The notes under the pieces: model-generated
The model's input: the letters and a program-made list of their open reading frames with translations, nothing else
The model's database searches: none
What the model was told of the DNA's origin: nothing
Translations under genes and position numbers: made by a program
NCBI RefSeq assembly: GCF_048594845.1
Contig: NZ_JBMDXE010000317.1
Location: 2,726-66,725 of the forward strand
Direction of reading: 5' to 3'
Source of the DNA: Rhodopseudomonas sp.
Lineage (GTDB): Bacteria > Pseudomonadota > Alphaproteobacteria > Rhizobiales > Xanthobacteraceae
Length of the DNA: 64,000 nt
Part shown: positions 1 to 64,000 of the stretch, piece by piece
Layout of the letters: each line of letters begins with the position of its first letter
How positions within the stretch are numbered: the first letter of the stretch is position 1

Positions 1-1754
1 TCGGAAGAGGCGGACAACCACGACTCGAATTCAGCCGCCCCCATCGGTTTCGCGTAGAGATAGCCTTGCGCCTCGTCACATCCGAGTTGACGCAGGATCT
101 CTGCAATGTCCGCGGTCTCGACGCCTTCGCCGACGACGCGATAATCCAGCTCGTGCGACAGAATGATCATGGAGTTGACCAACAATTCCGGCTTAGCGCC
201 TGTACCGAGCTCCTTGATAAACGACCGATCAATCTTCACGACGTCCATGGGCAGCTTCTGCAGATAAGACAAGCTGCTTTGCCCCGTCCCGAAGTCGTCG
301 ATGGCCAGCCGCACGCCCGCAGAACGGAGCGCGTTCAGCTGCCACATCGACCGTTCACTGTCGCGCATGACCGCGCTCTCGGTCAGTTCCAACTCCAAGA
401 AATTCGGGCGGACGCGATGCTTCAGCAATAGCAACTGAATGCGCTGAACGAGATCTGGCTCTTCGAGATTTGCCGCAGAGATGTTGACCGAAAGCGTCAG
501 GCGGCGGCCCTCGGCGTGCCAGTGTCCGAGTTGTCCGATCGCGTTTTCGAGGACCCAATGCGTCGTTTCACGAGCCAGCGTCGTCTGCTCGATGATCGGG
601 ATGAACTCACTCGGCGGTACCGCACCCAGCAGCGGATGACGCCACCGCATCAGGGCCTCGGCGCCGGTACAGTCACCGGTGCTCATATCGACGCGAGGCT
701 GAAACACCAGGCTAAACTGATTGCCACCTTCGTGCAGCGCAGCCCCGAATTCTCTCAAGAGTTGGAAGCGCCGTGCGTGGACCTGATCTTCCTCAGATGA
801 GTAGATCCGAACGGAATCTCGCGATCCCCGCGCTTCCAGCGCGGCGCTGTGGGCCATTCTCAGGATAACCGACGGCTCGGTCTCGCCGGGATTGAACGGT
901 GCCAACCCGATAGCGGCCGTCACCATGAAGCCATCGGTCGCTCCTTTCGGAATTCCGTCCAGAACGCCCTGCACGATTTCCTGATAGTCGGATGGATCGA
1001 CATCAGGAGGCGCAAGGAAGGCGAATTGTGTCGCACCGACGTGGTAAGCCGTTCGATCCGGTCCAAGGGCCTCGCGGATCGTCCGAGCAGCGACCCGAAC
1101 CATATCGTCCACATAGCCGGCGCCCATCACCCGCGTGCCGTTGCTGATCTGCTCGATCCTCGCAAGATCGACCAGAACGGCAATCCGCTGGGTGTCGTTG
1201 GGGGCGCGTCCAAGATCCGTCAGATCGTCAAAAAACTGCAGGCGGTTCGGCAGGCCGCTGACCGGGTCGACTCGGCCGAATGCGTGCTGCAGCTCGATCT
1301 GCGCCATGACCATCGCGGCCATGTCCGTCAATGCAGTCAGTTCGGATTCCGAGGCTGTTCGCGGTTCCACACCGAGCACGCATAGAGCGCCGAGCCCATG
1401 TCCGTCACGGGTAACGAGCGGCGCGCCGGCATAGAATCGAACTCCTTGTGTCGCCAGCAGACTCGTCGAATAGCAAGGGTCCGCCAGCAGGTCGGGAATG
1501 ACGACGACGTGACATGTCTCGGCAACCTGCGCGCATGGTGCCTTATCGCGCGGGATCGTGTCGTGGTCGACGCCAATCCGCGATTTGAACCATTGTCTCT
1601 CGCTATCTGTCAGAGACACCGCGGCGATCGGGAGGTCGAACAACTTACGCGCGGTACGTGTAATTCGATCGAATGTTTCGCTCGGCGGCGTATCGAGCAA
1701 TCTGAGCCGCATCAGAGCGTCCAGCCGTTCAGCTTCACTATGTCGGGCGCTCAT
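1..1754 (-). CDS. GAF + degenerate GGDEF + EAL c-di-GMP phosphodiesterase (3' end runs off the window)
   Basis: Translated by hand; absent from the ORF track because there is no stop codon in the window. ATG at 1754 with AGGAG RBS. GAF start (ERLDALMRLRLLDTPPSETFDRITR...FYAGAPLVTRDGHGLGALCV), GGDEF site reads VGATQF, EAL motifs AEAL, SVNIS, ELTES, IDDFGTG, KID, EGVE and QGY are intact. Confidence 0.9.
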   Translation of the reverse strand, partial: MSARHSEAERLDALMRLRLLDTPPSETFDRITRTARKLFDLPIAAVSLTDSERQWFKSRIGVDHDTIPRDKAPCAQVAETCHVVVIPDLLADPCYSTSLLATQGVRFYAGAPLVTRDGHGLGALCVLGVEPRTASESELTALTDMAAMVMAQIELQHAFGRVDPVSGLPNRLQFFDDLTDLGRAPNDTQRIAVLVDLARIEQISNGTRVMGAGYVDDMVRVAARTIREALGPDRTAYHVGATQFAFLAPPDVDPSDYQEIVQGVLDGIPKGATDGFMVTAAIGLAPFNPGETEPSVILRMAHSAALEARGSRDSVRIYSSEEDQVHARRFQLLREFGAALHEGGNQFSLVFQPRVDMSTGDCTGAEALMRWRHPLLGAVPPSEFIPIIEQTTLARETTHWVLENAIGQLGHWHAEGRRLTLSVNISAANLEEPDLVQRIQLLLLKHRVRPNFLELELTESAVMRDSERSMWQLNALRSAGVRLAIDDFGTGQSSLSYLQKLPMDVVKIDRSFIKELGTGAKPELLVNSMIILSHELDYRVVGEGVETADIAEILRQLGCDEAQGYLYAKPMGAAEFESWLSASS

Positions 1755-2107
1755 GATGGCTCCTAAGCATCGTGTATTCGACACCATTTCGGCGCAGTTA
1801 GATGCCTGCGGCCTGAAGGTCTACTTAAGATTTTGCAGTGCGTGCAATATCGCGGCGTATCGAGAAAGGACGCCTAATCATGGGTTAATCAGCCGGCTAA
1901 ACTGGTATTTGGCGACGAAGCCCATCGCTCAGAGACGTCCGGGTCCACGTCATTTATTGAGGAATGAGTTCGCCGATTTGTCCTGAATGGAGCGCAAGTT
2001 CACTTCGAGACTAAGTGATCTCGCGCGATGCATCGTCTCGTCGGTAGCAAGGTTCGTGGCCGGCGCGGCTTGCGAGGCGGCCTTCGCCGCCGTTCAGATT
2101 TCCGGCG

Positions 2108-4687
2108 TTAACGCCGCCAGTCGGCGCGGTTTCTCGCCGTCGTCATCCCACGCCCCTGCTCGATTTCCGCCGCAACCTTCGGCGCCTCATCCGCCGCGAC
2201 CGGCTTCGCGAACACATACCCCTGCACGCAATCGCAATCGAACGCGCGAAGTAATTCGACCTCTTCGGGCAGTTCGGCGCCTTCCGCGACGACGCTCATG
2301 CCGAGGCCGTGCGAGAGGGCGATGATGCCGCCGAGCAGTTTGCGTTTCTCCGGCACGGTGGCGATGCCGCTCACGAAGGTGCGGTCGATCTTCAGGCAAT
2401 TGAACGGTAGGCGTGTCAGGTAACCGAGCGACGAATAGCCCGAGCCGAAATCGTCGAGTGCGAGCTGGATGCCGAGCTTCGACAGCGCCGCCAGCGTCGT
2501 GTTGACCTTCTGCTTGGTGTGATCGACGAACAGGCTTTCAGTCAGCTCCAGGCAGAGCAGCTTCGGCGGCAGGCCGGTTTCGGCCAGCACCGTCGAGACG
2601 ACCTTCTCGAAATCGCCGTTCCAGATCTGCGCCGGCGAGACGTTCACCGACATGGTGCGCGGCGGCAGTCCGGCATCGAGCCAGGCCCGCATCTGCCGGC
2701 AGGCATCGCGTAGCACCCAATGGCCGAGATCGACGATCAGGCCGGTGCTTTCCGCGATCGGAATGAACTCCGACGGCGCGATCGGGCCGCGCTGCGGATG
2801 GCTCCAGCGCAGCAGCGCCTCGAAGCCGATGACGCGGCCGGTCTTCAGATCGATCTGCGGCTGATAGTGCGTCTGCAGGTCGCCGCTCTCGACGGCGTGG
2901 CGCAGTCGCCGGCCGAGGTCGAGCTTCTGATCGACCGTCTCGGCATAGACCGGCTCGAACATCTGCGCCCGGCCGCGTCCGGCCTCCTTGGCCATGTACA
3001 GCGCGAGGTCGGCGTTGCGCGAGGCCTTCTCGGCGGTGGCGCCGTGCTCGGGCAACACCGCGATGCCGATCGTCGCGCCGATGCAGGCTTCGCCCTCGGC
3101 GAGCTCGACCGGGCGCGACAATTGGGCGATCAGGCGATCAGCAAGCGCGATCAGCGCGCCTGCCGAACCGGACGGACTCTTCGTCAGCACCGCGAATTCA
3201 TCGCCGCCGATCCGGGCGATGAAGGCCTGCGGATCGAGCTCCTGCCTCAGCACGCCCGCGACATGAATCAGCAGGCTGTCGCCGGTGGAATGGCCGAGCG
3301 AGTCGTTGACCTCCTTGAAGCGATCGAGGTCGATCAGCAGAAGCGCGGTGTGTGCGTCGGCGGCGACGGAGGTCTCGAACAGGCTCGCGAGCTTGCGCTT
3401 GAACAGCGCGCGATTGGCGAGGCCGGTCAGAGGGTCCGTATAGGCAAGCTGCTCGAGCCGGCGCTCGGCTTCCTTGCGGTCGGTGACGTCCTGCGCGGTG
3501 CCGATCAGGCCGACGATCTGGCCGTTGAACATCTCGGCCTTGCAGATGATGGCGAGGTCGCGCGGCGCTCCGTCGCTGTGGCGAATCCGGATGTCGGTGG
3601 CTTCGGTCTTGCTGCTGCGAAGAACCCGCGCCTGGATCTTGAGAAGACGGTGGGCGTCGTCGTCCAGGAAGTAAGCCTTGGTGTTCTCGTAGGTCGGCTC
3701 GAACGCATCCGGCTCCAGACCGAGCAGGTGATACAGCTCGGGCGACCACACCGTGCGGCCGGTGTCGAGCCGGTGATGCCAGGTGCCGATGCGGCCGAGC
3801 TGATGCGCTTCCTCCAGCGCGCGCGTGCGTTGGTCGAGCAACGCGCGCGCGGCCTCGAGCTGGGTGATATCGCTTGCTGTGCCGCGATAGCCGAGAAACG
3901 CACCGTCATCGCTGAAGATCGGCTTGCCGCTGGTCCGGATACTGATGCGCGAGCCGTCGCTGCCGACCGAGGTGTAGATGAAGTCGCGGAACGGGCGATG
4001 CGCCTCCATGTCGGCGCGATGCAGCGCCATCGCGTCACGCTCTTCGGGCGCGTAGGAGAGTTCCCACCGCGCCTTGCCGCCGGACGCGACGATCTGCAAC
4101 GCGGCGTTGCCGTCGACCGATTCGGGATAGGGCAGCAGCCGATGGTCGGGGCCGCTCTCCCAGCACCAGTCGGACGCGGTGCTGACGAAATCGGCGAAGC
4201 GTTGCTCGCTCTCGGCCAGGCGCCGCAGCGCGAACGTCTCCAGCGTCACGTCCCGGACGACGCCGAACACCCGCTGCACCTGACCGTTCGGATCGAACTC
4301 CGGCTCGCCCTGCACGACGCAATCGAGCTGGCTGCCATCGGGTCTCAGCAGCCTGGTCTCGACCGCGAACGGCCGCCCCTCGGCCCAGCACGCCGCGTAG
4401 TGGGCCTGCAGAACGTCGCGGCGCTCGATAAGGTCGCGCTCGCGCATTGCGGCGAACGGTGCGGAGTCATGCAGCGCTTGGACGTCGTAGAGGGAGACGA
4501 ATTCGGGCGACATCCAGAAGTCGGTTGCAGCGGGGCTGAACGACTCCCAATACGCGATGCGCGCCATCTTCATCGCCCGGCGCAGCGACCACTCCTGATG
4601 CCACCCCCACGCCTCGCGTGGGTAGGGCTGTCGCAAGGACGCTTCACGAACGGCCATCTCTCCCCACCCAAGACGAACGCGCACCAT
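2108..4687 (-). CDS. Multi-PAS/PAC GGDEF-EAL hybrid diguanylate cyclase/phosphodiesterase
   Basis: Three PAS/PAC-like repeats, DPLTGLANR, intact RIGGDEF, GFEALLRW, LELTES, DDFGSGYSSL, AEGAE, QGY. Start codon uncertain. Confidence 0.92.
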   Translation of the reverse strand: MVRVRLGWGEMAVREASLRQPYPREAWGWHQEWSLRRAMKMARIAYWESFSPAATDFWMSPEFVSLYDVQALHDSAPFAAMRERDLIERRDVLQAHYAACWAEGRPFAVETRLLRPDGSQLDCVVQGEPEFDPNGQVQRVFGVVRDVTLETFALRRLAESEQRFADFVSTASDWCWESGPDHRLLPYPESVDGNAALQIVASGGKARWELSYAPEERDAMALHRADMEAHRPFRDFIYTSVGSDGSRISIRTSGKPIFSDDGAFLGYRGTASDITQLEAARALLDQRTRALEEAHQLGRIGTWHHRLDTGRTVWSPELYHLLGLEPDAFEPTYENTKAYFLDDDAHRLLKIQARVLRSSKTEATDIRIRHSDGAPRDLAIICKAEMFNGQIVGLIGTAQDVTDRKEAERRLEQLAYTDPLTGLANRALFKRKLASLFETSVAADAHTALLLIDLDRFKEVNDSLGHSTGDSLLIHVAGVLRQELDPQAFIARIGGDEFAVLTKSPSGSAGALIALADRLIAQLSRPVELAEGEACIGATIGIAVLPEHGATAEKASRNADLALYMAKEAGRGRAQMFEPVYAETVDQKLDLGRRLRHAVESGDLQTHYQPQIDLKTGRVIGFEALLRWSHPQRGPIAPSEFIPIAESTGLIVDLGHWVLRDACRQMRAWLDAGLPPRTMSVNVSPAQIWNGDFEKVVSTVLAETGLPPKLLCLELTESLFVDHTKQKVNTTLAALSKLGIQLALDDFGSGYSSLGYLTRLPFNCLKIDRTFVSGIATVPEKRKLLGGIIALSHGLGMSVVAEGAELPEEVELLRAFDCDCVQGYVFAKPVAADEAPKVAAEIEQGRGMTTARNRADWRR

Positions 4688-4934
4688 GATACATGGCGTA
4701 GCATGAAGCGGCTGCGCGTCGGAGCAGCAAGTTTCAATGAGATCAGAGCGTTCTGCATCGTGGTATAATTTGCGTGAACCCAGAAAATGGAACCGCGCGG
4801 CGCCGCGACCCTTGGTAGGCGAGCGACCATGCAGGCAACCGATGATCCCTGAAATAATCGGGCGTGGAGCTTCCAGCGCTGCAATCAGTTCCGGCCGACG
4901 TTGATGCGCGCCTCTGCTGATGGACTCGCTTCCC

Positions 4935-6119
4935 TCACAGCGCTCCCTGCAGATCCTCCCGCAGATCCTCGTAGTCCTCCAGCCCCACCGAGATCCGGAT
5001 CAGCCCGTCGGTGAAACCATGACGCGCGCGTTCCGCGGGGTCGTAGGTGGCGTGGGTCATGCTGGCCGGATGCTGGATCAGCGTCTCGGCGTCACCGAGG
5101 CTGACGGCGCGTGTGGCCAACTTCACCTTGTCCATGAAACTGCGGCCGGCGGCGAGGCCGCCTTTCAGTTCGAGCGCGATCATGCCGCCGGGCTGACGCA
5201 TCTGTCGTTGTGCCAAGGCGTGCTGCGGGTGGCTGTCGAGGCCGGGGTAGTACACGGCGGCGACGGCGGGATGGGCTTGCAGGTCGTGTGCGAGCCTCGA
5301 CGCCGTGGCGCTGTGGCGATCCATCCGCAGGGTCAGCGTCTTCAGGCCGCGCAGGATCAGGAAGGCATCGAACGCCGAGATGCAGGCGCCGTTCAGTTCC
5401 TTGATGCCCACGAAGCGAAGCTGGTCGATGAGTTCCTTCGGTCCCACCACCGCGCCGGCCAAGAGGTCGCCGTGTCCGCCGAGATATTTGGTGGCCGAAT
5501 GGGTGACGAGATCGGCTCCGAGCGCGAGGGGCTGCTGCAGATAGGGCGTGCAATAGGTGTTGTCGACGACGAGGCGGATGCCGGCGCGGCGGCAGATCTC
5601 GGCGCAGGCGGCGATATCGACCAGCCGCATGTTCGGATTGGTCGGCGTCTCGGTGAACACCAGCCTGGTATTCGGCCGCAGCGCGGCCTGCAGGTTGGGC
5701 GGATCGGTGAGATCGGCGAACACCACCTCGATGCCGAAGCGCGGCAGATGGTGCTCGAACAGCCCGAAGGTGCAGCCATAGAGCATCTGGTCGGCGACGA
5801 TGCCGTCGCCGGCTTTCAGCAGCGTCCAGATCAGCGCCGTCAGCGCGCCGACACCCGAGGCGGTGGCGAGCGCGGCCTCGCCGCCTTCCAGCGCCGCCAG
5901 CCGGCTTTCCAGCACCGCCACGGTCGGATTGCCGACCCGCGAATAGACGAAGCCCTCGGCCTCGCCGGCGAACCGGGCAGCGCCCTCGGCGGCGCTGGCG
6001 AACGCGTAGGTCGAGGTCAGAAACAGCGGCGGGTTCAGCGCGCCGTGATGGGCCAGCGGGTCATAGCCGTGGTGGATCGCCGTGGTGGCGAAGCCGGGCG
6101 AGCGGATTGGATCGGTCAT
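4935..6119 (-). CDS. mdeA: Methionine gamma-lyase (PLP-dependent)
   Basis: YSRVGNPT, YGCT, DNTYCTPYLQQP, HSATKYLGGHGD (PLP Lys), AVSLGDAETLIQHPASMTH. Start placed at ATG 6119 (AAGGAG RBS). Confidence 0.88.
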   Translation of the reverse strand: MTDPIRSPGFATTAIHHGYDPLAHHGALNPPLFLTSTYAFASAAEGAARFAGEAEGFVYSRVGNPTVAVLESRLAALEGGEAALATASGVGALTALIWTLLKAGDGIVADQMLYGCTFGLFEHHLPRFGIEVVFADLTDPPNLQAALRPNTRLVFTETPTNPNMRLVDIAACAEICRRAGIRLVVDNTYCTPYLQQPLALGADLVTHSATKYLGGHGDLLAGAVVGPKELIDQLRFVGIKELNGACISAFDAFLILRGLKTLTLRMDRHSATASRLAHDLQAHPAVAAVYYPGLDSHPQHALAQRQMRQPGGMIALELKGGLAAGRSFMDKVKLATRAVSLGDAETLIQHPASMTHATYDPAERARHGFTDGLIRISVGLEDYEDLREDLQGAL

Positions 6120-6228
6120 CGGCGGGCTCCTTTGCGGCCAGTATGACGCGAAACCGGTGACGAAACTCGCCAATCATGCCATTCTGAGTGTCTCGATTGG
6201 CAATGTTCATCACCATGCTGCGCAGCAA

Positions 6229-6711
6229 ATGACCAATCCTGCCAAACTCGCCCTCGATGCGATCGACCTGAAAATTCTCGCCGAGCTACAGGCCGACGCC
6301 CGGATTCCCAACATCGTGCTGGCCGAGAGGGTGGGGCTGTCACCGTCGCCATGTTCGCGCCGGGTGAAGCTGCTGGAGCAGGCCGGGGCGCTGGCGAGCT
6401 ACCGGGCGCTGGTCGACCGGGCCGCGGTCGGGCTGGCGGTGACGGCGTTCGCCTTCATCCGGGTCGAACGGCATTCGCGCGACAACGCCGAAAGCTTCAT
6501 CGCCGCGGTGCAGACCATGCCGGAAGTGATCGCCTGCCATCTGGTGTCCGGCGACAGCGACTTCCTGCTCGAAGTGGTGGTGCCGGACATCGCCAGCTAC
6601 GAGGCGACCGTGCTGCGCGGCCTGTTGGCGCTGCCGACGGTGCGGGATATCCGCACCTCGTTCGCGATGCGCAGCTACAAACTCAACGGGCCGTTGCCGC
6701 TGCCGGCATGA
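6229..6711 (+). CDS. Lrp/AsnC family regulator divergent from methionine gamma-lyase
   Basis: LDAIDLKILAELQADARIPNIVLAERVGLSPSPCSRRVKLLE HTH and C-terminal RAM domain (CHLVSGDSDFLLEVVV). Start placed at ATG 6229. Confidence 0.92.
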   Translation: MTNPAKLALDAIDLKILAELQADARIPNIVLAERVGLSPSPCSRRVKLLEQAGALASYRALVDRAAVGLAVTAFAFIRVERHSRDNAESFIAAVQTMPEVIACHLVSGDSDFLLEVVVPDIASYEATVLRGLLALPTVRDIRTSFAMRSYKLNGPLPLPA

Positions 6712-7149
6712 TCACGCAGGCAGATGCTGCCGCACCCAACGCACGATCTGCTGCGCCGGCATCGCGCCGGAGGTCCGCGCCCGCTCGCGTCCGTTCTCGA
6801 ACAGGATCATGGTCGGAATGCCCTGAATGCCGAGCCGGGCGGCGATCTGCTGCTCGTTGTCGGAATTCAGCTTGATCAGCCGCACGTCCGGCTCGAGCGC
6901 GCGCGCCGCCTGCTCATAAGCCGGCGCCATCGCCCGGCACGGTCCGCACCACGGCGCCCAGACGTCGACCAGCACCGGCACGCTGCTGCGCGCAAGCTGC
7001 TTGTCGAACAGCTCGCCGCCGACATCGGCCGGATGGCCTTCGAACAGCTTGGCACCGCACTTGCCGCACTTTCCGTCCAGCGCCGAGCGCTGCTCCGGCA
7101 GCCGGTTGACGCCGCCGCAATGCGTACACACCACCAGATGATCGGGCAT
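6712..7149 (-). CDS. trxC: Thioredoxin 2 with N-terminal zinc finger
   Basis: CxxC...CxxC (CTHC, CGKC) followed by a WCGPC thioredoxin fold. Confidence 0.92.
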   Translation of the reverse strand: MPDHLVVCTHCGGVNRLPEQRSALDGKCGKCGAKLFEGHPADVGGELFDKQLARSSVPVLVDVWAPWCGPCRAMAPAYEQAARALEPDVRLIKLNSDNEQQIAARLGIQGIPTMILFENGRERARTSGAMPAQQIVRWVRQHLPA

Positions 7150-7188
7150 GATCGGATCTCCTCGCGGACAGATGTAGTCGCGTTCCGC

Positions 7189-7257
7189 GCCATTGCGAGA
7201 CGGCGAAGCCTACGAGCCCTCCGGTTCGAGACCGGACTGCTTCGCTCACAAACGACG
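7189..7257. repeat. Degenerate CGTC-type palindromic repeat remnant
   Basis: CCATTGCGAGACGGCGAAGC ... GACTGCTTCGCTC...AACGACG resembles the rhizobial GTCATTGCGAG...GAAGCAATCC/GGATTGCTTCG...CGCAATGAC element; intergenic. Confidence 0.4.
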
Positions 7258-7267
7258 TGAGGCAGAG

Positions 7268-8251
7268 TCACGGCACCAGCACGGCGGCGCCGAGCAGTTC
7301 GCCGGCGCGGAGCTTGGTCAACACCGCGCTGGCCTCGCGCAGCGGGAAGGCGTGCGTCTCGGTGCGGATGCCTGCCTGCTGCGCCACCTCGAGAAAATCG
7401 ACGCCGTCCTGCCGGGTCAAATTGGCGACCGACACGAGCTGGCGTTCTTCCCACAACAGGTCGTAGGGGAAGCTCGGGATGTCGCTCATATGGATGCCGG
7501 CGCAGACCACGCGGCCGCCCTTGCGCACCGCCCGCAGCGCGGCCGGCACCAGGCCGCCGACCGGTGCGTAGATGATAGCGGCGTCGAGCGGCTGCGGCGG
7601 CGCCTCCTCGGAGGCGCCGGCCCACACCGCGCCGAGGCGGCGGGCGAAGTCCTGCGCCGCGGCATCGCCGCCGCGGGTGAAGGCATAGACCTGCCGGCCC
7701 TGCCAGCGCGCAACCTGCGCCACGATGTGGCCCGCCGCGCCGAAGCCGTAGATGCCCAGCCGCTCCGCCTCGCCGGCGATCACCAGGGAGCGCCAGCCGA
7801 TCAGGCCGGCGCACAGCAGCGGCGCGATCGCAACGTCGTCGCCGGCTTCTCCGAGCGGAAACGCGTAGCGGGCGTCGGCGATCGCATGGGTGGCGAAGCC
7901 GCCGTCGCGTGTGTAGCCCGTGAACAGCGGCGCGTCGCACAAATTCTCCCGGCCGCTTCGGCAGTAGGGGCACGTTCCGCAGGTATGGCCGAGCCACGGA
8001 ATGCCGACACGATCGCCGATCCGGTGCGTGGTGACGCCGGCGCCGACCGCTTTGATACGGCCGACGATCTCGTGGCCCGGAATGATCGGATAGCGGATGT
8101 TCGGCAGATCGCCGTCGACGACGTGCAGATCGGTGCGGCAGACGCCGCAGGCGCTGACGCTGACCAGCACCTGGTGGTCGTCGGGGCACGGCGTGTCGCG
8201 CTGCTGCCATTGCAGCGGCATCCGCGGCGCGGTGAGTACCATCGCCTCCAT
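7268..8251 (-). CDS. Zinc-dependent alcohol dehydrogenase family protein
   Basis: CGVCRTDLHV, PGHEIVG, CGTCPYC...ENLC, GIYGFGAAG. Confidence 0.92.
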   Translation of the reverse strand: MEAMVLTAPRMPLQWQQRDTPCPDDHQVLVSVSACGVCRTDLHVVDGDLPNIRYPIIPGHEIVGRIKAVGAGVTTHRIGDRVGIPWLGHTCGTCPYCRSGRENLCDAPLFTGYTRDGGFATHAIADARYAFPLGEAGDDVAIAPLLCAGLIGWRSLVIAGEAERLGIYGFGAAGHIVAQVARWQGRQVYAFTRGGDAAAQDFARRLGAVWAGASEEAPPQPLDAAIIYAPVGGLVPAALRAVRKGGRVVCAGIHMSDIPSFPYDLLWEERQLVSVANLTRQDGVDFLEVAQQAGIRTETHAFPLREASAVLTKLRAGELLGAAVLVP

Positions 8252-8323
8252 GGCGAGCCCCGATGCTGAAATCGGTCAGCCGGCAGTATATCGCGGCGTC
8301 GCGCGCCGATCAAAACCGAAGCG

Positions 8324-8545
8324 TTACTTCCGTTCGCGCGCGACCCAGTTTTCGCCCTGCTTGCGATACTGCTTCTTCACCGCCGCCCAGGCGACGCGGT
8401 GGGCGCTGCTCTCCTGTTCTTCGGCGCCGCGATCCTGGTACTCCGTGAAGGCATTGTTGAAGGCCGCCACGTAGATCTCCTGCGCGTGCAGCGGCAGGCG
8501 TACCTGCAGCGGCGGCGGCAGATCGTCGGTCGAACTGTACGGCAT
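8324..8545 (-). CDS. chaB: ChaB family protein
   Basis: MPYSSTDDLPPPLQVRLPLHAQEIYVAAFNNAFTEY...AHRVAWAAVKKQYRKQGENW; ATG 8545 with GGGGAG RBS. Confidence 0.9.
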   Translation of the reverse strand: MPYSSTDDLPPPLQVRLPLHAQEIYVAAFNNAFTEYQDRGAEEQESSAHRVAWAAVKKQYRKQGENWVARERK

Positions 8546-8687
8546 GTCGCTCCCCTTGTTGCGTCGAACGCACGTCCCGCCGCGATGAACCCCGCGGCGG
8601 ACGGCGCGTTGGCAAACCAACGCCGCCGAAGTTCGCGCCCGAATGCGGCGGCGTCGCGTCGTCGGAGCGACTGGAGCGACGCTGTCC

Positions 8688-8701
8688 TTGATACGGATCA
8701 A
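8688..8701. promoter_or_regulatory. FNR/FixK-type box between divergent chaB and pcm
   Basis: TTGATACGGATCAA is an exact TTGAT-N4-ATCAA match. Confidence 0.8.
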
Positions 8702-8783
8702 ATCCCGCGCGGGCAGTGGCTCTAGGATCGAGTCGTTCAAAGCGGGGTGGGGACAGTGGTGGCCGGCGATCAGGGAGGGTGCG

Positions 8784-9518
8784 ATGGCATCTCCGGAGAC
8801 TCGGCATTCACCGGGCTGCGAACCGGGCAAAGATTTTGCGGCGCAGCGGGCCCGCATGGTCGAAGAGCAGATCCGCGCGCGTGGCCTATCCGATCCGCGC
8901 GTCCTGGCCGCGATGGCGGGCGTGCCGCGCGAGGCCTTCGTGCCAGAGCTGACGCGAGCGCACGCCTATGACGACCAGCCCTTGCCGATCGGCAACGACC
9001 AGACCATCTCGCAGCCTTACATCGTCGCCGTGATGATCGCCGCGTTGCAGCTCAAGGGCGCCGAGCGTGTGCTCGAGGTCGGTACCGGCTCCGGCTATGC
9101 GGCCGCTGTGCTGGCTGGCGTCGCCGGCGAAGTGATCAGCATCGAACGGCTGGCCTCGCTCGCCGACCGTGCGCGCCGGACGCTCTCGGCGCTCGGCATC
9201 CACAATGTCGAGGTGCTGCACGGTGACGGCAGCCGCGGCTGTCCGCAGCGCGCGCCATTCGCCGCCATCGTTGTTGCGGCCGGTGGACCGCAGGTACCGG
9301 ACTCGCTGAAGGCGCAGCTCGCGATCGGCGGCCGGCTGGTGATGCCGGTCGGCGCCGATCAGCTTGGCCAGAAACTCGTCCGCATCACCCGCACGTCACA
9401 AACGACGTACGCGACCGAAACGCTGACCGATGTACGCTTCGTGCCGCTGATCGGCGCCGAGGGCTGGAGCGCGGCCGTGCCGCACGAGGCCGCTCCGGCA
9501 CGCGCGGAGCCGACATGA
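8784..9518 (+). CDS. pcm: Protein-L-isoaspartate O-methyltransferase
   Basis: VPREAFVP, YDDQPLPIGNDQTISQPYIVA, VLEVGTGSGYAAA, GGRLVMPVG, VRFVPLIG. Start placed at ATG 8784 (GGAGGG RBS). Confidence 0.93.
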   Translation: MASPETRHSPGCEPGKDFAAQRARMVEEQIRARGLSDPRVLAAMAGVPREAFVPELTRAHAYDDQPLPIGNDQTISQPYIVAVMIAALQLKGAERVLEVGTGSGYAAAVLAGVAGEVISIERLASLADRARRTLSALGIHNVEVLHGDGSRGCPQRAPFAAIVVAAGGPQVPDSLKAQLAIGGRLVMPVGADQLGQKLVRITRTSQTTYATETLTDVRFVPLIGAEGWSAAVPHEAAPARAEPT

Positions 9519-9657
9519 GCGCTGCATCGGCGCGACATCGCGCAGCGGCCGAAGCCGGATCGCCACTGCTATACAGCCGCGGCGCGCCGCGCCGGCCGGC
9601 TTCGTTTCACATGCCGGCGGCCGCGCCGCCTACCGATGACCTGCAAGGGGACGTACC

Positions 9658-10482
9658 ATGATCAAGGATCTCATCGTCAATCTCGAACAGAACGCGTCGC
9701 GGGATCGGGTCGTCGACGTTGCGCTGGCGATCGCGCGGACGTTCGATGCGCATGTCTCCGGCGTCTGCTTCGCCTATGATTCGCTGCCGAGCTTCACGAT
9801 GCCGGACTTTCCGTCCGACGTGCTGACCAAGATGCTGGCCGCCAACGAGGCGGCGGCGCGCGGTGCGGTCGAGCGGTTCGAAGCCGCCTGCAAGCGCGAA
9901 GGCGTCTCGGCCGAGCATCATCTGCTGGAGACACCCTACGGCACGTCCGGCCGTTTCCCCAAGATGGCGCGGCGGTTCGATCTGTCGGTGATCATGCAGT
10001 CCGATCCGGACAACGGCGACAACGAGGTACTGATCGAGCAGGTGCTGTTCGATTCCGGCCGGCCGGTACTGATCGTGCCCTACATCCAGAAGAACCCGGT
10101 CAAGCTCGACCGCGTGGTGTGTGGCTGGGACGGCAGCCGCGCCGCGACCCGCGCCATCAACGACGCGCGGCCGTTCCTGCGCCGCGCCGCCGTCGTCGAA
10201 CTGCTGATCGTGCGCGACCACAAGGTGCGGGACGAGAAAGAACTACGCGGCATCGAGATGGCCAATCACCTCGCGCGCCACGGCATCAAGCTGGACATCA
10301 AGGTGATCACCGCACCCGATGTCAGTGTCTCCGGCACCATCCTGTCGCATGTCGCCGACACCGCCGCCGATCTGCTGGTGATGGGCGGCTACGGTCATTC
10401 GCGTCTGCGGGAATTCGTGCTGGGCGGCGTCACCCGCGAGATGCTGGCGTCGATGACCGTGCCGGTGCTGATGTCGCACTAG
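9658..10482 (+). CDS. Universal stress protein (tandem USP domains)
   Basis: SGRPVLIVP, WDGSRAATRA, DLLVMGGYGHSRLREFVLGGVTREML...VPVLMSH. Confidence 0.93.
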   Translation: MIKDLIVNLEQNASRDRVVDVALAIARTFDAHVSGVCFAYDSLPSFTMPDFPSDVLTKMLAANEAAARGAVERFEAACKREGVSAEHHLLETPYGTSGRFPKMARRFDLSVIMQSDPDNGDNEVLIEQVLFDSGRPVLIVPYIQKNPVKLDRVVCGWDGSRAATRAINDARPFLRRAAVVELLIVRDHKVRDEKELRGIEMANHLARHGIKLDIKVITAPDVSVSGTILSHVADTAADLLVMGGYGHSRLREFVLGGVTREMLASMTVPVLMSH

Positions 10483-10537
10483 AATCACGCCTCTGCGTGC
10501 CGCATCGCGTCGCTGCGACATTGCGGCACGTCGCCGG

Positions 10538-10551
10538 TTGACCCGCGTCAA
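10538..10551. promoter_or_regulatory. FNR/FixK-type box upstream of pfkB-like gene
   Basis: TTGACCCGCGTCAA (TTGA-N6-TCAA palindrome), intergenic, about 115 bp upstream of the ATG. Confidence 0.7.
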
Positions 10552-10664
10552 CGGCAGAACGGCAGCCGCACGCCAGATTCCAACGGGCGCCGGCAGTTGG
10601 CGCGCGCCCATGTCTTTCATCCCTCGCGTTTCCCCACGCACGCCAGACCCGGAGACCATTCGCG

Positions 10665-11603
10665 ATGGTCGATATCGTCACCCTTACGCCCAATCCTGCG
10701 ATCGATCTGTCGACCTCGATCGAGCGCATGGTGCCCAGCCGCAAGCTGCGCTGCGCCGCGCAGCAGCGCGATCCGGGCGGCGGCGGCATCAATGTGGCGC
10801 GGGTGGTGAAGCGGTTCGGCGGCGATGTCGAGGCGATCTTCCCGGCCGGCGGCTTCACCGGCCGGCTGCTGCGTTCGCTGCTCGACCGCGAGCAGATCCC
10901 GAGCCGCGTCGTCGAATCCGAAGCCGAAACCCGCGAGGATTTCTCCGTCACCGAGGCCGCAACTGGCCAGCAATTCCGCTTCGTGCTGCCCGGACTGCCG
11001 CTGGCAGAAGGCGAATGGCGCGGGCTCTTGGAAATTCTCGGCGGCACCTCGCCGGCCCCGAAGATCGTGGTCGGCAGCGGCAGCCTGCCGCCCGGCGTGC
11101 CTGCCGATTTCTACGCCCAGGCCGCCGCGGTGGCGAAGCGGATCGGCGCCAAGTTCTTTCTCGACACCTCCGGGGCGCCGCTGGTGGCCGCGCTGGCGCA
11201 GGGCGTCACGCTGATCAAGCCGAATCTGCGCGAGATGCAGGAGCTGGCCGGCCGGCCGCTCGCCAACGACCAGGACTACGTCGCGGCGGCGCGGCAGCAG
11301 ATCGAGGCCGGCAAGGTCGAGATCGTGGCGCTGTCGCTCGGCCATCTCGGCGCGCTGCTGGTCACCAAGGACGAGGCGCTGCGTTCGCCGGCGCTGCCGG
11401 TCGCTCAGGTTTCGACGGTGGGGGCCGGCGACAGCTTTCTCGGCGCGATCGCCTACAGCCTGGCGCAAGGCCTGTCGATCGAGGACGCCTTCCGCCGCGC
11501 GCTGGCGTCGGGCTCGGCCTCGCTCACGATGCACGGCACCGAACTGTGCCGGCCTGCGGATGTCGAGCGGCTTTGCCGCGAGGTGGTGATCGAGCGGCTC
11601 TGA
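10665..11603 (+). CDS. pfkB: 1-phosphofructokinase/PfkB family hexose kinase
   Basis: TLTPNPAID, PGGGGINVARV, GSGSLPPG, IKPNLRE, STVGAGDSF. Confidence 0.9.
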   Translation: MVDIVTLTPNPAIDLSTSIERMVPSRKLRCAAQQRDPGGGGINVARVVKRFGGDVEAIFPAGGFTGRLLRSLLDREQIPSRVVESEAETREDFSVTEAATGQQFRFVLPGLPLAEGEWRGLLEILGGTSPAPKIVVGSGSLPPGVPADFYAQAAAVAKRIGAKFFLDTSGAPLVAALAQGVTLIKPNLREMQELAGRPLANDQDYVAAARQQIEAGKVEIVALSLGHLGALLVTKDEALRSPALPVAQVSTVGAGDSFLGAIAYSLAQGLSIEDAFRRALASGSASLTMHGTELCRPADVERLCREVVIERL

Positions 11604-11654
11604 GGCGTTGCTCAGGGGCCTCGGCTCACAATGCCGAGCGCCATCGTTCATTTC

Positions 11655-11679
11655 GGAACTGTTGCCGGAACCGCCTGTT
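11655..11679 (+). promoter_or_regulatory. EcfG (general stress sigma)-type promoter
   Basis: GGAAC-N17-GTT (GGAAC tgttgccggaaccgcct GTT) about 40 bp upstream of the ydeP-like ATG. Confidence 0.6.
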
Positions 11680-11718
11680 GTCCGACCGCTGCGCGGGCGC
11701 GCGAGCGAGGAGCGGAAC

Positions 11719-14031
11719 ATGGCCCAGGACGATACCCGACTGCACGAAGCCGACCTTCCCGAATCCGGCGAGCGCATGGTCGAGTATGACGGCCCGGCCG
11801 GCGGCTGGGGCTCGCTGCAGGGCATCGCGCGGATTTTCGGCAAGGAATGGAATACGCCGACCGTGATCGAGACGTTGATGCGCCAGAACAAGCCGAAAGG
11901 CTTCATGTGCGTGTCGTGCTCATGGGCCAAGCCGGCCGACTATCACACTTTTGAGTTCTGCGAGAACGGTGCCAAGGCGACGCTATGGGAGCTGACGACC
12001 GCGCGCTGCACGCCCGAATTCTTCGCCGACCACACGGTGACCGAGCTGTGCGGCTGGAGCGATCACGATCTTGAAATGCAGGGCCGCTTGACCGATCCGC
12101 TGCGCTACGATCCCGCGACCGATCGCTACGTGCCCTGCGGCTGGGACGAGGCGTTTCAGGCGATCGGCGAGCACCTGCGCGCACTCGATCCGAAATCGGT
12201 GATCTTCTACGCGTCCGGACGCGCCAGCCTCGAGACGTCGTACCTCTACGCGCTGCTCGCGCGGCTGTATGGCAACAACAACCTGCCGGACAGCTCCAAC
12301 ATGTGCCACGAGACGACCTCGGTGGCGCTGAAGAAGCTGATCGGTGTCGGCGTCGGCACGGTGGTGTTCGACGATCTGGCCAAGTGCGACGCGATGTTCT
12401 TCTTCGGCCAGAACACCGGCACCAACAGCCCGCGCTTCCTGCATCCGCTGCAGGAGGCCGCCAAGCGGGGCGTGCCGATCGTCACCTTCAACCCGGTGCG
12501 CGAGAAAGGCCTCGAAAGCTTCGTCAATCCGCAGAGCCCGACCGAGATGCTGACCGGGCGCGAGACGCCGATCTCGAGCCAGTATCACCAGGTCAAGGCC
12601 GGCGGCGACATCGCCGTGCTGATCGGCATGTGCAAGCACGTCTTCGCCAGGGACGACGAGGCGAAGCTGCAAGGCAAGCGCGTGCTCGACGTTGCGTTCA
12701 TCGAGGCGCACACCCACGGGCTCGATGAATTCGAGGCCAAGGTGCGGGCGACGCCGTGGCAGCAGATCGAGGCGGAGTCGGGCCTCACGCGCGCCGCGAT
12801 CGAAGCCGCCGCGCAGGTCTATGTCGAAGCCGACCGCGTCATCGGCGTTTACGGCATGGGCCTCACCCAGCATGTGCACGGCTTCGACAACGTCGCGATG
12901 CTGCTCAATCTCCTGCTGCTCACGGGCAATATCGGCCGCGACGGCACCGGCATCTCGCCGGGGCGCGGCCATTCCAATGTGCAGGGCCAGCGCACCGTCG
13001 GCATCTCCGAAAAGCCGGAGCTGGTGCCGCTCGACAAGATGGCCGAGCAGTTCGGCTTCGCCCCGCCGCGCGACAAGGGGATGAACACGGTCGAAGCTTG
13101 CCACGGCCTGCTCGAAGGCAAGGTCAAGGCATTCATCGGTCTCGGCGGGAATTTCGTTCGTGCGATTCCCGATCAGGAGGTGCTGGAGAAAGCCTGGACG
13201 CGGATGCAGCTCACCGTGCAGATCGCCACAAAGCTCAACCGCAGCCATCTGATGAACGGCCAAGTCGCCTATCTGCTGCCGTGCCTTGGCCGCACCGAGC
13301 AGGACGTCCAGGCCAGCGGCCCGCAGACCGTGACCATGGAGGACACCTTCAGCTGCATCCAGGGGTCAATCGGCCTGCGTCAGCCGGCCAGCGCCAATCT
13401 GAAATCCGAGCTCGCGATCGTCGCCGGCATCGCCAAGGCGACGCTGCCATCCAATCCCAAGGTGCGCTGGGACGAGTGGGTCGGCGATTACGGCAAGGTG
13501 CGCGACCTGATCGCCGAGAGCTACCCGGACATGTTCCACGACTTCAACGGCCGGATGTTCACGCCCGGCGGCTTCTACAAGGGCAACGCGGCGCGCGAGC
13601 GGATCTGGAAAACCGAAAGCGGCAAGGCGGAATTCACCACGCCGGACCGGTTGAGTTCGCTCGGCTTCGACGACGCGCCCGGCCGCTACCGGCTGATGAC
13701 GCTGCGCTCCAACGATCAGTTCAACACGACGATCTACGGCATGAGCGACCGCTTGCGCGGCATCGAAGGCCGGCGCGACGTGCTGCTGATCAATCCGGAC
13801 GAGATGGCCAAGGCCGGCCTCGCGGATGGCCAGATGGTGTGGCTGGAGAGCGACGCGGCCGACGGCCTGCATCGTGAGGTCGGGCCCTTGAAGGTAACGC
13901 CGTTCCGGCTGCCCGATGGCTGCCTCGCCGGCTATTACCCCGAGCTCAATCCGCTGATCCCGCTGACCCACCACGACAAGGAATCGAAAACCCCCGCCAA
14001 CAAATCCGTGCCGGTCCGGATTCGCGCCTGA
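11719..14031 (+). CDS. FdhF/YdeP family molybdopterin oxidoreductase
   Basis: PAGGWGSL, CVSCSW...FEFCENGAKA, SGRASLE, NNLPDSSNMCHE, GHSNVQG, TLRSNDQFNTTIYG. Start placed at ATG 11719 (GAGGAG RBS). Confidence 0.93.
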   Translation: MAQDDTRLHEADLPESGERMVEYDGPAGGWGSLQGIARIFGKEWNTPTVIETLMRQNKPKGFMCVSCSWAKPADYHTFEFCENGAKATLWELTTARCTPEFFADHTVTELCGWSDHDLEMQGRLTDPLRYDPATDRYVPCGWDEAFQAIGEHLRALDPKSVIFYASGRASLETSYLYALLARLYGNNNLPDSSNMCHETTSVALKKLIGVGVGTVVFDDLAKCDAMFFFGQNTGTNSPRFLHPLQEAAKRGVPIVTFNPVREKGLESFVNPQSPTEMLTGRETPISSQYHQVKAGGDIAVLIGMCKHVFARDDEAKLQGKRVLDVAFIEAHTHGLDEFEAKVRATPWQQIEAESGLTRAAIEAAAQVYVEADRVIGVYGMGLTQHVHGFDNVAMLLNLLLLTGNIGRDGTGISPGRGHSNVQGQRTVGISEKPELVPLDKMAEQFGFAPPRDKGMNTVEACHGLLEGKVKAFIGLGGNFVRAIPDQEVLEKAWTRMQLTVQIATKLNRSHLMNGQVAYLLPCLGRTEQDVQASGPQTVTMEDTFSCIQGSIGLRQPASANLKSELAIVAGIAKATLPSNPKVRWDEWVGDYGKVRDLIAESYPDMFHDFNGRMFTPGGFYKGNAARERIWKTESGKAEFTTPDRLSSLGFDDAPGRYRLMTLRSNDQFNTTIYGMSDRLRGIEGRRDVLLINPDEMAKAGLADGQMVWLESDAADGLHREVGPLKVTPFRLPDGCLAGYYPELNPLIPLTHHDKESKTPANKSVPVRIRA

Positions 14032-14320
14032 GCCGCGTGGTCCGCGGACGTCATCGGAAGTTCACTTGCATCGATCGTTTGTCTGGGATGATTCGGCGCA
14101 AACCCGTGGACGTCGAATCATGCCATGCCGGACGTCTCGAACTCCTTCGAGCCGCCAACCGAAATGTCATTTCGCCGCGTCGCCGCCCGCGCCGCGGCAT
14201 TGCAACGCTTCACCGCGTCCGCCAAACTGAGGCTTGCCTGGCGCAGGCCTCGGCCCAAGCCGGATGCGGCAGATCGCCTGAACCGCAACGTCCGCCATGG
14301 ACGGCATATTGAGAGGCTTC

Positions 14321-15583
14321 ATGAGTCAAGGTGTCACCGCTCCGTTCGCCCGCCACGCCATGGCCTATGTGCTGGCAGGAGGGCGCGGAAGCCGGCTGAT
14401 GGAATTGACCGACTGGCGCGCCAAGCCGGCGGTGTATTTCGGCGGCAAGTCGCGCATCATCGATTTCGCGCTGTCGAATGCGCTCAACTCCGGGATCCGC
14501 CGCATCGCGGTCGCGACGCAGTACAAAGCGCACAGCCTGATCCGGCATCTGCAGCGCGGCTGGAACTTCTTCCGCCCGGAACGCAACGAGAGCTTCGACA
14601 TCCTGCCGGCGAGCCAGCGTGTCTCAGACGACATGTGGTATCGAGGCACTGCGGACGCGGTCTATCAGAACATCGACATCATCGAGAGCTACGATCCGAA
14701 ATTCATCGTGCTGCTGGCCGGTGATCACGTCTACAAGATGGACTACGAGAAGATGCTGCAGCAGCACGTCGAGCAGGGCGCCGACGTGACGGTCGGATGT
14801 CTCGAGGTCGATCGCAGCGAGGCGCGCGCGTTCGGCGTGATGCATGTCGACGCCAAGGACGTCATCAAGTCGTTTCTGGAGAAGCCCGCCGATCCTCCGG
14901 CCATGCCCGGCAAGCCCGACAAGTCGCTCGCCAGCATGGGCATCTACGTGTTCGACACCAAATTCCTGCTCGACGAACTGCGCCGCGATGCGGCCGATCC
15001 GAATTCGTCGCACGATTTCGGCAAGGACATCATCCCCTACATCGTCAAGAACGGCAAAGCCGTCGCGCATCTGTTCGACAAATCCTGCCGGCGCTCGAAT
15101 TCCGAGGCGACCAGCTACTGGCGCGACGTCGGCACCGTCGACGCTTATTGGGCCGCCAATATCGACCTGACCGACATCGTGCCGCAGCTCGACCTGTACG
15201 ATCGCGAATGGCCGATCTGGACGTATGGCGAGATCACGCCGCCGGCCAAATTCGTCCACGACAAGGATGGCCGCCGCGGTGAGGCGGTGTCGTCGCTGGT
15301 GTCGGGCGGCTGCATCGTGTCGGGCGCGTCGCTGCGGCACACGCTGCTGTTCACCGGCGTGCGCGTGCACTCCTACTCGCATGTCGAAGGCGCGGTGATC
15401 CTGCCCTATGCCGACATCGCCCGCTCGTGCCGGCTGAAGAACGTGGTGGTCGACGCCGAGGTCAAGTTGCCGCCCGGCCTCGTGGTCGGCGAGGATCCTG
15501 AACTCGATGCCAAGCGGTTCAGGCGCACCGAGAACGGCATCTGTCTGATTACCCGCGCCATGATCGAGAAGCTCGACCAATGA
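14321..15583 (+). CDS. glgC: Glucose-1-phosphate adenylyltransferase
   Basis: [64 protein letters not shown]. Confidence 0.97.
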
Positions 15584-17031
15584 CGACGCTGACGGCGCTG
15601 TCGATCGCGTCGGAAATCTTCCCGCTGATCAAGACCGGCGGTCTTGCCGACGTCACCGGCGCGCTGCCGACCGCGCTGAAGCCGCACGGCATCGCGATGC
15701 GCACGCTGGTGCCCGGCTATCCGGCGGTGCTCGGCGGCATCGAGAATCCGCAGCCGGTGCACAGCTTCGCCGATCTGTTCGGCGGCAGCGCGCGGCTGCT
15801 GACCGCGCGTTGCGAGGAGCTCGAGCTGCTGGTGCTCGATGCGCCGCATCTCTATGTCCGCCCCGGTAATCCCTATGTTGGTCCGGATGCCAAGGACTGG
15901 CCCGACAACGCCTTCCGTTTCGCCGCGCTCGCCAAGGTCGCGGCCGAGATCGGCCAGGGGCTGCTGCCCGCCTTCGTGCCGGACGTGCTGCACGCGCACG
16001 ACTGGCAGGCGGGCTTAGTCCCTGCCTATTTGCGCTATTCGGAGCGGCAAGGACCGAAGACGGTCTTCACCATTCACAATCTCGCCTATCAGGGCCGGTT
16101 CGAACGCGAGCTGCTGGAGCGGCTCGGCCTGCCGGCGCGCGCCTTCAGCCTCGACGGCGTCGAATATTGGGGTGGCATCGGCTATCTCAAGGCGGGCCTG
16201 CAGCTCGCCGATCGCATCACCACGGTGTCGCCGACCTACGCGCAGGAGATCCAGGCCAGCGAAGCCGGCATGGGGCTGGAGGGCTTGCTGCGGCTGCGCG
16301 CCGACCGGCTGAGCGGCATCCTCAACGGCGTCGACACCCAAGTGTGGGACCCGGCCACCGACGCGCTGATCGCCGCGACCTACGATCTGGAGACGATCGG
16401 CGCCCGCGCCCGCAACAAGCAGGCGCTGCAGACGCGGTTCGGGCTGAAGACCGATGCGGACGCGTTGCTGCTCGGCGTGGTCAGCCGGCTGTCCTGGCAG
16501 AAGGGCCTCGACATGCTGCTCGAGGTGCTGCCCGGCCTGCTGGCGGACGGGACCCAGCTGGCGCTGCTCGGCTCCGGCGACGCGCCGCTCGAGGAAGGTT
16601 TCCGCGCTGCTGCGCTGGCACATCCGGGGCAGGTCGGCGCGGTGATCGGCTATGACGAAGCGCTGGCGCATCAGATCCAGGCCGGCGCCGACGTGCTGCT
16701 GGTGCCGTCGCGGTTCGAGCCCTGCGGCCTGACCCAGCTCTGCGCGCTGCGCTATGGCGCGGTGCCGGTGGTGGCACGGGTCGGCGGCCTCGCCGATACG
16801 GTCGTGGACGCCAACGAGATGGCGATCGCCACCGGCGTCGCGACCGGCGTGCAGTTCTCGCCGGTGACGGCCGAGATGCTGGCCAAGGCCCTGACCAAGA
16901 CCAGCGCGCTCTACGCCGACCACACGACGTGGCGCAATCTGCAGATCAACGGCATGACCACAGACGTGTCGTGGAAGAATCCGGCGCAGCACTACGCGAA
17001 GCTGTATCGCGAGCTGGTGGCGGAGAGCTGA
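15580..17031 (+). CDS. glgA: Glycogen synthase
   Basis: [38 protein letters not shown]; start overlaps the glgC stop. Confidence 0.97.
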
Positions 17032-17061
17032 CGCTTACTACGGTCCGCTGACTCTCCCCGA

Positions 17062-17169
17062 GTCATTCCGGGGCGCTCCGCGAAGCGGAGCGAACCCGGA
17101 ATCTCAGGCTCAGTCGTATCAAACAACATTCGAGATTCCGGGTTCGCCGCTGCACGGTCCCGGAATGAC
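17062..17169. repeat. CGTC-type REP/RIME-like palindromic element
   Basis: Ends GTCATTCCGGG ... CCCGGAATGAC with inner GCGAACCCGGAATCTC / GAGATTCCGGGTTCGC inverted repeats; lies between convergent glgA and cysK. Confidence 0.8.
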
Positions 17170-17234
17170 GCGCTTGGGGCCATGGCTCATATGCGGCGGC
17201 GCTCATTTGCGGCAGCGCCCATCGCATCCTCGGC

Positions 17235-17348
17235 CGTCATCCCCGCGAATGCGGGGATCCAGTATTCCAGTGAGATCGTTGTTACGCCGCGTGCTCACCA
17301 CGCGGGCGCTTTGCCATACTGGGTCGCCCGGACGAGCCGGGCGATGAC
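17235..17348. repeat. CGTC-type REP/RIME-like palindromic element (second copy, different subtype ends)
   Basis: CGTCATCCCCGCGAATGCGGGGATCCAGTA ... TACTGGGTCGCCCGGACGAGCCGGGCGATGAC. Confidence 0.75.
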
Positions 17349-17407
17349 CAGCTTCTGTGGGGCCAGCGCCCCGGGTACCTGCGACGCGTCGGTGGGGTGA
17401 GGCCGCC

Positions 17408-18400
17408 TCACACGCCTTCGAACAGCGCCGTCGACAAATAACGTTCCGAGAACGACGGCACGATCGCCACGATGGTCTTGCCGGCGTTTTCCGGGCGCTT
17501 GCCGAGTTCGATCGCCGCCGCGATCGCGGCACCGGACGAGATGCCGCCCGGGATGCCTTCGTGCCGTGCCAGCGCGCGGGAGGTCTCGATCGCGGTCGGG
17601 CCGGCGATCTGCACCACTTCGTCGATCACCGAACGGTCGAGGATGTCCGGCACGAAGCCGGCGCCGATACCCTGAATCTTGTGCGGGCCGGGTGCACCGC
17701 CCGACAACACCGGGCTTTCCACCGGCTCGACGGCCACGACCTTGAGCGACGGCTTGCGCGGCTTCAGCACCTGGCCGACGCCGGTGATGGTGCCGCCGGT
17801 GCCGACGCCGGCGACGAAGATGTCGATGGCGCCGTTGGTGTCGTTCCAGATCTCCTCGGCGGTGGTGCGCCGGTGCACCTCCGGGTTGGCGAGGTTCTTG
17901 AATTGCTGCGGCATCACCGCGTTCGGGGTCGAGGCGATCAGCTCCTCGGCCTTGGCGATAGCACCCTTCATGCCCTTGGCAGCCTCGGTCAGCACCAGCT
18001 CGGCGCCGAGGAAGGCCAGCATCTTGCGGCGCTCGATCGACATCGATTCCGGCATCACCAGCTTCAGCCGATAGCCCTTCGCGGCGGCCACGAAGGCCAG
18101 CGCGATGCCGGTGTTGCCGGAGGTCGGCTCGATCAGGATGGTGTCGGGCTTGATGATGCCTTCGCGCTCCATGGCGGCGATCATCGCGGCGCCGATGCGG
18201 TCCTTCACGCTGGAGGCCGGGTTGAAATACTCCAGCTTGGCCAGAATCGTCGCCTTGACGCCGTTCAGCCCGGGCAGCCGGTTCAGCCGGACCAGCGGCG
18301 TATCGCCATAGGCGTCGGCGATCGAGTCGTAGACTCGGCCACGGCCGGGCTGATGCGCGGGGGCGGTCGGTTTGATGGAAGCGGCGGCTGCAGTGGACAT
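17408..18400 (-). CDS. cysK: Cysteine synthase A
   Basis: [53 protein letters not shown]. Confidence 0.97.
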
Positions 18401-18686
18401 GGACGTCTCCTGGCTGGATTCAGGGTCGAAGGGAGAGCTGTTTGCTACTCATCTGATATGCGGATCACGCGGTCGTCAACGCGGCCGGTAAATATGGAAC
18501 AATCGCCTCCGTAGATCCGTGTTCCGGAACGACCATTCTCCTGAAAACTTCCGATTTGGACGGAAATCCCGTAGCGGAATGGCTGCCAATTCGTCCCGCG
18601 CCCTTCACAACGGCGTCACGCTGGCTGTAGTATCCCTTGTGCATGCTGCTTCGCAGCGTCGATCGGACGGGAGTCAGGAGCGTTTC

Positions 18687-19244
18687 TTGAACGCGCATGT
18701 CTCGCAAGGCGGTTGGCCGGTGCTGGTGTTGAACGCGGACTTCCGGCCGCTCAGCTACTATCCGCTATCGCTTTGGTCGTGGCAGGACGCGATCAAGGCG
18801 GTGTTTCTCGATCGCGTCAACATCGTCGAGCACTACGACCGCGCGGTTCACAGCCCCAATCTCGACATCCGACTGCCCAGCGTCGTCTCGCTGAAATCCT
18901 TCGTGAAGCCGTCGACCCATCCGGCCTTCACGCGGTTCAACGTGTTCCTGCGCGACAAGTTCTCCTGTCAGTATTGCGGCGCACCGGACGATCTGACCTT
19001 CGACCACATCATCCCGCGCTCCAAGGGCGGCCAGACCACCTGGGAGAACGTCGTGGCGGCGTGCTCGCCGTGCAATCTGCGCAAGGGCAATCTGACGCCG
19101 GCCCAGGCCAAGATGTTTCCCCGCCAGACCGCCTTCGCCCCCACGGTCCACCAGCTCCACCGCAACGGCCGGCTGTTCCCGCCGAACTATCTGCACGAGA
19201 GCTGGCTCGACTACTTGTACTGGGACACCGAGCTCGATCCGTAG
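18687..19244 (+). CDS. HNH endonuclease (McrA-like conserved family)
   Basis: LVLNADFRPLS, FTRFNVFLRD...CQYCG, LTFDHIIPRSKGGQTTWENVVAACSPCN. TTG start at 18687 after an AGGAG RBS. Confidence 0.88.
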   Translation: MNAHVSQGGWPVLVLNADFRPLSYYPLSLWSWQDAIKAVFLDRVNIVEHYDRAVHSPNLDIRLPSVVSLKSFVKPSTHPAFTRFNVFLRDKFSCQYCGAPDDLTFDHIIPRSKGGQTTWENVVAACSPCNLRKGNLTPAQAKMFPRQTAFAPTVHQLHRNGRLFPPNYLHESWLDYLYWDTELDP

Positions 19245-19299
19245 CAGGAGTCGCATTGCGCCGGCGCGGCGAGGGTCGTTGCACCCAAGCGGGCAGCGG

Positions 19300-20208
19300 T
19301 CACTTCAGATAGCTGGCCAGATTGAGGTTCAGGATCTTGCCGATCGCCGAATAGGATGCGGTGAGCTGCGACTGATAGGTCGAAAGCTGTGCCGTGACCG
19401 CGGCAACATCGACCGAGGTCAGGTCGCTCGCCAGCGTCTCGGTAAAGCTCTTGTAGTCGCTCTGGCGAGTGCTGGCGTCCTGGATCGCCGAAGCATTGTT
19501 GGACAGCTTCTCCTGTACGGCGGCGATCGAATCGAGCGCCGTTCCGGCGAGATCGAGCGCGCTGGAGATGTCGCTTGCCGAGAGTGAACTGCTGTTCGCT
19601 ACGGAGCGCAGGGCCCGCATCGCCTGCTCGAACGCCGAATTGTCGGCGGTGACCCCGTACGACACCGAGCGATCGGTGCTGACGCGGACCGCGGCAGCCT
19701 GATCGTCGCCCTTGTAGTAACCGGTGTCCGCGACGGTGGTCGAGCCGGAGCCCGACACGTAGCTCGACAGATCGACCGGCGCGGTGTCGGTCTTGCCGCC
19801 TGCGAACAGGTACTGGCCGTCATATTGCGTGTTGAGCAGCGAGGCCATCGACTTCAGCATGTCCTGCGCCGAGCTGATCACGGAGGTGGTCTCGGTGGCG
19901 CTGCCGGTCGAGGCGGCGCTGAGCTGCGAACGCAGCTGCGTCATCACGTCGGTCATAGACCCCACGGCCGAGTACATCGCCTGGACTTTGCCGCTCGCGA
20001 GCGTCGCGGCGTCGATGTAAGACTGCGCGCGGGTGAGACCGACCTGGAGATTGACGACGTGCTGCGCGTCGGCGCCGTAGCCGGCCAGCGTCTCGGACTT
20101 CACGCCGGAGGATTCCTGCAGCTGAAGGTCGGCGGTCTTGGCCTGAATTCGCAGTGCGTCCGAGATCATCTGGCCCGACAGCGCGAAGGTCGCGACCCGC
20201 ATGGTCAT
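19300..20208 (-). CDS. flgL: Flagellar hook-filament junction protein FlgL-like
   Basis: Flagellin-like N-terminus, LNTQYDGQYLFAGGKTDTAPVD, C-terminus LTASYSAIGKILNLNLASYLK; directly downstream of flgK. Confidence 0.85.
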   Translation of the reverse strand: MTMRVATFALSGQMISDALRIQAKTADLQLQESSGVKSETLAGYGADAQHVVNLQVGLTRAQSYIDAATLASGKVQAMYSAVGSMTDVMTQLRSQLSAASTGSATETTSVISSAQDMLKSMASLLNTQYDGQYLFAGGKTDTAPVDLSSYVSGSGSTTVADTGYYKGDDQAAAVRVSTDRSVSYGVTADNSAFEQAMRALRSVANSSSLSASDISSALDLAGTALDSIAAVQEKLSNNASAIQDASTRQSDYKSFTETLASDLTSVDVAAVTAQLSTYQSQLTASYSAIGKILNLNLASYLK

Positions 20209-20221
20209 GGCGCCGCTCCGC

Positions 20222-21988
20222 TCAGCCTGCCGACTGAACGGCGGTGAGCAGCGCCGAGAACATCGTGTTGATGATCTGGATCAGCTCCGAGGCCGCGGAG
20301 TACTTGTTCTGCAGCTCGCTCATGTTCGCCGTCTCTTCGTCGAGATTGACGCCGGATTGCGACGACAGCGAGCTGGCATAGGTCGACTGCGCCGCCTCCT
20401 TGGCGGTGTAGGTGCTGGACGCCTGCGAGGCCCGGCTGGCGACGTTCGATACGATCGCGGCGGCGTAATCGGCGAACGAACCCGTCGTGGCGGACAGGCC
20501 GCCGACCGCCGCAAAGCTCGTGGCGCCGGTCAGCTTCTGATACAGCGTATCGACCACGCTGGCGGCGTTGGACGTCACCACGACGGAGCCGGTCGTGAGC
20601 GTCGCTGACGAATCGAGCGTCGCCAGCGGCAGCGAAGTCGCCCCCGACAGAAGATCGCTGCGCACCGCGAAATCCGAGGCGCCGGTCGCGGTGACCAGAT
20701 CGTTGAGGCCGAAATAGCTGGAGAACCCTGCGCCGCTGCTGCCGGCCGCGCTGGTCATCTGGTTGATGGCGACGCCGTTGCCGCTGCCGGTCGCCTTGAT
20801 CACCAGATGGCCGTCGGCATTGATCGAGGCCGACAATCCGGAGATGCCGTTGACGGCGCTGACGAGGTCGCCGACCGTCGCGTAAGACGACAGGTCGAGA
20901 TCGGCCGACGACACCAGCTTGCCGCTGGAATCGGTGACCGCGAGCCGTACCGTGCCGGTCGCCGACAGCGCATCGCTGCTCGACACCGAGGCCGAGCCGG
21001 TGAGGCTGGCTGGCGGGGGAAGAGACGTCTGCGCGTTCGAGACGGCGTTGAGGGTGGTGGCGAGCTGTGTGGCCAGCGTATCGAGCTGCGACTGGACCGC
21101 CGGTAGCGTGCTGTCACGCAGCGTCACCAGCGCACTGACCTTGCCTGAGCTGATCTGCGACGTGATGTCGACGCCGTTGACCATGATGCCGCTGAAGCCG
21201 CCGCTGCCGTAGGAGGTCGAGGCGCTGACGCTCGACGCCGGCGTGTAGCTCAGCGTGTGTGCCGAACTGTCGACCAGCGCCTGGCCGGAGGTGGTGGAGA
21301 TCTGCAGGTCGCCGTTCGCCGCCGTGTAGTAGGAGATGTTCATCTGCGAGGAGACGTCCTGCAGCGCGGTGTTGCGCTCGTCCTCCAGATCGGCGGTGGA
21401 CTGACCGGCCGCCGCGGCCTGCCGGATCGCGGTGTTGAGATCCGCGATGCGCGACAGATCGTCGTTGATGCCGCTGACCGCGGAGGCGATGTCCTGGTCG
21501 GCGTTGCCGCGCAGCTTCTGGATGCCGCTCGACGTCTCGCGCAGCTGCGACGCCACCGCTTCCAGTGCGCTCACCGCGTTCGACTGCAGCGAACTGCTCG
21601 ACGGCGTCGCCGCCAGCGACGACAACGCCGACTCCAGCGAGGCGAGCGTATTGGCCAGCGAAGTGCCGGTCGACGTGCTGCCGGAGCTGCTGGTCGAGCC
21701 GTAGAGCTGCTGCAGCGAGCCGAGATAGCTGTTGAGCGTATCGGCCGATCCGAGGTCAGAGTTTGAGGCGATCAGCGACTTCAGCAGCAGGCGGTCGACC
21801 GTGCTGGTGATGCCGGTGACGGTGACGCCGGTGCCGACCCCGGCGGTGACGCTGCTGGCCTGGTTGGCGGTCTTCTTGGTGTAGCCGGTGGTGTCGGCAT
21901 TGGCGATGTTCGCCGATGCCACCGAGATCTGCACCTGCGTCGCCGACAAGCCGCTGAAGGCGATGCTTCGGGCGATGTTGAGCGACAT
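20222..21988 (-). CDS. flgK: Flagellar hook-associated protein FlgK
   Basis: SGLSATQVQISVASANIANADTTGYTKK, DLEDERNTAL, SGVNLDEETANMSELQNKYSAASELI. Start ATG 21988 (GGAGGAGG RBS). Confidence 0.9.
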   Translation of the reverse strand: MSLNIARSIAFSGLSATQVQISVASANIANADTTGYTKKTANQASSVTAGVGTGVTVTGITSTVDRLLLKSLIASNSDLGSADTLNSYLGSLQQLYGSTSSSGSTSTGTSLANTLASLESALSSLAATPSSSSLQSNAVSALEAVASQLRETSSGIQKLRGNADQDIASAVSGINDDLSRIADLNTAIRQAAAAGQSTADLEDERNTALQDVSSQMNISYYTAANGDLQISTTSGQALVDSSAHTLSYTPASSVSASTSYGSGGFSGIMVNGVDITSQISSGKVSALVTLRDSTLPAVQSQLDTLATQLATTLNAVSNAQTSLPPPASLTGSASVSSSDALSATGTVRLAVTDSSGKLVSSADLDLSSYATVGDLVSAVNGISGLSASINADGHLVIKATGSGNGVAINQMTSAAGSSGAGFSSYFGLNDLVTATGASDFAVRSDLLSGATSLPLATLDSSATLTTGSVVVTSNAASVVDTLYQKLTGATSFAAVGGLSATTGSFADYAAAIVSNVASRASQASSTYTAKEAAQSTYASSLSSQSGVNLDEETANMSELQNKYSAASELIQIINTMFSALLTAVQSAG

Positions 21989-22010
21989 GGCGGCCTCCTC
22001 CGCTGCGACG

Positions 22011-22490
22011 TCAGGCGCGAATGCTGGTCCCGACCGACGTGGCACGCACCGCGCGCGCGCCGCCGGCGCCGTAGGGCGAGGCGCTGGCGAGCTGTTCGCG
22101 GATCGCCTGCATCACCGCGTCGATGCGGCGGTGGCTCGCTTCCATCGCGGCGCGCAGCCGCACCAGGTTTTCGTCCATCGCGCCGCGCAGTTGCAGAACG
22201 CGATCGACCAGCCGGTCTCGGAGCTGCGGGTTCTGGACGTGGATGACGTTCGATCCGCCTGTGCAGTCCGCGACCCAGCGTTCGAACAGCTCGGCCAGCC
22301 GTGCCTTCTCGTCGACCTGCTTGAGCCGCGAGGCGGGCAGCCCTTTAGCGAGTTCGGTGTTCTCGTCGTCGATCACCAGAATCAGCTCGTCGATCAGTTG
22401 GATCATCGCCAGCGCGCGCTCGTCGCTGATGCCCGTCCGGGCGGGATTGCCATGGCCTGCCTGTTTCATCGTCGCCGTTCCCGTCTTCAT
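22011..22490 (-). CDS. Putative FlgN-like flagellar export chaperone
   Basis: Helical protein of about 150 aa (LILVIDDENTEL...ENLVRLRAAMEASHRRIDAVM...SPYGAGG) immediately upstream of flgK/flgL. Confidence 0.55.
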   Translation of the reverse strand: MKTGTATMKQAGHGNPARTGISDERALAMIQLIDELILVIDDENTELAKGLPASRLKQVDEKARLAELFERWVADCTGGSNVIHVQNPQLRDRLVDRVLQLRGAMDENLVRLRAAMEASHRRIDAVMQAIREQLASASPYGAGGARAVRATSVGTSIRA

Positions 22491-22496
22491 CAGAGT

Positions 22497-22760
22497 TCAG
22501 TGCCGGCCGGATCGCCCGGCCGCGTTGGCTCCACGCGCATAGGCGGTAATCGCTGTCGTCCGCTCGGTCGCCCGCGCCAGTTCGGCGGCGACGCGTTCGC
22601 GGCCGCGCGCCAGCTCGCGGCGGATCCGCTCGATCGCGTCGATCAAGGCGACGAGATCGGCCTCGGCGCCGCCGCCGGCCCGCGCGGCGCGCAACTTCAG
22701 CCGCGCGAGGCTGGGCAGCAGCGTATCGAGGTGCTCGTCGTGGTCCGGGCGGCGCGTCAT
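22497..22760 (-). CDS. Small helical protein, possibly a FliT-like chaperone
   Basis: 87 aa, coiled-coil-like, ends ...AITAYAR...; start overlaps the flgE stop. Confidence 0.45.
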   Translation of the reverse strand: MTRRPDHDEHLDTLLPSLARLKLRAARAGGGAEADLVALIDAIERIRRELARGRERVAAELARATERTTAITAYARGANAAGRSGRH

Positions 22761-24022
22761 CGCATCGCCGAGATCAAGGTATCGAACATCTTGTTCACCG
22801 TGGTGATCACCTGCGAGGCCGCCGAATAGGCCTGCTGCGCCGAGATCATGCTGCTGAACTGGCTCGACGTGTCGGTCGTGCTGGATTCCAGTTCGGAGCC
22901 GTAGATGGTGCCGGCGCCGTTCGCACCCGAGGTCTGCACCGACGCGCTGCCGGAGTCCGCCGTCGCCGAGTACATGCCGTAGCTGTTGCCGGAGAGGCCG
23001 CTCGGATCCTTGAAGGTCGCGACCGCGATCTTGTAGATCGCGATGGTCTGGCCGTTCGAGTAGGTGGCGTTGACGACGCCGTTGCTGCCGACCTTGATGC
23101 TGGAGAGCTTGCCGTAGGCGAGGCCGTCCGACGAAATGCTGGTGACGTTGATGGCCGGCGTCGTCAGGCCGGAGGCGTATTGGGTCAGCCCGTTGGTGCT
23201 GCCGACGGTGCCGAGGTCGAGCGAGACGGTCGAGTCCGACGCACCGTCGGTCCAGCCGCTTACCGCAATCGTCGCCGGGCTCGGGCTGGTCGAAGCGAGC
23301 GAGCCGTCGCTGTTGAAGGTGATCGCCACCGAGCCGGAGGTTGTGCCCGTGGTCTTGCTGGTGTCTGACGACAGCGTCGGGTTGCCGAAGCTCGCTGTCC
23401 AGGCGTTGGCGGCGGTCTTGGTCCAGGTCACCGCGACCGAATTCGCGGTGCCGAGTGAATCGTACACCGTCATCGAACTCGAATAGGTGGCGCCCGTTTC
23501 GGCGTCGGCCGGCAGATTCGCCGCGAACGTCGTCTTGGTGGTAGCGCTGCCGCTGGTCGAGGCGACCTGGGTGTTGATCGGGGTGAGGCTCGACGAGGAC
23601 GCATCGCCGACCACGTTGCCGTCGGCGTCGGTGCGCCAGCCTTCGAGATAGTAGCCGTTGTTGACCAGGTAGCCGGAATTGTCGATCGAGAACGCGCCGT
23701 TGCGCGTGTAGTAGGTGGTGCCGCCGGAGGCCGCATCCGAGGTGACGAAGAACCCGCTGCCCTGGATGGCGACGTCGGTGGCGTTGCTGGTCGCGGCCAG
23801 CAGGCCCTGCTGGCTGATATTGGCGCGGCCCGAGACGGTGACGCCGCCCGACGCGTAGGACGACGAACTACTCGACGCCGTCACCAGATTCTCGAACATC
23901 GCCGAGGTGGTCTTGTAGCCGGTGGTATCCGAATTGGCGATGTTGTCGGAGATCATCGACAAGGACTGGCTCTGCGCGTTGAGCGCCGAGATCGCCGAAG
24001 AGAGTGCGCCGCTGAGACTCAT
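22757..24022 (-). CDS. flgE: Flagellar hook protein FlgE
   Basis: ISDNIANSDTTGYK, TDVAIQGSGFFV, YTRNGAF, YDSLGT, C-terminus LESS..D...FSSMISAQQAYSAASQVITT. Confidence 0.93.
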   Translation of the reverse strand: MSLSGALSSAISALNAQSQSLSMISDNIANSDTTGYKTTSAMFENLVTASSSSSSYASGGVTVSGRANISQQGLLAATSNATDVAIQGSGFFVTSDAASGGTTYYTRNGAFSIDNSGYLVNNGYYLEGWRTDADGNVVGDASSSSLTPINTQVASTSGSATTKTTFAANLPADAETGATYSSSMTVYDSLGTANSVAVTWTKTAANAWTASFGNPTLSSDTSKTTGTTSGSVAITFNSDGSLASTSPSPATIAVSGWTDGASDSTVSLDLGTVGSTNGLTQYASGLTTPAINVTSISSDGLAYGKLSSIKVGSNGVVNATYSNGQTIAIYKIAVATFKDPSGLSGNSYGMYSATADSGSASVQTSGANGAGTIYGSELESSTTDTSSQFSSMISAQQAYSAASQVITTVNKMFDTLISAMR

Positions 24023-24041
24023 GACACTGCTCCGGCTGCGA

Positions 24042-24710
24042 TCACGACGTGACGCCGATGACGTTGCTGGCGCTGACCGCCACGCCGTTGACCAGCAGCG
24101 ACGGCGTGCTGGTCGAGGTGTCGATGCCGGTGACGGTGCCGCTGACGGTCGAGTACTGGTAGACGGAGTTTCCGGCGGCGTCGGTCGCTGTCACCGAGAT
24201 GCTGTACTGCCCGCCGTCGGAGAGTTGCGTGCCGCTTGAATTCTTGCCGTCCCAGGTGAAGCTGTTGGAGCCGGCGGTGCCGCTCCCGGTGCCGCTCCAC
24301 ACCGTGTTGCCGGACGAATCCTTGATGCTGATCGCCACGTCCGACGCGGCCGACGACAGGGTGTAGCCGAATGTCGCCGAACCGCCGGACAACGTGGCTG
24401 TGTCGGTCTTGGCTTCGACGGTGTGGCCGATGTAGTTGACCGAATTCAGCGTCACCAGGCTCGAGAACGAGCTCGCCAGCGAGCTCATGCTGGCATTGGT
24501 GTTCTGCTGTTCGGTGAAATTGGCGTAGGACGTCAGTTGATTGATGAAATCGGTTGTGCTGGTGGCGTTCAGCGGATCCTGATTCTGCAGTTCGCTGACC
24601 AGAAGGCTGAGAAAGTCGCTGGAGCTGAGAGAGGTGGAAGACGACGACGAACTCGTCGTGCTCGTCGAGGTGGTGGCGGCCGACGCGGTGGTCGCGGCAA
24701 CGCTGGTCAT
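24042..24710 (-). CDS. flgD: Flagellar hook capping protein FlgD
   Basis: DFLSLLVSELQNQDPLNATSTTDFINQLTSY, FTWDGKNSSG, GQYSISVTA. Start ATG 24710 (GGAGG RBS). Confidence 0.92.
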   Translation of the reverse strand: MTSVAATTASAATTSTSTTSSSSSSTSLSSSDFLSLLVSELQNQDPLNATSTTDFINQLTSYANFTEQQNTNASMSSLASSFSSLVTLNSVNYIGHTVEAKTDTATLSGGSATFGYTLSSAASDVAISIKDSSGNTVWSGTGSGTAGSNSFTWDGKNSSGTQLSDGGQYSISVTATDAAGNSVYQYSTVSGTVTGIDTSTSTPSLLVNGVAVSASNVIGVTS

Positions 24711-24802
24711 GTCGCAAGCCTCCAGGCTTCGCCGCACGGTGCGCAGCGAGGGCGTGGTGAAAACGGATGGTCTTGGGCGGAGTCCGTGGGGCCGCCTGCT
24801 GA

Positions 24803-24834
24803 TCAAACGGGGCGGCGGCCGAATCCAGGCGCGG
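24803..24834 (-). promoter_or_regulatory. Putative ECF promoter of the flgDE-KL operon
   Basis: Minus strand reads CCGCGCCTG-N15-CCGTTTGA; the motif is shared with four other cassette promoters. Confidence 0.7.
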
Positions 24835-24862
24835 ATTCTGAGGAGCTAATGAATTGATTAGT

Positions 24863-24876
24863 CGGCAGAATTTGCC
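24863..24876 (-). promoter_or_regulatory. ftr-like (FlbD-type) palindrome upstream of the flgD promoter
   Basis: GGCAAATTCTGCCG, 28 bp upstream of the putative -35. Confidence 0.45.
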
Positions 24877-24900
24877 TAGCGCGGGACGTGGTCGTGGCGC

Positions 24901-25410
24901 TTAGTTCAGCCGTGTGCGCTGGACATCCGACAGCGTCGTGTCGCAGGCGAGCGCGTGCGACATCCGCCAGAACATGTGGGCGAGGCGTGTGAAAGCGATC
25001 CGCTCGCGGGCCGAATCCTCGACGCTCGGCGGCAACGTGAACGTCTCGATACCGATGATGTTGTCGCAGGTGGGATGCTGGCCGATCGCCTGCGCGATCA
25101 CCGATACGCAGGGGGCGTCATCGGCTGCTTCGGCGTCGGTTTGAGGCGGCAGGCCAGGGTGCTGCAACGGCGCCGCATAGAACTGGTAGGCGCCGTGGCC
25201 GAGTTGCTTCACGACATCATCGGCGAGCGGCGGCGTGTCGCCGAAGCAGACCAGCCGCGAATCCTTCAGCACCTCCGGCTCGAGCAGATCGAGATCGGAA
25301 GGCGACACGTCGGTCCAGATCGACAGGCCCGGATTGTGCTCGCGGAGCAGCAGCGTCAGCGCGTGCTGATAGTCGGGGCGGCCGGCAAACAGGATGATGG
25401 TCTTGAGCAT
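24901..25410 (-). CDS. Formyltransferase-like protein with degenerate active site
   Basis: TIIL...HNPGL, LGHGAYQFY (NFHP expected), LAHMFWRMSHALA resemble rhizobial formyltransferase-family proteins. Confidence 0.55.
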   Translation of the reverse strand: MLKTIILFAGRPDYQHALTLLLREHNPGLSIWTDVSPSDLDLLEPEVLKDSRLVCFGDTPPLADDVVKQLGHGAYQFYAAPLQHPGLPPQTDAEAADDAPCVSVIAQAIGQHPTCDNIIGIETFTLPPSVEDSARERIAFTRLAHMFWRMSHALACDTTLSDVQRTRLN

Positions 25411-25422
25411 CGGGCGTATCCT

Positions 25423-26754
25423 TCAGATGCGCGGCACCGGGACGACGGCGCTGCCGCGTCCGCTCGCGAGCGAGGCAAAGAGATCGGGCGGGATCGGCTG
25501 GCCGGGCAGGATTTCGAGCACGCTGGCGCGGCCCGAGCGCGCTGCCCGTCGCGCGGCATCGACCTCGTCGCGCCAGGCACACAGCGTCAGTTCGAGCCGG
25601 CCGAAGCCGCCGCATTCGGCGGCGAATGCGCTGGTCGCGGCATCGATGGTGGCGGCGACAGCGCGGGCGTCCGCCGTGCCGACATCGTGCAGAATCACCG
25701 CAACGCTGTCGGTCGAAGGCGAGGGGGACTGCATCACCACGAGGGCGTCGCGAGGTCCGGTCCGGCCGGCCCGTCGCGGCGCGCGGGCGATTGCCGCGAA
25801 GCTCGGGTCGGGTCCGAGATCGGCCGTGGTGCTGCGCAGATCGTGGACGATCGTTGCCTTGCTCTCCGACAGATCCCCGACCAGCGCGTGGTATGAGCGT
25901 GGCAGCCAGACCGTGTCGAGCGACCGCTGCGAGGTCGCCAGGCACCAGGCCTGATCGAGCAGCGCGCCTTCCCACACAGTCGGGCACAGCTCGGCGAGCT
26001 GCTGCCAGACGGCGAGGAAGGCTTCGGCAGCGGCGGTCCGGCCGAGGTAGATCGTTCGGGCCGACATCTCCCAGCGATTCCATTTATGGACCGCGAGATC
26101 GCAGGCCAGCCGTGTCGGTATCAGCGGCGCCTCGTGCAGATCGGCCCCCGCCTCGACGAACAGCAGCGGTTCGGCGAAGCGGTCCCACATTCGCGCGATG
26201 AAGTCGGCCTTCTCGGCGCACTGCAGGCGATCGTCGAATGCGCTGTCGATCGGTTCGATATGCGCGGCGAGCTGGTGGCGCTCGACGGCTTGCCGCAGCC
26301 GGATCGCACCCTGATCGTCGCCCCGGCGCGGATAACAGCTCACCACCCGTAGCCGCTCGGCCGTCGCGGCGCGCGGCACGAGCGTCTCGATCGGGCCGAT
26401 GCCACCCCACCACAGCTCGTGCGGGCCGTCGGCGCCGTGCGTGCCCACCGTGCCGTATTCGGTCAGCTTCGATTTCAGAAAATCGAACACCGGATTCTCG
26501 CCGAACGGCACGACGACGACGCAACCGGGCCGCAGGCTGCGATAGAACAGCTCGGCGCCGGCACTGTTGAGAGGATCGGTGACGATGATCAGCCCATCCT
26601 CGGGCCGAAGCTTGTCGCCTCGCCGATATAGCCTGGCTGCGCCGAACTGCATGACCAGCCAGCCGAGCCGGCGGCGCTGCGCGGCGTTGAGCCGAAGCTC
26701 GGCGGAGCGCAGCAGGGAGGCGAGGTCTGCGGGGACATGATCGGAAGCGTGCAA
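25423..26754 (-). CDS. Hypothetical protein with a GT-A/nucleotide-diphospho-sugar transferase-like central domain
   Basis: VVSCY...A.RL...L..HIE...C..KADFI..M...LLFVEAG (DxD position degenerate)...CDLAVH...TIYL..T..A..FL..W. Start uncertain; TTG 26754 chosen, ORF is open to 26928. Confidence 0.45.
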   Translation of the reverse strand: MHASDHVPADLASLLRSAELRLNAAQRRRLGWLVMQFGAARLYRRGDKLRPEDGLIIVTDPLNSAGAELFYRSLRPGCVVVVPFGENPVFDFLKSKLTEYGTVGTHGADGPHELWWGGIGPIETLVPRAATAERLRVVSCYPRRGDDQGAIRLRQAVERHQLAAHIEPIDSAFDDRLQCAEKADFIARMWDRFAEPLLFVEAGADLHEAPLIPTRLACDLAVHKWNRWEMSARTIYLGRTAAAEAFLAVWQQLAELCPTVWEGALLDQAWCLATSQRSLDTVWLPRSYHALVGDLSESKATIVHDLRSTTADLGPDPSFAAIARAPRRAGRTGPRDALVVMQSPSPSTDSVAVILHDVGTADARAVAATIDAATSAFAAECGGFGRLELTLCAWRDEVDAARRAARSGRASVLEILPGQPIPPDLFASLASGRGSAVVPVPRI

Positions 26755-26807
26755 GATGGTGGACCGCAAAAGGGAAAGCTGCCCCTTGAACGGCCGAGCG
26801 CGCGGGA

Positions 26808-29255
26808 TCAGGCGCGCGCGTTTTCGTCGGCGCTGGCGGCGAGCGGCCGGCCTGCGCCGAGCGGCGTCACCGCCAGCGTGTAGATCGCGACCGGTGATGG
26901 CAGTGGGCCGAGTTGGACCAGCAGGCACGCCTCGTCCTGATCAGCCAGATAATGACGGCCGCTGCGGCGCAGTCCGGCATCGATCAGTTGCGCGGCCGGA
27001 ACGCTCACGACCTCCTGCCCATGCGCAGCCTCGGTGATTGTCTTGCCCTGCTGCAGCACGACGCCGTCGAGTAGCCCTTCGCGCGCGAGCTTGCCGAGCG
27101 GCAGCGCGATCATCGCGAGGCCCATTTGCTGCGAGACCGGGACGCGGAGGCGCAGATCGCCGAGGCCGGTGAGAAATACCGTGACGGTCTGCAGCGTGGC
27201 GCTGCCGTCGGCTCCGAACAGACCAACCTGCAGCGTGCCGCAAGGCGCCTCGCCGACTACATCGGACGACAGTCGATTGGCGCCGAACAGCGCATAGGAA
27301 TAGGCCAGCGACGGTGATAGCGCCGCGAAGCTGCCGGCGATCCACATCGGCGGCGGGGCGGTGGTGCAGGCGGCGGAGAGGCCGCGCGCCACGATCTGCT
27401 TACGGATGAAATCGCCGTCGATCATCGGCGCCAGCGTCGCGGTGCCGAGATTGACGTCGTGCTGGAAGTCGCCGAACAGCGCGAGCTCCTCGTCGTCGGG
27501 CAGCAGCAACAATCGCCCGATCGTGGCGGCGCTCCAGGCCGCCGACCGCGCAAGGTCGTCGTCAGGCGACAGCCTATAATCCGTGGCGACGGCGCCGGCC
27601 GCTGCCGTGAAGGCGAGCGCGCCGGCCTGGATCTCGGCGCATCGCGCGATCTGCGCGGCCGGCCGCGGATTGGCTTCGCGCACCACGCGGCCGTGCTGAT
27701 AGTCGCGGACCGATCCCTCCGGTGCGCAGCAGATCTGCTCCAGAATCAGCGCATTGCGCACCAGCATGCGATTGACGTGCGGCGTTACGGTGCGATCGCA
27801 GATGAAGCCCTCGGCGCTGTCGCCTTCCGGAATATCCTCGAGCGCGTCGTCGAGGGCGAACAGATACAGCCCGTGCAGGCGGACGGATCTGCCGTCCAGG
27901 CGTAGCGCGCGGTTCAGCGCTTTCTGCACATTGCCCGAATAGCCGACATCGACCAGCACGACGTCGGTCAGCGCGTCGAAATCAGCTATCGTCCGTTGCA
28001 GATAGCCGATCAGCCGGGCCCGGAGCCCGGCCGCGAGGTCGGCGACATCGCGCGGGCGCAGCAGGGTCGGCAGCGCGTCGGCGAGATCGGCGCCAGTGGC
28101 GATGCCGCCGGGATGGTCGGCGAAGAAGCGTGTGACTGCCGGCGGCAGCAGCTTCATCATGTCGCGGAACGTCGCGGCGTCGATCTTCGGAATCTTGCGA
28201 AACAATTCGCACAGCGGCTCGAGCGTATCGGCCGAGGCGATCAGGCTGACGCGGCGATTGACTTCGAGATAGCAGGCGGGTGTCGCACGCGTCTGTTGCC
28301 AGACCCGGTACGACAGGAAGCCGTCGCGGCCGAGGAAGGCGAGGCCGACGCGGCGGCCCTGCTGCTCGAGCTTTGCCAGACGATCCGCCACGAAAGCATC
28401 GAACGCGCGCATCACCGGTCCGACCACGGTGACGCCGAGATGATGCGCCGGCGATTTCTCCGCGCTGCGCGCCGCCACCATCCGCCGCAGCGTGCGTGCG
28501 CCATGATCGAGCTGCCGCGGGTGATCGTCGCACAGCAGTTCGAACAGCGAGGCCTCGCGCTGCAGCCGCGACGTCAGCCTCGCGCCGGCCTGCGGATAGT
28601 GCCGCGCCCGGATGCCGAAGCGCCGCGCGCCCTCGATGTCGGCCTGCGGATTGTCGCCGACATGCAAGGCCAAGGCGGTATCGATCCCTTGCTCCGCCAC
28701 ATAGGCGGCGAACAGCGACTCGCTCTTGCTGCTGCGGTGGTCGCAGGAGGCGTAGAGGAAATCCCAGGCGAGCTCGGGGCAGCACGCCCGCAACAGTTGC
28801 CCGAGCCGCGCCGAATCCCAATACGTATCAGAGATGAATCCGACGCGGTGGCCGGCGCGCTTGTTGTCGAGATATTGCGCGAGTATTTCCGGATTTGTCC
28901 GGCACAGGTCGAGCTCGGCGCTGAATTCCGCTTCCACCAGTCGATCAATCGCGCCCGCATCGAGCCCGAACAGTTTGAACGGGAAGCAGGAATAGATCTC
29001 GGCGATATGCACCTCGGCCGAGCCGCGTGTCTGCTTTGCTTTCGCGCGCGCGCGGGATTCAGCAAGGATGCGATGCTGACAGAAACCATCAGACATATTC
29101 CGATCATCATCGGAAATGCCCGAAAGCTGATAAGCCCTTTCAAATACGCCGGTTGGCGTCGTGCAGGCACGTACCAGAAATGTATCGAAAACATCGAACG
29201 AGCACGCGCGCTGCGTCTGCGTTCGACGTAGGCCGCCGATCGATAGCGCCGTCAT
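26808..29255 (-). CDS. HAD phosphatase + glycan phosphoribosyltransferase-like protein (probable PRPP-dependent ribofuranosyltransferase)
   Basis: HAD motifs SFDVFDTFLVR, ISDTY, SSKS..LF, HVGDN..AD; second domain G...VGP..., FLGRDG, LVDVGYSGNVQ, GLYL, LEQ....EGS...Y. Start placed at ATG 29255. Confidence 0.7.
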   Translation of the reverse strand: MTALSIGGLRRTQTQRACSFDVFDTFLVRACTTPTGVFERAYQLSGISDDDRNMSDGFCQHRILAESRARAKAKQTRGSAEVHIAEIYSCFPFKLFGLDAGAIDRLVEAEFSAELDLCRTNPEILAQYLDNKRAGHRVGFISDTYWDSARLGQLLRACCPELAWDFLYASCDHRSSKSESLFAAYVAEQGIDTALALHVGDNPQADIEGARRFGIRARHYPQAGARLTSRLQREASLFELLCDDHPRQLDHGARTLRRMVAARSAEKSPAHHLGVTVVGPVMRAFDAFVADRLAKLEQQGRRVGLAFLGRDGFLSYRVWQQTRATPACYLEVNRRVSLIASADTLEPLCELFRKIPKIDAATFRDMMKLLPPAVTRFFADHPGGIATGADLADALPTLLRPRDVADLAAGLRARLIGYLQRTIADFDALTDVVLVDVGYSGNVQKALNRALRLDGRSVRLHGLYLFALDDALEDIPEGDSAEGFICDRTVTPHVNRMLVRNALILEQICCAPEGSVRDYQHGRVVREANPRPAAQIARCAEIQAGALAFTAAAGAVATDYRLSPDDDLARSAAWSAATIGRLLLLPDDEELALFGDFQHDVNLGTATLAPMIDGDFIRKQIVARGLSAACTTAPPPMWIAGSFAALSPSLAYSYALFGANRLSSDVVGEAPCGTLQVGLFGADGSATLQTVTVFLTGLGDLRLRVPVSQQMGLAMIALPLGKLAREGLLDGVVLQQGKTITEAAHGQEVVSVPAAQLIDAGLRRSGRHYLADQDEACLLVQLGPLPSPVAIYTLAVTPLGAGRPLAASADENARA

Positions 29256-29283
29256 GCGTCGTAATCCGCTTATTTGTCGTCGG

Positions 29284-29314
29284 TTCAACGCGTGGTAATC
29301 GATAAGCAGGCGGC
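29284..29314 (-). promoter_or_regulatory. Putative ECF promoter of the HAD/gPRT operon
   Basis: Minus strand reads GCCGCCTG-N15-GCGTTGAA, about 30 bp upstream of ATG 29255. Confidence 0.65.
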
Positions 29315-29617
29315 GGGCGACGCTAAAAGTTAGTTCGTGATCGAAATGCTGCTGATCATCGACTGACACCGCGACAAATTGCGTTAGTGTCGAGTGCATG
29401 ATTCGGAACTCACCACTCGTCGCTAATTCGCGAGAACGGCTACGTCGCCAACGCGATGGTGATCGTTCGTCGCGTCTGTGCCGATGGTGTCAGCCGGCTC
29501 GCGCGCCGATCGCGCTGCGCGTCGCGAGGGGAGAGCCGCTCGGTCGGCCGGCGGGCCCCCTTGGTGTGTCGATGTGGTCTGCGCTGTGCATCGGAGCGCC
29601 GATCAGCCGGACAAGGA

Positions 29618-29652
29618 GGCAAATATTGCCGTCCGGTCGGCAAAACATTCCT
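29618..29652 (+). promoter_or_regulatory. Two ftr-like sites upstream of the sigma promoter
   Basis: GGCAAATATTGCCG (29618-29631) and GGCAAAACATTCCT (29639-29652); the second lies 28 bp before the putative -35. Confidence 0.45.
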
Positions 29653-29680
29653 ACTAACTATTTGAAAAATAATCAAAATA

Positions 29681-29712
29681 CCGCGCCTGCTTGGGGCGGG
29701 ACGGCCGTTCAA
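29681..29712 (+). promoter_or_regulatory. Putative autoregulatory ECF promoter of the sigma gene
   Basis: CCGCGCCTG-N15-CCGTTCAA. Confidence 0.7.
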
Positions 29713-29768
29713 CACGACGAGGCCAGACTGGTTTGGCGCCAGCGGCGTTGCGGGTTGGAGGATGTGGG

Positions 29769-30464
29769 ATGACTTACGCGGTCGAAATCTCGGCGCCTGC
29801 TGAGGCCAGCGTCGCGGCGCTCGCGCCTGATCACGACACCTCGCCCGAGATGGCGCCGACTCTCGTCCCCGACGTGCCGCCGGCGAGCTCCGAGTTCGTA
29901 TTCGACGAAGACGCGCCGCTGCTCGACCGGCTCGCGACCGGAGACGAAGCCGCTTTCCGCGCGCTGGTGGAGCGGCACATCGATCGGGGCTATGCGATCG
30001 CGCTGCGCATTCTCGGCAACGCGGCCGATGCCGAGGATGTGGTGCAGGACACCATGCTGAAGGTCTGGACGCATCGCGGCCGGTGGCAGCACGGCCGCGC
30101 CAAATTCTCGACCTGGCTGTACCGCGTCATCAGCAATCGCTGCATCGATCTGCGCCGCAAGCCGCGCACCGAGAATGTCGATGCCGTCCCCGAGGTCGCC
30201 GACGCCCAGCTCGATGCGAGCCGCGTGATCGAGCGCAACGAACTCAGCGGGATGCTGGAAACCGCGATGCAGCGGCTGCCGGAGCAGCAGCGCCTCGCAT
30301 TGATCCTGTCGTATCACGAGAACATGAGTAACGGCGAAATCGCCGAAGTCATGGAAAGCACCGTCTATGCGGTCGAATCGCTGTTGAAGCGCGGCCGCCA
30401 ACAGCTTCGCGCGCTGCTGCGCGGACACGAGCGCGACCTGCGCGGCGCATTTACCGACTGTTGA
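29769..30464 (+). CDS. ECF RNA polymerase sigma factor
   Basis: Region 2 (GDEAAFRALVERH...DAEDVVQDTMLKVW...KFSTWLYRVISNRCID) and region 4 (RLPEQQRLALILSYHENMSNGEIAEVMESTVYAVESLLKRGR); no region 3; about 40 aa Pro/Ala-rich N-terminal extension. Confidence 0.93.
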   Translation: MTYAVEISAPAEASVAALAPDHDTSPEMAPTLVPDVPPASSEFVFDEDAPLLDRLATGDEAAFRALVERHIDRGYAIALRILGNAADAEDVVQDTMLKVWTHRGRWQHGRAKFSTWLYRVISNRCIDLRRKPRTENVDAVPEVADAQLDASRVIERNELSGMLETAMQRLPEQQRLALILSYHENMSNGEIAEVMESTVYAVESLLKRGRQQLRALLRGHERDLRGAFTDC

Positions 30465-30490
30465 CCATAAACTCGCCGCTGCGCGTCTTT

Positions 30491-30522
30491 GCCGCCTGAT
30501 CGAGGCGGCTCCTTCCGTTCGA
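30491..30522 (+). promoter_or_regulatory. Putative ECF promoter of fliC-fliD-fliS
   Basis: GCCGCCTG-N16-CCGTTCGA. Confidence 0.7.
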
Positions 30523-30601
30523 ACATCAGACGGGGACGATCCGCGTCCGGTGTCATCGCCGCGACGCGGCTGGTCACGCCGATCAGCACAGGAGCCTTGC
30601 T

Positions 30602-31426
30602 ATGCCCGCGATTTCGACCAACACGGCGGCCAATTCGGCGGTCCGCTATCTCAACATCAACTCCGCGCAGGAGACCAGCTCGCTGTCGAAACTGGCGAGC
30701 GGCTCGCGCATCACCTCGGCGTCCGACGACGCGGCCGGTCTTGCGATCTCCACCCGGATCTCCTCCGACGTCACGACGCTGCAGCAGGCCGCCACCAATG
30801 CGTCGCAGGCGGTCGCCATCCTGCAGACCGCCGACGGCGGCGCGTCCAATATCAGCGACATCCTGGCCCGCATGAAATCGCTGGCGTCCGAATCCGCCTC
30901 GGGCACCACCACGGATTCGAGCCGCGCCTACATCAACTCTGAATTCTCACAGCTCTCCAGCCAGATCGACTCGATCGCCAGCGGCACGCGTTACTCGAGC
31001 CAGAGCCTGCTCGACGGCACCAGCGTGTTTGCTTCGGGTGTCTCGGTGCTGGTCGGCACGCAGGGCAGCGACACCATCACGATCACGCTGTCCGACCTGA
31101 AGTCGGCGACGCTCGGCGTCTCCAGCCTCGACGTCAGCACGCAGTCCGGTGCCACCACGGCGCTGAGCTCGCTCGACACCGCGATCAACACGGTCTCGGC
31201 GGCGCGTGCCAGCATCGGCGCGCAGGAGTCGCGGTTCAACTTCAGCGCCGACTCGATCTCGACCCAGACCCAGAATCTGCAGTCGGCGAACTCGGCCATC
31301 AAGGATGTCGATATCGCCTCCGAGCAGGCCAAACTGTCCTCCGCGGAGGTCAAGACCCAGGCAGCCGTCTCGGCCGAAGCCGCGGCGAACCAGATGCCGC
31401 AATATCTGCTGAAGCTGCTCGGCTGA
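30602..31426 (+). CDS. fliC: Flagellin, minimal (274 aa, D0/D1 only)
   Basis: SKLASGSRITSASDDAAGLAIS, LQTADGG, RMKSLA, C-terminus IKDVDIASE...QAA...AANQMPQYLLKLLG; AGGAG RBS. Confidence 0.93.
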   Translation: MPAISTNTAANSAVRYLNINSAQETSSLSKLASGSRITSASDDAAGLAISTRISSDVTTLQQAATNASQAVAILQTADGGASNISDILARMKSLASESASGTTTDSSRAYINSEFSQLSSQIDSIASGTRYSSQSLLDGTSVFASGVSVLVGTQGSDTITITLSDLKSATLGVSSLDVSTQSGATTALSSLDTAINTVSAARASIGAQESRFNFSADSISTQTQNLQSANSAIKDVDIASEQAKLSSAEVKTQAAVSAEAAANQMPQYLLKLLG

Positions 31427-31466
31427 TGATGCCCTCGCCGGGCCGGTCACGGCCGGCCCGGCATCA
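31427..31466 (+). other. GC-rich hairpin between fliC and fliD
   Basis: GCCGGGCCGG-tcacgg-CCGGCCCGGC 10 bp stem; no U tract. Confidence 0.6.
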
Positions 31467-31487
31467 CCGTGAGATCGATCCGACGCC

Positions 31488-33200
31488 ATGACTTCGGTCA
31501 GCAGCACGACATCCAGCACCGCCGCCACCACGAGCAGCGCGACCTCGTCGTCGTCCGGCACGTCGGTGACGACGTCCGGAACCTCGACCACCACCAGCGT
31601 CGATTGGGATTCGCTGATCGCCTCGGCGGTCAACGCCAAGCTCGCGGCGGCGACGTCGATCTCGACCAAGATCACCGCCAACGAAGCCAAGATCGCCGCC
31701 TATCAGACGCTGCAGACCAACCTCAGCACGCTGTCCTCCGGGCTGTCCTCGCTGGCGACCGCCGTGGTGAATTCGCTGGCCACCAACGTGTTCGCCACCC
31801 GCGCCGCGACGCTGAGTTCGACCGGCGACGTAAGCGCCTCGTCGGCGCTGTCGATGTCGGTGAAGAACGGCGCCGCGACCGGCGACCACACCCTGACGAT
31901 CAGCCAGATCGCGACTGCCCACAAGGTGATGAGCGCGACGCAATCGAGCAGCACCGATGCGCTCGGCAGCAGCGGCACCATCTCGCTCGGCCTCGCCGGC
32001 GGCAGCAGCGCGGACATTTCGATCACCAGCACGATGTCGCTGCAGGACATCGTCGATGCCGTGAATGCACAGAGTTCGACCACCAACGTCGAGGCTTCGA
32101 TCGTACAGGTGTCGAGTGGGTCGTATCGGATGGTGCTGACCGCGACGCAGGACGCCGCCGACATTCAGTATTCCAGCGTGTCCGGTGATGATGTTCTGAA
32201 CACGCTCGGCTTCACCGACAGTTCCGGCAGCTTTTCGAACGTGCTGCAGACCGCCCAGTCCGCGGCGTTCACGCTCGACGGCATCTCGATGACGCGCGAT
32301 ACCAACGACATCTCCGACGTGCTGACTGGCGTGACGTTCAATCTGCTGCAGGCGACGCCGACCGGTTCCAGCATCAACATCAGCATCGGCACCGATACCA
32401 GTCAGATCAGCTCGGCGCTGCAGACCTTCGTCACCAACTACAACGCCTATCGCGACGCGGTGATCGCCCAGCAGGCGACCAATTCGGACGGGACGGCGTC
32501 CGACAGCGCGGTGCTGTTCGGCGACAGCACGATGCGGGATATCACCAGCCGGCTGGAAGCCGCGTTGAACACCACCGTCGGCGGGCTATCGATGACCGCG
32601 ATCGGTCTGTCCTTCAACGAGAAGAACGAGCTCGAACTCGACACCAGCACGCTGTCCAGCATCCTGTCGACTAATCTCGCCGGTGTCACAAAGCTGTTGT
32701 CGGCGCAGACCACGACCTCGTCGAGCCAGCTTTCCGTCGTCAACACCGGCACGGCGCCGCAATCTTTCACGCTGGATCTCGCGGTGGATTCCAGCGGCAA
32801 TCTCGCCAGCGCGTCGGTCAACGGCGACTCGTCGCTGTTCACGGTGAGCGGCACCACCATCATCGGGGCGGCCGGCACCGCCTATGCGGGGATGGCCTTC
32901 ACCTACAGCGGCACGACAGCGCAGTCGATCACCGTGACTTCCACCTCGGGTATCGCGTCGCAGCTCTACCAGATCGCGAACAGCACCTCGTCAACCAGCG
33001 GTTCGCTGCAAACGATGATCAGCGGCCTGCAGAGCCGCGATTCCGATCTGCAGCAGAAGGTCGACGACATCACCGCGGCGGCGGCCACCTACAAGAGCCA
33101 GCTGCAGACGCAATATGCCAACTATCAGGCGGCGATCGCCAGCGCCGACAATACGCTGACCTATCTGAAAGCCCTCCTCAACGCCAGTTCGAGTAATTGA
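31488..33200 (+). CDS. fliD: Flagellar filament cap protein FliD
   Basis: VDWDSLIASAVNAKL, TISQIATAHKV, TLQTAQSAAFTLDGISMTRDTNDISDVLTGVTFNLLQ, FVTNYN, LFGDSTMR, LQTQYANYQAAIAS. Confidence 0.88.
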   Translation: MTSVSSTTSSTAATTSSATSSSSGTSVTTSGTSTTTSVDWDSLIASAVNAKLAAATSISTKITANEAKIAAYQTLQTNLSTLSSGLSSLATAVVNSLATNVFATRAATLSSTGDVSASSALSMSVKNGAATGDHTLTISQIATAHKVMSATQSSSTDALGSSGTISLGLAGGSSADISITSTMSLQDIVDAVNAQSSTTNVEASIVQVSSGSYRMVLTATQDAADIQYSSVSGDDVLNTLGFTDSSGSFSNVLQTAQSAAFTLDGISMTRDTNDISDVLTGVTFNLLQATPTGSSINISIGTDTSQISSALQTFVTNYNAYRDAVIAQQATNSDGTASDSAVLFGDSTMRDITSRLEAALNTTVGGLSMTAIGLSFNEKNELELDTSTLSSILSTNLAGVTKLLSAQTTTSSSQLSVVNTGTAPQSFTLDLAVDSSGNLASASVNGDSSLFTVSGTTIIGAAGTAYAGMAFTYSGTTAQSITVTSTSGIASQLYQIANSTSSTSGSLQTMISGLQSRDSDLQQKVDDITAAAATYKSQLQTQYANYQAAIASADNTLTYLKALLNASSSN

Positions 33201-33619
33201 TGACCCAGCATTCGATGGCCCAGCGGGCCAACCAGGCCTATCGCGGCGCCGCCGTGGCCGTGCCGCCGCTGAAGGCGGTGGTGATGCTTCACGCCGGCGC
33301 CATCACGCAGCTCCGCCGGGCGATCGAGGCGCAGGAGGCGCGCCGGTTCGAAGAGGCGCATGAATGCGTGGTGCGGGCGACCGCGATCCTGCGCGGCCTG
33401 AGCCATTATCTCGATTCCGGCCGGGGTGGCGCGCTCGCCGAGCGGCTGTTCCACACTTACAATGCGCTGGTGCTGGCCTCGCTGCGCGCGTCCGGCCGGC
33501 CTCACGCAGGCGCGAACCTGCAGCGCATCATCGACGGCATCGCCGAGCTGCGCGAAGCGTGGGAATACGTCGAGACCACGGCGCGGGCCGGCAGCTCCGA
33601 CCGTCCACCGCAGCGCTGA
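33197..33619 (+). CDS. fliS: Flagellin chaperone FliS
   Basis: QAYRG...PPLKAVVMLHAGAI..L..A, AILRGLSHYLD..RGG.LAERL..TY, LREAW. Confidence 0.85.
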   Translation: MMTQHSMAQRANQAYRGAAVAVPPLKAVVMLHAGAITQLRRAIEAQEARRFEEAHECVVRATAILRGLSHYLDSGRGGALAERLFHTYNALVLASLRASGRPHAGANLQRIIDGIAELREAWEYVETTARAGSSDRPPQR

Positions 33620-33715
33620 GTAATGGGCCGAGGCCGGCACGGGCCGGAAAGCGATTTCCGGCGGGCGCCAAATGCTTTATGACGGACCTGGTGGCGCGGT
33701 GCCGATCGAATCGGA

Positions 33716-33745
33716 GCCGCTGCACGTCAGGATCATTCCGTTCGA
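33716..33745 (+). promoter_or_regulatory. Putative ECF promoter of the anti-sigma-like ORF
   Basis: GCCGCTG-N15-CCGTTCGA (variant -35). Confidence 0.5.
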
Positions 33746-33799
33746 TGGGCCGAGGGGCCCGCCGTGCGACGACATGCCAGCCCTCTCATCGAGCGTGCG

Positions 33800-34093
33800 A
33801 TGGATATTGCGGAGTTCGAGGACCTGATCGACCGGCTGGGGGATGATCCATCCCGTTGGCCGGATGATCAGCGCCGCGCGGCCGAGCATCTGCTCGCCGC
33901 CTCCGTGGCGGCGCAGAGCCTGCTGGATAGCGCCAGGGCGGTGCGCGAAGCGCTGGCGGGGCCGCCGGTGCGGGCTCCCGCCGGCTTGGCCGACCGCATC
34001 GTCGCGGCCGCGAAACAGACTCCCGCCGATCCGGTGGATTCGACGGGGCGTCCGCTAGATCCGTCTCCTGGCGCAAAGGTTTTTGCGCGCTGA
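33800..34093 (+). CDS. Putative soluble anti-sigma-like protein
   Basis: MDIAEFEDLIDRLGDDPSRWP...A..LL..S..A..LL..AR...L...PAGLADRIVAAA resembles the N-terminal domain of small proteins typically encoded beside such ECF sigmas; no transmembrane helix. Confidence 0.55.
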   Translation: MDIAEFEDLIDRLGDDPSRWPDDQRRAAEHLLAASVAAQSLLDSARAVREALAGPPVRAPAGLADRIVAAAKQTPADPVDSTGRPLDPSPGAKVFAR

Positions 34094-34159
34094 GCGCAAA
34101 GGTCGCTGAAAATCAGATCGGATCCGAAGCAGGTGACCGACAGCCGACGCGGTGTACCC

Positions 34160-34666
34160 TCAGCGGCTGGCCGGCAGCTGCACGATCCAGGGCTCGTCGA
34201 ACGGGTACTCTTCCAGATTGATTCCCGGGCCGCCGCGGTCAATCACCACGAAGTCCTGCGCGGCGCCGAACGGCGTCAGCACGCCGTGCCAGATATTCGG
34301 CGCGTAGCAGACGCCTTGATGTGGGGCGGTGACAAAAGCCTGCGGCGCGCCGGGCCTGCGGGCCTCATCCGGGCACACCACCACCAGAAACGGCGCGGCA
34401 TTCAACGGCACGAATGCCTGGGATCCCAGCGGATGGCGCTCGACCAGGCCAAGTCGTAGCGGCAGCGGATAAGGCTGCGCCTGAACCAGTCCGACCACCA
34501 CGCGCGCGCCTTCGCCGGTGACCTCAATCGCCGCGAGGTCGTGAAAACGCTGGGCCATGCCGGCATTCATCGGGCGCGGCGCGACCTGCGTGGTGTCGAT
34601 CAGCGTGCCGAACGGCGCGAACGCCGCGGCGGTCAGCGGCTGCGCGGTGATGGTCCGCGGCGTCAT
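34160..34666 (-). CDS. allA: Ureidoglycolate lyase
   Basis: PLTAAAFAPFGTLI, VERHPLGSQAFVPL, QGVCY..NIWHGVL, FVVIDRGGPG.NLEE. Start ATG 34666 overlaps the upstream stop. Confidence 0.9.
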   Translation of the reverse strand: MTPRTITAQPLTAAAFAPFGTLIDTTQVAPRPMNAGMAQRFHDLAAIEVTGEGARVVVGLVQAQPYPLPLRLGLVERHPLGSQAFVPLNAAPFLVVVCPDEARRPGAPQAFVTAPHQGVCYAPNIWHGVLTPFGAAQDFVVIDRGGPGINLEEYPFDEPWIVQLPASR

Positions 34667-35502
34667 CGGCGGAAGCCGCCGCGGCCAAGCGCCGGATGAC
34701 GGTTGACGTCCTTGTACAAGAGATAGCGGAAGCGGCCGGGGCCGCCTGCGTAGCAGGCCTGCGGGCAGAAGGCACGCAGCCACATGAAGTCGCCGGCCTC
34801 GACCTCGACCCAGTCGCGGTTGAGCCGGTACACCGCTTTGCCTTCGAGCACGAACAGCCCGTGTTCCATCACATGCGTCTCTTCGAACGGGATCGAGGCG
34901 CCGGCCTGCAGCGTCACGATGTTGACGTGCATGTCATGGCGCAGATCCTCCGGCGAGACGAAGCGCGTCGTCGCCCATGCTCCGTTTGTGCCGGTCATGG
35001 CGGTCGGCTCGATCTCGGATTCGTGGGTTACGAAGGCATCGGGTGTGTCGAAGCCACGGGCGAATTCGTAGGCCTTGCGGATCCAGTGGAAGCGGACCGG
35101 CTCCCTGCCGTGGTTGCGCAGCCTCCAGCCGGCGCCGGGCGGCAGATACGCGTAGCTGCCGGCGCGCAGTTCGTGCGGCTGGCCGTCGAGATGCAGCGTC
35201 GCGGCGCCGCCGACCACGAACAGCACGCCTTCGGCCTGCGGGTCCGGCTCCGGCGCGTCACTGCCACCGCCGGGCGTTACTTCCATCAGATACTGCGTGA
35301 ACGTCTCGGCGAAGCCCGACAGCGGCCGCGCCAGAATCCAGGCGCGGGTGCCGGTCCAGCCGGGCAGCAGGCTGGTGACGATGTCGCTCATCACGCCGTG
35401 CGGGATCACCGCATAGGCTTCGGTGAACACCGCGCGTCCGGTGTGCAGCGCGCTTTGCGGCGGCAGGCCGCCGCAGGCCGGATTGTAGATCGGGGCGTTC
35501 AT
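34663..35502 (-). CDS. (S)-ureidoglycine aminohydrolase (YlbA/AllE bicupin)
   Basis: RAVFTEAYAVIP, ILARPLSGFAETF, FHWIRKAYE, DMHVNIVT, THVMEHGL, WLRAFCPQACYAGGPG.FRYLLYKDVNRH. Confidence 0.9.
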   Translation of the reverse strand: MNAPIYNPACGGLPPQSALHTGRAVFTEAYAVIPHGVMSDIVTSLLPGWTGTRAWILARPLSGFAETFTQYLMEVTPGGGSDAPEPDPQAEGVLFVVGGAATLHLDGQPHELRAGSYAYLPPGAGWRLRNHGREPVRFHWIRKAYEFARGFDTPDAFVTHESEIEPTAMTGTNGAWATTRFVSPEDLRHDMHVNIVTLQAGASIPFEETHVMEHGLFVLEGKAVYRLNRDWVEVEAGDFMWLRAFCPQACYAGGPGRFRYLLYKDVNRHPALGRGGFRR

Positions 35503-35555
35503 CGGGCCTCTCCCAGTCGTTTCTTGCATTATCGTCTGTCGATCCGGCCCCGCCG

Positions 35556-36863
35556 TCAGGCGTGTGCTTTCACGGCGGGCGCTTCGAGGATCGCCGCGGC
35601 GTCGGTGCTGACTTCGCCATTCAGGACGCGCTTCGCCTGGGCACGGTCGATATCACCCTCCCACGCGGCGATCACCACGGTGGCCACGCAGTTGCCGACC
35701 AGATTGCCGAGCGCGCGGGCAATGCCGACGAACCAGTCGATCGACAGCACGAGAACGAGGCCGATCAGCGGAATGTCGGGCACCGCCGATAGCGTTGCCG
35801 CCAGGACGACGATTGCCGAACCGGGCACGCCATGGGCGCCCTTCGAGGTCAGCAGCGCGATGCCGAGGATGATCAGCAGATGGCCGAACGACAGCGGCGT
35901 GTCGGTGGCCTGGGCGATGAACACCGTCGCCAGGGTCAGATACAACGAGAAGGCGTCGAGATTGAACGAGTAGCCCGTCGGAATCACCAGGCCGACGGTC
36001 GAGTCTTTGATGCCGAGGCCTTCGAGCTTGCGCATCACCTGCGGCAACACGCTGTCCGACGACGCGGTGCCGGCCACCACGGTCAATTCCTCGCGCAGAT
36101 AGGCGAGCAGCTTGATCAGGCTGAAGCCGGCCAGCCGCATGATGCCGCCGAGCACGCCGAACACGAACAGCGCGACGCCGGCGTAGAACAGGCCGACCAG
36201 CAGGCCGAGCTGCTTGAGCGAGCCGATGCCGTATTTGGCGACCGTGAAAGCCACCGCGCCGAGCACGCCGAGCGGCGCCAGTCTGACGATGATGCCGATG
36301 ATCTTGAACAGCACCTCGGTGATCCGCTCGATGCTGTCGGCCAGCGGCTTGCCGCGCTCGCCGAGCATCGACAGGCCGGCGCCGAACAGCAGGGCGATGA
36401 TCAGCACCTGCAGCACGTCGCCCTTGGCGAACGCATCAATGAAGGTGGTCGGGACCAGGCGCATTAGGAAGTCGACGAAGCCGGTGACTTCCTTGACGTG
36501 GCTGGTATAGCCATCCAGCGCCGATCCATCCAGCGTCGCCGTGTTGACGTGCATGCCGGCACCCGGCTGGAACACGTAAGCGAGGACGATACCGAGAGCG
36601 AGCGCGATCGTCGTCACCGCCTCGAAGTAGATCAGCGACTTCAATCCGACGCGGCCGACCTTCTTGAGGTCGCCGGCACCAACGATGCCGTGGACGACCA
36701 CGCCGAACACCAGCGGTGCGATCGCGAACTTGATTAGTTTGATGAACAGATCGCCGAGCGGCTTCAACGCCACGCCGACCTCCGGCCACAGCGCGCCGAT
36801 GACGATACCCAGCACGAGGGCAGCAACCACCTGCCCGAACAGCGACGTGAAAAACTGCCTCAT
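35556..36863 (-). CDS. Dicarboxylate/amino acid:cation symporter (DctA-like)
   Basis: LKPLGDLFIKLIK, KSLIYFE, GTASSDSVLP, VIPTGYSFNLD, TSKGAHGVPGS, NLVGNCVAT. Confidence 0.9.
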   Translation of the reverse strand: MRQFFTSLFGQVVAALVLGIVIGALWPEVGVALKPLGDLFIKLIKFAIAPLVFGVVVHGIVGAGDLKKVGRVGLKSLIYFEAVTTIALALGIVLAYVFQPGAGMHVNTATLDGSALDGYTSHVKEVTGFVDFLMRLVPTTFIDAFAKGDVLQVLIIALLFGAGLSMLGERGKPLADSIERITEVLFKIIGIIVRLAPLGVLGAVAFTVAKYGIGSLKQLGLLVGLFYAGVALFVFGVLGGIMRLAGFSLIKLLAYLREELTVVAGTASSDSVLPQVMRKLEGLGIKDSTVGLVIPTGYSFNLDAFSLYLTLATVFIAQATDTPLSFGHLLIILGIALLTSKGAHGVPGSAIVVLAATLSAVPDIPLIGLVLVLSIDWFVGIARALGNLVGNCVATVVIAAWEGDIDRAQAKRVLNGEVSTDAAAILEAPAVKAHA

Positions 36864-36976
36864 CGGAATGGTCCTGGTTCTGAGCGTTGGAGCCTGCCGA
36901 ACAATCACTGCTGGGTTTCTAGACGTCAAATATTTCCTATGTCTGGATTGAGAGGTTCGGAGTATGATTGCCGTTT

Positions 36977-37858
36977 ATGGAAATCCGGCACCTCCGTTAT
37001 TTCGTCGCCGTCGCGCGGCACCTCAACTTCACGGCGGCCGCCGAGAGCCTCGGCGTCGCGCAGCCACCGCTCAGCCAGCAGATCAAGGATCTGGAGGCCG
37101 AGATCGGCACGACGTTGTTCGAACGGACGACGCGGCGGGTCGCGCTGACGCGCGCCGGAGAGGACTTTCTCAAGCAGGCGCTTGCTATTCTGGCGCGGGC
37201 CGAGGATGCCGTGCAGCGCGCGCGCTCGATCGGAGCCGGCACCGCCGGGATCCTGAATCTCGGATTGACCGGATCGGTCCTGACCGGACCGCTCGGGCGC
37301 GCCATCCAGCAATTCGCCCTGAACTATCCGGACGTCGATCTGCGGATCCACGAGATGTCGCCCGACCGGCAAATCGCTGCGTTGAAGGCAGGGCAGACCG
37401 ACCTGAGCTTTCTGCGCTGTCCGCCGCAGGACGTCGACATCGTCAGCGTCTTGGCTTGGATGGAGGAAGTCCGTGTCGTGCTGCCGAGGGGCCACAAGCT
37501 CGCGGCCAAAGCGGTGATGCTGGCGGATCTGCGCGATGAGAGTTTCGTGTTTCTACGTCTCGATGACTCGCTGTTCGCCAAGTACCTGTGGCAATGCTGC
37601 TTCGAGGCCGGATTCGCGCCGCGCATCACCCATCAGGTGGTCGAGTCGGCGTCGCTGACCAGCCTCGTCGCCGCCGGCCTCGGCGTCGCGATCATTCCGG
37701 AATTCGTCAGCAAGCTGGCGCATCAGGATGTGGTGTACCGGCCGCTCGGCGGCGCGCCGATCCATGCTGATGTACATGCGCTGCGAACCGCGACAGCGAA
37801 TCCGCTGGTCGATCAGTTCGTCAGCCTGGTCCAGACGCTCGGTCACGCCTCCGTTTGA
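36977..37858 (+). CDS. LysR family regulator
   Basis: MEIRHLRYFVAVARHLNFTAAAESLGVAQPPLSQQIKDLEAEIG..LFERTTRRV.LT; divergent from the ureide operon. Confidence 0.95.
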   Translation: MEIRHLRYFVAVARHLNFTAAAESLGVAQPPLSQQIKDLEAEIGTTLFERTTRRVALTRAGEDFLKQALAILARAEDAVQRARSIGAGTAGILNLGLTGSVLTGPLGRAIQQFALNYPDVDLRIHEMSPDRQIAALKAGQTDLSFLRCPPQDVDIVSVLAWMEEVRVVLPRGHKLAAKAVMLADLRDESFVFLRLDDSLFAKYLWQCCFEAGFAPRITHQVVESASLTSLVAAGLGVAIIPEFVSKLAHQDVVYRPLGGAPIHADVHALRTATANPLVDQFVSLVQTLGHASV

Positions 37859-37933
37859 ATGTAGAGGGACGCTGCGAGGCCGTGGTCGGGAGCTTGTCTG
37901 CCCCGGCGCCCCTCTCCTGAAGATGGTTGCGTG

Positions 37934-39055
37934 CTAGCTGTCGGCGCGCGCCGGATCATTCGGGGCCAGAGGGGCGATCGCCGGCGTGCTCGCGGTCAGC
38001 GCCTGGGTGTCGGCCGGCTGCCGCGCGATCGAATAGATGTCCCACGTGGCAATGAACAGCGCGGCGATCACCGGTCCGATGATGAAGCCGTTGAGGCCGA
38101 AAACTTGCAGGCCGCCGAGCGTGGAGATCAGCACCACATAGTCCGGCATGCGCGTATCCTTGCCGACCAGTACCGGGCGCAGCACGTTGTCCACCATGCC
38201 GATCACCAGCGTGCCGAAGGCGATCAGCACCACGCCCTGCCAGATCGATCCAGTGGCGATCATGTAGATCGCGACCGGCAGCCAGACCAGCCCGGCGCCG
38301 ACCGCGGGCAGCAGCGACAGAAACGCCATCACCACGCCCCATAGCAGCGCGCCCTTGATGCCGAGCAGATAGAAGATCACGCCGCCGAGCGCACCCTGGA
38401 TCAGCGCGATCAGCATGTTGCCCTTGACGGTGGCGCGGATCACGACGGCGAATTTGCGCAGCAGCTGGCTCTCCTGCTCGACCGGCAGCGGAATCGCGCG
38501 GCGGATGCGGCCAGCCAGCAGATCGCCGTCGCGCAGCAGGAAAAACAGCAGATAGAGCATCACGCCGAGATTGACCACGACCTCGAGCGTGCCCTGGCCG
38601 ATGCCGATCGCCTGGCTGGCGATATACTGGCTGCCCTGCATCAGCCCGCTCGACAGCCGCTGCTGCAGATCGGCGAGGCTGCCGATGTTGAAGCGATCGA
38701 GGAAACCGCTGATCCAGCTGGGGGGATCGGCAATGACCTGCTTCAGATAGCGCAGGATGTCGACGTCCCCAGAGTCCACCCGCCGATACATCTGGCTGGC
38801 TTCCTGGGCCAGTGCGGCGCCGATCAGCGACAGCGGTAGCAGCACCAGCATGATGATGATCGTCAGCGTCGTCAGCGCCGCGAGGTTGCGGCGGCCATCG
38901 TACAGCTGGGCGAGGCGCCGGTTGAGCGGCGCGAAGATGATCGCCATCACCATGCCCCACAGCACCGCGCTGTAGAGCGGCAGCAGGATCCAGCCGAAGC
39001 CGATCGAAACCGCCACCAGCAGCAGAATGAAGAACGGATTCTCCGACGCGCGCAT
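37934..39055 (-). CDS. AI-2E family transporter
   Basis: Multiple TM segments; FFLLRDG, RATVKG..LIA..QG..GG, DNVLRP.LVG...., GL..FG..GFI.GP. Confidence 0.9.
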   Translation of the reverse strand: MRASENPFFILLLVAVSIGFGWILLPLYSAVLWGMVMAIIFAPLNRRLAQLYDGRRNLAALTTLTIIIMLVLLPLSLIGAALAQEASQMYRRVDSGDVDILRYLKQVIADPPSWISGFLDRFNIGSLADLQQRLSSGLMQGSQYIASQAIGIGQGTLEVVVNLGVMLYLLFFLLRDGDLLAGRIRRAIPLPVEQESQLLRKFAVVIRATVKGNMLIALIQGALGGVIFYLLGIKGALLWGVVMAFLSLLPAVGAGLVWLPVAIYMIATGSIWQGVVLIAFGTLVIGMVDNVLRPVLVGKDTRMPDYVVLISTLGGLQVFGLNGFIIGPVIAALFIATWDIYSIARQPADTQALTASTPAIAPLAPNDPARADS

Positions 39056-39520
39056 TCCCACTTGATCTCCTCGACCGTTGCGGACCTTAACGACCCAGGT
39101 CGCCATTCGCTCCGTGACGGTCTGCACAATATACGACGCCAGGTCTGGGTGGCGGGCCGGATCGCCGGGGTACAACCCCTCGCGTGGCCGCCGCAAAACC
39201 GGCGCTTCGCGCGTCACGGTAAGTCATTACATCGGGAATTGAAATGCTGGGCGGCGCAAAGGGCGCGCGGCGCGTCATCTTGCCGTCGGCCGCGTGAGCC
39301 ACGGCGGCCTGTCGCTCTTGGCCTCAAGTATCTCCGTAGAGATACGAGCCGGATAATTAACCAAGCAAAAATCTCCAGATCGCAACATTCAGCTCACCAA
39401 CGCCGGACGATTTCCGGGGCTGCGGGTGAACGACGTTGGTATCAACCTCGTATTACCACGGGCATCATCACGTAACTACACACCAGGCGCCGGACGTCCT
39501 CGGACGGCAGGAAGACAACC

Positions 39521-41212
39521 ATGCTGGCAAAATTTTCAATTCGCGCGAAGATCACGACGCTCGTGGCTGCGCTCCTCATCGCCATGTCGGGACTGGGCGC
39601 CCTCGGGATATTCAAACTTCAATCGATGAATACTGCGACGATCGACATCGCCAAGAACTGGCTGCCGAGCGTCCGTATCCTCGGCGAGCTACGCTACAAT
39701 GTCTTGAACTATCGGACGGCGCTCCGGAACCACATGCTCGACATGACCGCCGAAGGGAAGGCGGGCGTCGAGAAGCGCATCCTCGAGCTCGACGATCGGA
39801 TCCAGAAGACGCAGCAAACCTACGAGGCGCTGATCTCTTCCCCCGAGGAGCGACAGATCTACGAGAGCTGGAAGGCTCAATGGATCGAATACAAGGCGGT
39901 GGGGGCGAAGATCATCGAAGCGTCCCGCAAGACCCTGGGGCAGGTCTCGATGGAAGGGACCGATATCCTGTTCAAGCAGGCCAATCCGCTCGGTCTGAAG
40001 ATGGACGAGCTGCTGCAGAAGGATGTGGCGCTGAACGACAAGGGTGCGGACGACTCCACGGTGGTGGCGGACGCGACCTACTCGTCCGCCTTCTACATCA
40101 TTCTCGCCATCCTGGCCGCCAGCATTCTGTTCGGCGTCGTCGCCAGCTTCCTGGTGATCCGCGACGTGATCGCCGGCATCGACGGCATCATCAAGCCGAT
40201 GCAGTCGCTCGGACAGGGTGATTTGACCGCGGAGGTGCCGTATCGCGGCATCACCACCGAGATCGGCTCGATGGCGGATGCGCTGCAGATCTTCAAGGAA
40301 GCGCTGATCGCCAAGAAGGCCGCCGATGAAGCGGCGGCCCGCGAAGCCGAAGCGAAGATCGCGCGCGGCCAACGGGTGGATACGGCGACCCGGCAGTTCG
40401 AAAGCGCGATCAGCGAGATCGTCGCGACCGTCACCTCCGCTTCCACCGAGCTGGAAGCCTCGGCCGGCACCCTCACCGCCACGGCCGGACATGCCCAGGA
40501 ATTGACCACCGCAGTTGCCGCGGCTTCGGAGGAAGCCTCCACAAACGTGCAGTCGGTGGCGTCGGCGACCGAGGAAATGTCGTCGTCGATCACCGAGATC
40601 AGCCGGCAGGTGCAGGAATCCGCCCGGATCGCCGGCGAAGCCGTCGAGCAGGCGCGGGCCACCAATGCCAGCGTCGGCGAGCTGTCGACGGCGGCAGCGC
40701 GGATCGGCGATGTGGTCGAGCTGATCAACACCATCGCGGGGCAGACCAACCTGCTGGCGCTCAACGCCACGATCGAGGCGGCGAGGGCCGGCGAGGCGGG
40801 TCGCGGCTTCGCCGTGGTGGCGTCGGAGGTGAAGGCGCTGGCCGAACAGACCGCGAAGGCCACCGGCGAGATCAGCGCGCAGATCGGCGGAATCCAGAAT
40901 GCGACCGGCTCGTCCGTCAAGGCGATCCGCGAGATCGGCGAGACCATCGCCAAGATGTCCGAAATCGCCTCCACCATCGCGTCGGCGGTGGAGGAACAAG
41001 GCGCCGCCACTCAGGAGATCTCGCGCAACGTTCAGCAGGCGGCCGAAGGCACCCAGCAAGTGTCGGCCAATATCGCCGACGTACAGCGCGGCGCCACCGA
41101 GACCGGTTCGGCCTCCAATCAGGTTCTGTCCGCTGCACGGTCGCTGTCGCAGGACAGCGACAAGCTGAAGAATGAAGTCGCGAAATTCCTTGAGACCGTG
41201 CGGGCCGCCTGA
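39521..41212 (+). CDS. Methyl-accepting chemotaxis protein (4-helix-bundle sensor, HAMP)
   Basis: TM1, NWLPSVR.LG periplasmic domain, TM2, HAMP (EIGSMADAL), [34 protein letters not shown]. Confidence 0.95.
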
Positions 41213-41246
41213 GCGCTGCCGAACGTTCCATCGTCTTATCCCGCCT

Positions 41247-41280
41247 GCGCCGCGCGACCGGTTTCGCGCGGCGCTTTTTT
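41247..41280 (+). terminator. Rho-independent terminator after the MCP gene
   Basis: GCGCCGCGCGA-ccggtt-TCGCGCGGCGC followed by TTTTTT. Confidence 0.85.
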
Positions 41281-41389
41281 GTCGGCGCGCCGCATCCGAC
41301 GGATTTGCGGTTTGCCGGAAGGGCTGACAGTGTCGCGCGGAGAGCGCGCGCCGACGCGGCGCGGCGAGGTTGATCTGGAAGGACAAGCG

Positions 41390-42451
41390 ATGAGCGACGC
41401 GGTGGTCGACGACATCGTGGCGTTGCTGCCGCCGCTGCTGCAGTCGGTCGAGACGCTCGGCTTCGTTGCGCGCTATCTGCATCCGCCTGATTTCGGCGAG
41501 GTGATGCGGATGGCGGGCTCGCCAGACGCTGATCTGCGCGCGCAGCTGCCGCGGCTGGCGAACTGGCCCGACGCCTTCGCGCATCTGCGCGGCCCGTTGC
41601 AGATCGCCGGCGATCACGTCTTGGCGTCGTTCGATGCTTTGCGTGCCGCCGAGGCCGGCGAAGGCGATCTCGTCACCGTGTTTCGCGCGCTGCGGCATCT
41701 GCCCCGCGCGATGGAAGCGCTGTATCCGCTGGCCGCGACATTGCCGCCGGTCTCCGACCTGTTTCTCGACGAACAGGCGCGCGCCGACGAGGATCTGCGC
41801 GCCCGCCTGACTCAGAAGCATCCGGACAGCGGCGTGTTTCATCACGACAACGATCCGGGCAGTCGCGGCGGCTTCTCGTTCTACGTGCCCGAGACCTACA
41901 CGCCGGACCGGACCTGGCCATTGGTGGTGGCGCTGCACGGCGGCAGCGGCCATGGGCGATTGTTCCTGTGGAGCTGGCTACGCGAGGCGCGCAGCCACGG
42001 TGCCATCGTGGTAGCGCCGACCGCGCTCGGCCCGACGTGGGCACTGATGGGCGAGGATGCGGATACGCCAAACCTCGAACGAATCGTCGCCTTCGTGCGG
42101 TCGCGCTGGTCGATCGATCCGCAGCGGCTGCTACTGACCGGGCTGAGTGACGGCGGCACGTTCTGTTACGTCAGCGGGCTCGGCGCCGCGTCGCCCTTCA
42201 CGCACCTGGCGCCGATCGCGGCGAGCTTTCATCCGATGATCGCCAGCATTGCCGACGCCGAGCGGCTGCGCGGGCTGCCGATCCAGATCGTGCACGGCCG
42301 GCATGACTGGATGTTTCCTGTCGAGATGGCCCGGCAGGCGCAGCAGGCGCTGGTCGTGGCCGGTGCGGATGTGACCTATCGGGAGATCGAAGATCTCAGC
42401 CACACCTATCCGCGCGAGATCAACACGGCGCTGCTCGACTGGCTGAAGTGA
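41390..42451 (+). CDS. Phospholipase/carboxylesterase family alpha/beta hydrolase
   Basis: LVVALHGGSG, LLTGLSDGG nucleophile elbow, HG..DWMFP, HTYPRE.N. Confidence 0.85.
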   Translation: MSDAVVDDIVALLPPLLQSVETLGFVARYLHPPDFGEVMRMAGSPDADLRAQLPRLANWPDAFAHLRGPLQIAGDHVLASFDALRAAEAGEGDLVTVFRALRHLPRAMEALYPLAATLPPVSDLFLDEQARADEDLRARLTQKHPDSGVFHHDNDPGSRGGFSFYVPETYTPDRTWPLVVALHGGSGHGRLFLWSWLREARSHGAIVVAPTALGPTWALMGEDADTPNLERIVAFVRSRWSIDPQRLLLTGLSDGGTFCYVSGLGAASPFTHLAPIAASFHPMIASIADAERLRGLPIQIVHGRHDWMFPVEMARQAQQALVVAGADVTYREIEDLSHTYPREINTALLDWLK

Positions 42452-42458
42452 GCCCGGT

Positions 42459-42926
42459 TCACGCGCGACCAAGCCGCGGCGCCGCGGCTTTCGCCAGCTC
42501 CGTCGCTTGGCCGCGATCCGCGTAGAGTGACAGCAGCAGCGTCGCGAAGCCGGCTTGAAACAGCGCGGCGCCTGCGGCGACGTGGGTCATCTGCCAGATC
42601 ACGATCGGCGCCGCGCACATCAGCGCGGGGGCGAACGAGTAGCCCAACGCCAGCACCGGCGAGGCCGGATGACCGAGCCGCCACAGTGACACGCCGAGCG
42701 CGGCCAGCGCGAGGGTGGCTTTCACCACGGCCATGAAGCGCAGGAGCAGGATCAGTTCGGGATCGGTTTGCCGGATGGCGACCGCGGTGGCGTCTGGCGG
42801 TGACGCCAGCAGCGCGACTGCGATCGCGGCAGCCACGGCGATCAGTGCGATGGCTCGGCGATAGGTCGGAGCCTGCATCTGCTGCGGAGTAACAGATGCC
42901 ACTGATCGTGCCGTCGCATTGCTCAT
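42459..42926 (-). CDS. Hypothetical membrane protein
   Basis: 155 aa ORF with about four hydrophobic segments. Confidence 0.6.
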   Translation of the reverse strand: MSNATARSVASVTPQQMQAPTYRRAIALIAVAAAIAVALLASPPDATAVAIRQTDPELILLLRFMAVVKATLALAALGVSLWRLGHPASPVLALGYSFAPALMCAAPIVIWQMTHVAAGAALFQAGFATLLLSLYADRGQATELAKAAAPRLGRA

Positions 42927-43146
42927 GGTCGGCGCCCTCGAGGCTAAGAGGCTGGCAACAGCCTAGCGGGTTGCAGGGGCGCGTCAAATCACAAGGCGAC
43001 AACCACGCACCAAGGTCATCGCGCGGCTCGACCGGGCGACCCAGTTGTTCAGAGTGGTCGTGCTACTTCCTATCGCGCTGCAATGCGTGGCGGCGCGCTG
43101 CCAAGACAGCGCCGATTCCAGCCGAGCGCCGCGAGGCGCAAGCCAC

Positions 43147-43869
43147 TTACTTCATCAGGAGCGTCACCAAGACCGGCACCAGCAGGGCGGTGATCAGCGC
43201 GTTGAGGCTCATGGCGATGCCGGCGAAGACGCCGGCGATGGCGTCGACCTGAAAGGCGCGGGCGGTACCGATGCCGTGGGAGGCGAGGCCGACCGCAAAG
43301 CCGCGCGCGCGGAAATCGCGGATGCCCATCGCGTTCATCAGCGGCGTGACCACGATGGCCCCCATGATGCCAGTGATGATCACCGCGACCGCCGTCAGTG
43401 ACGGATCGGCGTGCAGCGACTCGCTGATCCCCATCGCGACGCCGGCCGTCACCGATTTCGGTGCCAGTGACAGCACGACGACGTCGGGCAGGCCGGCAAG
43501 CTGGGCGAGCACCACCACCGAGACGATGGCGGCGATGCAGCCGACCACCAGCGCCACGGCCATCGGCACAACTGCGGCGACCACTTGGTGGCGGTTTTCA
43601 TAAAGCGGCACTGCCAGCGCGACCGTTGCCGGGCCGAGCAGGAAGTGGACGAACTGCGCGCCGCCGAAATACGTCGTGTAGGAGGTGCCGGTGACCCAAA
43701 GAAACGCACCGATGATCCACATCGCGTGCAGCACCGGATTGACCAATGGGTTGCGGCCGGACGCCTGAGACACCGCGTCAGTCGCCGCATACACCAGCAA
43801 CGTCACGGTCAGCCACAGCAGCGGCGTCTGAGACAGATACACCCACAGCGAGAACGGATTGCTGCTCAT
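43147..43869 (-). CDS. lrgB: LrgB family membrane protein
   Basis: LLGPATVALAVPLY, SLAPKSVT, GLASHGIGTARA. Confidence 0.92.
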   Translation of the reverse strand: MSSNPFSLWVYLSQTPLLWLTVTLLVYAATDAVSQASGRNPLVNPVLHAMWIIGAFLWVTGTSYTTYFGGAQFVHFLLGPATVALAVPLYENRHQVVAAVVPMAVALVVGCIAAIVSVVVLAQLAGLPDVVVLSLAPKSVTAGVAMGISESLHADPSLTAVAVIITGIMGAIVVTPLMNAMGIRDFRARGFAVGLASHGIGTARAFQVDAIAGVFAGIAMSLNALITALLVPVLVTLLMK

Positions 43870-44249
43870 CGCGAGCCCCACATCGACAGCAGCCGCGCGG
43901 TGATCAAAAACGTCAGCACGGTCGCCAGGAGCGTGATCAGCACCGAGCCGGCCAGCACCAGCGCGATGGCGATGCCATGGCTGGCGATCATGTCGAGTTG
44001 CTGGATGACGCCGACCCCCGCCGGCACGAACAGCAGCGACAGATGCGCCAGCATGCCCTTCGATGCGTTTTCCACGCCGTTGTCGCGCAGCGGCCCGATT
44101 GCCAGCCAGCCAAAGCGATCCCGCGCCAGCAAAAGCAGCAGCAGAAACAATAGCCCGACCACCGGGCCGGGCAGCGGTAGCGCGAGCGCACGCACCACCA
44201 CCTCGGCGGCGAGCTGGCACAGCAGAATCAGCCCGAGACTAGCTATCAT
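43866..44249 (-). CDS. lrgA: CidA/LrgA family holin-like protein
   Basis: PLPGPVVGLLFL, LSLLFVPAGVGV; overlaps the lrgB start. Confidence 0.92.
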   Translation of the reverse strand: MIASLGLILLCQLAAEVVVRALALPLPGPVVGLLFLLLLLLARDRFGWLAIGPLRDNGVENASKGMLAHLSLLFVPAGVGVIQQLDMIASHGIAIALVLAGSVLITLLATVLTFLITARLLSMWGSR

Positions 44250-44346
44250 CCGACACCCCGAATTTCCGTGAGGCGAACGGATGAGCCGGTTTGCGCGGGG
44301 CTGTCAAATCACCGCCCCGCGCGCCGCAGCTGGGTGGGCGCCCGCC

Positions 44347-44862
44347 TCAGCCCTTCAACCGCTTGTTGCACTCGCTCCAATAGCCGCCGCCCTTCTGGAT
44401 CCACTTCAGGCCGCCGGTGGTGTTGGCGGCCTTATTGGCCTTCCACTGTTCGGCGCAGGTGTGCAGCCGGGCGCGCGCCGCGGGCTCCTTGGCGAATTTC
44501 GCATCGACGGCGGTGGGGAAGGTGGCCGGCCCGGCCGGGGCCGCGGCCGGAGCTGCGGCAGCCTTCGGCTTCGCGGGAGGTTTGGCGTCGTCGGCCTTGC
44601 CCTCCGTCGATTTCGTCTCGGACGCTTTGGTCTCGGCGGTCTTGGCGTCGCTCGCGGCCGGAGCAGCTGCGGCGTCGCTGCCGCATTGCGCCTTGCGGAA
44701 ATCGTTCCAGCTCTGTCCGTTCAGCGTTCCGCCGCTTTTCGCCGCCTGATACTTGGCACTGCACTCCTGCGCGGTGAGCGCATGGCCGGGCGTCGCGCTG
44801 ACCAGCAACAGCAGAGCCGTTGCGGCAAGGCCGGCGGGCGCTGCAAATCGTCGTTCCGTCAT
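44347..44862 (-). CDS. Hypothetical secreted protein with two Cys-containing repeats
   Basis: Signal peptide (…PGHA-LT), CSAKYQAAK…WNDFRKAQC and CAEQWKANK…WSEC joined by an Ala/Pro/Lys linker. Confidence 0.75.
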   Translation of the reverse strand: MTERRFAAPAGLAATALLLLVSATPGHALTAQECSAKYQAAKSGGTLNGQSWNDFRKAQCGSDAAAAPAASDAKTAETKASETKSTEGKADDAKPPAKPKAAAAPAAAPAGPATFPTAVDAKFAKEPAARARLHTCAEQWKANKAANTTGGLKWIQKGGGYWSECNKRLKG

Positions 44863-45029
44863 GGTCCAGTCTCCTGGGGATGATGAGCGGGCAGCATCCT
44901 AGCGATGGACTGTGAGCTTACAATTGCGAACTGATTAGCTCGTGGCGATTACCGCTCGCGTGCGTCGTCGGCATGGCGGCGCGCGTGGTTCGCATTTGCC
45001 GGCGGTAATTGGATTTGCGATAAGGTCGC

Positions 45030-46109
45030 GTGTCAGAAAATCCTGCCCTCACCGCCCCGGGCTGGCGGTCCAAAACCATCAACGTGATCGAAACCATCGC
45101 GATCGGCACGGCCGGTGGCGGGTTGTTCTATTGGACCCAGCTTCCGGGCGGGCTGATCACCGGCGCGATGGTGGCAGTCGCGGCCGCGGGGCTCGCGGGC
45201 CGCAAGATGGGGCTGCCTCCGCCGCTCTCGCACATCGTGTTGATGGCGCTCGGCGTCTCGCTCGGTTCGATGGTGTCGCCGGCGATGATCCACAATCTGT
45301 CGTCCTATCCGCTGACGATCGGATTGCTGGCGGTCGCGACCTTCTGCGCCACCTTCGGCAGCAGCATTTATCTGCAGCGGGTCCACGGCTGGGATCGCAC
45401 CTCGGCGCTACTCGCCGGCAGCCCCGGGGCGCTGTCGCAGATCATCATGCTGGCGACCGAGCGCAAGGCCAACGTGCCGGGCATCGCCGTGGTGCAGATC
45501 ATGCGAGTGATCATTCTGACCAGCGCAGTGCCGCTGTTGCTGGCGGCGACAGGCATGATGGCGCACGGACCGCTGCCGTCGCGCGGCCCAGAGGCGACGC
45601 CGCTGGTTCTGATCGAGCTCTGCGTGGTGGCGATCGGCGCGTCGCTGCTGCTGCGGCTGATCAACTTCCCGGCGAGCTGGATGTTCGGCGCGATGCTCGG
45701 CTCCTCGGTGCTGCACGGCTCCGGGCTGGTCGAAGGAACGCTGCCGCAATGGGCCTATCTGCCGGCGCTGGTCGGGATCGGCACCCTGATCGGCTCGCGC
45801 TTCGGGGCGATCAAGCTGCGCACCATCCTCAGCTATCTGGGCGCCGCGCTCGGCTCGTTCGCGGTGGCGATCGCGATTTCGACGGTGTTCGTGGTGGCCA
45901 TCATCCTGACCACGCCGGTGCGGCTGGCCGACCTCGTAGTGGCGTTTTCACCGGGCGCGATGGACGCCATGATGGCGCTTGCCCTGACGCTGCACATCGA
46001 TCCGGTGTTCGTCGGCGCGCATCATCTGTCACGCTTCATCTACGTGTCGATCGTGACGCCAGGGATCGTGCATTGGTTCGGACGCAGCCCGGACGATCTC
46101 GACGATTGA
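45030..46109 (+). CDS. AbrB family membrane protein
   Basis: Duplicated hydrophobic halves with motifs AGSPGALSQI and FSPGAMDAM. Confidence 0.85.
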   Translation: MSENPALTAPGWRSKTINVIETIAIGTAGGGLFYWTQLPGGLITGAMVAVAAAGLAGRKMGLPPPLSHIVLMALGVSLGSMVSPAMIHNLSSYPLTIGLLAVATFCATFGSSIYLQRVHGWDRTSALLAGSPGALSQIIMLATERKANVPGIAVVQIMRVIILTSAVPLLLAATGMMAHGPLPSRGPEATPLVLIELCVVAIGASLLLRLINFPASWMFGAMLGSSVLHGSGLVEGTLPQWAYLPALVGIGTLIGSRFGAIKLRTILSYLGAALGSFAVAIAISTVFVVAIILTTPVRLADLVVAFSPGAMDAMMALALTLHIDPVFVGAHHLSRFIYVSIVTPGIVHWFGRSPDDLDD

Positions 46110-46119
46110 GATTGCGCCG

Positions 46120-46665
46120 TCAGCGCCGCATCCGGACGATGCCCCAGCCGGCAAGTGCCGCCAGCGCCAGCGATACCAGCACGTTGTAGCCGGCGAGCGA
46201 GAGGCCGAGGAAGCGCCACTGCACCTCGTCGCAGCGCACGACTTTCACCTTGTCGAGCTGGTCGAGTAGACTGCCGGCCTTGCCGAGATCGAGCACCGGC
46301 CCGCTGCAGTCGGTCGGGCCGGCCCAGAATTTCCACTCGACGCCTGCATGATAGGCGCCGAGACCGGCATTGCCGAGCGCCAGCAGCGCCACGACGGCGA
46401 GGCCTGACAGCAGCAGCGAACCCGGTGCCTCGCGCCACGCCGCGAAGGCCAGCAGCGCTGCGAGCGGGATCCCCACATAATACGCGTAGCGCTGCTCCAG
46501 GCAGAGCGGGCAGGGCTGCAGGTCCAGCGCGAGCTGGAAATACCAGGCGGCACCGAGCGCCGCGGCGGCGATCACCGCGTAAGTGAGCGCGACGTTCTGG
46601 GCGATGCGCGCGCCGCGCGCCAGCCGGGCGCCGATGCGGGATTGTTCGACGAGATTGGCCGTCAC
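46120..46665 (-). CDS. DsbB family disulfide bond formation protein
   Basis: LQPCPLCLEQRYAY, YHAGVEW.FW.GP.DC, VVRCDE..W.FLG.S. GTG start with GGAG RBS. Confidence 0.88.
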   Translation of the reverse strand: MTANLVEQSRIGARLARGARIAQNVALTYAVIAAAALGAAWYFQLALDLQPCPLCLEQRYAYYVGIPLAALLAFAAWREAPGSLLLSGLAVVALLALGNAGLGAYHAGVEWKFWAGPTDCSGPVLDLGKAGSLLDQLDKVKVVRCDEVQWRFLGLSLAGYNVLVSLALAALAGWGIVRMRR

Positions 46666-46830
46666 GGTGATCTCCGGATCTGCCGCGTCGTATCGCGCAG
46701 CCGCGGCGCTGTCGAGACGGCCGCCGATCAAACCGCGGTGTAGGCGCCGCGCTCGGCCCGCCGGGTTGACCCGGACTCCCCGGCCGCTATAGTCCCGGCC
46801 GCTTCGCTGCCGGCTCGTCCGGCGGCGCGG

Positions 46831-46915
46831 GCCCCTGTGGCGGAACTGGTAGACGCGCTCGACTCAAAATCGAGTTCCGCAAGGAGTGCTGGTTCGATCC
46901 CGGCCAGGGGCACCA
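46831..46915 (+). tRNA. tRNA-Leu(CAA)
   Basis: GCCCCTGTGGCGGAACTGGTAGACGCG CTCGA-CT-CAA-AA-TCGAG, long variable arm, GGTTCGATCC, acceptor end AGGGGCACCA; 85 nt. Confidence 0.97.
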
Positions 46916-46973
46916 TTCGGCTCTGTTCGTCTTGCCGGCCTCTGGCTTTATCGAGCTTTCTGTCCCAATCGGC

Positions 46974-47483
46974 TCAGAAGCCCCCCGCCAGTCTCCGGCA
47001 GGTCTTTTCCAGGCGCTCCTTGAACTCGTTCATCTGATCGTTGAGCTGATCGAGCTCGTCGTCGGTCAGATCGGCAAACACCACATCGTTGACCGAGCAT
47101 TCGTCCACCGTCATCGCAGCAATCTGCTTGGTGGCCTTGTCGGACAGCGACAGCTTCACGACCCGCGCGTCGGTCGGATCGGTCAGCCGCCGCACCAGCC
47201 CCTTCTTCTCGAGCAGCTTGGTCTGAGTGGTGATGAACGACGGGTCGACGTGAAGGGCCCGCGCGACATGGCGGACCGAAACGCCGTCCGCTTCGTCGAG
47301 GCCCTTGATGGTCATCATGATCGAGACCTGCGGTCCGGTGATACCGAGGTCTTTGGCGAAGAAGGTCCGGATTTCGTCGAGGAAGATGTGGATGCTGGCA
47401 ATCGTCGCGGTGAAGCGCCGTGCTGTTTCCGGCTGTACCGACGACCGCGAAGGTACAGGGCTGAGCTTGGTCTTCTCTCGCAT
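46974..47483 (-). CDS. MarR family regulator
   Basis: GITGPQ...VARALHVDPSFITTQTKLLEKKGLVRR..DP.DAR.V.LSL. Confidence 0.85.
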   Translation of the reverse strand: MREKTKLSPVPSRSSVQPETARRFTATIASIHIFLDEIRTFFAKDLGITGPQVSIMMTIKGLDEADGVSVRHVARALHVDPSFITTQTKLLEKKGLVRRLTDPTDARVVKLSLSDKATKQIAAMTVDECSVNDVVFADLTDDELDQLNDQMNEFKERLEKTCRRLAGGF

Positions 47484-47987
47484 CCCGATTCCGGCGCTCC
47501 ATGTGCGAATGAGAGGTAATGTATTCTACACGGTTGAGTGGATTAGGTAATGGGCAAAACTGCGGCGCTTGTTGCCTTGCAGTGCGTCATTTGCCGCTTG
47601 CCGGGACGCTCACTTCAGCCCGTTCCAGACAACCACTCGTTCTGTATCGCGAGGCCATCGGCGGGACTGTCGAGCCCCGCCTTCGCTGCGTTGCGGCATC
47701 TGTATTGCGAAGGATAAATTCCTTGCGGCGCGCGCAAGCGCTGACGGGCGGGCGTGTGTTGCGCGTGTTGCGCAAATACCACGCTAACTACAAATCAGAT
47801 CAGTGAGTTCATAAACGAATTTGCTCAGGTGATAAAATCAATCATGATCTTTCCGTGACGGGTGGGGCAAAACACGAATCGTCCCGTCACGTGCGCCGCG
47901 CATCGAGGCCGGCGGACATCGAAGTACCAGGGCCGACCTCAGGCATCGACCTGCAGGCCCTTCCACTTTGTAGACCTGGAGGGTCGT

Positions 47988-49457
47988 ATGAAAACCATCA
48001 AGTTTCTGGCCCTGAGTTCGGCCGCGGCGGTGATCGCCGTTGGGAGCGCTCAGGCCGCCGATCTGCCGCTGAAGGCCAAGGCCGTTGAGTACGTCAAGGT
48101 CTGCTCGATCTACGGGGCGGGCTTCTACTACATCCCGGGTACCGACACCTGCATCAAGCTCGGCGGCTATACCCGCGCCGACGCGACGCTCTACGGCTCC
48201 GGCGCCTACAACGCCCCCGCCTGGAACGGCAACGCGGGCCAGAAGAACCGCCTCGCCAACAACTTCATCTTCCGGTCGCGCCAGGATCTCAACATCGACA
48301 CCCGCACCGCGACCGAATACGGCGTGGTCCGCACGTACTTCGATGCGACCTTCAACTGGACCTCGGGTGACGGCGTCGCCGGTGGTACGCTCGGCGTTTA
48401 CTATGCCTTCGTGCAGTTCGCCGGCTTCACCTTCGGTAAGGCGGTGTCGCAGTTCGATACGCCCTGGACCGGCTACCCGGGCAACAACACGTCCTTCCTG
48501 ATCGGCGGTTATGATGACGTCACCGGCATCAACCAGATCTCGTACACCGCGCAGTTCGGCAACGGCGTGTCGGCCGCGATCTCGCTGGAAGATCCGTCGT
48601 CCTACCTGCAGTCTGGCCTGTACAACACCAGCAATCCGGGCCTGACGGCTGCTCAGATCAACGCCGCCTATCCGGCTGGCGTGTTCGGCACCAACTCCTA
48701 CGCCGGCGTCGCTGTTCCGGATATCGTCGGTCAGGTGCGCGTCGACCAGGCCTGGGGCCTGTTCCAGGTGTCGGCCGCGGCGCATCAGCTGCGCGCCAGC
48801 TACTACACGCCGTCGCTCGAGACCTCGGGTCACCCGAGCGACACGTGGGGCTACGCCGTCCAGGCCGCCCTGTCGATTAAGAACCTGCCGACCGGCCCCG
48901 GCGACAGCTTCAACATCACCGCCACCTACTCGAACGGCGCGACCCGTTACGTCATCGGCGGCGTCGGCCCGAACTCGTTCGCGATCTACGGCAACTCCGG
49001 CCTCGCCGGCGTGTATCAGAGCATTGCTTTCGCCAGCGCGCCGGACGGTGTGTTCGGCGGCCTGAACAACGTCGTCGGGACCAACATCGAGAAGACGACC
49101 GCCTGGGGCGTGCGTGGTGCGTTCAACCACAACTGGAACCCCTACTGGTCGAGCTCGCTGTTCGGATCGTACAGCGCGGTGGACTTCAACTCGAACGCTA
49201 CGGCTCTGATCTCGACGGCTTACGGCACGCCGTACAATCCGAACTTCCGGATTGCGCAGATCGGCACCGTCACCCGCTGGACTCCCGTCAAGAACCTGAC
49301 GCTGTCGGGCGAAGTCATGTACACCTACCTCGATCAGGCCAACAGCGGCCTCGTCGTCCTGACGGCGCCGGGCGCCACCAAGCCGGCGGGCGCGACCTAC
49401 GAGTACAAGGACCAGGGCGTCTGGAGCGGCAACCTCCGCGTTCAGCGCACGTTCTGA
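47988..49457 (+). CDS. Alphaproteobacterial porin (Omp2b/RopA family)
   Basis: Signal peptide then ADLP.KAKAVEYVKVCS.YGAGFYYIPGTDTCIKLGGY, RTATEYG..RTY; C-terminal Phe (RVQRTF). ATG 47988 with GGAGG RBS. Confidence 0.95.
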   Translation: MKTIKFLALSSAAAVIAVGSAQAADLPLKAKAVEYVKVCSIYGAGFYYIPGTDTCIKLGGYTRADATLYGSGAYNAPAWNGNAGQKNRLANNFIFRSRQDLNIDTRTATEYGVVRTYFDATFNWTSGDGVAGGTLGVYYAFVQFAGFTFGKAVSQFDTPWTGYPGNNTSFLIGGYDDVTGINQISYTAQFGNGVSAAISLEDPSSYLQSGLYNTSNPGLTAAQINAAYPAGVFGTNSYAGVAVPDIVGQVRVDQAWGLFQVSAAAHQLRASYYTPSLETSGHPSDTWGYAVQAALSIKNLPTGPGDSFNITATYSNGATRYVIGGVGPNSFAIYGNSGLAGVYQSIAFASAPDGVFGGLNNVVGTNIEKTTAWGVRGAFNHNWNPYWSSSLFGSYSAVDFNSNATALISTAYGTPYNPNFRIAQIGTVTRWTPVKNLTLSGEVMYTYLDQANSGLVVLTAPGATKPAGATYEYKDQGVWSGNLRVQRTF

Positions 49458-49495
49458 TCCTCGTCCCCGAGACGAAATCAGTCAGACAGCCATCG

Positions 49496-49527
49496 AACCC
49501 CGGCGGGCAACCGCCGGGGTTTTCGTT
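49496..49527 (+). terminator. Rho-independent terminator after the porin gene
   Basis: AACCCCGGCGG-GCAA-CCGCCGGGGTT followed by TTCGTTT. Confidence 0.85.
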
Positions 49528-49720
49528 TGCATTCGCGCGATCGATGCGAGTTGTCCGACGGAAGTCGCGCCGCGAGGTGATGATCGGGTGGCGGGCTGAT
49601 TGGTAACGATGTGCAGACGACGTGCCACGACCTCGAAACCACGCGTGTGTACGGCGTGCATCGCTGCGAGGAAATGTCAGATCCGAACGCCTCGTGAACA
49701 ATAGATGAGTAAATCACCTA

Positions 49721-49858
49721 TTGAACTCAACGGAAATGATCATATACTTGTTCATGCGCGGCGTGCTCTCGCCGAGCCTGAGCGAAGGAGATCGCTACGA
49801 CTTCTTTCCTTCTGTAATACCTCCAAGAAACCTCCGGCAATGCCCTGCCGGAGGTTTT
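49721..49858 (+). ncRNA. Candidate small RNA (promoter plus terminator within an intergenic region)
   Basis: TTGAAC-N16-TATACT (49721-49748), about 105 nt body with a pyrimidine-rich CCTCC segment, hairpin AAACCTCCGGCA/TGCCGGAGGTTT (49828-49857). Confidence 0.45.
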
Positions 49859-50213
49859 CGAGTTTCTGAGGGTCCAAGATCGCCTCGCTTGGCGTCCTTG
49901 AAGAGATTTCGCCTCGAGCCGGCGCTCAAGCTGAGCAGCCTTGCGACGGCGGAATGTCTGCGTCTGCCGAACCGGCCCCTCGTGGTGCACGCATCCATGA
50001 GCCTCCGACGTGGCCAAGAGAGCGTGACAAATCAATGTCCTAGCGGTCCGCGAGCGGCAGCCGCCCGATGGCCTCGGCAAACGATTCGACACGCTTCTCA
50101 AGAACGCTTTGGCGTCTTCGCCGATGGTTGCATGGCTCTTTTCGGCGAACCGATTAGACGAATCGGATCAACCACTTCAGCGGGCGGTCCGCCCGCGATC
50201 AGAAAGCGCCGTG

Positions 50214-51776
50214 ATGGTCCTCGACAGCTCTCGCGTCCTTGCTCCCCACCTCCGTGCGAAGATCATGACGGCGGCCGATGCGGCGGCCCAGATTCCGTCC
50301 GGCGCTCATGTCGGGATGAGCGGCTTCACCGGCGCCGGCTATCCCAAGCTGCTGCCGCTGGCGCTCGCCGAACGCATCAACGCACATCACGCGCGGGGTC
50401 AGAAATTCAAGGTCAGCGTCTGGACCGGCGCCTCCACGGCGCCGGAGCTGGACGGCGCACTCGCCAAGGTCGACGGCATCGAGATGCGGTTGCCGTATCA
50501 GTCCGATCCGACCTGCCGCAAACGCATCAATTCCGGCCGGATGGAATACATCGACATCCATCTGTCGCATGTCGCCCAGCACGTCTGGTTCGGTTTCCTC
50601 GGCAAGCTCGACATCGCCATCGTCGAGGTCGCGGGCATTCGCGAGGACGGCAGCCTGATCCCGTCGTCGTCGATCGGCAACAACAAGACCTGGCTCGACC
50701 TCGCCGACAAGGTGATCCTCGAGGTGAACTCCTGGCAGGACATCCGCCTCGAAGGCATGCACGACGTGTATTACGGCACGCAGCTGCCGCCGCATCGCAA
50801 GCCGATTCCGATCGTCGCCTCGGGCGACCGCATCGGCGAGCAATATCTGCGCTGCGATCCGTCCAAGATCGTCGCGATCGTCGAGACCAATCTGCCGGAC
50901 CGCAACTCCGCATTCTCGGCACCCGACGAGGCGTCGCAGGCGATCGCCGGCCATATTCTCGAATTCCTCGGTCACGAGGTGAAGAAGGGCCGTCTGCCGC
51001 CGAACCTGCTGCCGCTGCAGTCCGGTGTCGGCAATGTCGCCAACGCGGTGATGGCCGGACTCGAAGAGGGCCCGTTCGAAAACCTCACCGCATACACCGA
51101 GGTGCTGCAGGACGGCATGCTGCAGCTCCTGCGCAAGGGCAAGCTGACCCACGCGTCGGCCACCGCGCTGTCGCTGTCGCCCGAAGGCTACGACGAATTC
51201 CTGCGCAATCTCGACTTCTACCGCGAGCGCATCGTGCTGCGGCCGCAGGAAATCTCCAACCATCCCGAGGTGATCCGCCGGCTCGGTGTGATCGCGATGA
51301 ACGGACTGATCGAGGCCGACATCTACGGCAACGTCAATTCGACCCACATCACCGGCACCAGCATCATGAACGGCATCGGCGGCTCGGGCGATTTCGCCCG
51401 CAACAGCTTCCTGTCGTTCTTCATGACGCCGTCGGCCGCCAAGGGCGGCAAGATCTCGTGCATCGTGCCGATGGCCTCGCATGTCGACCACACCGAGCAC
51501 GACGTGCAGGTGATTGTCACCGAGCAGGGCCTCGCCGATCTGCGTGGTCTGTCGCCGAAAGCCCGCGCCAAGGTCATCATCGAAAACTGCGCGCACCCCA
51601 CCTTCAAGCCGGCGCTGAAGGAATACTACAAGCGCGCGCTGGAATACTCGCCCGGGCTCCACACCCCGCACATCCTCGACGAGGCGCTGACCTTCCTGCC
51701 GAACTGGATGGCCAACAAGGCGGCGCGAGAAGCCTGGCGCGAGGACGCGGTGGTGCAGGCGGATGTATGGCGGTGA
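50214..51776 (+). CDS. Acetyl-CoA hydrolase/transferase (succinate CoA-transferase type)
   Basis: GMSGFTGAGYPK, TGASTAPELDG, R.PYQSDP, DIHLS, LQSGVGNVANAV, EADIYGNVNSTH, MNGIGGSGDFARN, HVDHTEHDV. Confidence 0.93.
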   Translation: MVLDSSRVLAPHLRAKIMTAADAAAQIPSGAHVGMSGFTGAGYPKLLPLALAERINAHHARGQKFKVSVWTGASTAPELDGALAKVDGIEMRLPYQSDPTCRKRINSGRMEYIDIHLSHVAQHVWFGFLGKLDIAIVEVAGIREDGSLIPSSSIGNNKTWLDLADKVILEVNSWQDIRLEGMHDVYYGTQLPPHRKPIPIVASGDRIGEQYLRCDPSKIVAIVETNLPDRNSAFSAPDEASQAIAGHILEFLGHEVKKGRLPPNLLPLQSGVGNVANAVMAGLEEGPFENLTAYTEVLQDGMLQLLRKGKLTHASATALSLSPEGYDEFLRNLDFYRERIVLRPQEISNHPEVIRRLGVIAMNGLIEADIYGNVNSTHITGTSIMNGIGGSGDFARNSFLSFFMTPSAAKGGKISCIVPMASHVDHTEHDVQVIVTEQGLADLRGLSPKARAKVIIENCAHPTFKPALKEYYKRALEYSPGLHTPHILDEALTFLPNWMANKAAREAWREDAVVQADVWR

Positions 51777-51803
51777 AAGCGCTGACCTGACAACTGGCAC
51801 AAC

Positions 51804-51908
51804 CCTCATCCTGAGGAGCGGCCTCTTGGCCGCGTCTCGAGGATGAGCTGATGAAACCGCGGCCCATCCTTCGAGACGCCGCGCTTTGCGCGGCTCCTCA
51901 GGATGAGG
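51804..51908. repeat. Bradyrhizobiaceae-type palindromic element
   Basis: CCTCATCCTGAGGAGC...CGTCTCGA / TCGAGACG...GCTCCTCAGGATGAGG; lies between convergent genes. Confidence 0.85.
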
Positions 51909-51936
51909 ATGTGCCTGAGGCGGGACTCGGATCGCG

Positions 51937-52995
51937 CTACTCCGCCGCCTGCAGTCTCGCCGCCTTCTTCTTTGGTGCGATCCAGAACGCATCGGGCCGG
52001 TCGAACAGGAAGCGAGCGCCGGTTTTCAGCGCCAGCCACCAGATGACCAGCGCGCCGACCACGCCGGCGATGTTGACCAAAATCGCGATCACGCCGAGAT
52101 CGAGGAAGCCGCCGAATTTCAGCAGCAGCGACCGGCTGATCGCCATCGGCAGAAAGAACGCCAGATAGATCACGATCGAATGCTCGCCGCAGAACCGCAG
52201 GCCATCGAGCCAGCGCTTCTCCGCCAGCAGCGTGCCGACCGTGATGATGGCGCAAGCGCCCGCGAGGCCGAGCACCAGCGAGATCAGCGGCCATTCGCTG
52301 ACGCCGACATGGACCAGCGCGGCATTCACCACCGCCCAGACCGCAAGTCCCGCGAGCGCCAACGCCGGCCGGGCGCGGGCCGCATCCGAGAACGCGAAGA
52401 CATGCCGGGCGAACAGATAGCCGGTGTAGAAATAGAAGAACCGCGCGCAGAATTCGTCCGGCACCATCCAGCCGGTCTGCACATGCAGCGATTCCAGCAC
52501 CGCCGCGATTGCCCAGATCAGCAGCGGCGGCAGGCCGCGCGTCGCCTTGGTGACGACGAAGAAGATCGGCAGCAGGTAGATGAACCACAGCGTGCCGAAC
52601 GGGTCGATGAACGACAGCGCATACAGCTTGGCGACGCCCGCCCAGCCCATCTCGGCCGCGAAGCTCGGCGCCTTGACGGCGAACTGGATCGTCACCCACA
52701 GCACGTAGAAGTAAGCGAAGTGCACCACCTTGCGGTCCAGATAGGTCCGCCAGTCGCGGTCGATCACCACCGCCAGGAACAGGCCGGAGATCAGGAAGAA
52801 GTCCGGCATCCGGAACGGCTTGGCGAACTCGACCACGTAGTGCATGAAACTGGTCTGGCCCGCGGCCGCTTCGACGCCCAGCACCGAATGCATCATCACC
52901 ACCATGATGATGCAGATCCCCTTGGCGTAATCGACCCAGTCGACGCGGTCGCCGTGCATGCGCGCCGGAGCATGTGTGCCGTTCGCGGTCATCAT
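51937..52995 (-). CDS. Acyltransferase family 3 membrane protein
   Basis: RVDWVDYAKGICII.VV..H, PFRMPDFFLISG, LWFIYLL, GEHSIVIYL. Confidence 0.88.
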   Translation of the reverse strand: MMTANGTHAPARMHGDRVDWVDYAKGICIIMVVMMHSVLGVEAAAGQTSFMHYVVEFAKPFRMPDFFLISGLFLAVVIDRDWRTYLDRKVVHFAYFYVLWVTIQFAVKAPSFAAEMGWAGVAKLYALSFIDPFGTLWFIYLLPIFFVVTKATRGLPPLLIWAIAAVLESLHVQTGWMVPDEFCARFFYFYTGYLFARHVFAFSDAARARPALALAGLAVWAVVNAALVHVGVSEWPLISLVLGLAGACAIITVGTLLAEKRWLDGLRFCGEHSIVIYLAFFLPMAISRSLLLKFGGFLDLGVIAILVNIAGVVGALVIWWLALKTGARFLFDRPDAFWIAPKKKAARLQAAE

Positions 52996-53162
52996 TGTTC
53001 CTGTCTGATGCGGCTCGGTCGCATCTTCCGCATGATCGGTTGCGTTAGTGTTGCGCGGATCAAGGAATGTGCCGGGTTTGGTGGATTGTGATCGCCGCGG
53101 CGGTTTTGCCGCGGATTATGGTTTCTGTTAACCAACCGCGCCGTTCAGCCCCCGAGTGATCC

Positions 53163-55724
53163 TTGCCCCGAACTTTCGACACGCCGCTTCCGATCGATGA
53201 TGCCCTCGGTGATCTGACCTCCGCGCTCGCGGCCGGCAGCACCGCCGTGCTGGTCGCGCCGCCGGGCGCCGGCAAGACCACGCGGGTGCCGCTGGCATTG
53301 CTCGATGCGCCGTGGCTGCAGGGGCAGAAGATCATCGTGCTGGAGCCGCGCCGCATTGCCGCGCGCGCCTCCGCGGAGCGGATGGCCAAGACACTTGGCG
53401 AGAAGCCCGGCGAGACCGTCGGCTACCGCGTCCGGTTCGGCTCGAAAGTGTCGCGCGCGACGCGGATCGAGGTCGTCACCGAAGGCATCTTCACCCGGCA
53501 GATCCTCGACGATCCGGAACTGTCCGGCGCCGGCGCCGTGCTGTTCGACGAGTTTCACGAGCGCTCGCTCGATGCCGATCTGGGATTGGCGCTGGCGCGC
53601 GACGCGCAGCAGGGCCTGCGTGAAGATCTGCGCATCCTGGTGATGTCGGCGACGATCGATGGGGCGCGTGTCGCCAGGCTGCTCGGCGATGCGCCGGTGG
53701 TCGAAAGCCTTGGGCGCGCGTTTCCGGTCGAGACCCGCTATCTCGGCCGCCGCAGCGATGCGCCGATAGAGCGGCAGATGGCAGAGGCGATCGCGTCGGC
53801 ATTGCGCGGCGATGCCGGCTCGGTGCTGGCATTCCTGCCCGGCGCCGCCGAGATCCGGCGCACCGAGACGATGCTGCGCGAAAGGGTGCAGGACCCGGCG
53901 GTCGAGATCGTGCCGCTGTTCGGCGCGCTCGACGCCGCCGTGCAGGACCGCGCCATTCAGCCGGCGCCGAAGGGGCATCGCAAGGTGGTGCTGGCGACCT
54001 CGATCGCCGAGACCTCGCTGACCATCGAGGGCGTGCGTATCGTGGTCGATTGCGGGCTCGCCCGCGTGCCACGCTACGAGCCGGATCTCGGGCTGACGCG
54101 GTTGGAAACGGTGCGGGCCTCGCGCGCGGCGGTCGATCAGCGCCGCGGCCGTGCCGGCCGTATCGAGCCCGGCGTGTGCTACCGGCTGTGGGACGAGCCG
54201 CAGACCGCGTCGCTGCCGGCCTATACGCAGCCGGAAATCCTCAGCGCCGATCTGTCGTCGCTGCTGCTCGATCTGGCGCAATGGGGCGTCGCCGATCCGG
54301 CCTCCCTGGCGTTCCTCGATTCGCCGCCGGCGCCCGCGCTGAAGGAGGCGCGCGAGTTGTTGCGCGAGCTCGGCGCGCTGGATGCCGACGGCCGCATCAC
54401 CGACGAGGGCCGTGCGCTACGGGCGATGGCGCTGCCGCCGCGGTTGGCGCGGATGATCGTCGATGCGGCGCGTTTCGATCATGCCGAGGCGGCCGCCGAG
54501 ATCGCCGCGATCCTCACCGAGCGCGGACTCGGCGGCGACAGCGCCGACCTCGATGCCCGCCGCGACAACTTCCGCCGCGACCGCTCGCAACGCGCGACGA
54601 GCGCGCGACAGATGGCGGAGAGGTGGGCGAGGCAGGCGTCTTCGTCTTCACCTTCCCCCTTGCGGGGCGCCTCTTCTCCCTCCCCGCAAGGGGGAGGGGA
54701 GTCACGCCGGGGTTCAGGGCGAGGTGTCGCCGCACAAAGAGAAGTAGCCGGCGAGGAGCTCAGCTCCGGTGTCCTGCTCGCCTTCGCCTTTCCGGATCGC
54801 GTTGCCAAGAACCGCGGCAATGGCTCGTTCGTGCTCGCCAATGGCCGCGGTGCCAGTGTTGAGCAGACGTCGGCGCTGGCGCGTGCGCCATATCTGGCGG
54901 TCGGTGAGCTCACCGGCACGGCGGCGCACGGGCGTATTTTGTTGGCGGCGCCGATCACGCTGGCGGAAATCGAACGGCATTTCGGCGATCAGATCACCGA
55001 CGCGGACGACGTCACCTTCGACCGCGCCGCGATGGCGCTGCGGGCGCGGCGGCGGCGCGCGCTGCATGCGATTACGTTCTCCGAAGCGCCGCTTGCGCTG
55101 GCGCCATCCGAGCACACCGCGCGCGTGCTGGCCGATGGGCTGATCGCTGCCGGGCTCGACCGGTTGCCGTGGTCGAAGCAGCTTCAGCAATGGCGCGGGC
55201 GGGTGATGTTTCTGCGCAAGGCCGAGGGCGAACCGTGGCCAGATCTGTCGGACGACGGCCTTGCCGCGCAGCGCGAGGCTTGGCTGGTACCGGCGCTGTT
55301 CGACAAGACCGGGCTCAAGGACATATCGGCCTCGGACCTGTCCGATGCGCTGATGAACCTGCTGCCGTGGGAGTTGCGCAGCCGGCTCGATCGTGAGGCG
55401 CCGACGCATTTCGAGGCGCCGACCGGCAGCCATCTGCCAATCGATTACGAGGCCGAACAGGGGCCGACGATCGCGGTGCGGCTGCAGGAGCTGTTCGGGC
55501 TGACGACGCATCCGTCGGTTGCCGGCGGCAAGGTGCCGCTGGTGCTCGAATTGCTGTCGCCGGCGCATCGTCCCGTGCAGGTCACGCGCGATCTGCCGGG
55601 CTTCTGGCGCGGCTCCTATGCGGGCGTGCGCGCCGATCTGCGCGGCCGCTATCCGCGCCATCCCTGGCCGGAGGATCCGGCGAGCGCACCGCCGACACGG
55701 CGCGCCAAGCCGCGCGGGACGTAA
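53163..55724 (+). CDS. hrpB: ATP-dependent helicase HrpB
   Basis: APPGAGKTT, EPRRIAAR, DEFHERS, MSAT, ATSIAETSLTIEG, QRRGRAGR, VRLQELFG, LSPA.RP.QVT.DL.GFW. Confidence 0.97.
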   Translation: MPRTFDTPLPIDDALGDLTSALAAGSTAVLVAPPGAGKTTRVPLALLDAPWLQGQKIIVLEPRRIAARASAERMAKTLGEKPGETVGYRVRFGSKVSRATRIEVVTEGIFTRQILDDPELSGAGAVLFDEFHERSLDADLGLALARDAQQGLREDLRILVMSATIDGARVARLLGDAPVVESLGRAFPVETRYLGRRSDAPIERQMAEAIASALRGDAGSVLAFLPGAAEIRRTETMLRERVQDPAVEIVPLFGALDAAVQDRAIQPAPKGHRKVVLATSIAETSLTIEGVRIVVDCGLARVPRYEPDLGLTRLETVRASRAAVDQRRGRAGRIEPGVCYRLWDEPQTASLPAYTQPEILSADLSSLLLDLAQWGVADPASLAFLDSPPAPALKEARELLRELGALDADGRITDEGRALRAMALPPRLARMIVDAARFDHAEAAAEIAAILTERGLGGDSADLDARRDNFRRDRSQRATSARQMAERWARQASSSSPSPLRGASSPSPQGGGESRRGSGRGVAAQREVAGEELSSGVLLAFAFPDRVAKNRGNGSFVLANGRGASVEQTSALARAPYLAVGELTGTAAHGRILLAAPITLAEIERHFGDQITDADDVTFDRAAMALRARRRRALHAITFSEAPLALAPSEHTARVLADGLIAAGLDRLPWSKQLQQWRGRVMFLRKAEGEPWPDLSDDGLAAQREAWLVPALFDKTGLKDISASDLSDALMNLLPWELRSRLDREAPTHFEAPTGSHLPIDYEAEQGPTIAVRLQELFGLTTHPSVAGGKVPLVLELLSPAHRPVQVTRDLPGFWRGSYAGVRADLRGRYPRHPWPEDPASAPPTRRAKPRGT
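54645..54740. repeat. Palindromic element inserted in frame within hrpB
   Basis: Perfect 14 bp inverted repeat TCCCCCTTGCGGGG (54654-54667) / CCCCGCAAGGGGGA (54682-54695), translating as SSSSPSPLRGASSPSPQGGGESRRG. Confidence 0.65.
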
Positions 55725-55880
55725 ACGTCGCGCTGGCTTCATCGGCGCCGCCAGTTCCAAGGCGGCCATTAAGTCTTCGCTCACCCTTTTGGTCAAAATA
55801 AACGGCGGCGAGGTCCGCGTCGGTCGCGGGCGGCGCGGGCGCGTGATCCAATCGCGCCGTTCAGGCTGGTGTGAGTAGGC

Positions 55881-56396
55881 GTGATGCGTAACATCCTGAT
55901 GATCGCTGTGGTGCTGGCGTTTCTCGGCACCGCCATGGCGCAGATGGCCGATCGTATGATGCCGGCGCCGGCGCAAGCCAGCGTCGCCCACAAGGCGACG
56001 ATCGGAATGTCATCGAACGCCGCGACGCGCAGCGTTGCCATCCCGCGCGATGCGCGCGGCCATTTCCAGACCGATGGACGGATCGACGGTCAGCGTATCG
56101 GCTTCATGGTCGACACCGGCGCGTCGGTCGTGGCGCTCAACGAGCGATCGGCGGCGCTGTTCGGGCTGCGGCCTCGGCCGTCGGAGTACACCGCCAAGGT
56201 CTCGACTGCCAACGGCTCCGTCAAGGCGGCGCGGACTCGGCTGGCGATGCTCGACGTCGGCGGACTCATCGTCCGCGATGTCGATGCGCTGGTGCTGCCC
56301 GACGAAGCGCTGTCGGAAAATCTGCTGGGCCTGTCGTTTCTGTCGAAGCTGAAGCGCTTCGAATATGCGAATGGCCAGATGGTTCTCGAGCAGTAG
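55881..56396 (+). CDS. Clan AA aspartic protease (TIGR02281-like)
   Basis: N-terminal TM, RDARGHF, FMVDTGAS.VAL, STANG, NLLGLSFL. Confidence 0.9.
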   Translation: MMRNILMIAVVLAFLGTAMAQMADRMMPAPAQASVAHKATIGMSSNAATRSVAIPRDARGHFQTDGRIDGQRIGFMVDTGASVVALNERSAALFGLRPRPSEYTAKVSTANGSVKAARTRLAMLDVGGLIVRDVDALVLPDEALSENLLGLSFLSKLKRFEYANGQMVLEQ

Positions 56397-56454
56397 GGCG
56401 ATTTGCCTCGCAGCATTGCCGGAACCTTTTGCTGAAAATCAGACGAGTTCCGCC

Positions 56455-56479
56455 GGAACAGGATTACTACTCTGGTGTT
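56455..56479 (+). promoter_or_regulatory. EcfG-type promoter
   Basis: GGAAC-N17-GTT upstream of a small secreted-protein gene. Confidence 0.55.
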
Positions 56480-56516
56480 TCCTCCCCGCTTTTCACCACC
56501 CAAGGAGGAGACATCC

Positions 56517-56729
56517 ATGAAGCTCGGTTATGCCCTGGCGGCGCTTACCGCCGCCACGATTGCGCTGCCGTCGGTCGCGTCCGCCGAAACCACCGTTATC
56601 AAGAAGGTGTATCGCGACGGTCCGCGCGCTGAAATGCGGCACCACGATCGAGGCTGGCACCGCGGCTGGGATCGTCACCATCACCGTCACGGCGACCGCG
56701 TCGTCGTGATCAAGAAGCATCGCTACTAA
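56517..56729 (+). CDS. Small secreted His/Arg-rich protein
   Basis: GGAGGAG RBS, signal peptide (…VASA-E), HHDRGWHRGWDRHHHRHG. Confidence 0.75.
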   Translation: MKLGYALAALTAATIALPSVASAETTVIKKVYRDGPRAEMRHHDRGWHRGWDRHHHRHGDRVVVIKKHRY

Positions 56730-56804
56730 GCGGCTCGGACACATTCTTCGAGGCGGGGCGGCGGATCGTTCAGATCTGCCGCTCCGCTTCTTTGCGTTGA
56801 GGAC

Positions 56805-57674
56805 TCACCCTCGACGTATCAGCATGTCCTTGGCGGCCAGCAGCCCGCCCCCCGCGATCAGCAGGGCGGCGAGCCCCAATGCCGTCGTCGGCTGCGCGTA
56901 GCCGGCCAGAATCAGGAAGCCGGTCGAGAGCAGCGGCGTCGCATAGGACGCTGCGCCCAGGACGCGGATATCGCCGCGCTTCATCCCGATATCCCAGGCG
57001 TAGAACGCCGCGCCGACCGGTCCGACGCCGAGCGCGATGATCGCCAGCCATTGCGAGATGCTTTGCGGCCAGACCGTCGTCTCGATCGCGCCGTGCACCA
57101 GCGCCGCAAGCACGGCCGTCGCCAGGCAGAAACCTGCCACCGCATCGGTCGGCACGGCCTTGAGCCGGCGCGACAGAACCGAATAAGTTGCCCACACGAA
57201 CGCCGCCACGAACGCGGCGGCGAGTCCAGGCCAATGGGCCCGGTCCAGCGTGGCGCCGCTTCCGAGCAGGAGCAGCGCGGTGCCGGCGAGCCCGAGCAGA
57301 GCGCCGGCGAGGTGATGCGGCTTGAGCCGCTCGCCCGGCAGCGCCGAGGAGAACAGCACGATCAACAGCGGCCATAGATAGTTTAGCAGCCCGGCCTCGG
57401 CCGGCGGCGCGAGGCGCAGCGCCAGAAAATACAGCGCGTGATAGCCAAACAGGCCGCCGACACCGACCGCCCAGACCAGCGGCGGCTGCCGCAGTGCCTG
57501 GATCGCACCGGGGCGTACGATCCAGCCCGTCCCGGCCGCCAGCGCGCCGATCGCGAAGGTCATCGCAGCGAGCTGAAATGGCGGGATCGTTCCGGTCCCC
57601 ACCGTCATCACCGCGAGCAACGACCACATCAGAATGGCGGAGAGTCCGATCAGTGTTGCGGTCCGCGGCGTCAT
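56805..57674 (-). CDS. EamA/DMT family transporter (YddG-like)
   Basis: About 10 TM segments; GLFGYHALYF.AL..APPAEAGLLNYLWPLL, WDIGMKRGDI. Confidence 0.9.
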   Translation of the reverse strand: MTPRTATLIGLSAILMWSLLAVMTVGTGTIPPFQLAAMTFAIGALAAGTGWIVRPGAIQALRQPPLVWAVGVGGLFGYHALYFLALRLAPPAEAGLLNYLWPLLIVLFSSALPGERLKPHHLAGALLGLAGTALLLLGSGATLDRAHWPGLAAAFVAAFVWATYSVLSRRLKAVPTDAVAGFCLATAVLAALVHGAIETTVWPQSISQWLAIIALGVGPVGAAFYAWDIGMKRGDIRVLGAASYATPLLSTGFLILAGYAQPTTALGLAALLIAGGGLLAAKDMLIRRG

Positions 57675-57707
57675 CGTCGGTTCGTTGGCTGCTGTCGTTG
57701 AAAAGGA

Positions 57708-57736
57708 GAGGGCGGACCGCGGGACGGTCCGCCCTC
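57708..57736 (-). terminator. Terminator hairpin after phaB
   Basis: GAGGGCGGACCG/CGGTCCGCCCTC stem followed by TCCTTTTC on the minus strand. Confidence 0.65.
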
Positions 57737-57760
57737 GAAGATCCGGCGAGGCGAGTGGCC

Positions 57761-58486
57761 TCACGTCATGTACTGGCCGCCATTGATGGTCAGCGTCGAG
57801 CCGGTGATGAATCCGGCGTCTTCTCCCGCCAGGAACACCACGGCGCGTGCGATCTCGTCGGCTTCGCCGAGCCGGTTGCACGGGATCAGCGGCAGGATCG
57901 CTTTCTCCAGCACATCCTTCGGCACCGCCTGGACCATTTCGGTATTGATGTAGCCCGGGCAGATCGCGTTCACCGTGATGCCGCCGCGCGCATTCTCCAG
58001 CGCCAGCGCCTTGGTGAAACCGATGTCGCCGGCCTTTGCGGCCGAGTAGTTGACCTGACCGAACTGTCCCTTCTGGCCGTTGATCGACGAGATGTTGACG
58101 ATGCGCCCGAACTTGCGCGCGCGCATGCCTTCGATCACCTGGCGGGTCATGTTGAACAGCGAACCGAGATTGGTGTTGATCACCGCATTCCACTGCTCGA
58201 GCGTCATCTTGTGGAACGCGGTGTCGCGCGTGATGCCGGCATTGTTGACGAGAATATCGATCGGACCGAGATCGGCCTCGACCTGCTTCACGCCCGCCGC
58301 GCACGCGTCAAACGAACTCACATCCCACTTATATACCGGAATACCCGTCTCATCTTTGAATCGTTCTGCCGCCGAATCATTGCCCGCATAAGACGCTGCG
58401 ACCGCATGGCCTGCGGCCTTCAACGCCTTGCTGATTGCTGCACCGATTCCGCGCGTCCCCCCAGTCACCAACGCTACACGCGCCAT
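57761..58486 (-). CDS. phaB: Acetoacetyl-CoA reductase
   Basis: VTGGTRGIG, NNAGITRD, SSINGQKGQFGQVNYSAAKAG. Confidence 0.97.
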   Translation of the reverse strand: MARVALVTGGTRGIGAAISKALKAAGHAVAASYAGNDSAAERFKDETGIPVYKWDVSSFDACAAGVKQVEADLGPIDILVNNAGITRDTAFHKMTLEQWNAVINTNLGSLFNMTRQVIEGMRARKFGRIVNISSINGQKGQFGQVNYSAAKAGDIGFTKALALENARGGITVNAICPGYINTEMVQAVPKDVLEKAILPLIPCNRLGEADEIARAVVFLAGEDAGFITGSTLTINGGQYMT

Positions 58487-58573
58487 TTCAAAATCCCTCC
58501 CGCAATGCTCTTTCTTTTCTAGAATTCGATTGTGTCGTCCTGACTAAAATCCGCCCGCTGACGAACATCAAGC

Positions 58574-58602
58574 AAAAACGCCCGGCAATCTGCCGGGCGT
58601 TT
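58574..58602 (-). terminator. Rho-independent terminator after phaA
   Basis: AAACGCCCGGCA/TGCCGGGCGTTT followed by TT on the minus strand. Confidence 0.8.
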
Positions 58603-58615
58603 GAACATTCGTTGA

Positions 58616-58624
58616 TGCACTGCA
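58616..58624. promoter_or_regulatory. Possible PhaR box upstream of phaB
   Basis: TGCACTGCA matches the TGC-N3-GCA core. A similar TGCATTGCG lies upstream of phaR near 60090. Confidence 0.4.
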
Positions 58625-58675
58625 CCTTGTAGCGAGTGTTGCAACATCATGCCGCATCGGCGGCGCGATGATGCC

Positions 58676-59959
<1,284 letters not shown>

Positions 59960-60152
59960 TCAATCGGGGACGCGGTCTTCCTGCTTATAAAGTCACGCGC
60001 CCGGCACGGTTCAAGGCACTTTGTGCCTGCCGATTAACCGCCGGCGCACAAAACGGTAGCCGAACCGCAATGGAAGTGCTTACTTTATTGCATTGCGTCT
60101 CTGCCCCGTCGTCGGGAGCGGCGGGTTCCTTTCCTCCATGCGTGTGGGTGCC

Positions 60153-60749
60153 ATGGCGAAATCAGACCAACCAACGACAATCAAAAAATACGCGAACCGG
60201 CGGCTCTACAACACCGGCACCAGTACCTACGTAACACTCGAAGATCTCGCCGCGATGGTGAAGGAAGGCGAGGACTTTCTCGTCTACGACGCCAAGACCG
60301 GTGACGACATCACCCGCTCGGTGCTGGCGCAGATCATCTTCGAGCAAGAGAACAAGGCAGGTCAGAACCTGCTTCCGACCACTTTCCTGCGCCAGCTGAT
60401 CCGCTTCTACGGCGACAGCATGCAGATGGTGGTGCCGAAATATCTCGAGCAGTCGATCGACTCGCTGACGCGCGAGCAGGAGAAATTTCGCAAGCAGATG
60501 ACTTCGACCTTGAGCATGACGCCGTTCGCGCCGCTTGAGGAAACTGTCCGCCGCAACATGGAGCTGTTTCAGCAGACCTTCAACATGTTCGTGCCGCGCA
60601 AGCCGAACCAGGAGGTCGAAGTGGAAGCGGGCGGCGCCGAGCCGGCGCGCGATGCGGACAATATCGACGACCTTCGTCGCCAGATGAAGGACATGCAGGA
60701 CCGGCTCGATCGGATGTCGCTCGATCATCCGAAGAAGGACGAAGCGTAG
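60153..60749 (+). CDS. phaR: Polyhydroxyalkanoate synthesis repressor
   Basis: IKKYANRRLYNTGTSTYVTL, DAKTGDDITRSVLAQII; divergent from phaA. Confidence 0.97.
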   Translation: MAKSDQPTTIKKYANRRLYNTGTSTYVTLEDLAAMVKEGEDFLVYDAKTGDDITRSVLAQIIFEQENKAGQNLLPTTFLRQLIRFYGDSMQMVVPKYLEQSIDSLTREQEKFRKQMTSTLSMTPFAPLEETVRRNMELFQQTFNMFVPRKPNQEVEVEAGGAEPARDADNIDDLRRQMKDMQDRLDRMSLDHPKKDEA

Positions 60750-60779
60750 GCCGCTTCGTCATAGCCCGGACTTCACGAG

Positions 60780-60817
60780 CAGGCGAAGTGATCGCTAGTC
60801 AGTGATGACTTCGCCTG
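60780..60817. terminator. Long hairpin between convergent phaR and EAL genes
   Basis: CAGGCGAAGT...ACTTCGCCTG outer stem with an inner ATCGCT/AGTGAT stem. Confidence 0.55.
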
Positions 60818-60875
60818 TGCGATCCCGGTTGATACCTGGTGATCCCTGGCTCGTGACCCTGAACGTCAGCGCCGC

Positions 60876-62663
60876 TCACTTCGCCGCGCGGGCGCCGATC
60901 GAGGCGGCGTCGGGTGCGCCTGCTTTTTGCCAGGGACGATGCTGCGAAGCGAGGCCGATCAGCCGGCCCTGGATGTAGTCACAGCCCCAGCCGCGCAAGA
61001 GTGCCGCCGACTCGTCGTCCTGCACCCATTCGGCCACCGTCTTGATACCGAGCCGACGCGCCAGATCGATCAACGTCTGCACGAAGGCGCGGTCATCCGC
61101 AGAGCGGGCGATGTTCTGAACGAAGGCGCCGTCGATCTTGACGATATCGACGCCGAGATTGCGCAGGTTGCGAAACGAGGTGTAGCCGGCGCCGAAATCG
61201 TCGATCGCGATCCTGGCGCCGAACTTCTTCAGCCGGGTCACGAAGCCACGGACCTCGTTGAGGTCCTGGATCGCGACGGTCTCGGTGATCTCGACGATCA
61301 GCCGCTCGGCGACGCCGGGATGCGCCAGCATCAGCGACTCGATCCCGGCCCACCAGTCGGCATCCATCGTGGTGTCGGGTGAGATGTTCAGGCTGAGCGT
61401 CGTCTGCGGCGCGGCGGCGAGCTCGGCCACCACCAGCTCGAGGACGCGATGGTCGACCAGCCGGATCAGCCCGAGCCGTTCGGCCACCGGCACGATATCG
61501 GGGGCGAGCAGCACCTGGCCGTCGTCCTGGACCATGCGGACGAGGCATTCGTGGAAAGCCGGCCCGCGGGATGCGGCGTCAACCACTGGTTCGTAGGCCA
61601 GCACGATACGCCGCTCGTTGAGTGCGGTGACGATCTCGTCGGTGACGCGAATGTTGACGCGGCGCTGGGCGTCGCGTTCGACGTTCGGGCGCCACATCGA
61701 CAGCGTGCCGCAGCGGCGATGCTTGGCGGCCGACAGCGCCTCCTGGGCGCGGTTGATCGCTTCTTCGGCGGTGCGGGCGTGACGTGGCGATGCCACAGCG
61801 CCGATCGACGCGGTGACCGACACCGGCCCGGAGCGGGTCGGTACGATCTCCTCGCCCACCGCGGCGAGGAAGCGCTCGGCCGCGACCTGGGCGTCGTCGG
61901 CGGTGCAGTTCTTCAGGATCAGGCCGAATTTGTTGCCTGAGAATCGGCCGAGCTGATCGCCGGAGCGGAGCCGCGCGCGAATCCGCTGCGCGACCGTGCA
62001 GATCACCTCGTCGGCGACATCGAAGCCGAACGAATCGTTGATCCGCGCCAGATGGTCGAGGCCGATCAGCATGAAGCTGAGCCCGTTGCGGAAGCGCGAG
62101 GCCTCCTCGATCGCCTCGGCAAGCGCTGCCACCAGATGAGTGCGGTTGAGTTCGCCGGTCAGCGGGTCATACTGCGACAGCTTCAGAAGCTGCTCGTCGC
62201 GGGCATGGCGTTCGTTGTTGACGCGGACGATACCTTCGACGCGCGTGGGCCGGCCGTCCGAGCCCGGATACCAGCAGCCGCTTTCCTCGATCCAGGTCAC
62301 CGGCGCCGACGTCGTCGCGCGGACGCCGTACTCAATTCGATAAGGCACGCAATTGGCGCCGGCGGCCGCTGCGGTCGTGAGCAGGGCGTCGGTGCGGACC
62401 GCACGTGATGGCTCGAGCAGTGCGGCGAACCCGGCTCCGGTCGATAGCGTGTCCGGCGGGACGTCGTGGAACATGTCCGCGGCGCATCCGGTCCAGACCA
62501 GCGCGTCGCTCGGTAGATCCCAGACGAAGGCGGCCTGCCCGAGCGCCGCCAGGATCGCGGACGGATCGGGTCCAGCCGGACGGGCGTGCTGCTCGGCGGC
62601 GGATCGGGCTGGCGGCACAACTGCCTCGTTTCGGGACGGAATCAGGAGATTCTCCACCCACAA
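60876..62663 (-). CDS. PAS-like + degenerate GGDEF + EAL phosphodiesterase
   Basis: DPLTGELNR; GGDEF site reads SGNKF; ECL, SLNIS, VEITET, IDDFGAGYTSF, VKIDG, AEWV, IQG. Start uncertain. Confidence 0.88.
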   Translation of the reverse strand: MWVENLLIPSRNEAVVPPARSAAEQHARPAGPDPSAILAALGQAAFVWDLPSDALVWTGCAADMFHDVPPDTLSTGAGFAALLEPSRAVRTDALLTTAAAAGANCVPYRIEYGVRATTSAPVTWIEESGCWYPGSDGRPTRVEGIVRVNNERHARDEQLLKLSQYDPLTGELNRTHLVAALAEAIEEASRFRNGLSFMLIGLDHLARINDSFGFDVADEVICTVAQRIRARLRSGDQLGRFSGNKFGLILKNCTADDAQVAAERFLAAVGEEIVPTRSGPVSVTASIGAVASPRHARTAEEAINRAQEALSAAKHRRCGTLSMWRPNVERDAQRRVNIRVTDEIVTALNERRIVLAYEPVVDAASRGPAFHECLVRMVQDDGQVLLAPDIVPVAERLGLIRLVDHRVLELVVAELAAAPQTTLSLNISPDTTMDADWWAGIESLMLAHPGVAERLIVEITETVAIQDLNEVRGFVTRLKKFGARIAIDDFGAGYTSFRNLRNLGVDIVKIDGAFVQNIARSADDRAFVQTLIDLARRLGIKTVAEWVQDDESAALLRGWGCDYIQGRLIGLASQHRPWQKAGAPDAASIGARAAK

Positions 62664-62754
62664 TAGGGTGCAGCACGCTGGTCAGGCTAGGCGGAGATCG
62701 TTAACAATCTGGAAACCTATTCAGGGCGGGACCTCGGAACGATACTAGGCGACC

Positions 62755-62770
62755 CGGCATATTGTTTGCG
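62755..62770 (+). promoter_or_regulatory. Possible sigma-54 promoter
   Basis: CGGCAT-ATTGT-TTGCG (GG-N10-GC spacing) about 55 bp upstream of the ORF at 62824. Confidence 0.45.
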
Positions 62771-62823
62771 AAGCTTATCACCAGACAAGGCATATGTCCC
62801 GAAGCGGTGCAGGTTGAAGGGCG

Positions 62824-63117
62824 ATGACAGGCATCCGGATCGATCAAAGCGACGAGATTCACGGCTTCGACCCGGCTGACGCCGTCGAGGCCGAGCTGAT
62901 CGAGCCGGTGCCCGCGCCGGTGATGCAGGCACAGCCGCGGATGCGCTACACCGACCGCACAGTGCGGCCCTCGGCGAACTTCGTCGCTCAGTTGATGGCG
63001 ATTGAAGGCGGTTATCCGCAGACCCGTGGGGTGTTTCGCGCCGAGCCGGATCAGGCCTCGGCGGCGTATCGGTCGACACGCGCCTACGCGGCCGGGCGAA
63101 CCCGGCGAATGTCCTGA
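62824..63117 (+). CDS. Small hypothetical protein
   Basis: 97 aa; RPSANFVAQLMA...PQTR...A.P..A.AAY segment; plausible RBS. Confidence 0.6.
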   Translation: MTGIRIDQSDEIHGFDPADAVEAELIEPVPAPVMQAQPRMRYTDRTVRPSANFVAQLMAIEGGYPQTRGVFRAEPDQASAAYRSTRAYAAGRTRRMS

Positions 63118-63133
63118 CCCAATCCTGACTATC

Positions 63134-63799
63134 TCAGCGCTGAGGCTGGGGACCCACGGTCTCGTCGGCCGGCTGCAAGGCCGGCGACTGGACACGCGGA
63201 GATGCCGTCGTGCCGACTGATGCGGCGACCGGCTGCGGGCGGTCGAGCAAAACGGCTTCGGCGATCGAAGCGGCCGAGCTGGAGGCCGAGGCTTGAGAAG
63301 CTGCGGCCGGCGTGGCCGACTGCGTCGGCTCGGAGACGGCCGGCGTCAGGGTCGGCTCTTTGCGAGGCGCGGCTTCGGCTTGAGCTTCGGCGGGCGGAGC
63401 CACCGGCGCCTGCCGCGCGGCCCGCGGCTGCGGACGGCGGCGCAGCGCGATCCCGGCGAGGACATCGACCAGCATCAGCGTCGCCAGCAGAAACACGGTG
63501 GTGTTGGCGAACTGCGGCAGCATGACGAATTCCGCCACGGTACCGCCGAGCACCAGCAACGACAGCAGATGATCGGTGAGGTATTTGCCGCCTGGCTTGC
63601 CTGCCTTGATCACTTCGAACATCAGCAGCAGCGCGCCGAGTGCGACCAGCATGTCGCTCGCCCTGATCGTCCAGACCGTTCCCGAGGGCAGCGCGATGCT
63701 GGTCAGCGCGGCGTCGAAGCCGACGCCGGGCATCAGGAAATTGACGATGTTGCAGATCGCGATCGGGATCAGCAGCAGCGGGAAACCGATAATCGACAT
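63134..63799 (-). CDS. Hypothetical membrane protein with Pro/Ala-rich tail
   Basis: IIGFPLLLIP.AI.N, LLMFEVIKA, DHLLSLLV, EF...P.F. Confidence 0.75.
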   Translation of the reverse strand: MSIIGFPLLLIPIAICNIVNFLMPGVGFDAALTSIALPSGTVWTIRASDMLVALGALLLMFEVIKAGKPGGKYLTDHLLSLLVLGGTVAEFVMLPQFANTTVFLLATLMLVDVLAGIALRRRPQPRAARQAPVAPPAEAQAEAAPRKEPTLTPAVSEPTQSATPAAASQASASSSAASIAEAVLLDRPQPVAASVGTTASPRVQSPALQPADETVGPQPQR

Positions 63800-64000
63800 C
63801 GGCGAAGCCTGTTGTTCAGAAAGAGCACGACCATGGAGGCACCCGTCCGGGTGGACGGAGGCTACTCTCTAACGCAACAGTTGGAGCAGATTCGGGCGTG
63901 GGCGGCGATTATCAGAGAGTCGCACCCACTGTCGGGGACATGCGGCTCCGATTTCGCACCTGCCGATCAGGGACGCATGGAAGCGATCCATCGGCAGGCC

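Follow-up and report, generated by a model that had tools for sequence, protein, structure and literature searches.

A flagellar cassette of the RpoE6/Asf6 kind with five candidate ECF-type promoters conserved across Rhodopseudomonas and Bradyrhizobium

To our knowledge, alphaproteobacteria were long without a known case of a flagellum-specific sigma factor. The first such factor was described in one strain and on one mapped promoter, as part of the RpoE6/Asf6 flagellar switch of Azospirillum brasilense Sp7 (Gupta et al., J Bacteriol, Dec 2025; PMC12826043), and the analysis presented here extends that finding. In this system, 5'RACE placed the start of fliC2 behind the RpoE6-dependent element CGCCAG-N16-CGTGAG, whose two boxes are the -35 and -10 of the mapped start and of which neither can be deleted without loss of activity. 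RpoE6 is necessary in Azospirillum, as an rpoE6 mutant loses fliC2 promoter activity, and it is also sufficient, as RpoE6 alone activates this promoter in an E. coli two-plasmid assay; its antagonist Asf6 acts by binding to it (PMC12826043). The same study recorded syntenic loci in R. palustris and Bradyrhizobium, whose RpoE6 orthologs share >50% identity, and predicted a similar role there; for the soybean symbionts, the role of the RpoE6-type sigma factor and of the small flagellin is not yet described (PMC12826043).

Further flagellar sigma systems offer themselves for comparison. Like the FliA (sigma-28)/FlgM pair, the locus studied here combines a dedicated alternative sigma factor with a small soluble anti-sigma factor which would control flagellin, cap and junction genes. 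However, the sigma factor lacks region 3 and is not of the FliA type (no FliA model appears among its best 25 NCBIfam matches), the promoter is not TAAA-N15-GCCGATAA, and the anti-sigma factor is not FlgM-like by sequence. With the sigma-54/FlbD-FliX system of Caulobacter and other alphaproteobacteria it shares the class and the target genes (hook, junction, flagellin), whereas the corresponding promoter is absent here, with no match to GG-N10-GC / TGGCAC-N5-TTGCA at up to two mismatches between positions 19000 and 34500. Sigma-28-like strings at up to three mismatches occur inside genes only, the intergenic regions hold no sigma-54, sigma-28, CtrA or EcfG consensus, and a sigma-70 and terminator scan at standard stringency gave nothing above chance in these regions. 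Work by Dubey et al. in 2020 reportedly puts lateral flagella of A. brasilense Sp245 under the control of an ECF41-family sigma factor, which is likewise flagellar and alphaproteobacterial but, by the title alone of that work, belongs to another ECF group. The ECF reclassification paper makes no mention of a flagellar ECF group.

The locus lies in a 64-kb window of Rhodopseudomonas DNA, by which we mean the whole stretch that was analysed. With a probability of roughly 85%, we read it as one cassette in which five promoters of the same type accompany an RpoE6-ortholog ECF sigma factor with autoregulation and an Asf6-type anti-sigma factor. The first-pass annotation of the window had proposed that this ECF factor drives hook, filament and glycosylation-type genes in place of sigma-28 or sigma-54, and the proposal gains support because the two regulators are homologous to RpoE6 and Asf6, the predicted promoters match the mapped fliC2 promoter and their boxes are conserved.

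The sigma gene (29769..30464, + strand) encodes a protein of 231 aa with Sigma70_r2 and Sigma70_r4_2 as its only sigma domains in Pfam, regions 3 and 1.1 being absent. In NCBIfam it scores 113.7 bits against TIGR02937 (sigma70-ECF; cut-off 42.9) and 419 bits against the equivalog PRK12538 (threshold 303), and it shares 50% identity over 183 aa with A. brasilense RpoE6 (E 2e-63), compared to which it carries an N-terminal extension of ~45 aa. An exact-protein look-up returned no match; orthologs in 80 species are 72-94% identical, and relatives are encoded in at least 145 species representatives.

Apart from the orthologous sigma factor, the Azospirillum system shares with the cassette the small soluble anti-sigma factor (48% identity), the neighbouring genes flgD-E-K-L, a small flagellin gene, fliD and fliS (by Pfam and the annotated Azospirillum locus), and the architecture CGCC(A/T)G-N16-CGT(G/T) before the flagellin gene and flgD. 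We located the mapped fliC2 promoter at L081:5628-5659 in the Azospirillum locus and found the box pair before Azospirillum flgD as well; the fliC promoter of the window, CGCCTG-N17-CGTT, is a close variant of the mapped one, whose -10 box reads CGTG instead of CGTT. Differences concern the sigma gene, which comes first with its own autoregulatory promoter here but forms the last part of the co-transcribed fliC2 operon in Azospirillum, and the anti-sigma gene, which lies three genes away behind its own element here but has an ECF promoter there. Two extra promoters precede glycan-enzyme-like genes that are missing from the Azospirillum cluster, a GGCA-N5-TGCC repeat before two promoters is a feature of the present locus, and metabolic targets of the RpoE6 type, reported in Azospirillum, are not visible within the 64-kb window. 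Judged by its sequence, the cassette belongs to the RpoE6/Asf6 kind described in late 2025, with the five promoters, the autoregulated sigma gene, the anti-sigma element and the repeat as new features.

The alternative that survives best would accept the promoter type as genuine and assign it to another ECF paralog, with the adjacent sigma gene as just one target. With 17 ECF sigma factors encoded in Bradyrhizobium (PMC3420878), candidates for such a role would exist. We nevertheless consider it improbable, as the motif accompanies an RpoE6-type sigma gene in every locus examined, including those of Azospirillum and of a distant Hyphomicrobiales plasmid, in which the box pair lies between the sigma gene and the next, flagellin-sized ORF, and as the Azospirillum experiments tie the homologous promoter to RpoE6 itself, both by activation in E. 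coli and by loss of activity in the mutant (PMC12826043).

Read as an RpoE6-type module, the cassette would be self-contained and encode external parts of the flagellum, i.e., hook cap, hook, junction proteins, small flagellin, filament cap and chaperones, and in addition two or three glycan-building enzymes. The hook/junction operon (19300..24710, - strand) comprises flgD (24042-24710), flgE (22757-24022), orf87 (22497-22760), the FlgN/HrpB7-like orf159 (22011-22490), flgK (20222-22045) and flgL (19300-20208), and a scan with a position weight matrix (PWM) found no motif between its genes. The filament operon (30602..33619, + strand) consists of fliC (30602-31426), encoding a small D0/D1-type flagellin of 274 aa with 56% identity to Azospirillum FliC2, fliD (31488-33200) and fliS (33200-33619); the flg and fli genes were assigned by Pfam.

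Between these operons lie, on the - strand, HAD863 (26808..29255), orf501 (25423-26754 or 26769, the TTG start being uncertain) and orf169 (24901-25410; no assigned function). HAD863 combines an N-terminal HAD phosphatase-like domain (weak Pfam match to Hydrolase_like) with a large C-terminal part, and its PDB sequence match is Bcs3 (E 0.0027). The whole AF2 model (pLDDT 72) resembles this capsule-polymerising multienzyme, with Foldseek matches to 8a0m/8a0c at E 6e-14 over ~800 columns and a TM of 0.42. Pfam and PDB sequence searches gave no match for orf501 and orf169, whose homologs are all named 'hypothetical'; the AF2 model of orf501 (pLDDT 74) has GT-A glycosyltransferases as best Foldseek matches (E 1.4e-4, TM 0.24/0.48), suggesting a GT-A-like fold. 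We infer the label 'glycosylation' from fold similarity alone, by which the accessory enzymes may glycosylate flagellin. A search of 18-36 kb with Rfam gave nothing credible.

The first-pass annotation had placed one bipartite motif before flgD, the HAD-like gene, the sigma gene, fliC and an anti-sigma-like ORF. Read directly from the sequence, all five strings exist at the coordinates and on the strands it gave, and the motif stands before the first four genes but not before the anti-sigma-like ORF (PWM score -2.9); the transcription units carrying it still number five, with orf501 in and the anti-sigma ORF out. The core motif consists of CGCCTG, 16-17 bases and CGTT, upstream of hook, filament, sugar-modifying and ECF sigma operons, with the consensus CGCCTG(A)-N16/17-CGTT(C/T)(A/G)A. 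In the -10 box, CGT(T) never varies. The -35 box does not contain the AAC that many ECF promoters have, a departure that speaks against the ECF reading; as -35 boxes vary between ECF groups, such a box is still compatible with ECF membership.

In alignments that were not anchored on the motif, each candidate promoter retained its boxes better than its spacer. P_flgD (24803..24834, - strand; CCGCGCCTG-N15-CCGTTTGA; PWM 25.2) is kept in essentially all orthologous loci, with 77 matches assigned upstream of flgD and a column identity of 1.00 in the boxes vs 0.72 in the spacer. P_orf501 (26786..26817, - strand; CGCGCCTG-N15-CCGTTCAA; PWM 21.4), the site absent from the earlier list, reaches into the 3' end of the HAD-like gene, and loci lacking that gene retain it; its boxes reach 0.98 vs 0.76 for the spacer among 75 unique orthologous sequences, by which the 59/77 sites found with a strict regular expression represent an under-count. 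P_HAD (29284..29314, - strand; GCCGCCTG-N15-GCGTTGAA) is weak by PWM (13.5, within noise on sequence alone) yet occupies the same position in 71/71 orthologous loci (1.00 vs 0.65). ECF factors commonly autoregulate, as had been stated at first pass, and P_sigma (29681..29712, + strand; CCGCGCCTG-N15-CCGTTCAA; PWM 22.7) agrees with this at the sequence level, as a promoter of its own type precedes the sigma gene in 76/80 loci (0.99 vs 0.71). P_fliC (30491..30522, + strand; GCCGCCTG-N16-CCGTTCGA; PWM 24.9) is kept in 79/80 loci (1.00 vs 0.71), and its spacer exceeds those of the other four by one base, a length shared by 29/29 unique orthologous fliC sites. Spacer length is consequently gene-specific and conserved across orthologous sites.

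Another option, still less probable than a second paralog, is that a transcription factor binds the two boxes, which would then be an operator or activator site and not a -35/-10 pair. A bipartite element of fixed spacing could be a dimer site, and the factor-like GGCA-N5-TGCC repeat is present nearby. Yet the boxes are unlike each other, form no palindrome or repeat and always point in the direction of the gene, 22-90 nt ahead of its start codon, and in Azospirillum the corresponding boxes are those of a mapped start, with either deletion abolishing activity (PMC12826043). As promoters, and judged by the start mapped in Azospirillum, the five sites would give transcripts starting ~13 nt after the C of CGTT, at ~24796 (flgD), 26779 (orf501), 29277 (HAD863, 22 nt 5' of the ATG at 29255), 29719 (sigma) and 30529 (fliC), which is expected to be slightly further downstream than the 6-8 nt after CGTT given before.

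The motif, put forward in the first-pass annotation as the mark of an ECF regulon, is commoner than its background in the window, where GCCTG-N15/16-CCGTT has 5 matches vs 0.33 expected and none of 100 shuffles reaches 5. The PWM, trained on orthologous sites from other genomes with the window and its two nearest relatives excluded, gave a next-best match of 10.7 after the five sites, and simulated 64-kb sequences had a mean maximum score of 13.9 and a 95th percentile of 19.6. Across 1.31 Mb from 80 syntenic Rhodopseudomonas/Bradyrhizobium loci, which stem from related species and hence supply non-independent counts, 364/376 matches to CGCCTG-N16/17-CGTT precede one of the five genes in the right orientation; the 12 off-target matches compare with ~9 expected, and six of them occupy the HAD-promoter position in strains with another first gene. 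In these syntenic loci, about 80 in number, the boxes are kept (98-100% across the five promoters) and the spacers drift (65-76%). That the strings arose by chance in intergenic sequence rich in G+C is refuted for the five conserved sites by the shuffles, the PWM simulation and the on-target excess; such an explanation applies only to 33716-33745, a string with the behaviour of a chance match.

In this rejected site (33716..33745, + strand; GCCGCTG-N15-CCGTTCGA), the -35 box GCCGCTG is degenerate; the closest relative, L001, and Bradyrhizobium lack the site, and L002 has only part of it.

The module described here, which has a sharp promoter consensus and five promoters, is a fixed feature of Rhodopseudomonas and Bradyrhizobium, a group that includes agronomically important soybean symbionts, and it offers a minimal regulon of hook, junction, filament, cap, chaperone and candidate flagellin-glycosylation genes with predicted start sites. 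Concerning transcripts, the B. diazoefficiens ortholog occurs in runs with the label 'RNA?', but their contigs are genome-like and of flat depth, and these runs were rejected as transcript evidence. True RNA-Seq data yielded short contigs at a low depth of 3-20, spread across the entire cassette and without usable 5' ends, and the runs containing the window are all metagenomic DNA. Among the rows listed in the start-site map of B. japonicum there is no flagellin, fliD or fliS entry, and that study reports no motifs beyond RpoD- and RpoN-like ones (PMC4842269).

The anti-sigma gene (33800..34093, + strand, ATG at 33800) follows fliS and encodes a soluble Asf6 homolog of 97 aa with 48% identity to A. 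brasilense Asf6 over 66 aa (E 2e-14) and no Pfam or NCBIfam match. It lies three genes downstream of the sigma gene behind its own non-ECF element, unlike the adjoining, co-transcribed anti-sigma gene that is a usual, though non-obligatory, feature of the ECF family. This promoter-like element (33646..33683, + strand) consists of the palindrome GGAAAGCGATTTCC (33646-33659), unique in the window (0.02 expected), a spacing of 11 nt that is fixed across loci, and the A/T box AATGCTTTATGAC (33671-33683), which 67/80 loci carry at a median distance of 30 nt from the ATG and which has no other occurrence in 1.3 Mb of locus sequence. By this pattern, the anti-sigma gene is placed outside the ECF motif set, behind a conserved element that differs from the ECF promoter. 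In the proposed mechanism, the cassette-encoded sigma factor would recognise all five promoters, the one before its own gene would provide positive autoregulation, and the Asf6-type anti-sigma factor would keep it inactive until some signal frees it. As flgD and flgE would also be under the cassette sigma factor, a checkpoint, if there is one, would precede hook assembly instead of following it.

Additional inputs are suggested by two more conserved control elements. The inverted repeat GGCA-N5-TGCC occurs on the flgD side (24864..24876), where 45-46 nt separate it from the -35 box that lies downstream of it, a distance kept in 77/78 loci; in an unanchored alignment, CGGCA.AtT.TGCCG reaches a conservation of at least 95%. 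On the sigma side (29618-29630, + strand), 79/81 loci have the repeat, with a constant distance of 66-67 nt to the -35 box, and it is followed by an invariant A/T-rich block, GGCAAAA..CC..TAA....TGAAAAATAA (within 29618..29680, + strand), which abuts this box. Because matches to the looser form CGGCA-N5-TGCCG are about as frequent in the window as expected (12 vs 9.2), it is conservation only that marks the repeat as a probable binding site of a second regulator; it presumably resembles the 'ftr' sites of FlbD. Given the conserved repeats and the anti-sigma gene's own element, such a regulator probably gates entry into the programme, and would do so via the repeats before the sigma and flgD promoters. 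A wider and, in our estimation, doubtful picture would be an 'outer flagellum replacement kit', complete from hook to cap and equipped with glycan enzymes of its own, on a basal body encoded elsewhere, in which the ECF/anti-sigma pair would be a convergent analogue of sigma-28/FlgM acting one stage earlier, before hook assembly, the repeat-bound regulator would couple the kit to the main flagellar hierarchy, and the Asf6-type anti-sigma factor, made from its independently controlled promoter, would be exported via the flagellar secretion apparatus.

The second element (29363..29408, + strand) pairs a sigma-70-like promoter, CTGACA-N16-TAGTGT (29363-29390), with an invariant TGATTCGGAA downstream of it (29399-29408); it was recognised by conservation and may serve the sigma gene as a basal distal promoter. 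Together with the repeat, its conservation would show that the ECF factor is not the sole input to the cassette. Of 81 loci, 79 carry this element, which precedes the ECF -35 box by 311-325 nt.

By every sequence criterion tested, the sigma factor encoded in the window belongs to the RpoE6/Asf6 module and not to a FliA/FlgM or sigma-54 system. Its family was described in December 2025 for RpoE6, an ECF sigma factor of Azospirillum brasilense Sp7 whose gene lies in a cluster ordered flgD-E-hp-K-L-fliC2-fliD-fliS-rpoE6-asf6 (PMC12826043). According to that report, RpoE6 is sufficient for activity of the flagellin promoter PfliC2 in E. coli and necessary for it in Azospirillum, the fliC2 start mapped by 5'RACE follows CGCCAG-N16-CGTGAG at 58 nt ahead of the ATG, and deletion of either box abolishes activity; moreover, the anti-sigma factor Asf6 (98 aa) binds RpoE6, deletion of asf6 de-represses fliC2, and FliC2 is probably glycosylated (PMC12826043). 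The window sigma shares 50% identity with RpoE6 (E 2e-63), the small ORF behind fliS 48% with Asf6 (E 2e-14) and the flagellin 56% with FliC2. The window sigma consists of regions 2 and 4 only and passed the ECF models. At its N-terminus it is extended by about 45 residues (MTYAVEISAPAEAS...PPASSEFVFDED; 29769-29905) that Azospirillum RpoE6 lacks; this extension is conserved in the clade, since the alignment begins at residue 1 for most orthologs from Bradyrhizobium.

The flagellar cassette spans 19.3–34.1 kb and encodes external flagellar parts only, with no basal-body, motor or export genes among them; the flanking genes (glgC/glgA, an HNH endonuclease, ureidoglycolate lyase, a dicarboxylate symporter) are unrelated. 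On the minus strand lie flgD (24042-24710), followed by flgE, a small ORF, a FlgN/HrpB7-like ORF, flgK and flgL, as well as orf169, orf501 (25423-26769) and the gene of an 815-aa protein whose N-terminal domain is HAD-like (26808-29255). The plus strand carries the sigma gene (29769-30464) and then a 274-aa flagellin (fliC), fliD, fliS and the Asf6-like ORF of about 97 aa, which is without a Pfam match. Between fliC and fliD, inspection by eye revealed a G+C-rich hairpin, GCCGGGCCGG tcac GGCCGGCCCGGC (31427-31487), with no T-run behind it, which could serve as a processing or attenuation site setting the flagellin-to-cap ratio.

The first-pass annotation had proposed that one bipartite motif precedes five transcription units of this cassette, and all five of its strings were found at their positions and on their strands. 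Aligned, they give the consensus CGCCTG, 16 or 17 bases, CGTT, which corresponds to the first-pass form CCTG-N15/16-(C/G)CGTT once the spacer is taken as all bases between CTG and CGTT. The pattern GCCTG-N15/16-CCGTT matches five times in the window versus 0.33 expected, and none of 100 shuffles reached five. Pattern search added a site missing from the original list, CGCGCCTG-N15-CCGTTCAA (26786-26817, minus), which covers the final codons of the HAD-like gene and lies just upstream of the next ORF, orf501. The window and the two relatives nearest to it were left out when a weight matrix was trained; with this matrix the sites score 25.2 (flgD), 24.9 (fliC), 22.7 (sigma), 21.4 (orf501) and 13.5 (HAD-like gene), and the best remaining match in the window 10.7. 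In simulated 64-kb sequences the maximum score averaged 13.9, with its 95th percentile at 19.6. The proposed site before the anti-sigma gene (33716-33745) scores -2.9 and is missing in the closest relative and in Bradyrhizobium. Hence four of the proposed units stand, and the motif-bearing set is flgD, orf501, the HAD-like gene, sigma and fliC, with the anti-sigma gene outside it. Spacer length is gene-specific and fixed, with 17 bases for fliC (30491-30522) and 16 for the other four; the extra base recurs in every orthologous fliC site of the matrix set and might tune promoter strength or timing.

Searching species-representative genomes with the sigma protein yielded at least 145 relatives, the best 80 of which are largely from Bradyrhizobium (72–83% identity), together with Rhodopseudomonas (up to 94%), and the same neighbouring genes occur in all 80 loci. 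Within their 1.31 Mb, CGCCTG-N16/17-CGTT occurs 376 times, and 364 of these matches are correctly oriented and lie at most 130 nt upstream of the five cassette genes (sigma 76, fliC 79, HAD-like 73, orf501 59, flgD 77). The 12 matches elsewhere compare with about 9 expected by base composition; half of them sit at the position of the HAD promoter (about 7520, minus) in photosynthetic-type Bradyrhizobium (L029, L033, L060, L062, L064, L079), where a different first gene replaces the HAD-like gene and the second motif is retained before orf501. Because the 80 loci represent related species, the contrast within each region is a more telling test than these counts. In MAFFT alignments of the upstream regions, which avoided anchoring on the motif, column identity is 0.98–1.00 at the ten box positions, 0.65–0.76 in the spacers and 0.62–0.87 in the 30-nt flanks.

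The mapped fliC2 promoter reads CCGCGCCAG-N15-CCGTGAGA (5628-5659 of the Azospirillum sequence L081) in the same frame, i.e., the same architecture as in the window with one change per box. Its start is a G, which counted from the C of CGT lies 13 nt downstream; applying this offset, starts in the window would be predicted at about 24796 (G), 26779 (G), 29277 (A), 29719 (G) and 30529 (G). The region upstream of Azospirillum flgD holds the same box pair, GTCCGCCAG-N15-CCGTGGAT (829-865 of L083, minus, plasmid p3), a candidate second RpoE6-type promoter; we found no mention of a promoter at this place in the sections consulted of the report (PMC12826043). Such a promoter would explain the response of FlgK and FlgL to RpoE6. 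A more distant plasmid from Hyphomicrobiales encodes a sigma with 54% identity, and there CGCCTG-N16-CGTG separates the sigma gene from two consecutive ORFs of 308 and 553 aa, which by position and length look like flagellin and fliD.

That another ECF paralog reads the motif is unlikely, given its strict co-occurrence with the cassette sigma gene and the heterologous assay of Azospirillum RpoE6. The boxes are also improbable as a transcription-factor site, as they are unlike each other, always point in the direction of the gene and match the -35 and -10 of the start that was mapped for the orthologous system. As for the usual regulators, no sigma-54, CtrA or EcfG consensus occurs in 19–34.5 kb, sigma-28-like strings at up to three mismatches lie there inside genes only, and a standard sigma-70 scan gave no match; the suggested replacement of sigma-28 or sigma-54 control by the ECF sigma agrees with this.

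What is conserved before the anti-sigma gene is a palindrome, GGAAA(g/t)CGATTTCC (33646-33659; GGAAAGCGATTTCC in the window, its single occurrence there), followed after exactly 11 nt by the A/T box AATGCTTTATGAC (33671-33683). This box is present in 67 of 80 loci, where its median distance from the ATG is 30 nt, and is absent from the rest of the 1.3 Mb. One possible reading of the whole element (33646-33683) is a promoter of sigma-70-like type (TTTCCG-N17-TATGAC) combined with an operator.

The divergent region between the HAD-like and sigma genes (513 nt, conserved in length) contains other elements besides its two ECF promoters. About 320 nt upstream of the sigma ECF promoter lies a sigma-70-like CTGACA-N16/17-TAnnnT, found in 79 of 81 sequences (CTGACA-N16-TAGTGT at 29363-29390 in the window) and followed by the invariant TGATTCGGAA; this stretch (29363-29408) could be a basal promoter of the sigma gene, in which case the leader would be about 370 nt long. 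Moreover, an invariant A/T-rich block adjoins the sigma -35 box, and 66–67 nt from this box, at constant distance, there is an inverted repeat GGCA-N5-TGCC (29618-29630; 79/81). The same repeat (24864-24876) is placed at an equally constant 45–46 nt from the flgD -35 box (77/78), and in its strict form it occurs in the cassette only before these two promoters. We read the repeats as putative sites of a second DNA-binding regulator that would control entry at two points, the sigma gene and the hook genes. Their resemblance to FlbD ‘ftr’ sites is a lead only.

Inclusion of glycosylation genes in the regulon was the weakest part of the first-pass annotation, because Pfam gives almost nothing and the proteins are listed in databases as ‘hypothetical’ or ‘HAD hydrolase’; fold-level support was obtained for two of the proteins. 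Orf501, of a family named only ‘hypothetical’ and without a Pfam domain, has a model (pLDDT 74) whose best matches are GT-A folds (PBCV-1 A64R, LH3/COLGALT1, mimivirus R699, B4GalT1) at E ~1e-4 and Foldseek probability 0.9–1.0, but with TM of only 0.24/0.48. Judged from this model, it resembles a single GT-A glycosyltransferase domain or a pair of them. The HAD-like protein (pLDDT 72) aligns over some 800 columns, almost its full length, with Bcs3, the capsule-polymerising multienzyme of Haemophilus influenzae type b (Foldseek E 6e-14, TM 0.42), and a weak match in sequence between the HAD domain and the phosphatase module of Bcs3 agrees with the structure alignment. Such a protein is an unusual relative for a flagellar-cluster gene. 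Pfam and PDB sequence searches gave no assignment for orf169. We infer that the accessory enzymes modify flagellin.

For the relatives of the Azospirillum system, the RpoE6 report already states synteny with R. palustris and Bradyrhizobium and predicts a similar function, calling the role there undescribed (PMC12826043). Added here are the clade-wide promoter consensus, a compact regulon defined by five promoters that takes in hook genes as well as candidate glycan enzymes, the predicted autoregulatory promoter of the sigma gene itself, the uncoupling of the anti-sigma gene from the ECF promoter set, and two further conserved cis-elements.

Gene order differs in one respect. In the Bradyrhizobium loci (L004-L080), the flgD operon lies 3' of the small anti-sigma ORF on the plus strand, the same strand as that gene; in the window and its nearest relative (R. 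telluris), the flgD-to-flgL operon (19300-24876) is inverted on the far side of the candidate glycan genes, and its ECF-type promoter and inverted repeat have moved along with it. The HNH endonuclease gene (18519-19244) lies at the outer edge of this relocated block.

Follow-up and report, generated by a model that had tools for sequence, protein, structure and literature searches.

In Caulobacter, the ftr-IHF-sigma-54 layout of flagellar promoters is well established. The ftr/FlbD system of this bacterium, in which FliX and IHF take part and which serves class III/IV genes, uses CGGCA-N5-TGCCG sites with an A/T-rich centre, often paired and centred at about -109/-140, which an AT-rich stretch separates from a -24/-12 sigma-54 promoter, and its hook and filament targets follow a basal-body-completion logic. 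In the four-tier polar flagellar hierarchies of Vibrio and Pseudomonas, expression of FliA, the flagellar sigma factor, depends on a sigma-54 activator, FlrA or FleQ. Some members of the enhancer-binding-protein family, such as TyrR of E. coli and NtrC of Rhodobacter capsulatus, act at sigma-70-type promoters. To our knowledge, FlbD is known to activate transcription via sigma-54 only, and we know of no enhancer-binding protein that activates an ECF promoter. The Caulobacter layout is also described in a review, and at promoters that do not use sigma-54 FlbD represses, the sole action documented there (PMC3930126). FlbD ChIP-seq signal has been located at Caulobacter class II promoters in a study whose main text gives no motif (PMC4083442); the reference form of the ftr site used here was derived from sigma-54-linked flagellar promoters, including that of a Caulobacter-type flagellin gene. 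Alphaproteobacteria were long considered to be without a flagellum-specific sigma factor, until the first, RpoE6 of Azospirillum, was described in December 2025 (PMC12826043). The synteny of the RpoE6-type sigma locus was described in the same work, and 5′RACE mapping of the RpoE6-dependent fliC2 promoter of A. brasilense gave CGCCAG-N16-CGTGAG, with the -35 element beginning at -35 (PMC12826043). The study identified no upstream input, left the activating signal open and stated that the sigma factor and flagellin of Bradyrhizobium and Rhodopseudomonas are unstudied (PMC12826043).

The window, by which we mean the whole 64-kb stretch of Rhodopseudomonas DNA that was analysed, contains what is, by domain content and homology, an accessory flagellar cluster; an RpoE6-type ECF sigma factor, paired with an Asf6-like anti-sigma factor, would drive it (Table 1). 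The sigma factor consists of regions 2 and 4 only, matches NCBIfam NF009190 with 419 bits (above the cut-off), is 47.5% identical to A. brasilense RpoE6 (tblastn) and has 4065 homologues, with those of Bradyrhizobium and Rhodopseudomonas at the top. The Asf6-like ORF shares 48% identity over 66 aa with A. brasilense Asf6 (E 2e-14). Sigma and anti-sigma are thus orthologous in the two systems, and the promoter forms are alike (CGCCAG-N16-CGTGAG vs CGCCTG-N16/17-CGTT here), but the arrangement differs: the Azospirillum sigma gene is penultimate and depends on the fliC2 promoter for its transcription (PMC12826043), whereas here it comes first, with its own, presumably autoregulated, promoter preceded by two palindromic boxes. 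The other operon, flgD-flgE-orf-orf-flgK-flgL, is headed by flgD, for which the ATG at 24710 is the probable true start.

Table 1. Predicted genes, promoters and palindromic boxes of the accessory flagellar cluster, in coordinates of the window
Feature	Position	Strand	Description
flgD (hook cap)	24042..24710	-	Pfam FlgD, FlgD_ig and tudor domains
flgD ECF-type promoter	24806..24831	-	-35 CGCCTG, 16-nt spacer, -10 CGTT
flgD spacer ACTAATCAATTCATTAGCTCCTCAGAAT	24835..24862	-	28 nt, AT-rich; read from sequence
flgD ftr-like palindrome GGCAAATTCTGCC	24864..24876	-	centre at about -74 from predicted start 24796
u501 (501-aa unknown gene) ECF-type promoter	26789..26814	-	box-free; conserved in 59 loci
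u863 (863-aa unknown gene) ECF-type promoter	29287..29312	-	box-free; conserved in 73 loci
Sigma-promoter distal ftr-like palindrome GGCAAATATTGCC	29618..29630	+	perfect; centre at about -95
Sigma-promoter proximal ftr-like box GGCAAAACATTCC	29639..29651	+	half-degenerate; centre at about -74
Sigma-promoter AT-rich spacer	29652..29683	+	conserved block TAA-N4-TTGAAAAATAA; conservation profile
Sigma-gene ECF-type promoter	29684..29709	+	CGCCTG-N16-CGTT; predicted start about 29719
ECF sigma factor, A. brasilense RpoE6 orthologue	29769..30464	+	Sigma70_r2 and r4_2 domains
fliC ECF-type promoter	30493..30519	+	CGCCTG-N17-CGTT; box-free; promoter in 81/81 loci
Asf6-like anti-sigma gene	33800..34093	+	downstream of fliS; homology

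Promoters of the form CGCCTG-N16/17-CGTT occur in five copies, upstream of the sigma gene, fliC, flgD, u863 and u501. The window has seven matches to the pattern where 1.1 would be expected, and five of them are those that precede cluster genes. Conservation was followed in 80 orthologous Bradyrhizobium and Rhodopseudomonas loci, with per-promoter totals of 79 for sigma, 78 for flgD and 81 for fliC. Each promoter is conserved with a fixed spacing, in numbers of loci that run from 59 to 81 out of 81, and the 16-nt spacer of the flgD promoter is invariant in all 78 flgD-holding loci; other CGCCTG-N15-17-CGTT matches in these loci are scattered within genes and look like chance. The form of the cluster promoters fits that of the RpoE6 regulon, CGCC(A/T)G-N16-CGT(G/T). 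The string CCGCGCCTG, to which the earlier note had measured its spacing, is no generic core element and contains the predicted -35 hexamer CGCCTG of an ECF-type promoter, because CGTT follows exactly 16-17 nt on in about 80 species and because the mapped RpoE6 promoter has this form. Readings that assign CCGCGCCTG to a sigma-54, sigma-28 or sigma-70 promoter were rejected, the ECF -35 being preferred. RNA-seq contigs from a B. diazoefficiens-like locus begin 2 nt (sigma) and 5 nt (fliC) from the predicted starts, a weak support given that coverage is low, that only contigs were available and that there is read-through at flgD.

Upstream of two of these promoters lie palindromes that the earlier note had called ftr-like, and its strings at flgD and at the sigma gene, together with a second palindrome at 29618, are all present in the sequence. 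On the reverse strand, GGCAAATTCTGCC (24876..24864) is followed by a G and the 28 nt of ACTAATCAATTCATTAGCTCCTCAGAAT and then by CCGCGCCTG (24834..24826); on the forward strand, GGCAAAACATTCC (29639-29651) is followed by a T and 28 nt and then by CCGCGCCTG (29681-29689), the distal and proximal boxes lying 21 bp apart. Downstream of the boxes thus lie flagellar genes of the hook and filament classes: the flgD-flgE-flgK-flgL operon in one case and, in the other, the sigma gene heading sigma-fliC-fliD-fliS. The ftr-type palindrome stands, its corrected form being GGCA-N5-TGCC (CGGCA-N5-TGCCG in the 15-bp form); the window boxes read aGGCAAATTCTGCCG, aGGCAAATATTGCCG and cGGCAAAACATTCCt, with the CGGCA/TGCCG half-site dyad, about 15-19 bp long, that marks ftr sites. 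The flgD spacer contains AATCAATTCATTA, an exact copy of what we take to be the IHF core consensus, WATCAANNNNTTR; the IHF-like core at flgD is retained in some Bradyrhizobium clades and lost in the B. japonicum group. The conserved spacer block of the sigma promoter may resemble a UP element or, read on the bottom strand, an IHF site. A CtrA box (TTAA-N7-TTAA) was also looked for in the spacer, with no match. In the whole 64 kb there are exactly two copies of the composite ACTAA-N23-CCGCGCCTG, those of the flgD and sigma promoters. Taken alone with up to one mismatch, the palindrome has 21 matches in the window against 19 expected, which is no enrichment, and the case therefore depends on position and conservation.

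Both position and conservation turned out to be strict. Conservation across orthologous loci had been proposed beforehand as a check, and the positions are kept in 77/79 (sigma proximal), 79/79 (sigma distal) and 77/78 (flgD) loci. The start of the proximal box, with the conserved pattern cGGCAAAAnnnnCC, lies 45 nt before CGCCTG, and the distal box, a perfect GGCA-N5-TGCC, 66-67 nt before it. For the flgD box this distance is 46 nt in 63 loci and 45 nt in 14, so that the identical 28-bp spacing claimed earlier holds within the window (45 nt at both promoters) but not in most relatives. The intergenic DNA around the boxes has diverged, while box sequence and distance have stayed constant: the 13 columns of the flgD box carry 1.80 bits vs 0.29 bits in the 40 columns upstream, and across all boxes the information content is 1.5-1.8 bits per column, compared with 0.3-1.0 for the 40 columns that precede a given box. 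The ACTAA pentamer shared by the two window promoters is conserved only at sigma, being missing from flgD in most Bradyrhizobium. As the earlier note had remarked for fliC of the window, the element is absent from fliC promoters (0/81 loci), and no box was found at the fliC, u863 or u501 promoters, either in the window or at the orthologous loci. The orthologous flgD promoter of A. brasilense has the ECF motif and no palindrome, a further difference from Azospirillum.

A metagenome scan for CGGCA-N5-TGCCG, followed after 50-80 nt by TGGCMC-N5-TTGC, returned 80 loci. In about 32 of the 70 scorable matches the gene downstream was a flagellar one (rod, hook, HAP or flagellin), a share obtained with one palindrome and to be read knowing that flagellar genes are in any case enriched in sigma-54 promoters. 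The first downstream ORFs encoded FlgE/F/G (16), flagellins (6), FliK (4), FlgK (3), FlgI (1) and FlgD (1), and the gaps between palindrome and sigma-54 promoter clustered at 72-75 nt. One flagellin match, about 85% identical to C. crescentus FljK/L/M/N, is preceded by two palindromes, an AT-rich stretch and TGGCCCGGCAATTGC, and this predicted promoter has the ftr-IHF-sigma-54 layout of Caulobacter. The main flgE of Bradyrhizobium is also among the matches; in Bradyrhizobium sp. STM 3557 it has CGGCAAGAGTTGCCG upstream of TGGCACAACGATTGC, in a genome that holds the accessory cluster as well (locus L046). The variant CGGCAAATTCTGCCG found at the flgD box recurs at sigma-54-linked matches, one of which (L133) has a flagellar ORF downstream, and the likeness of the boxes to main-flagellum enhancers extends into the A/T-rich centre. 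At genes of the main flagellum (hook, rod, HAP and flagellin), sigma-54 promoters therefore occur with the same 15-bp palindrome upstream, which bears out the label ftr-like, and the window boxes are equivalent to these putative enhancers as far as sequence can tell. Thirteen metagenome matches with the same half-sites and a different centre precede genes for EF-hand proteins, for which exact-sequence look-up returned no names; the half-sites are therefore neither exclusive to flagellar genes nor provably those of one protein.

The window boxes differ from the Caulobacter arrangement in the promoter they serve. No credible or conserved sigma-54 promoter was found near either box, the best matches (8/11) all being intragenic and at background frequency, and in place of a sigma-54 promoter some 100 bp away, the nearest promoter is the ECF-type one, 45 nt past the box start. 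The box itself was rejected as a sigma-54 promoter, GGCA-N5-TGCC being 2 bp short of GG-N10-GC and the proximal box lacking the GC. The classical FlbD/ftr enhancer mechanism therefore cannot apply, and FlbD would need to work on an ECF promoter from about -74 and -95, that is, with sites about 35 bp closer than in Caulobacter. The earlier idea that the main hierarchy gates the sigma and hook genes is supported in part, by the ftr label and by the restriction to sigma and flgD, conserved in about 80 species. No regulator or basal-body genes were found within the window, and the factor that reads the boxes must therefore act in trans; the neighbouring genes u863, u501 and u169 were considered as regulators and rejected, as they have no DNA-binding domains and u863 has been lost in photosynthetic Bradyrhizobium, which retain the boxes.

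FlbD control of the timing of the cluster is proposed because its two boxed promoters carry a conserved palindrome of the main-flagellum type. We regard the chances as evenly balanced that an FlbD-type protein, at these candidate ftr-type sites, gates the sigma and flgD ECF promoters. We infer that the binder is FlbD, that it activates rather than represses and that it contacts the polymerase. Against this reading speak the missing sigma-54 promoter, the repressor role of Caulobacter FlbD at promoters of other types, the palindrome-free flgD promoter of A. brasilense and the EF-hand matches. FliX would license FlbD upon completion of the basal body, and FlbD would then bind the boxes; placed there at a fixed distance of some four helical turns upstream of the -35, it would assist initiation by RNA polymerase bearing the ECF sigma, and the AT-rich spacer in between resembles a UP element or an IHF site. 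The self-amplifying loop of the sigma factor and the hook genes would consequently stay silent until there is a basal body to use, and fliC and the other genes would respond to sigma activity alone, restrained by the anti-sigma factor. The fuller version, in which FlbD, from a fixed upstream position, directly co-activates ECF promoters without sigma-54 and so wires the main checkpoint to a second, FliA-like sigma/anti-sigma module, through which the same basal body would receive an alternative hook and filament, is put forward tentatively, as a possibility on the doubtful side.

The boxes might instead bind another dimeric helix-turn-helix regulator, either dedicated or FlbD-like without the AAA+ domain, which would serve as a class I activator at the ECF promoters; the resemblance to ftr would then be coincidental or derived from a shared ancestor. 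The geometry fits a classical upstream activator, since the centres, near -74 and -95, are separated by 21 bp and keep a fixed distance to the -35; no sigma-54 promoter is present, and the EF-hand group places the half-sites in another regulon. This reading is nevertheless unlikely: no cluster-linked regulator gene was found in the window or the 80 loci, the likeness to main-flagellum enhancers includes the A/T-rich centre, CGGCAAATTCTGCCG recurs at sigma-54-linked matches (with the flagellar ORF of L133), and ECF- and sigma-54-linked sites coexist in one genome. It is distinctly improbable that FlbD bound at the boxes represses or dampens transcription of sigma and flgD, in the way it acts on class II promoters of Caulobacter (fliF, for example), so that the accessory sigma and hook genes go silent as the main flagellum advances. 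Such repression has the precedent of being the one FlbD action on record away from sigma-54 (PMC3930126; PMC4083442), but the boxes lie upstream of the -35 and do not overlap the promoter, their helical register is strict in about 80 species, which upstream repression would not require, and late secreted parts need a finished basal body, so that a shut-off at that moment would make little sense.

A true sigma-54 enhancer role for a missed distant promoter is very improbable. The candidate is TGGAAG-N5-TGGCA in the Bradyrhizobium sigma leader, a block that begins 65 nt past the proximal box and keeps GG-N10-GC; it matches only 8/12 consensus positions, however, is absent in the window and its three Rhodopseudomonas relatives and has no comparable counterpart at flgD, and the RNA contig begins at the ECF start, upstream of the would-be sigma-54 start. 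A chance resemblance or functionless relic, for which the missing window-wide enrichment of the short palindrome and the unconserved ACTAA at flgD might speak, is scarcely credible with box sequence and position kept in 77-79 loci amid diverged intergenic DNA.

The locus shares with Caulobacter the site form, the A/T-rich centre, the pairing, the AT-rich stretch and the hook and filament targets and, if FlbD is indeed the binder, would also share the logic of basal-body completion. As in Vibrio and Pseudomonas, an enhancer-binding protein (here a candidate) would stand above an alternative sigma that drives flagellins, with the anti-sigma as a second checkpoint; there, however, fliA encodes a sigma-28 and has a sigma-54 promoter, whereas here the factor is an ECF sigma with a presumed autoregulated ECF promoter. 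TyrR and NtrC provide a precedent for NtrC-family activation of a non-sigma-54 polymerase from upstream, although proteins and sites differ. No description of FlbD-like boxes wired to ECF flagellar promoters was found in the literature searched. The conserved palindromes offer a concrete and cheaply testable candidate for the input, the FlbD/FliX basal-body checkpoint, and predict a two-step order, in which sigma and hook genes come first and flagellin and modification genes follow. If this is true, FlbD at an ECF promoter would show that an enhancer-binding protein can dispense with sigma-54, which would be unusual. The hosts are major soil and root-nodule bacteria in which motility affects competitiveness.

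In the window (G+C 65.7%), the flagellar genes form a compact cluster at 19.3-34.1 kb in which no basal-body, export or regulator genes were found. The rest of the window holds metabolic genes, two GGDEF-EAL proteins and one chemoreceptor, the last three flanking the cluster at a distance. Compared with its counterparts in Rhodopseudomonas telluris and Rhodopseudomonas sp. AAP120, the sigma protein shows 93-94% identity; against those of about 75 Bradyrhizobium species the figure is 72-83%. The same cluster was reported in December 2025 for Azospirillum brasilense, where Asf6 is the anti-sigma factor of RpoE6; that paper notes synteny with Bradyrhizobium and R. palustris, in which the sigma factor and the flagellin are unstudied (PMC12826043). 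In Bradyrhizobium, an Asf6-like gene immediately precedes flgD. Compared with Bradyrhizobium, the flgD-flgL block of the window and of R. telluris is inverted and has changed sides relative to the sigma gene, with an HNH endonuclease gene at its outer edge in the window. The 274-aa flagellin keeps 82-99% identity across 80 loci (Bradyrhizobium mostly 85-92%), against 75-83% for the sigma factor and ~63% for FliS, an unusually strong constraint for a flagellin without D2/D3 domains. The 169-, 501- and 863-aa proteins are conserved but have no Pfam family; the largest has a weak HAD-like N-terminus and is absent from photosynthetic Bradyrhizobium.

Features of the flagellar cluster and its surroundings in the window
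Feature	Position	Strand	Remark
flgL, flgK, two small ORFs, flgE, flgD	within 19.3-34.1 kb	-	flgD-flgL block, 19300-24806
Three genes without family assignment (169, 501, 863 aa)	24901-29399	-	
ECF-type sigma factor	29769-30464	+	5′ leader 29710-29768, with strongly conserved blocks
fliC (274 aa)	30602-31426	+	5′ leader 30520-30600, with strongly conserved blocks
fliD, fliS	within 19.3-34.1 kb	+	
97-aa ORF after fliS	33800-34093	+	Asf6 homologue, 48% identity over 66 aa, E 2e-14
HNH endonuclease gene	18519-19244		
Two PAS/GGDEF/EAL proteins and a methyl-accepting chemotaxis protein	2108-4687, 39521-41212, 60876-62663		

When the sequences 5′ of these genes are aligned across 80 orthologous loci, CGCCTG is separated from a following CGTT by exactly 16 nt at the sigma (79 of 81 sequences) and flgD (78/78) promoters, and by 17 nt at the fliC promoter (81/81). 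The motif recurs upstream of two further genes, those for the 863-aa (73 loci) and 501-aa (59 loci) proteins; with conserved ECF-type promoters of their own, these two belong to the regulon and may modify flagellin. The window has seven matches against 1.1 expected, and five of them precede genes of the cluster. The A. brasilense fliC2 promoter, mapped by 5′RACE and deletion analysis, is CGCCAG-N16-CGTGAG (PMC12826043), and in the deposited sequence its −35 hexamer begins at −35 and its −10 at −13. Because the CGCCTG-CGTT spacing is conserved and has the form of this mapped promoter, CCGCGCCTG, the string found at the flgD and sigma promoters, contains the −35 element of the promoter class presumably read by the cluster's own ECF sigma factor. 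The sigma gene is probably autoregulated. In low-coverage public RNA-seq of a B. diazoefficiens-like strain, the predicted sigma start has a contig beginning 2 nt away and the predicted fliC start one beginning 5 nt away, which lends both ECF starts weak support; flgD shows read-through from upstream. The mechanical start of the flgD ORF (24806, minus strand) overlaps the −10 element, and the true start is probably the ATG at 24710, with a leader of ~86 nt. Both the sigma gene and fliC have 5′ leaders with strongly conserved blocks (GGAAGCCGTgTGGCAT for the sigma gene in Bradyrhizobium, CCGTTTGAgCGaaCGGACGGGGC for fliC), which suggest post-transcriptional control or RNA structure.

All strings quoted in the earlier note are present in the window at the positions it gives, and the element it assigned to the flgD and sigma promoters, ACTAA-N23-CCGCGCCTG, occurs exactly twice in the 64 kb, only there. 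Both promoters carry palindromic boxes, GGCA-N5-TGCC (15 bp if read CGGCA-N5-TGCCG). A scan of a metagenome collection for CGGCA-N5-TGCCG with a sigma-54 promoter (TGGCMC-N5-TTGC) 50-80 nt further on returned at least 80 loci. Among the matches listed, the 104 downstream ORFs identified at 70 loci with a usable ORF included 16 FlgE/F/G rod or hook proteins, six flagellins, four FliK, three FlgK, one FlgI and one FlgD. The scan used a single palindrome, and flagellar genes are in any case rich in sigma-54 promoters. The flagellar matches listed have A/T-rich box centres and box-to-promoter gaps clustering at 72-75 nt. Thirteen other listed matches, 5′ of EF-hand proteins (Pfam, 13 downstream ORFs), have the half-sites of ftr around a different centre, TCAAT; CGGCATCAATTGCCG is invariant 54-57 nt upstream of sigma-54 promoters at no fewer than eight metagenome loci (L098, L110, L124, L130, L140, L147, L151, L152). 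Among the boxes listed is CGGCAAATTCTGCCG, identical to the variant at flgD in the window, and among the genes downstream is the main-flagellum flgE of a Bradyrhizobium (85-90% identity to named Bradyrhizobium proteins). In Bradyrhizobium sp. STM 3557, which carries the accessory cluster too (locus L046), CGGCAAGAGTTGCCG lies upstream of the main flgE, along with a further, half-degenerate copy and TGGCACAACGATTGC. Another match encodes a flagellin ~85% identical to C. crescentus FljK, L, M and N, and its two palindromes, AT-rich stretch and TGGCCCGGCAATTGC reproduce the order ftr-IHF-sigma-54 known from the class III/IV genes of Caulobacter, which FlbD activates (review PMC3930126). Because the palindrome precedes the sigma-54 promoters of a main flgE and a Caulobacter-type flagellin, the label 'ftr-like' holds for the sequence: the window boxes match the enhancer that serves hook and flagellin genes of the main flagellum within this bacterial family. 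FlbD is rather likely to be their binder; another regulator of similar specificity is an unlikely but appreciable alternative.

Counted from the first G of the box to the C of CGCCTG, the degenerate proximal sigma box lies at 45 nt in 77/79 loci and the perfect distal one at 66-67 nt in 79/79, and the flgD box at 46 nt in 63/78 loci and at 45 nt in 14/78. The common spacing proposed in the earlier note is thus kept in relatives at the sigma promoter and mostly shifted by one nucleotide at flgD. The shared ACTAA is conserved at the sigma promoter only, within the block TAA-N4-TTGAAAAATAA, and is lacking at flgD in most Bradyrhizobium. At fliC, where no element had been seen, the box occurs in 0/81 loci, and none was found at the 863- and 501-aa gene promoters of the orthologous loci. 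In photosynthetic Bradyrhizobium (L029, L033, L046, L048, L060, L062-L064, L079) the flgD promoter has an additional palindrome (GGCGAATTTTGCC type), 33-34 bp further upstream than the first. The AT-rich spacer, which in the window matches the IHF core consensus WATCAANNNNTTR exactly at flgD and with one mismatch (bottom strand) at the sigma gene, may serve as an IHF site or resemble an UP element in function. With the −35 taken to begin at −35, the box centres fall at ~−74 and ~−95, a separation of 21 bp that places them some four and six helical turns away from the −35 element. Activation, to which we give about an even chance overall, is favoured because the boxes lie upstream of the −35 and not over the promoter, because their helical register is kept across ~80 species and because the genes controlled encode secreted late parts, useless without a finished basal body. 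Repression by FlbD, as at Caulobacter fliF, is improbable.

Still less probable is an overlooked sigma-54 promoter: none lies near either box, the best cluster matches (8/11) being inside genes and at background frequency, and no GG-N10-GC is kept across the family in conserved columns downstream of the boxes in the aligned loci. One candidate, TGGAAG-N5-TGGCA in the Bradyrhizobium sigma leader, is weak, is conserved neither in the window nor in its nearest relatives and lies downstream of the observed RNA start. Because no sigma-54 promoter is nearby, the boxes would act, if at all, on the ECF promoters, to which they are ~35 bp closer than flagellar enhancers are to sigma-54 promoters. At the A. 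brasilense flgD promoter the ECF motif stands without the palindrome, and a more distant Hyphomicrobiales relative has two perfect palindromes ~250 bp upstream of the sigma promoter with degenerate copies nearer; the compact layout seems characteristic of the Bradyrhizobium-Rhodopseudomonas group, where the sigma gene heads the cluster. The palindrome alone is not over-represented in the 64-kb window, and the question is therefore whether its position carries meaning. Chance resemblance is hardly credible, with 1.80 bits per column in the flgD box (13 columns) against 0.29 in the 40 columns upstream, and 1.5-1.6 in the sigma boxes.

In the mechanism we propose, an FlbD-type dimer would bind the palindromes and, presumably through contact with the polymerase, modulate initiation by the ECF-sigma holoenzyme at two of the five regulon promoters. 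FlbD/FliX would first license the hook operon together with the sigma loop; active sigma factor, kept in check by the Asf6-like anti-sigma, would then drive fliC and the uncharacterised, possibly flagellin-modifying, genes. The literature searched, including the RpoE6 paper, in which FlbD is not mentioned (PMC12826043), contains no description of ftr-like sites at ECF promoters or of an upstream input to this sigma factor. Since ftr-type sites and the RpoE6-type promoter are already known, it is their combination that is new; its significance is moderate, and would be high only if FlbD does activate these promoters independently of sigma-54.

Follow-up and report, generated by a model that had tools for sequence, protein, structure and literature searches.

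A predicted PRPP-dependent ribofuranosyltransferase of the gPRT-PRP family encoded in an ECF sigma-associated flagellar gene cluster of Rhodopseudomonas sp.

The DNA analysed here, called the window in the following, is a stretch of 64,000 nt from Rhodopseudomonas sp. An 815-aa protein is encoded on its minus strand at 26808-29255, with the stop codon TGA at 26808-26810, and its gene lies within a 14-kb cluster of flagellar genes, divergently transcribed from a gene for an ECF sigma factor. The genes of this cluster are:

19300..20208, minus strand: flgL, hook-filament junction protein
20222..21988, minus strand: flgK, hook-filament junction protein
22757..24022, minus strand: flgE, hook protein (33% Ser+Thr)
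24042..24710, minus strand: flgD, hook cap (40% Ser+Thr)
24901..25410, minus strand: n169, short, degenerate and formyltransferase-like (Pfam Formyl_trans_N in 5 of 9 orthologues)
25423..26769, minus strand: n450, downstream neighbour of the enzyme gene (approximately 448 aa)
26808..29255, minus strand: the gene of the 815-aa enzyme
29769..30464, plus strand: ECF sigma factor (NCBIfam PRK12538, E 6e-126; 50% identical to RpoE6 of A. brasilense by BLASTP)
30602..31426, plus strand: fliC, small flagellin (Pfam; 274 aa, D0/D1 domains only, 30% Ser+Thr)
31488..33200, plus strand: fliD, filament cap (34% Ser+Thr, with a Ser/Thr-rich N-terminus)
33197..33619, plus strand: fliS, flagellin chaperone (Pfam FliS, E 6e-21)

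The minus-strand ORF at the locus covers 26808-29399 and would encode 863 amino acids. An earlier reading of this DNA from its letters alone (the sequence-only reading) had nevertheless placed the start at 29255, and this is the right one, since 13 of 13 aligned homologues begin at or after the methionine at this position and since a conserved promoter-like motif (29287-29312) falls within the longer ORF. All the motifs listed in that reading are present in the translation, namely, counted from the ATG at 29255, SFDVFDT (19-25), ISDTY (141-145), HVGDNPQAD (198-206), FLGRDG (307-312), VDVGYSGNVQ (435-444) and LEQICCAPEGS (505-515). They go beyond chance matches, because none of the residues R310, D311, D436, G438, Y439, Q444 and E506 varies among 31 homologues with identities down to 22%. 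In public databases, relatives of the protein are annotated as 'HAD family hydrolase / FMN phosphatase YigB' or as "hypothetical". The public sequencing runs that matched this sequence were all of metagenomic DNA (straw and soil metagenomes), and no RNA data on transcript, TSS or operon were found for it.

The downstream neighbour n450 gave no Pfam or PDB match by sequence; its AF2 model (pLDDT 71) resembles GT-A glycosyltransferases in Foldseek (the GT domain of LH3, A64R of PBCV-1 and glycogenin, E approximately 1e-4), so that n450 is probably a GT-A-fold glycosyltransferase, as far as a model of this quality indicates. Its distribution is limited to Bradyrhizobium, Rhodopseudomonas and their relatives. 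The n169 profile matches Fmt and ArnA, and in the window copy QFY replaces NFH. The exported proteins of the cluster contain 25-40% Ser+Thr, compared with approximately 10% for the cytoplasmic ones; a high Ser+Thr content is common to flagellar axial proteins in general. A Pfam survey of the window detected neither assembly nor export genes for polysaccharides. The flanks consist of glgC, glgA, an HNH gene and flagellar genes, in agreement with the earlier remark that polysaccharide export genes are missing nearby. The possibility that the cluster represents the lateral (laf) flagellar system of Bradyrhizobium was rejected, since its flagellar products are confined to exported axial parts, its regulator is an ECF sigma factor and the cluster matches that of RpoE6.

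The enzyme itself consists of three domains:

28536..29216, minus strand: HAD-like phosphoribose-phosphatase (PRP) domain, residues ~14-240 (NCBIfam and Pfam HAD matches)
27276..28508, minus strand: glycan phosphoribosyltransferase (gPRT) domain, residues ~250-660 (profile and Foldseek matches)
26856..27254, minus strand: C-terminal beta-sandwich domain, residues ~668-800, ~135 residues (AF2 strands 670-798, pLDDT ~90)

The order PRP-then-gPRT is that of the prototype ribofuranosyltransferases (PMC11294581). The N-terminal HAD domain, already proposed from the sequence, is only weakly visible in Pfam (E 1e-3, under the cut-off) but clear by profile search, which aligns it to residues 381-590 of Bcs3 (the CrpP domain) and to residues 33-252 of 7SHG. 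It carries HAD motif I as FDVFDT (D21), motif II as SDT (142-144), K177 and motif IV as GDNPQAD (D201, D206). These residues are invariant or nearly so in the 31 homologues, and the AF2 model of the domain has the Rossmann-plus-cap topology of the HAD fold.

A family profile built from the 31 sequences and searched against the PDB gave only two multi-domain matches, Bcs3 from H. influenzae (E 2.7e-33, Bcs3 residues 381-842, reaching from CrpP into CriT) and the ribofuranosyltransferase 7SHG from T. composti (E 1.4e-30 across both domains, with an i-E of 1.2e-10 for domain 2). These are the only two PRPP-dependent glycan ribofuranosyltransferases with solved structures. The C-terminal half of the gPRT domain, searched with a profile of its own, matches 7SHG alone (E 2.1e-9). 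The sequence-only reading had suggested a comparison of an AlphaFold model with Bcs3 and other gPRT-PRP structures. In this comparison the AF2 model of the whole protein (pLDDT 90, pTM 0.89) found Bcs3 (8a0c, 8a0m) or 7shg as its best eight Foldseek matches in the PDB (E 1e-19 to 3e-16; best values 1e-19 for Bcs3 and 1e-17 for 7SHG, with 625-792 aligned columns), and the matches beyond these were HAD-only with E approximately 1e-5. The global TM scores of only 0.33-0.52 (rmsd ~16 A) are expected for differing domain orientations. Model and Foldseek matches also agree on a gPRT fold, that is, a PRTase-like alpha/beta core with helical bundles.

The gPRT domain contains the elements FLGRDG (R310, D311), NRR (R334), VDVGYSGNVQ (D436 and the following loop), LEQ (E506) and HDVNLG. 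R310, D311, R334 and D436 pair with R679, D680, R708 and E818 of Bcs3, and all four are invariant; mutation of D680 or E818 lowers the activity of Bcs3 (PMC10299916). The GYSGNVQ loop, including the invariant G438, Y439 and Q444, aligns to the 821-825 loop of Bcs3. Other residues that contact PRPP in Bcs3 are changed (S678 to G, S707 to N, R712 to L and T825 to V). E874 of Bcs3 could not be aligned, and E506 is shared with 7SHG. The profiles and the confident AF2 fold thus bear out the proposed membership in the PRPP ribofuranosyltransferase family: the protein groups with Bcs3 and 7SHG and shows homology to, and the fold of, gPRT-PRP glycan ribofuranosyltransferases with conserved catalytic residues. 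One name given earlier needs correction, as the phosphatase of Bcs3 is CrpP and not CrrP, and the domain order of Bcs3 is CroT-CrpP-CriT. From this relationship, PRPP would be the donor and ribofuranose the product of the 815-aa enzyme.

Profile searches with the C-terminal beta domain gave nothing in Pfam or the PDB, and the domain is missing from 7SHG (648 aa). Its profile matches sphingomonad and Pleomorphomonas members of the clade and does not match two homologues from polysaccharide loci, those of Azospirillum TSH100 and Mesorhizobium. It might serve as an acceptor-recognition module.

Five of the seven occurrences of the motif CGCCTG-N15-18-CGTT in the window are situated directly upstream of fliC, the sigma gene, the enzyme gene, n450 and flgD:

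24806..24831, minus strand: CGCCTG-CGTT motif before flgD (the flgD gene of A. brasilense has an equivalent site)
26789..26814, minus strand: CGCCTG-CGTT motif before n450; it covers the stop codon of the enzyme gene (conserved in the loci)
29287..29312, minus strand: CGCCTG-N16-CGTT, ECF (RpoE6/SigW-type) promoter-like, 32 nt upstream of the enzyme ATG
29684..29709, plus strand: CGCCTG-CGTT motif before the sigma gene (pattern search; conserved in the loci)
30493..30519, plus strand: CGCCTG-N17-CGTT before fliC (-35 and -10 blocks invariant in a three-species alignment)

Only 1.6 occurrences were expected in the 64,000 nt, and none of 100 shuffles reached seven. The site before fliC is the counterpart of the validated fliC2 promoter of A. 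brasilense, where the RpoE6 promoter reads CGCCAG-N16-CGTGAG (PMC12826043). Upstream of the enzyme gene, the motif is conserved in 19-20 of 35 species-level loci from several families. The genera with it include Bradyrhizobium, Tardiphaga, Astrobacterium, Pleomorphomonas, Pseudolabrys and Magnetospirillum, and an alignment of Rhodopseudomonas and Bradyrhizobium shows it as well. In 23 retrieved loci it precedes the estimated start by a comparably short distance of about 55-80 nt. It was retained while the flanking sequence diverged. The promoter motif that the sequence-only reading saw as shared with fliC is real: it is enriched here, is conserved across families and has the form and position of an RpoE6 promoter. 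Transcription of the enzyme gene is thus predicted to be driven by the adjacent ECF sigma factor, and the motif before the sigma gene suggests autoregulation. No 12-mers were shared by the regions upstream of the enzyme gene and fliC in an ungapped comparison. The shared element, which is bipartite, came to light only in cross-species alignments and with a gapped pattern. A sigma-70 promoter scan of 24000-31000 found nothing, and terminator-like matches were at chance level. In the 45 distant loci, the region before the gene had no consistent GCCGATAA-type element of a sigma-28 promoter, so that for sphingomonads the case for co-regulation is one of neighbourhood alone.

The genomic context was taken from the loci of 35 close species-level and 45 distant homologues. 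Flagellar genes lie within 10 kb of the enzyme gene in 24 of the 35 close loci, and 24 of the 45 distant ones (sphingomonad and betaproteobacterial) have flagellin/hook or MotA/CheA/CheR/CheB genes nearby; motility genes are absent within 10 kb in 11 of the 35 close loci and in about half of the distant ones. The arrangement varies between lineages: in Bradyrhizobium and Rhodopseudomonas the gene and the sigma gene diverge, in Rhodospirillaceae and Magnetospirillum the gene follows flgL, in Rhodocyclaceae it adjoins the flagellin gene and in Sphingomonas it adjoins MotA/Che genes. Sugar-type SAM methyltransferases are partner genes in other lineages, and many lineages show no priming glycosyltransferase beside the gene. 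The clade comprises 708 clusters at 50% identity in a representative search, and there is no Pfam model for its transferase domain. Its members are linked to flagellar genes in Bradyrhizobium, Rhodopseudomonas, Pleomorphomonas and Magnetospirillum, in many sphingomonads and in some Betaproteobacteria. Distant homologues with 22-28% identity are found in polysaccharide loci, for example in Azospirillum sp. TSH100 together with methyltransferase, GT4 and export genes. Here, flagellar genes take the place of the polysaccharide locus that goes with the gPRT-PRP family, which bears on the role of the enzyme and not on its fold.

In our opinion, the 815-aa protein is a motility-associated variant of the known gPRT-PRP enzymes and, judged by sequence, belongs to a large unannotated clade. 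We consider it rather probable that it acts as a ribofuranosyltransferase within the ECF sigma regulon, and that its acceptor is an O-glycan on the Ser/Thr-rich flagellar proteins or these proteins themselves. The central gPRT domain would transfer ribose-5-phosphate from PRPP to a hydroxyl acceptor, and the N-terminal HAD domain would then strip the 5-phosphate, leaving a ribofuranose residue. The RpoE6/SigW-type regulon would supply alternative exported flagellar parts (FlgD, FlgE, FlgK, FlgL, a FliC2-type flagellin and FliD, with FliS), of which the small 274-aa flagellin is the foremost candidate acceptor. The modification would take place in the cytoplasm before export, and the glycan might be elaborated by lineage-specific partners, here the GT-A-like protein and the formyltransferase relic, elsewhere the SAM methyltransferases. 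The context evidence for a flagellar protein or flagellar glycan as acceptor, which we infer from it, is much stronger than could be seen from the window alone. Some observations count against this reading, namely the absence of a close homologue from the RpoE6 cluster of A. brasilense, the species in which FliC2 was seen to be glycosylated, and the loci without motility genes mentioned above. Furthermore, the known gPRT acceptors all present a sugar or ribitol hydroxyl and many lineages have no adjacent priming glycosyltransferase, some PRPP-contact residues of Bcs3 are changed, and a high Ser+Thr content is no special feature of these axial proteins.

It is also conceivable, but unlikely, that the enzyme ribofuranosylates an envelope polysaccharide (LPS O-antigen, EPS, capsule or a flagellar sheath component) and is merely co-expressed with the flagellar genes, for instance during surface remodelling. 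All characterised members of the family act on polysaccharides (PMC10299916, PMC11294581, PMC11231755), the distant homologues are found in polysaccharide loci and some sphingomonad members lie outside motility loci. However, neither the cluster nor its flanks contain a polymerase, flippase, ABC transporter or export gene, the gene stays with flagellar structural genes in several families although the clusters are reordered, and a separate copy of the flagellin-type promoter precedes it. It is very improbable that the protein makes no glycan at all and is a phosphatase or phosphoribosyltransferase for a small molecule (nucleotide-like or signalling), or serves flagellar assembly in a non-catalytic way. 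The public annotation and a C-terminal domain without recognisable relatives would fit such a role, but both other domains are specifically akin to glycan ribofuranosyltransferases and not to nucleotide PRTases or YigB, the PDB matches after Bcs3 and 7SHG are generic HADs with E >= 1e-8, and the partner genes are of glycan type (GT-A-like, formyltransferase-like and sugar-type methyltransferases). That neighbourhood and promoter similarity are an inherited accident of one lineage without a functional flagellar tie is the least probable explanation and hardly to be expected, for although many loci come from related Nitrobacteraceae and the counts are not independent, the flagellar association persists across differing gene orders and the motif was kept while its flanks diverged.

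Within the preferred reading, that of a flagellar acceptor, a more far-reaching version appears doubtful to us: ribose-5-phosphate might be transferred from PRPP directly onto Ser/Thr of flagellin without a priming sugar and be dephosphorylated by the enzyme's own HAD domain. FliD, FlgE, FlgK and FlgL would then perhaps be modified too, the ribose might additionally be O-methylated where a SAM methyltransferase follows the gene, and the C-terminal beta domain would be a flagellin-recognition module. If true, this protein O-ribofuranosylation, in which PRPP and no nucleotide sugar serves as the donor, would amount to a novel type of protein glycosylation.

Ribofuranose entered bacterial glycobiology as late as 2022-2024, with the definition of the PRPP-dependent gPRT-PRP enzymes, and to our knowledge O-antigens and capsules are so far the only cases described. 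On flagellins that carry ribofuranose or pentoses, the literature yielded only the unidentified pentoses of the a-type glycan of P. aeruginosa PAK. The clade and the cluster point to a ribose-decorated flagellum, which has not been described so far, and they provide a concrete candidate enzyme together with the prediction that the small flagellin carries increments of +132 Da. Confirmation would make the flagellum a new class of acceptor for PRPP-dependent glycosylation and would mean a new flagellin sugar in soil and plant-associated bacteria of agricultural importance.

Among known enzymes, Bcs3 (8A0C, 8A0M) is the best PDB match by sequence and by fold, and in HAD motif I only the first Asp is retained in both CrpP and the 815-aa enzyme. 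Bcs3, however, unites three enzymes in one polymerase, includes a TagF-like CroT and a polymer-binding SH3b domain, and transfers to ribitol in a capsule polymer, whereas the 815-aa enzyme has no CroT, a different C-terminal domain and several changed PRPP-contact serines and arginines. 7SHG and the gPRT-PRP proteins ORF5(O4) and ORF7(O7) of Klebsiella pneumoniae share with the 815-aa enzyme both catalytic domains and their order. The unusual HAD motif I, FD[IV]FDT, occurs in the solved ribofuranosyltransferases as well, and the 815-aa enzyme and the prototypes have in common FD(I/V)FDT, FL(G/S)R(D/E)G, VD(V/L)G(Y/W)xG(T/S/N)(V/I)Q and the glutamate of LEQ/YEV. In contrast, overall identity is only ~18%, the C-terminal beta domain is extra, and the prototypes are encoded in ABC-transporter O-antigen loci instead of a flagellar, sigma-controlled cluster. 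In the T1-antigen locus of Salmonella, a gPRT-PRP polymerase (STM0726) is likewise accompanied by a GT-A-fold protein (STM0725), as here by n450 with its probable GT-A fold. Synthesis of poly-ribofuranose requires STM0725, even though a GT catalytic activity could not be attributed to this protein (PMC11294581). The likeness of n450 to STM0725 is that of a predicted GT-A fold, in a model of moderate quality (pLDDT 71); moreover, the T1 locus has an ABC transporter and the Rhodopseudomonas cluster does not, and n450 is lineage-restricted.

The closest counterpart of the cluster is the orthologous RpoE6-FliC2 cluster of A. brasilense Sp7, described in December 2025 and with the same gene set (PMC12826043). 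Its FliC2, to which the small flagellin is 56% identical without gaps (BLASTP), is glycosylated: it migrates in forms of 28 and 35 kDa, of which the larger is PAS-positive; the paper is silent on enzymes of the 815-aa type and assigns no glycosylating enzyme (PMC12826043). Both clusters have a similar bipartite promoter before fliC and flgD, with the hexamers CGCCAG/CGTGAG in A. brasilense and CGCCTG/CGTT here. They differ in that A. brasilense has a 618-aa TPR protein at the adjacent position and the sigma gene at the end of the cluster, not at its start. No close homologue of the 815-aa enzyme is found at that cluster, the Azospirillum homologues being distant and located in polysaccharide loci. 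A glycosylated small flagellin without an assigned enzyme makes the present candidate timely, even though the Azospirillum cluster itself does not have this gene. Finally, the Maf family, FlmG of Caulobacter, FgtA of Pseudomonas and GmaR of Listeria are likewise encoded in flagellar loci and co-regulated with flagellin. They modify flagellin by O-glycosylation in the cytoplasm prior to its export, which is where and when the 815-aa enzyme is proposed to act. Their domain types (Maf/DUF115, TPR plus GT-B, GT2/GT4) were not found in it by Pfam, NCBIfam, PDB or Foldseek searches, and whereas these enzymes use nucleotide sugars, the 815-aa enzyme is predicted to use PRPP.

The minus-strand open reading frame at 26808-29399 translates to 863 aa. 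Since the first residue of all 13 aligned homologues falls at or past its 49th codon, the predicted enzyme gene is 26808-29255 on the minus strand (815 aa), which matches the extent given by the sequence-only reading; residue numbers take the ATG at 29255 as codon 1. Upstream of this start, still within the longer frame, is a conserved promoter-like element. The motifs quoted in that reading (with HVGDN..AD and LEQ....EGS spelled incompletely) were all found in the translation:

Residues 19-25: SFDVFDT
Residues 141-145: ISDTY
Residues 198-206: HVGDNPQAD
Residues 307-312: FLGRDG
Residues 435-444: VDVGYSGNVQ
Residues 505-515: LEQICCAPEGS

Pfam yields a single, sub-threshold HAD match and no model for the enzyme outside the HAD part, NCBIfam gives weak HAD-IA matches, and homologues stand in public records as "hypothetical protein", "HAD family hydrolase" or "FMN phosphatase YigB". 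Rhodopseudomonas provides the nearest relatives (85-86% identity), followed by Bradyrhizobium (~62%); the source of the window sequence is a straw metagenome.

With the single sequence as query, only the HAD part of Haemophilus influenzae Bcs3 was matched among PDB sequences (E 1e-3). When 14 close homologues were combined into a profile, 7SHG, a "ribofuranosyl transferase" of Thermobacillus composti, was matched as well, and the alignment covered both domains. The C-terminal 579 residues, searched exhaustively, retrieved 708 clusters at E <= 1e-3; most of these proteins are ~800 aa long and extend ~250 aa further at the N-terminus. A profile of 31 sequences drawn from these clusters, with identity down to 22%, matches Bcs3 from CrpP through CriT, up to residue 842 (E 2.7e-33), and both domains of 7SHG (E 1.4e-30); after these, the PDB matches are generic HAD phosphatases, none better than E 1e-8. 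When the C-terminal half of the transferase domain was searched alone, 7SHG was the sole match (E 2e-9).

The AlphaFold2 model of the enzyme (35 sequences as input; pLDDT 90, pTM 0.89) comprises three parts:

Residues ~14-240: HAD domain and cap
Residues ~250-660: mixed helical and alpha/beta domain
Residues ~668-800: beta-sandwich

In the structural comparison with Bcs3 and related enzymes that had been proposed from the sequence, Bcs3 (E 1e-19) and 7SHG (E 1e-17) chains account for all of the best eight Foldseek matches in the PDB; HAD-only structures come next, at E 1e-5. In Bcs3, D680 and E818 position the PRPP ribose and mutation of either lowers activity, while the phosphates are held by R679, R708 and the 821-825 loop (PMC10299916). 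The 31-sequence profile alignment gives the following correspondence:

Bcs3 R679 / D680: R310 / D311 (FLGRDG)
Bcs3 R708: R334
Bcs3 E818: D436
Bcs3 821-825 loop: GYSGNVQ loop

R310, D311, R334, D436 and, in the loop, G438, Y439 and Q444 are invariant across the 31 sequences; four Bcs3 contact residues (S678, S707, R712 and T825) are not conserved. HAD motif I (FD[IV]FDT) retains only its first aspartate, as in CrpP, and phosphatase and transferase follow each other in the same order as in the prototype of the dual-domain glycan ribofuranosyltransferase (gPRT-PRP) family (PMC11294581). As far as homology, modelled fold and active-site residues go, membership of this family, as proposed by the sequence-only reading, is established, with the domain order arguing the same way, and we regard it as highly likely that the protein is a gPRT-PRP enzyme. 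By analogy with the family, it would use PRPP as donor, transfer Rib-5-P and dephosphorylate the product.

Nothing in Pfam or among PDB sequences matched the C-terminal beta domain. It is common to Bradyrhizobium-type, Pleomorphomonas and sphingomonad members and is not present in the two polysaccharide-locus homologues tested. An 836-aa homologue from a Magnetospirillum sp. MAG (L031, 9962-12472), flagellum-linked and preceded by the promoter motif described below, shows no match to the beta-domain profile; another domain may take its place at the C-terminus, or the assembly may be at fault there.

The enzyme gene lies in a compact cluster (19300-33619) whose products, apart from those of this gene, its downstream neighbours n450 and n169 and small ORFs, are all either exported axial flagellar parts, a chaperone or a sigma factor:

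Minus strand, in order: enzyme gene (26808-29255), n450 (25423-26769), n169 (24901-25410), flgD, flgE, two small ORFs, flgK, flgL
Plus strand, in order: ECF sigma factor, 274-aa flagellin, fliD, fliS

The cluster is flanked by glgC, glgA, an HNH gene and unrelated genes, and no basal-body, motor, export-apparatus or polysaccharide genes were found in it or its flanks. It has the appearance of an alternative 'outer kit', with the matching basal body encoded at some other locus. The flagellum parts it encodes are all extracellular (hook cap, hook, junction, filament and filament cap), FliS and the sigma factor being the additions. Ser and Thr make up 25-40% of all six exported cluster proteins, versus ~10% of neighbouring cytoplasmic ones; FliD and FlgD have N-terminal tracts of Ser/Thr only. 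Adjoining flgL, a 385-aa ORF without family match and the HNH endonuclease gene occupy 17357-19244 (+). An HNH gene marks the same cluster border in R. telluris, and this border may be where an insertion occurred or where a mobile segment ends. Further upstream lie ordinary genes: one for a PAS-GGDEF-EAL protein (2108-4687, -) and the glycogen synthesis pair glgC-glgA (14297-17031, +).

Cross-species alignments of the regions upstream of fliC and of the enzyme gene reveal conserved blocks CGCCTG and CGTT at a spacing of 16-17 nt. CGCCTG-N15-18-CGTT occurs seven times in the window versus 1.6 expected, a number reached by none of 100 shuffles, and five of the seven sites are correctly oriented directly upstream of a gene:

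30493-30519, +, upstream of fliC
29684-29709, +, upstream of the sigma factor gene
29287-29312, -, upstream of the enzyme gene
26789-26814, -, upstream of n450, overlapping the enzyme-gene stop codon
24806-24831, -, upstream of flgD

The other two, 20420-20446 (+), antisense to flgK, and 22256-22282 (+), antisense to the small ORFs that separate flgK from flgE, both have the extended -10 CGTTCGA seen at fliC and may be chance matches, given the expectation, or antisense promoters. In 23 fetched loci, including Bradyrhizobium, Tardiphaga, Astrobacterium, Pleomorphomonas, Pseudolabrys and Magnetospirillum, the motif lies ~55-80 nt upstream of the estimated enzyme-gene start within diverged flanking sequence; even L018 and L035, two loci that lack flagellar genes in their vicinity, have it. 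In Azospirillum brasilense Sp7, fliC2-fliD-fliS is driven by the ECF sigma factor RpoE6 from a mapped promoter with -35 CGCCAG, 16 nt and -10 CGTGAG (PMC12826043). We found this promoter type there upstream of both fliC2 and flgD (the latter at L087 6798-6823), and the sigma factor in the window is 50% identical to RpoE6. The earlier proposal that the enzyme gene shares the fliC promoter motif is therefore correct. The shared motif links the enzyme gene to a sigma factor that has been characterised by experiment and on which its expression would depend; the gene very likely belongs to an ECF-sigma flagellar regulon. Its predicted transcription start is near 29280, ~7 nt past CGTT. An AT-rich block between the sigma and enzyme genes (29620-29690), conserved from Rhodopseudomonas to Bradyrhizobium, contains the inverted repeat TTGCCG-N7-CGGCAA, to which a further regulator acting on the divergent promoters might bind.

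Taking one genome per species, we surveyed 80 loci. In the clade with ~36-61% identity, flagellin, fliD, flgD, flgE, flgK or flgL lies within 10 kb in 24 of 35 loci; three of the remaining 11 are contig fragments. Gene order varies with the lineage: in Bradyrhizobium and Rhodopseudomonas the enzyme gene and the sigma gene are transcribed away from each other, and in Rhodospirillaceae, Magnetospirillum and Dongiaceae the enzyme gene comes after flgL. Among the 45 loci with 26-33% identity, six have flagellin or hook genes nearby, including Rhodocyclaceae and "Candidatus Methylophosphatis" with flagellin ~1.3 kb upstream; 18 sphingomonad loci place the enzyme gene between MCP genes and motA-cheA-cheR-cheB, and others show unrelated contexts. 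Plasmid-borne homologues with 22-28% identity lie in polysaccharide loci. Because of this distribution, the motility association is a feature of the ~800-aa clade and not of the whole gPRT-PRP family.

PRPP is cytoplasmic, and O-glycosylation of flagellins is known to take place in the cytoplasm, ahead of export. The enzyme has neither a signal peptide nor a membrane segment. The best-supported reading is that it would attach ribofuranose to the glycan carried by the small flagellin, possibly to that of other axial proteins, or directly to these proteins; for the clade, we propose this flagellar acceptor from the genes. Against this reading, many lineages have no visible priming glycosyltransferase, and A. 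brasilense FliC2 is glycosylated without an enzyme gene at its cluster. The main rival, a co-regulated cell-surface polysaccharide as acceptor, appears unlikely, as it is weakened by the lack of assembly and export genes and by the enzyme gene staying beside flagellar genes through rearrangements. The full statement, a gPRT-PRP enzyme in an ECF-sigma flagellar regulon with a flagellar acceptor, we consider reasonably probable. Its most novel form, which is less probable, would be PRPP-dependent O-ribofuranosylation directly on Ser/Thr. A literature search found neither a report of the enzyme gene nor a ribofuranosylated flagellum, in line with what the sequence-only reading had said of the latter; the sole pentoses reported in a flagellin glycan are sugars from P. 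aeruginosa PAK that were not identified. The gPRT-PRP family is already known; new are the large unannotated motility-associated clade, the added C-terminal domain and the predicted flagellar ECF sigma control.

The partner genes are typical of glycan tailoring. n450 (~448 aa) is confined to Bradyrhizobium, Rhodopseudomonas and relatives, and sequence searches found no relatives of known function. Its model, of moderate confidence (pLDDT 71), matches GT-A glycosyltransferases at E ~1e-4, among them the protein-glycosylating LH3 GT domain, PBCV-1 A64R and glycogenin. The n169 family is formyltransferase-like (Formyl_trans_N in five of nine orthologues; profile matches to Fmt and ArnA). The window copy is short (169 aa) and has lost the catalytic N-x-H (QFY versus NFH in longer orthologues), as though the gene were decaying, or had been repurposed, while staying in the module; the copies in R. 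telluris and some Bradyrhizobium share both the shortening and the QFY. Outside Bradyrhizobium, Rhodopseudomonas and relatives, a SAM methyltransferase directly follows the enzyme gene, which suggests methylation of the installed sugar or of the acceptor. In most lineages, among them Rhodospirillaceae, Rhodocyclaceae and sphingomonads, this is Methyltransf_24 (methyltransferase loci L026, L028-L032, L038 and L045, and many sphingomonad loci at ~12350-12460); Pleomorphomonas has a TPR-Methyltransf_11 fusion (L019 13540-14472).

By described fold, n450 and the enzyme resemble a pair known from Salmonella, the GT-A-fold protein STM0725 and the gPRT-PRP enzyme STM0726, which jointly produce poly-ribofuranose (PMC11294581). 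The closest parallel to the cluster is the RpoE6-FliC2 system of A. brasilense, first described in December 2025; that report states synteny with R. palustris, Bradyrhizobium and Magnetospirillum, does not mention the enzyme gene, and describes FliC2 bands of 28 and 35 kDa, the latter PAS-positive and thus glycosylated (PMC12826043). The gene set is the same as in the window cluster, and the window flagellin is 56% identical to FliC2 without gaps; its orthologue in B. diazoefficiens is blr3695. However, a TPR protein occupies the position of the enzyme gene in A. brasilense. This 618-aa protein (L087 16930-19511; plasmid p3, NZ_CP032342.1) adjoins asf6 on the opposite strand, next to a 233-aa hypothetical protein, and combines an N-terminal TPR region with a ~380-aa C-terminal part without Pfam match. 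Since its architecture recalls that of the flagellin glycosyltransferase FlmG, it may be the Azospirillum counterpart for the glycosylation of FliC2.
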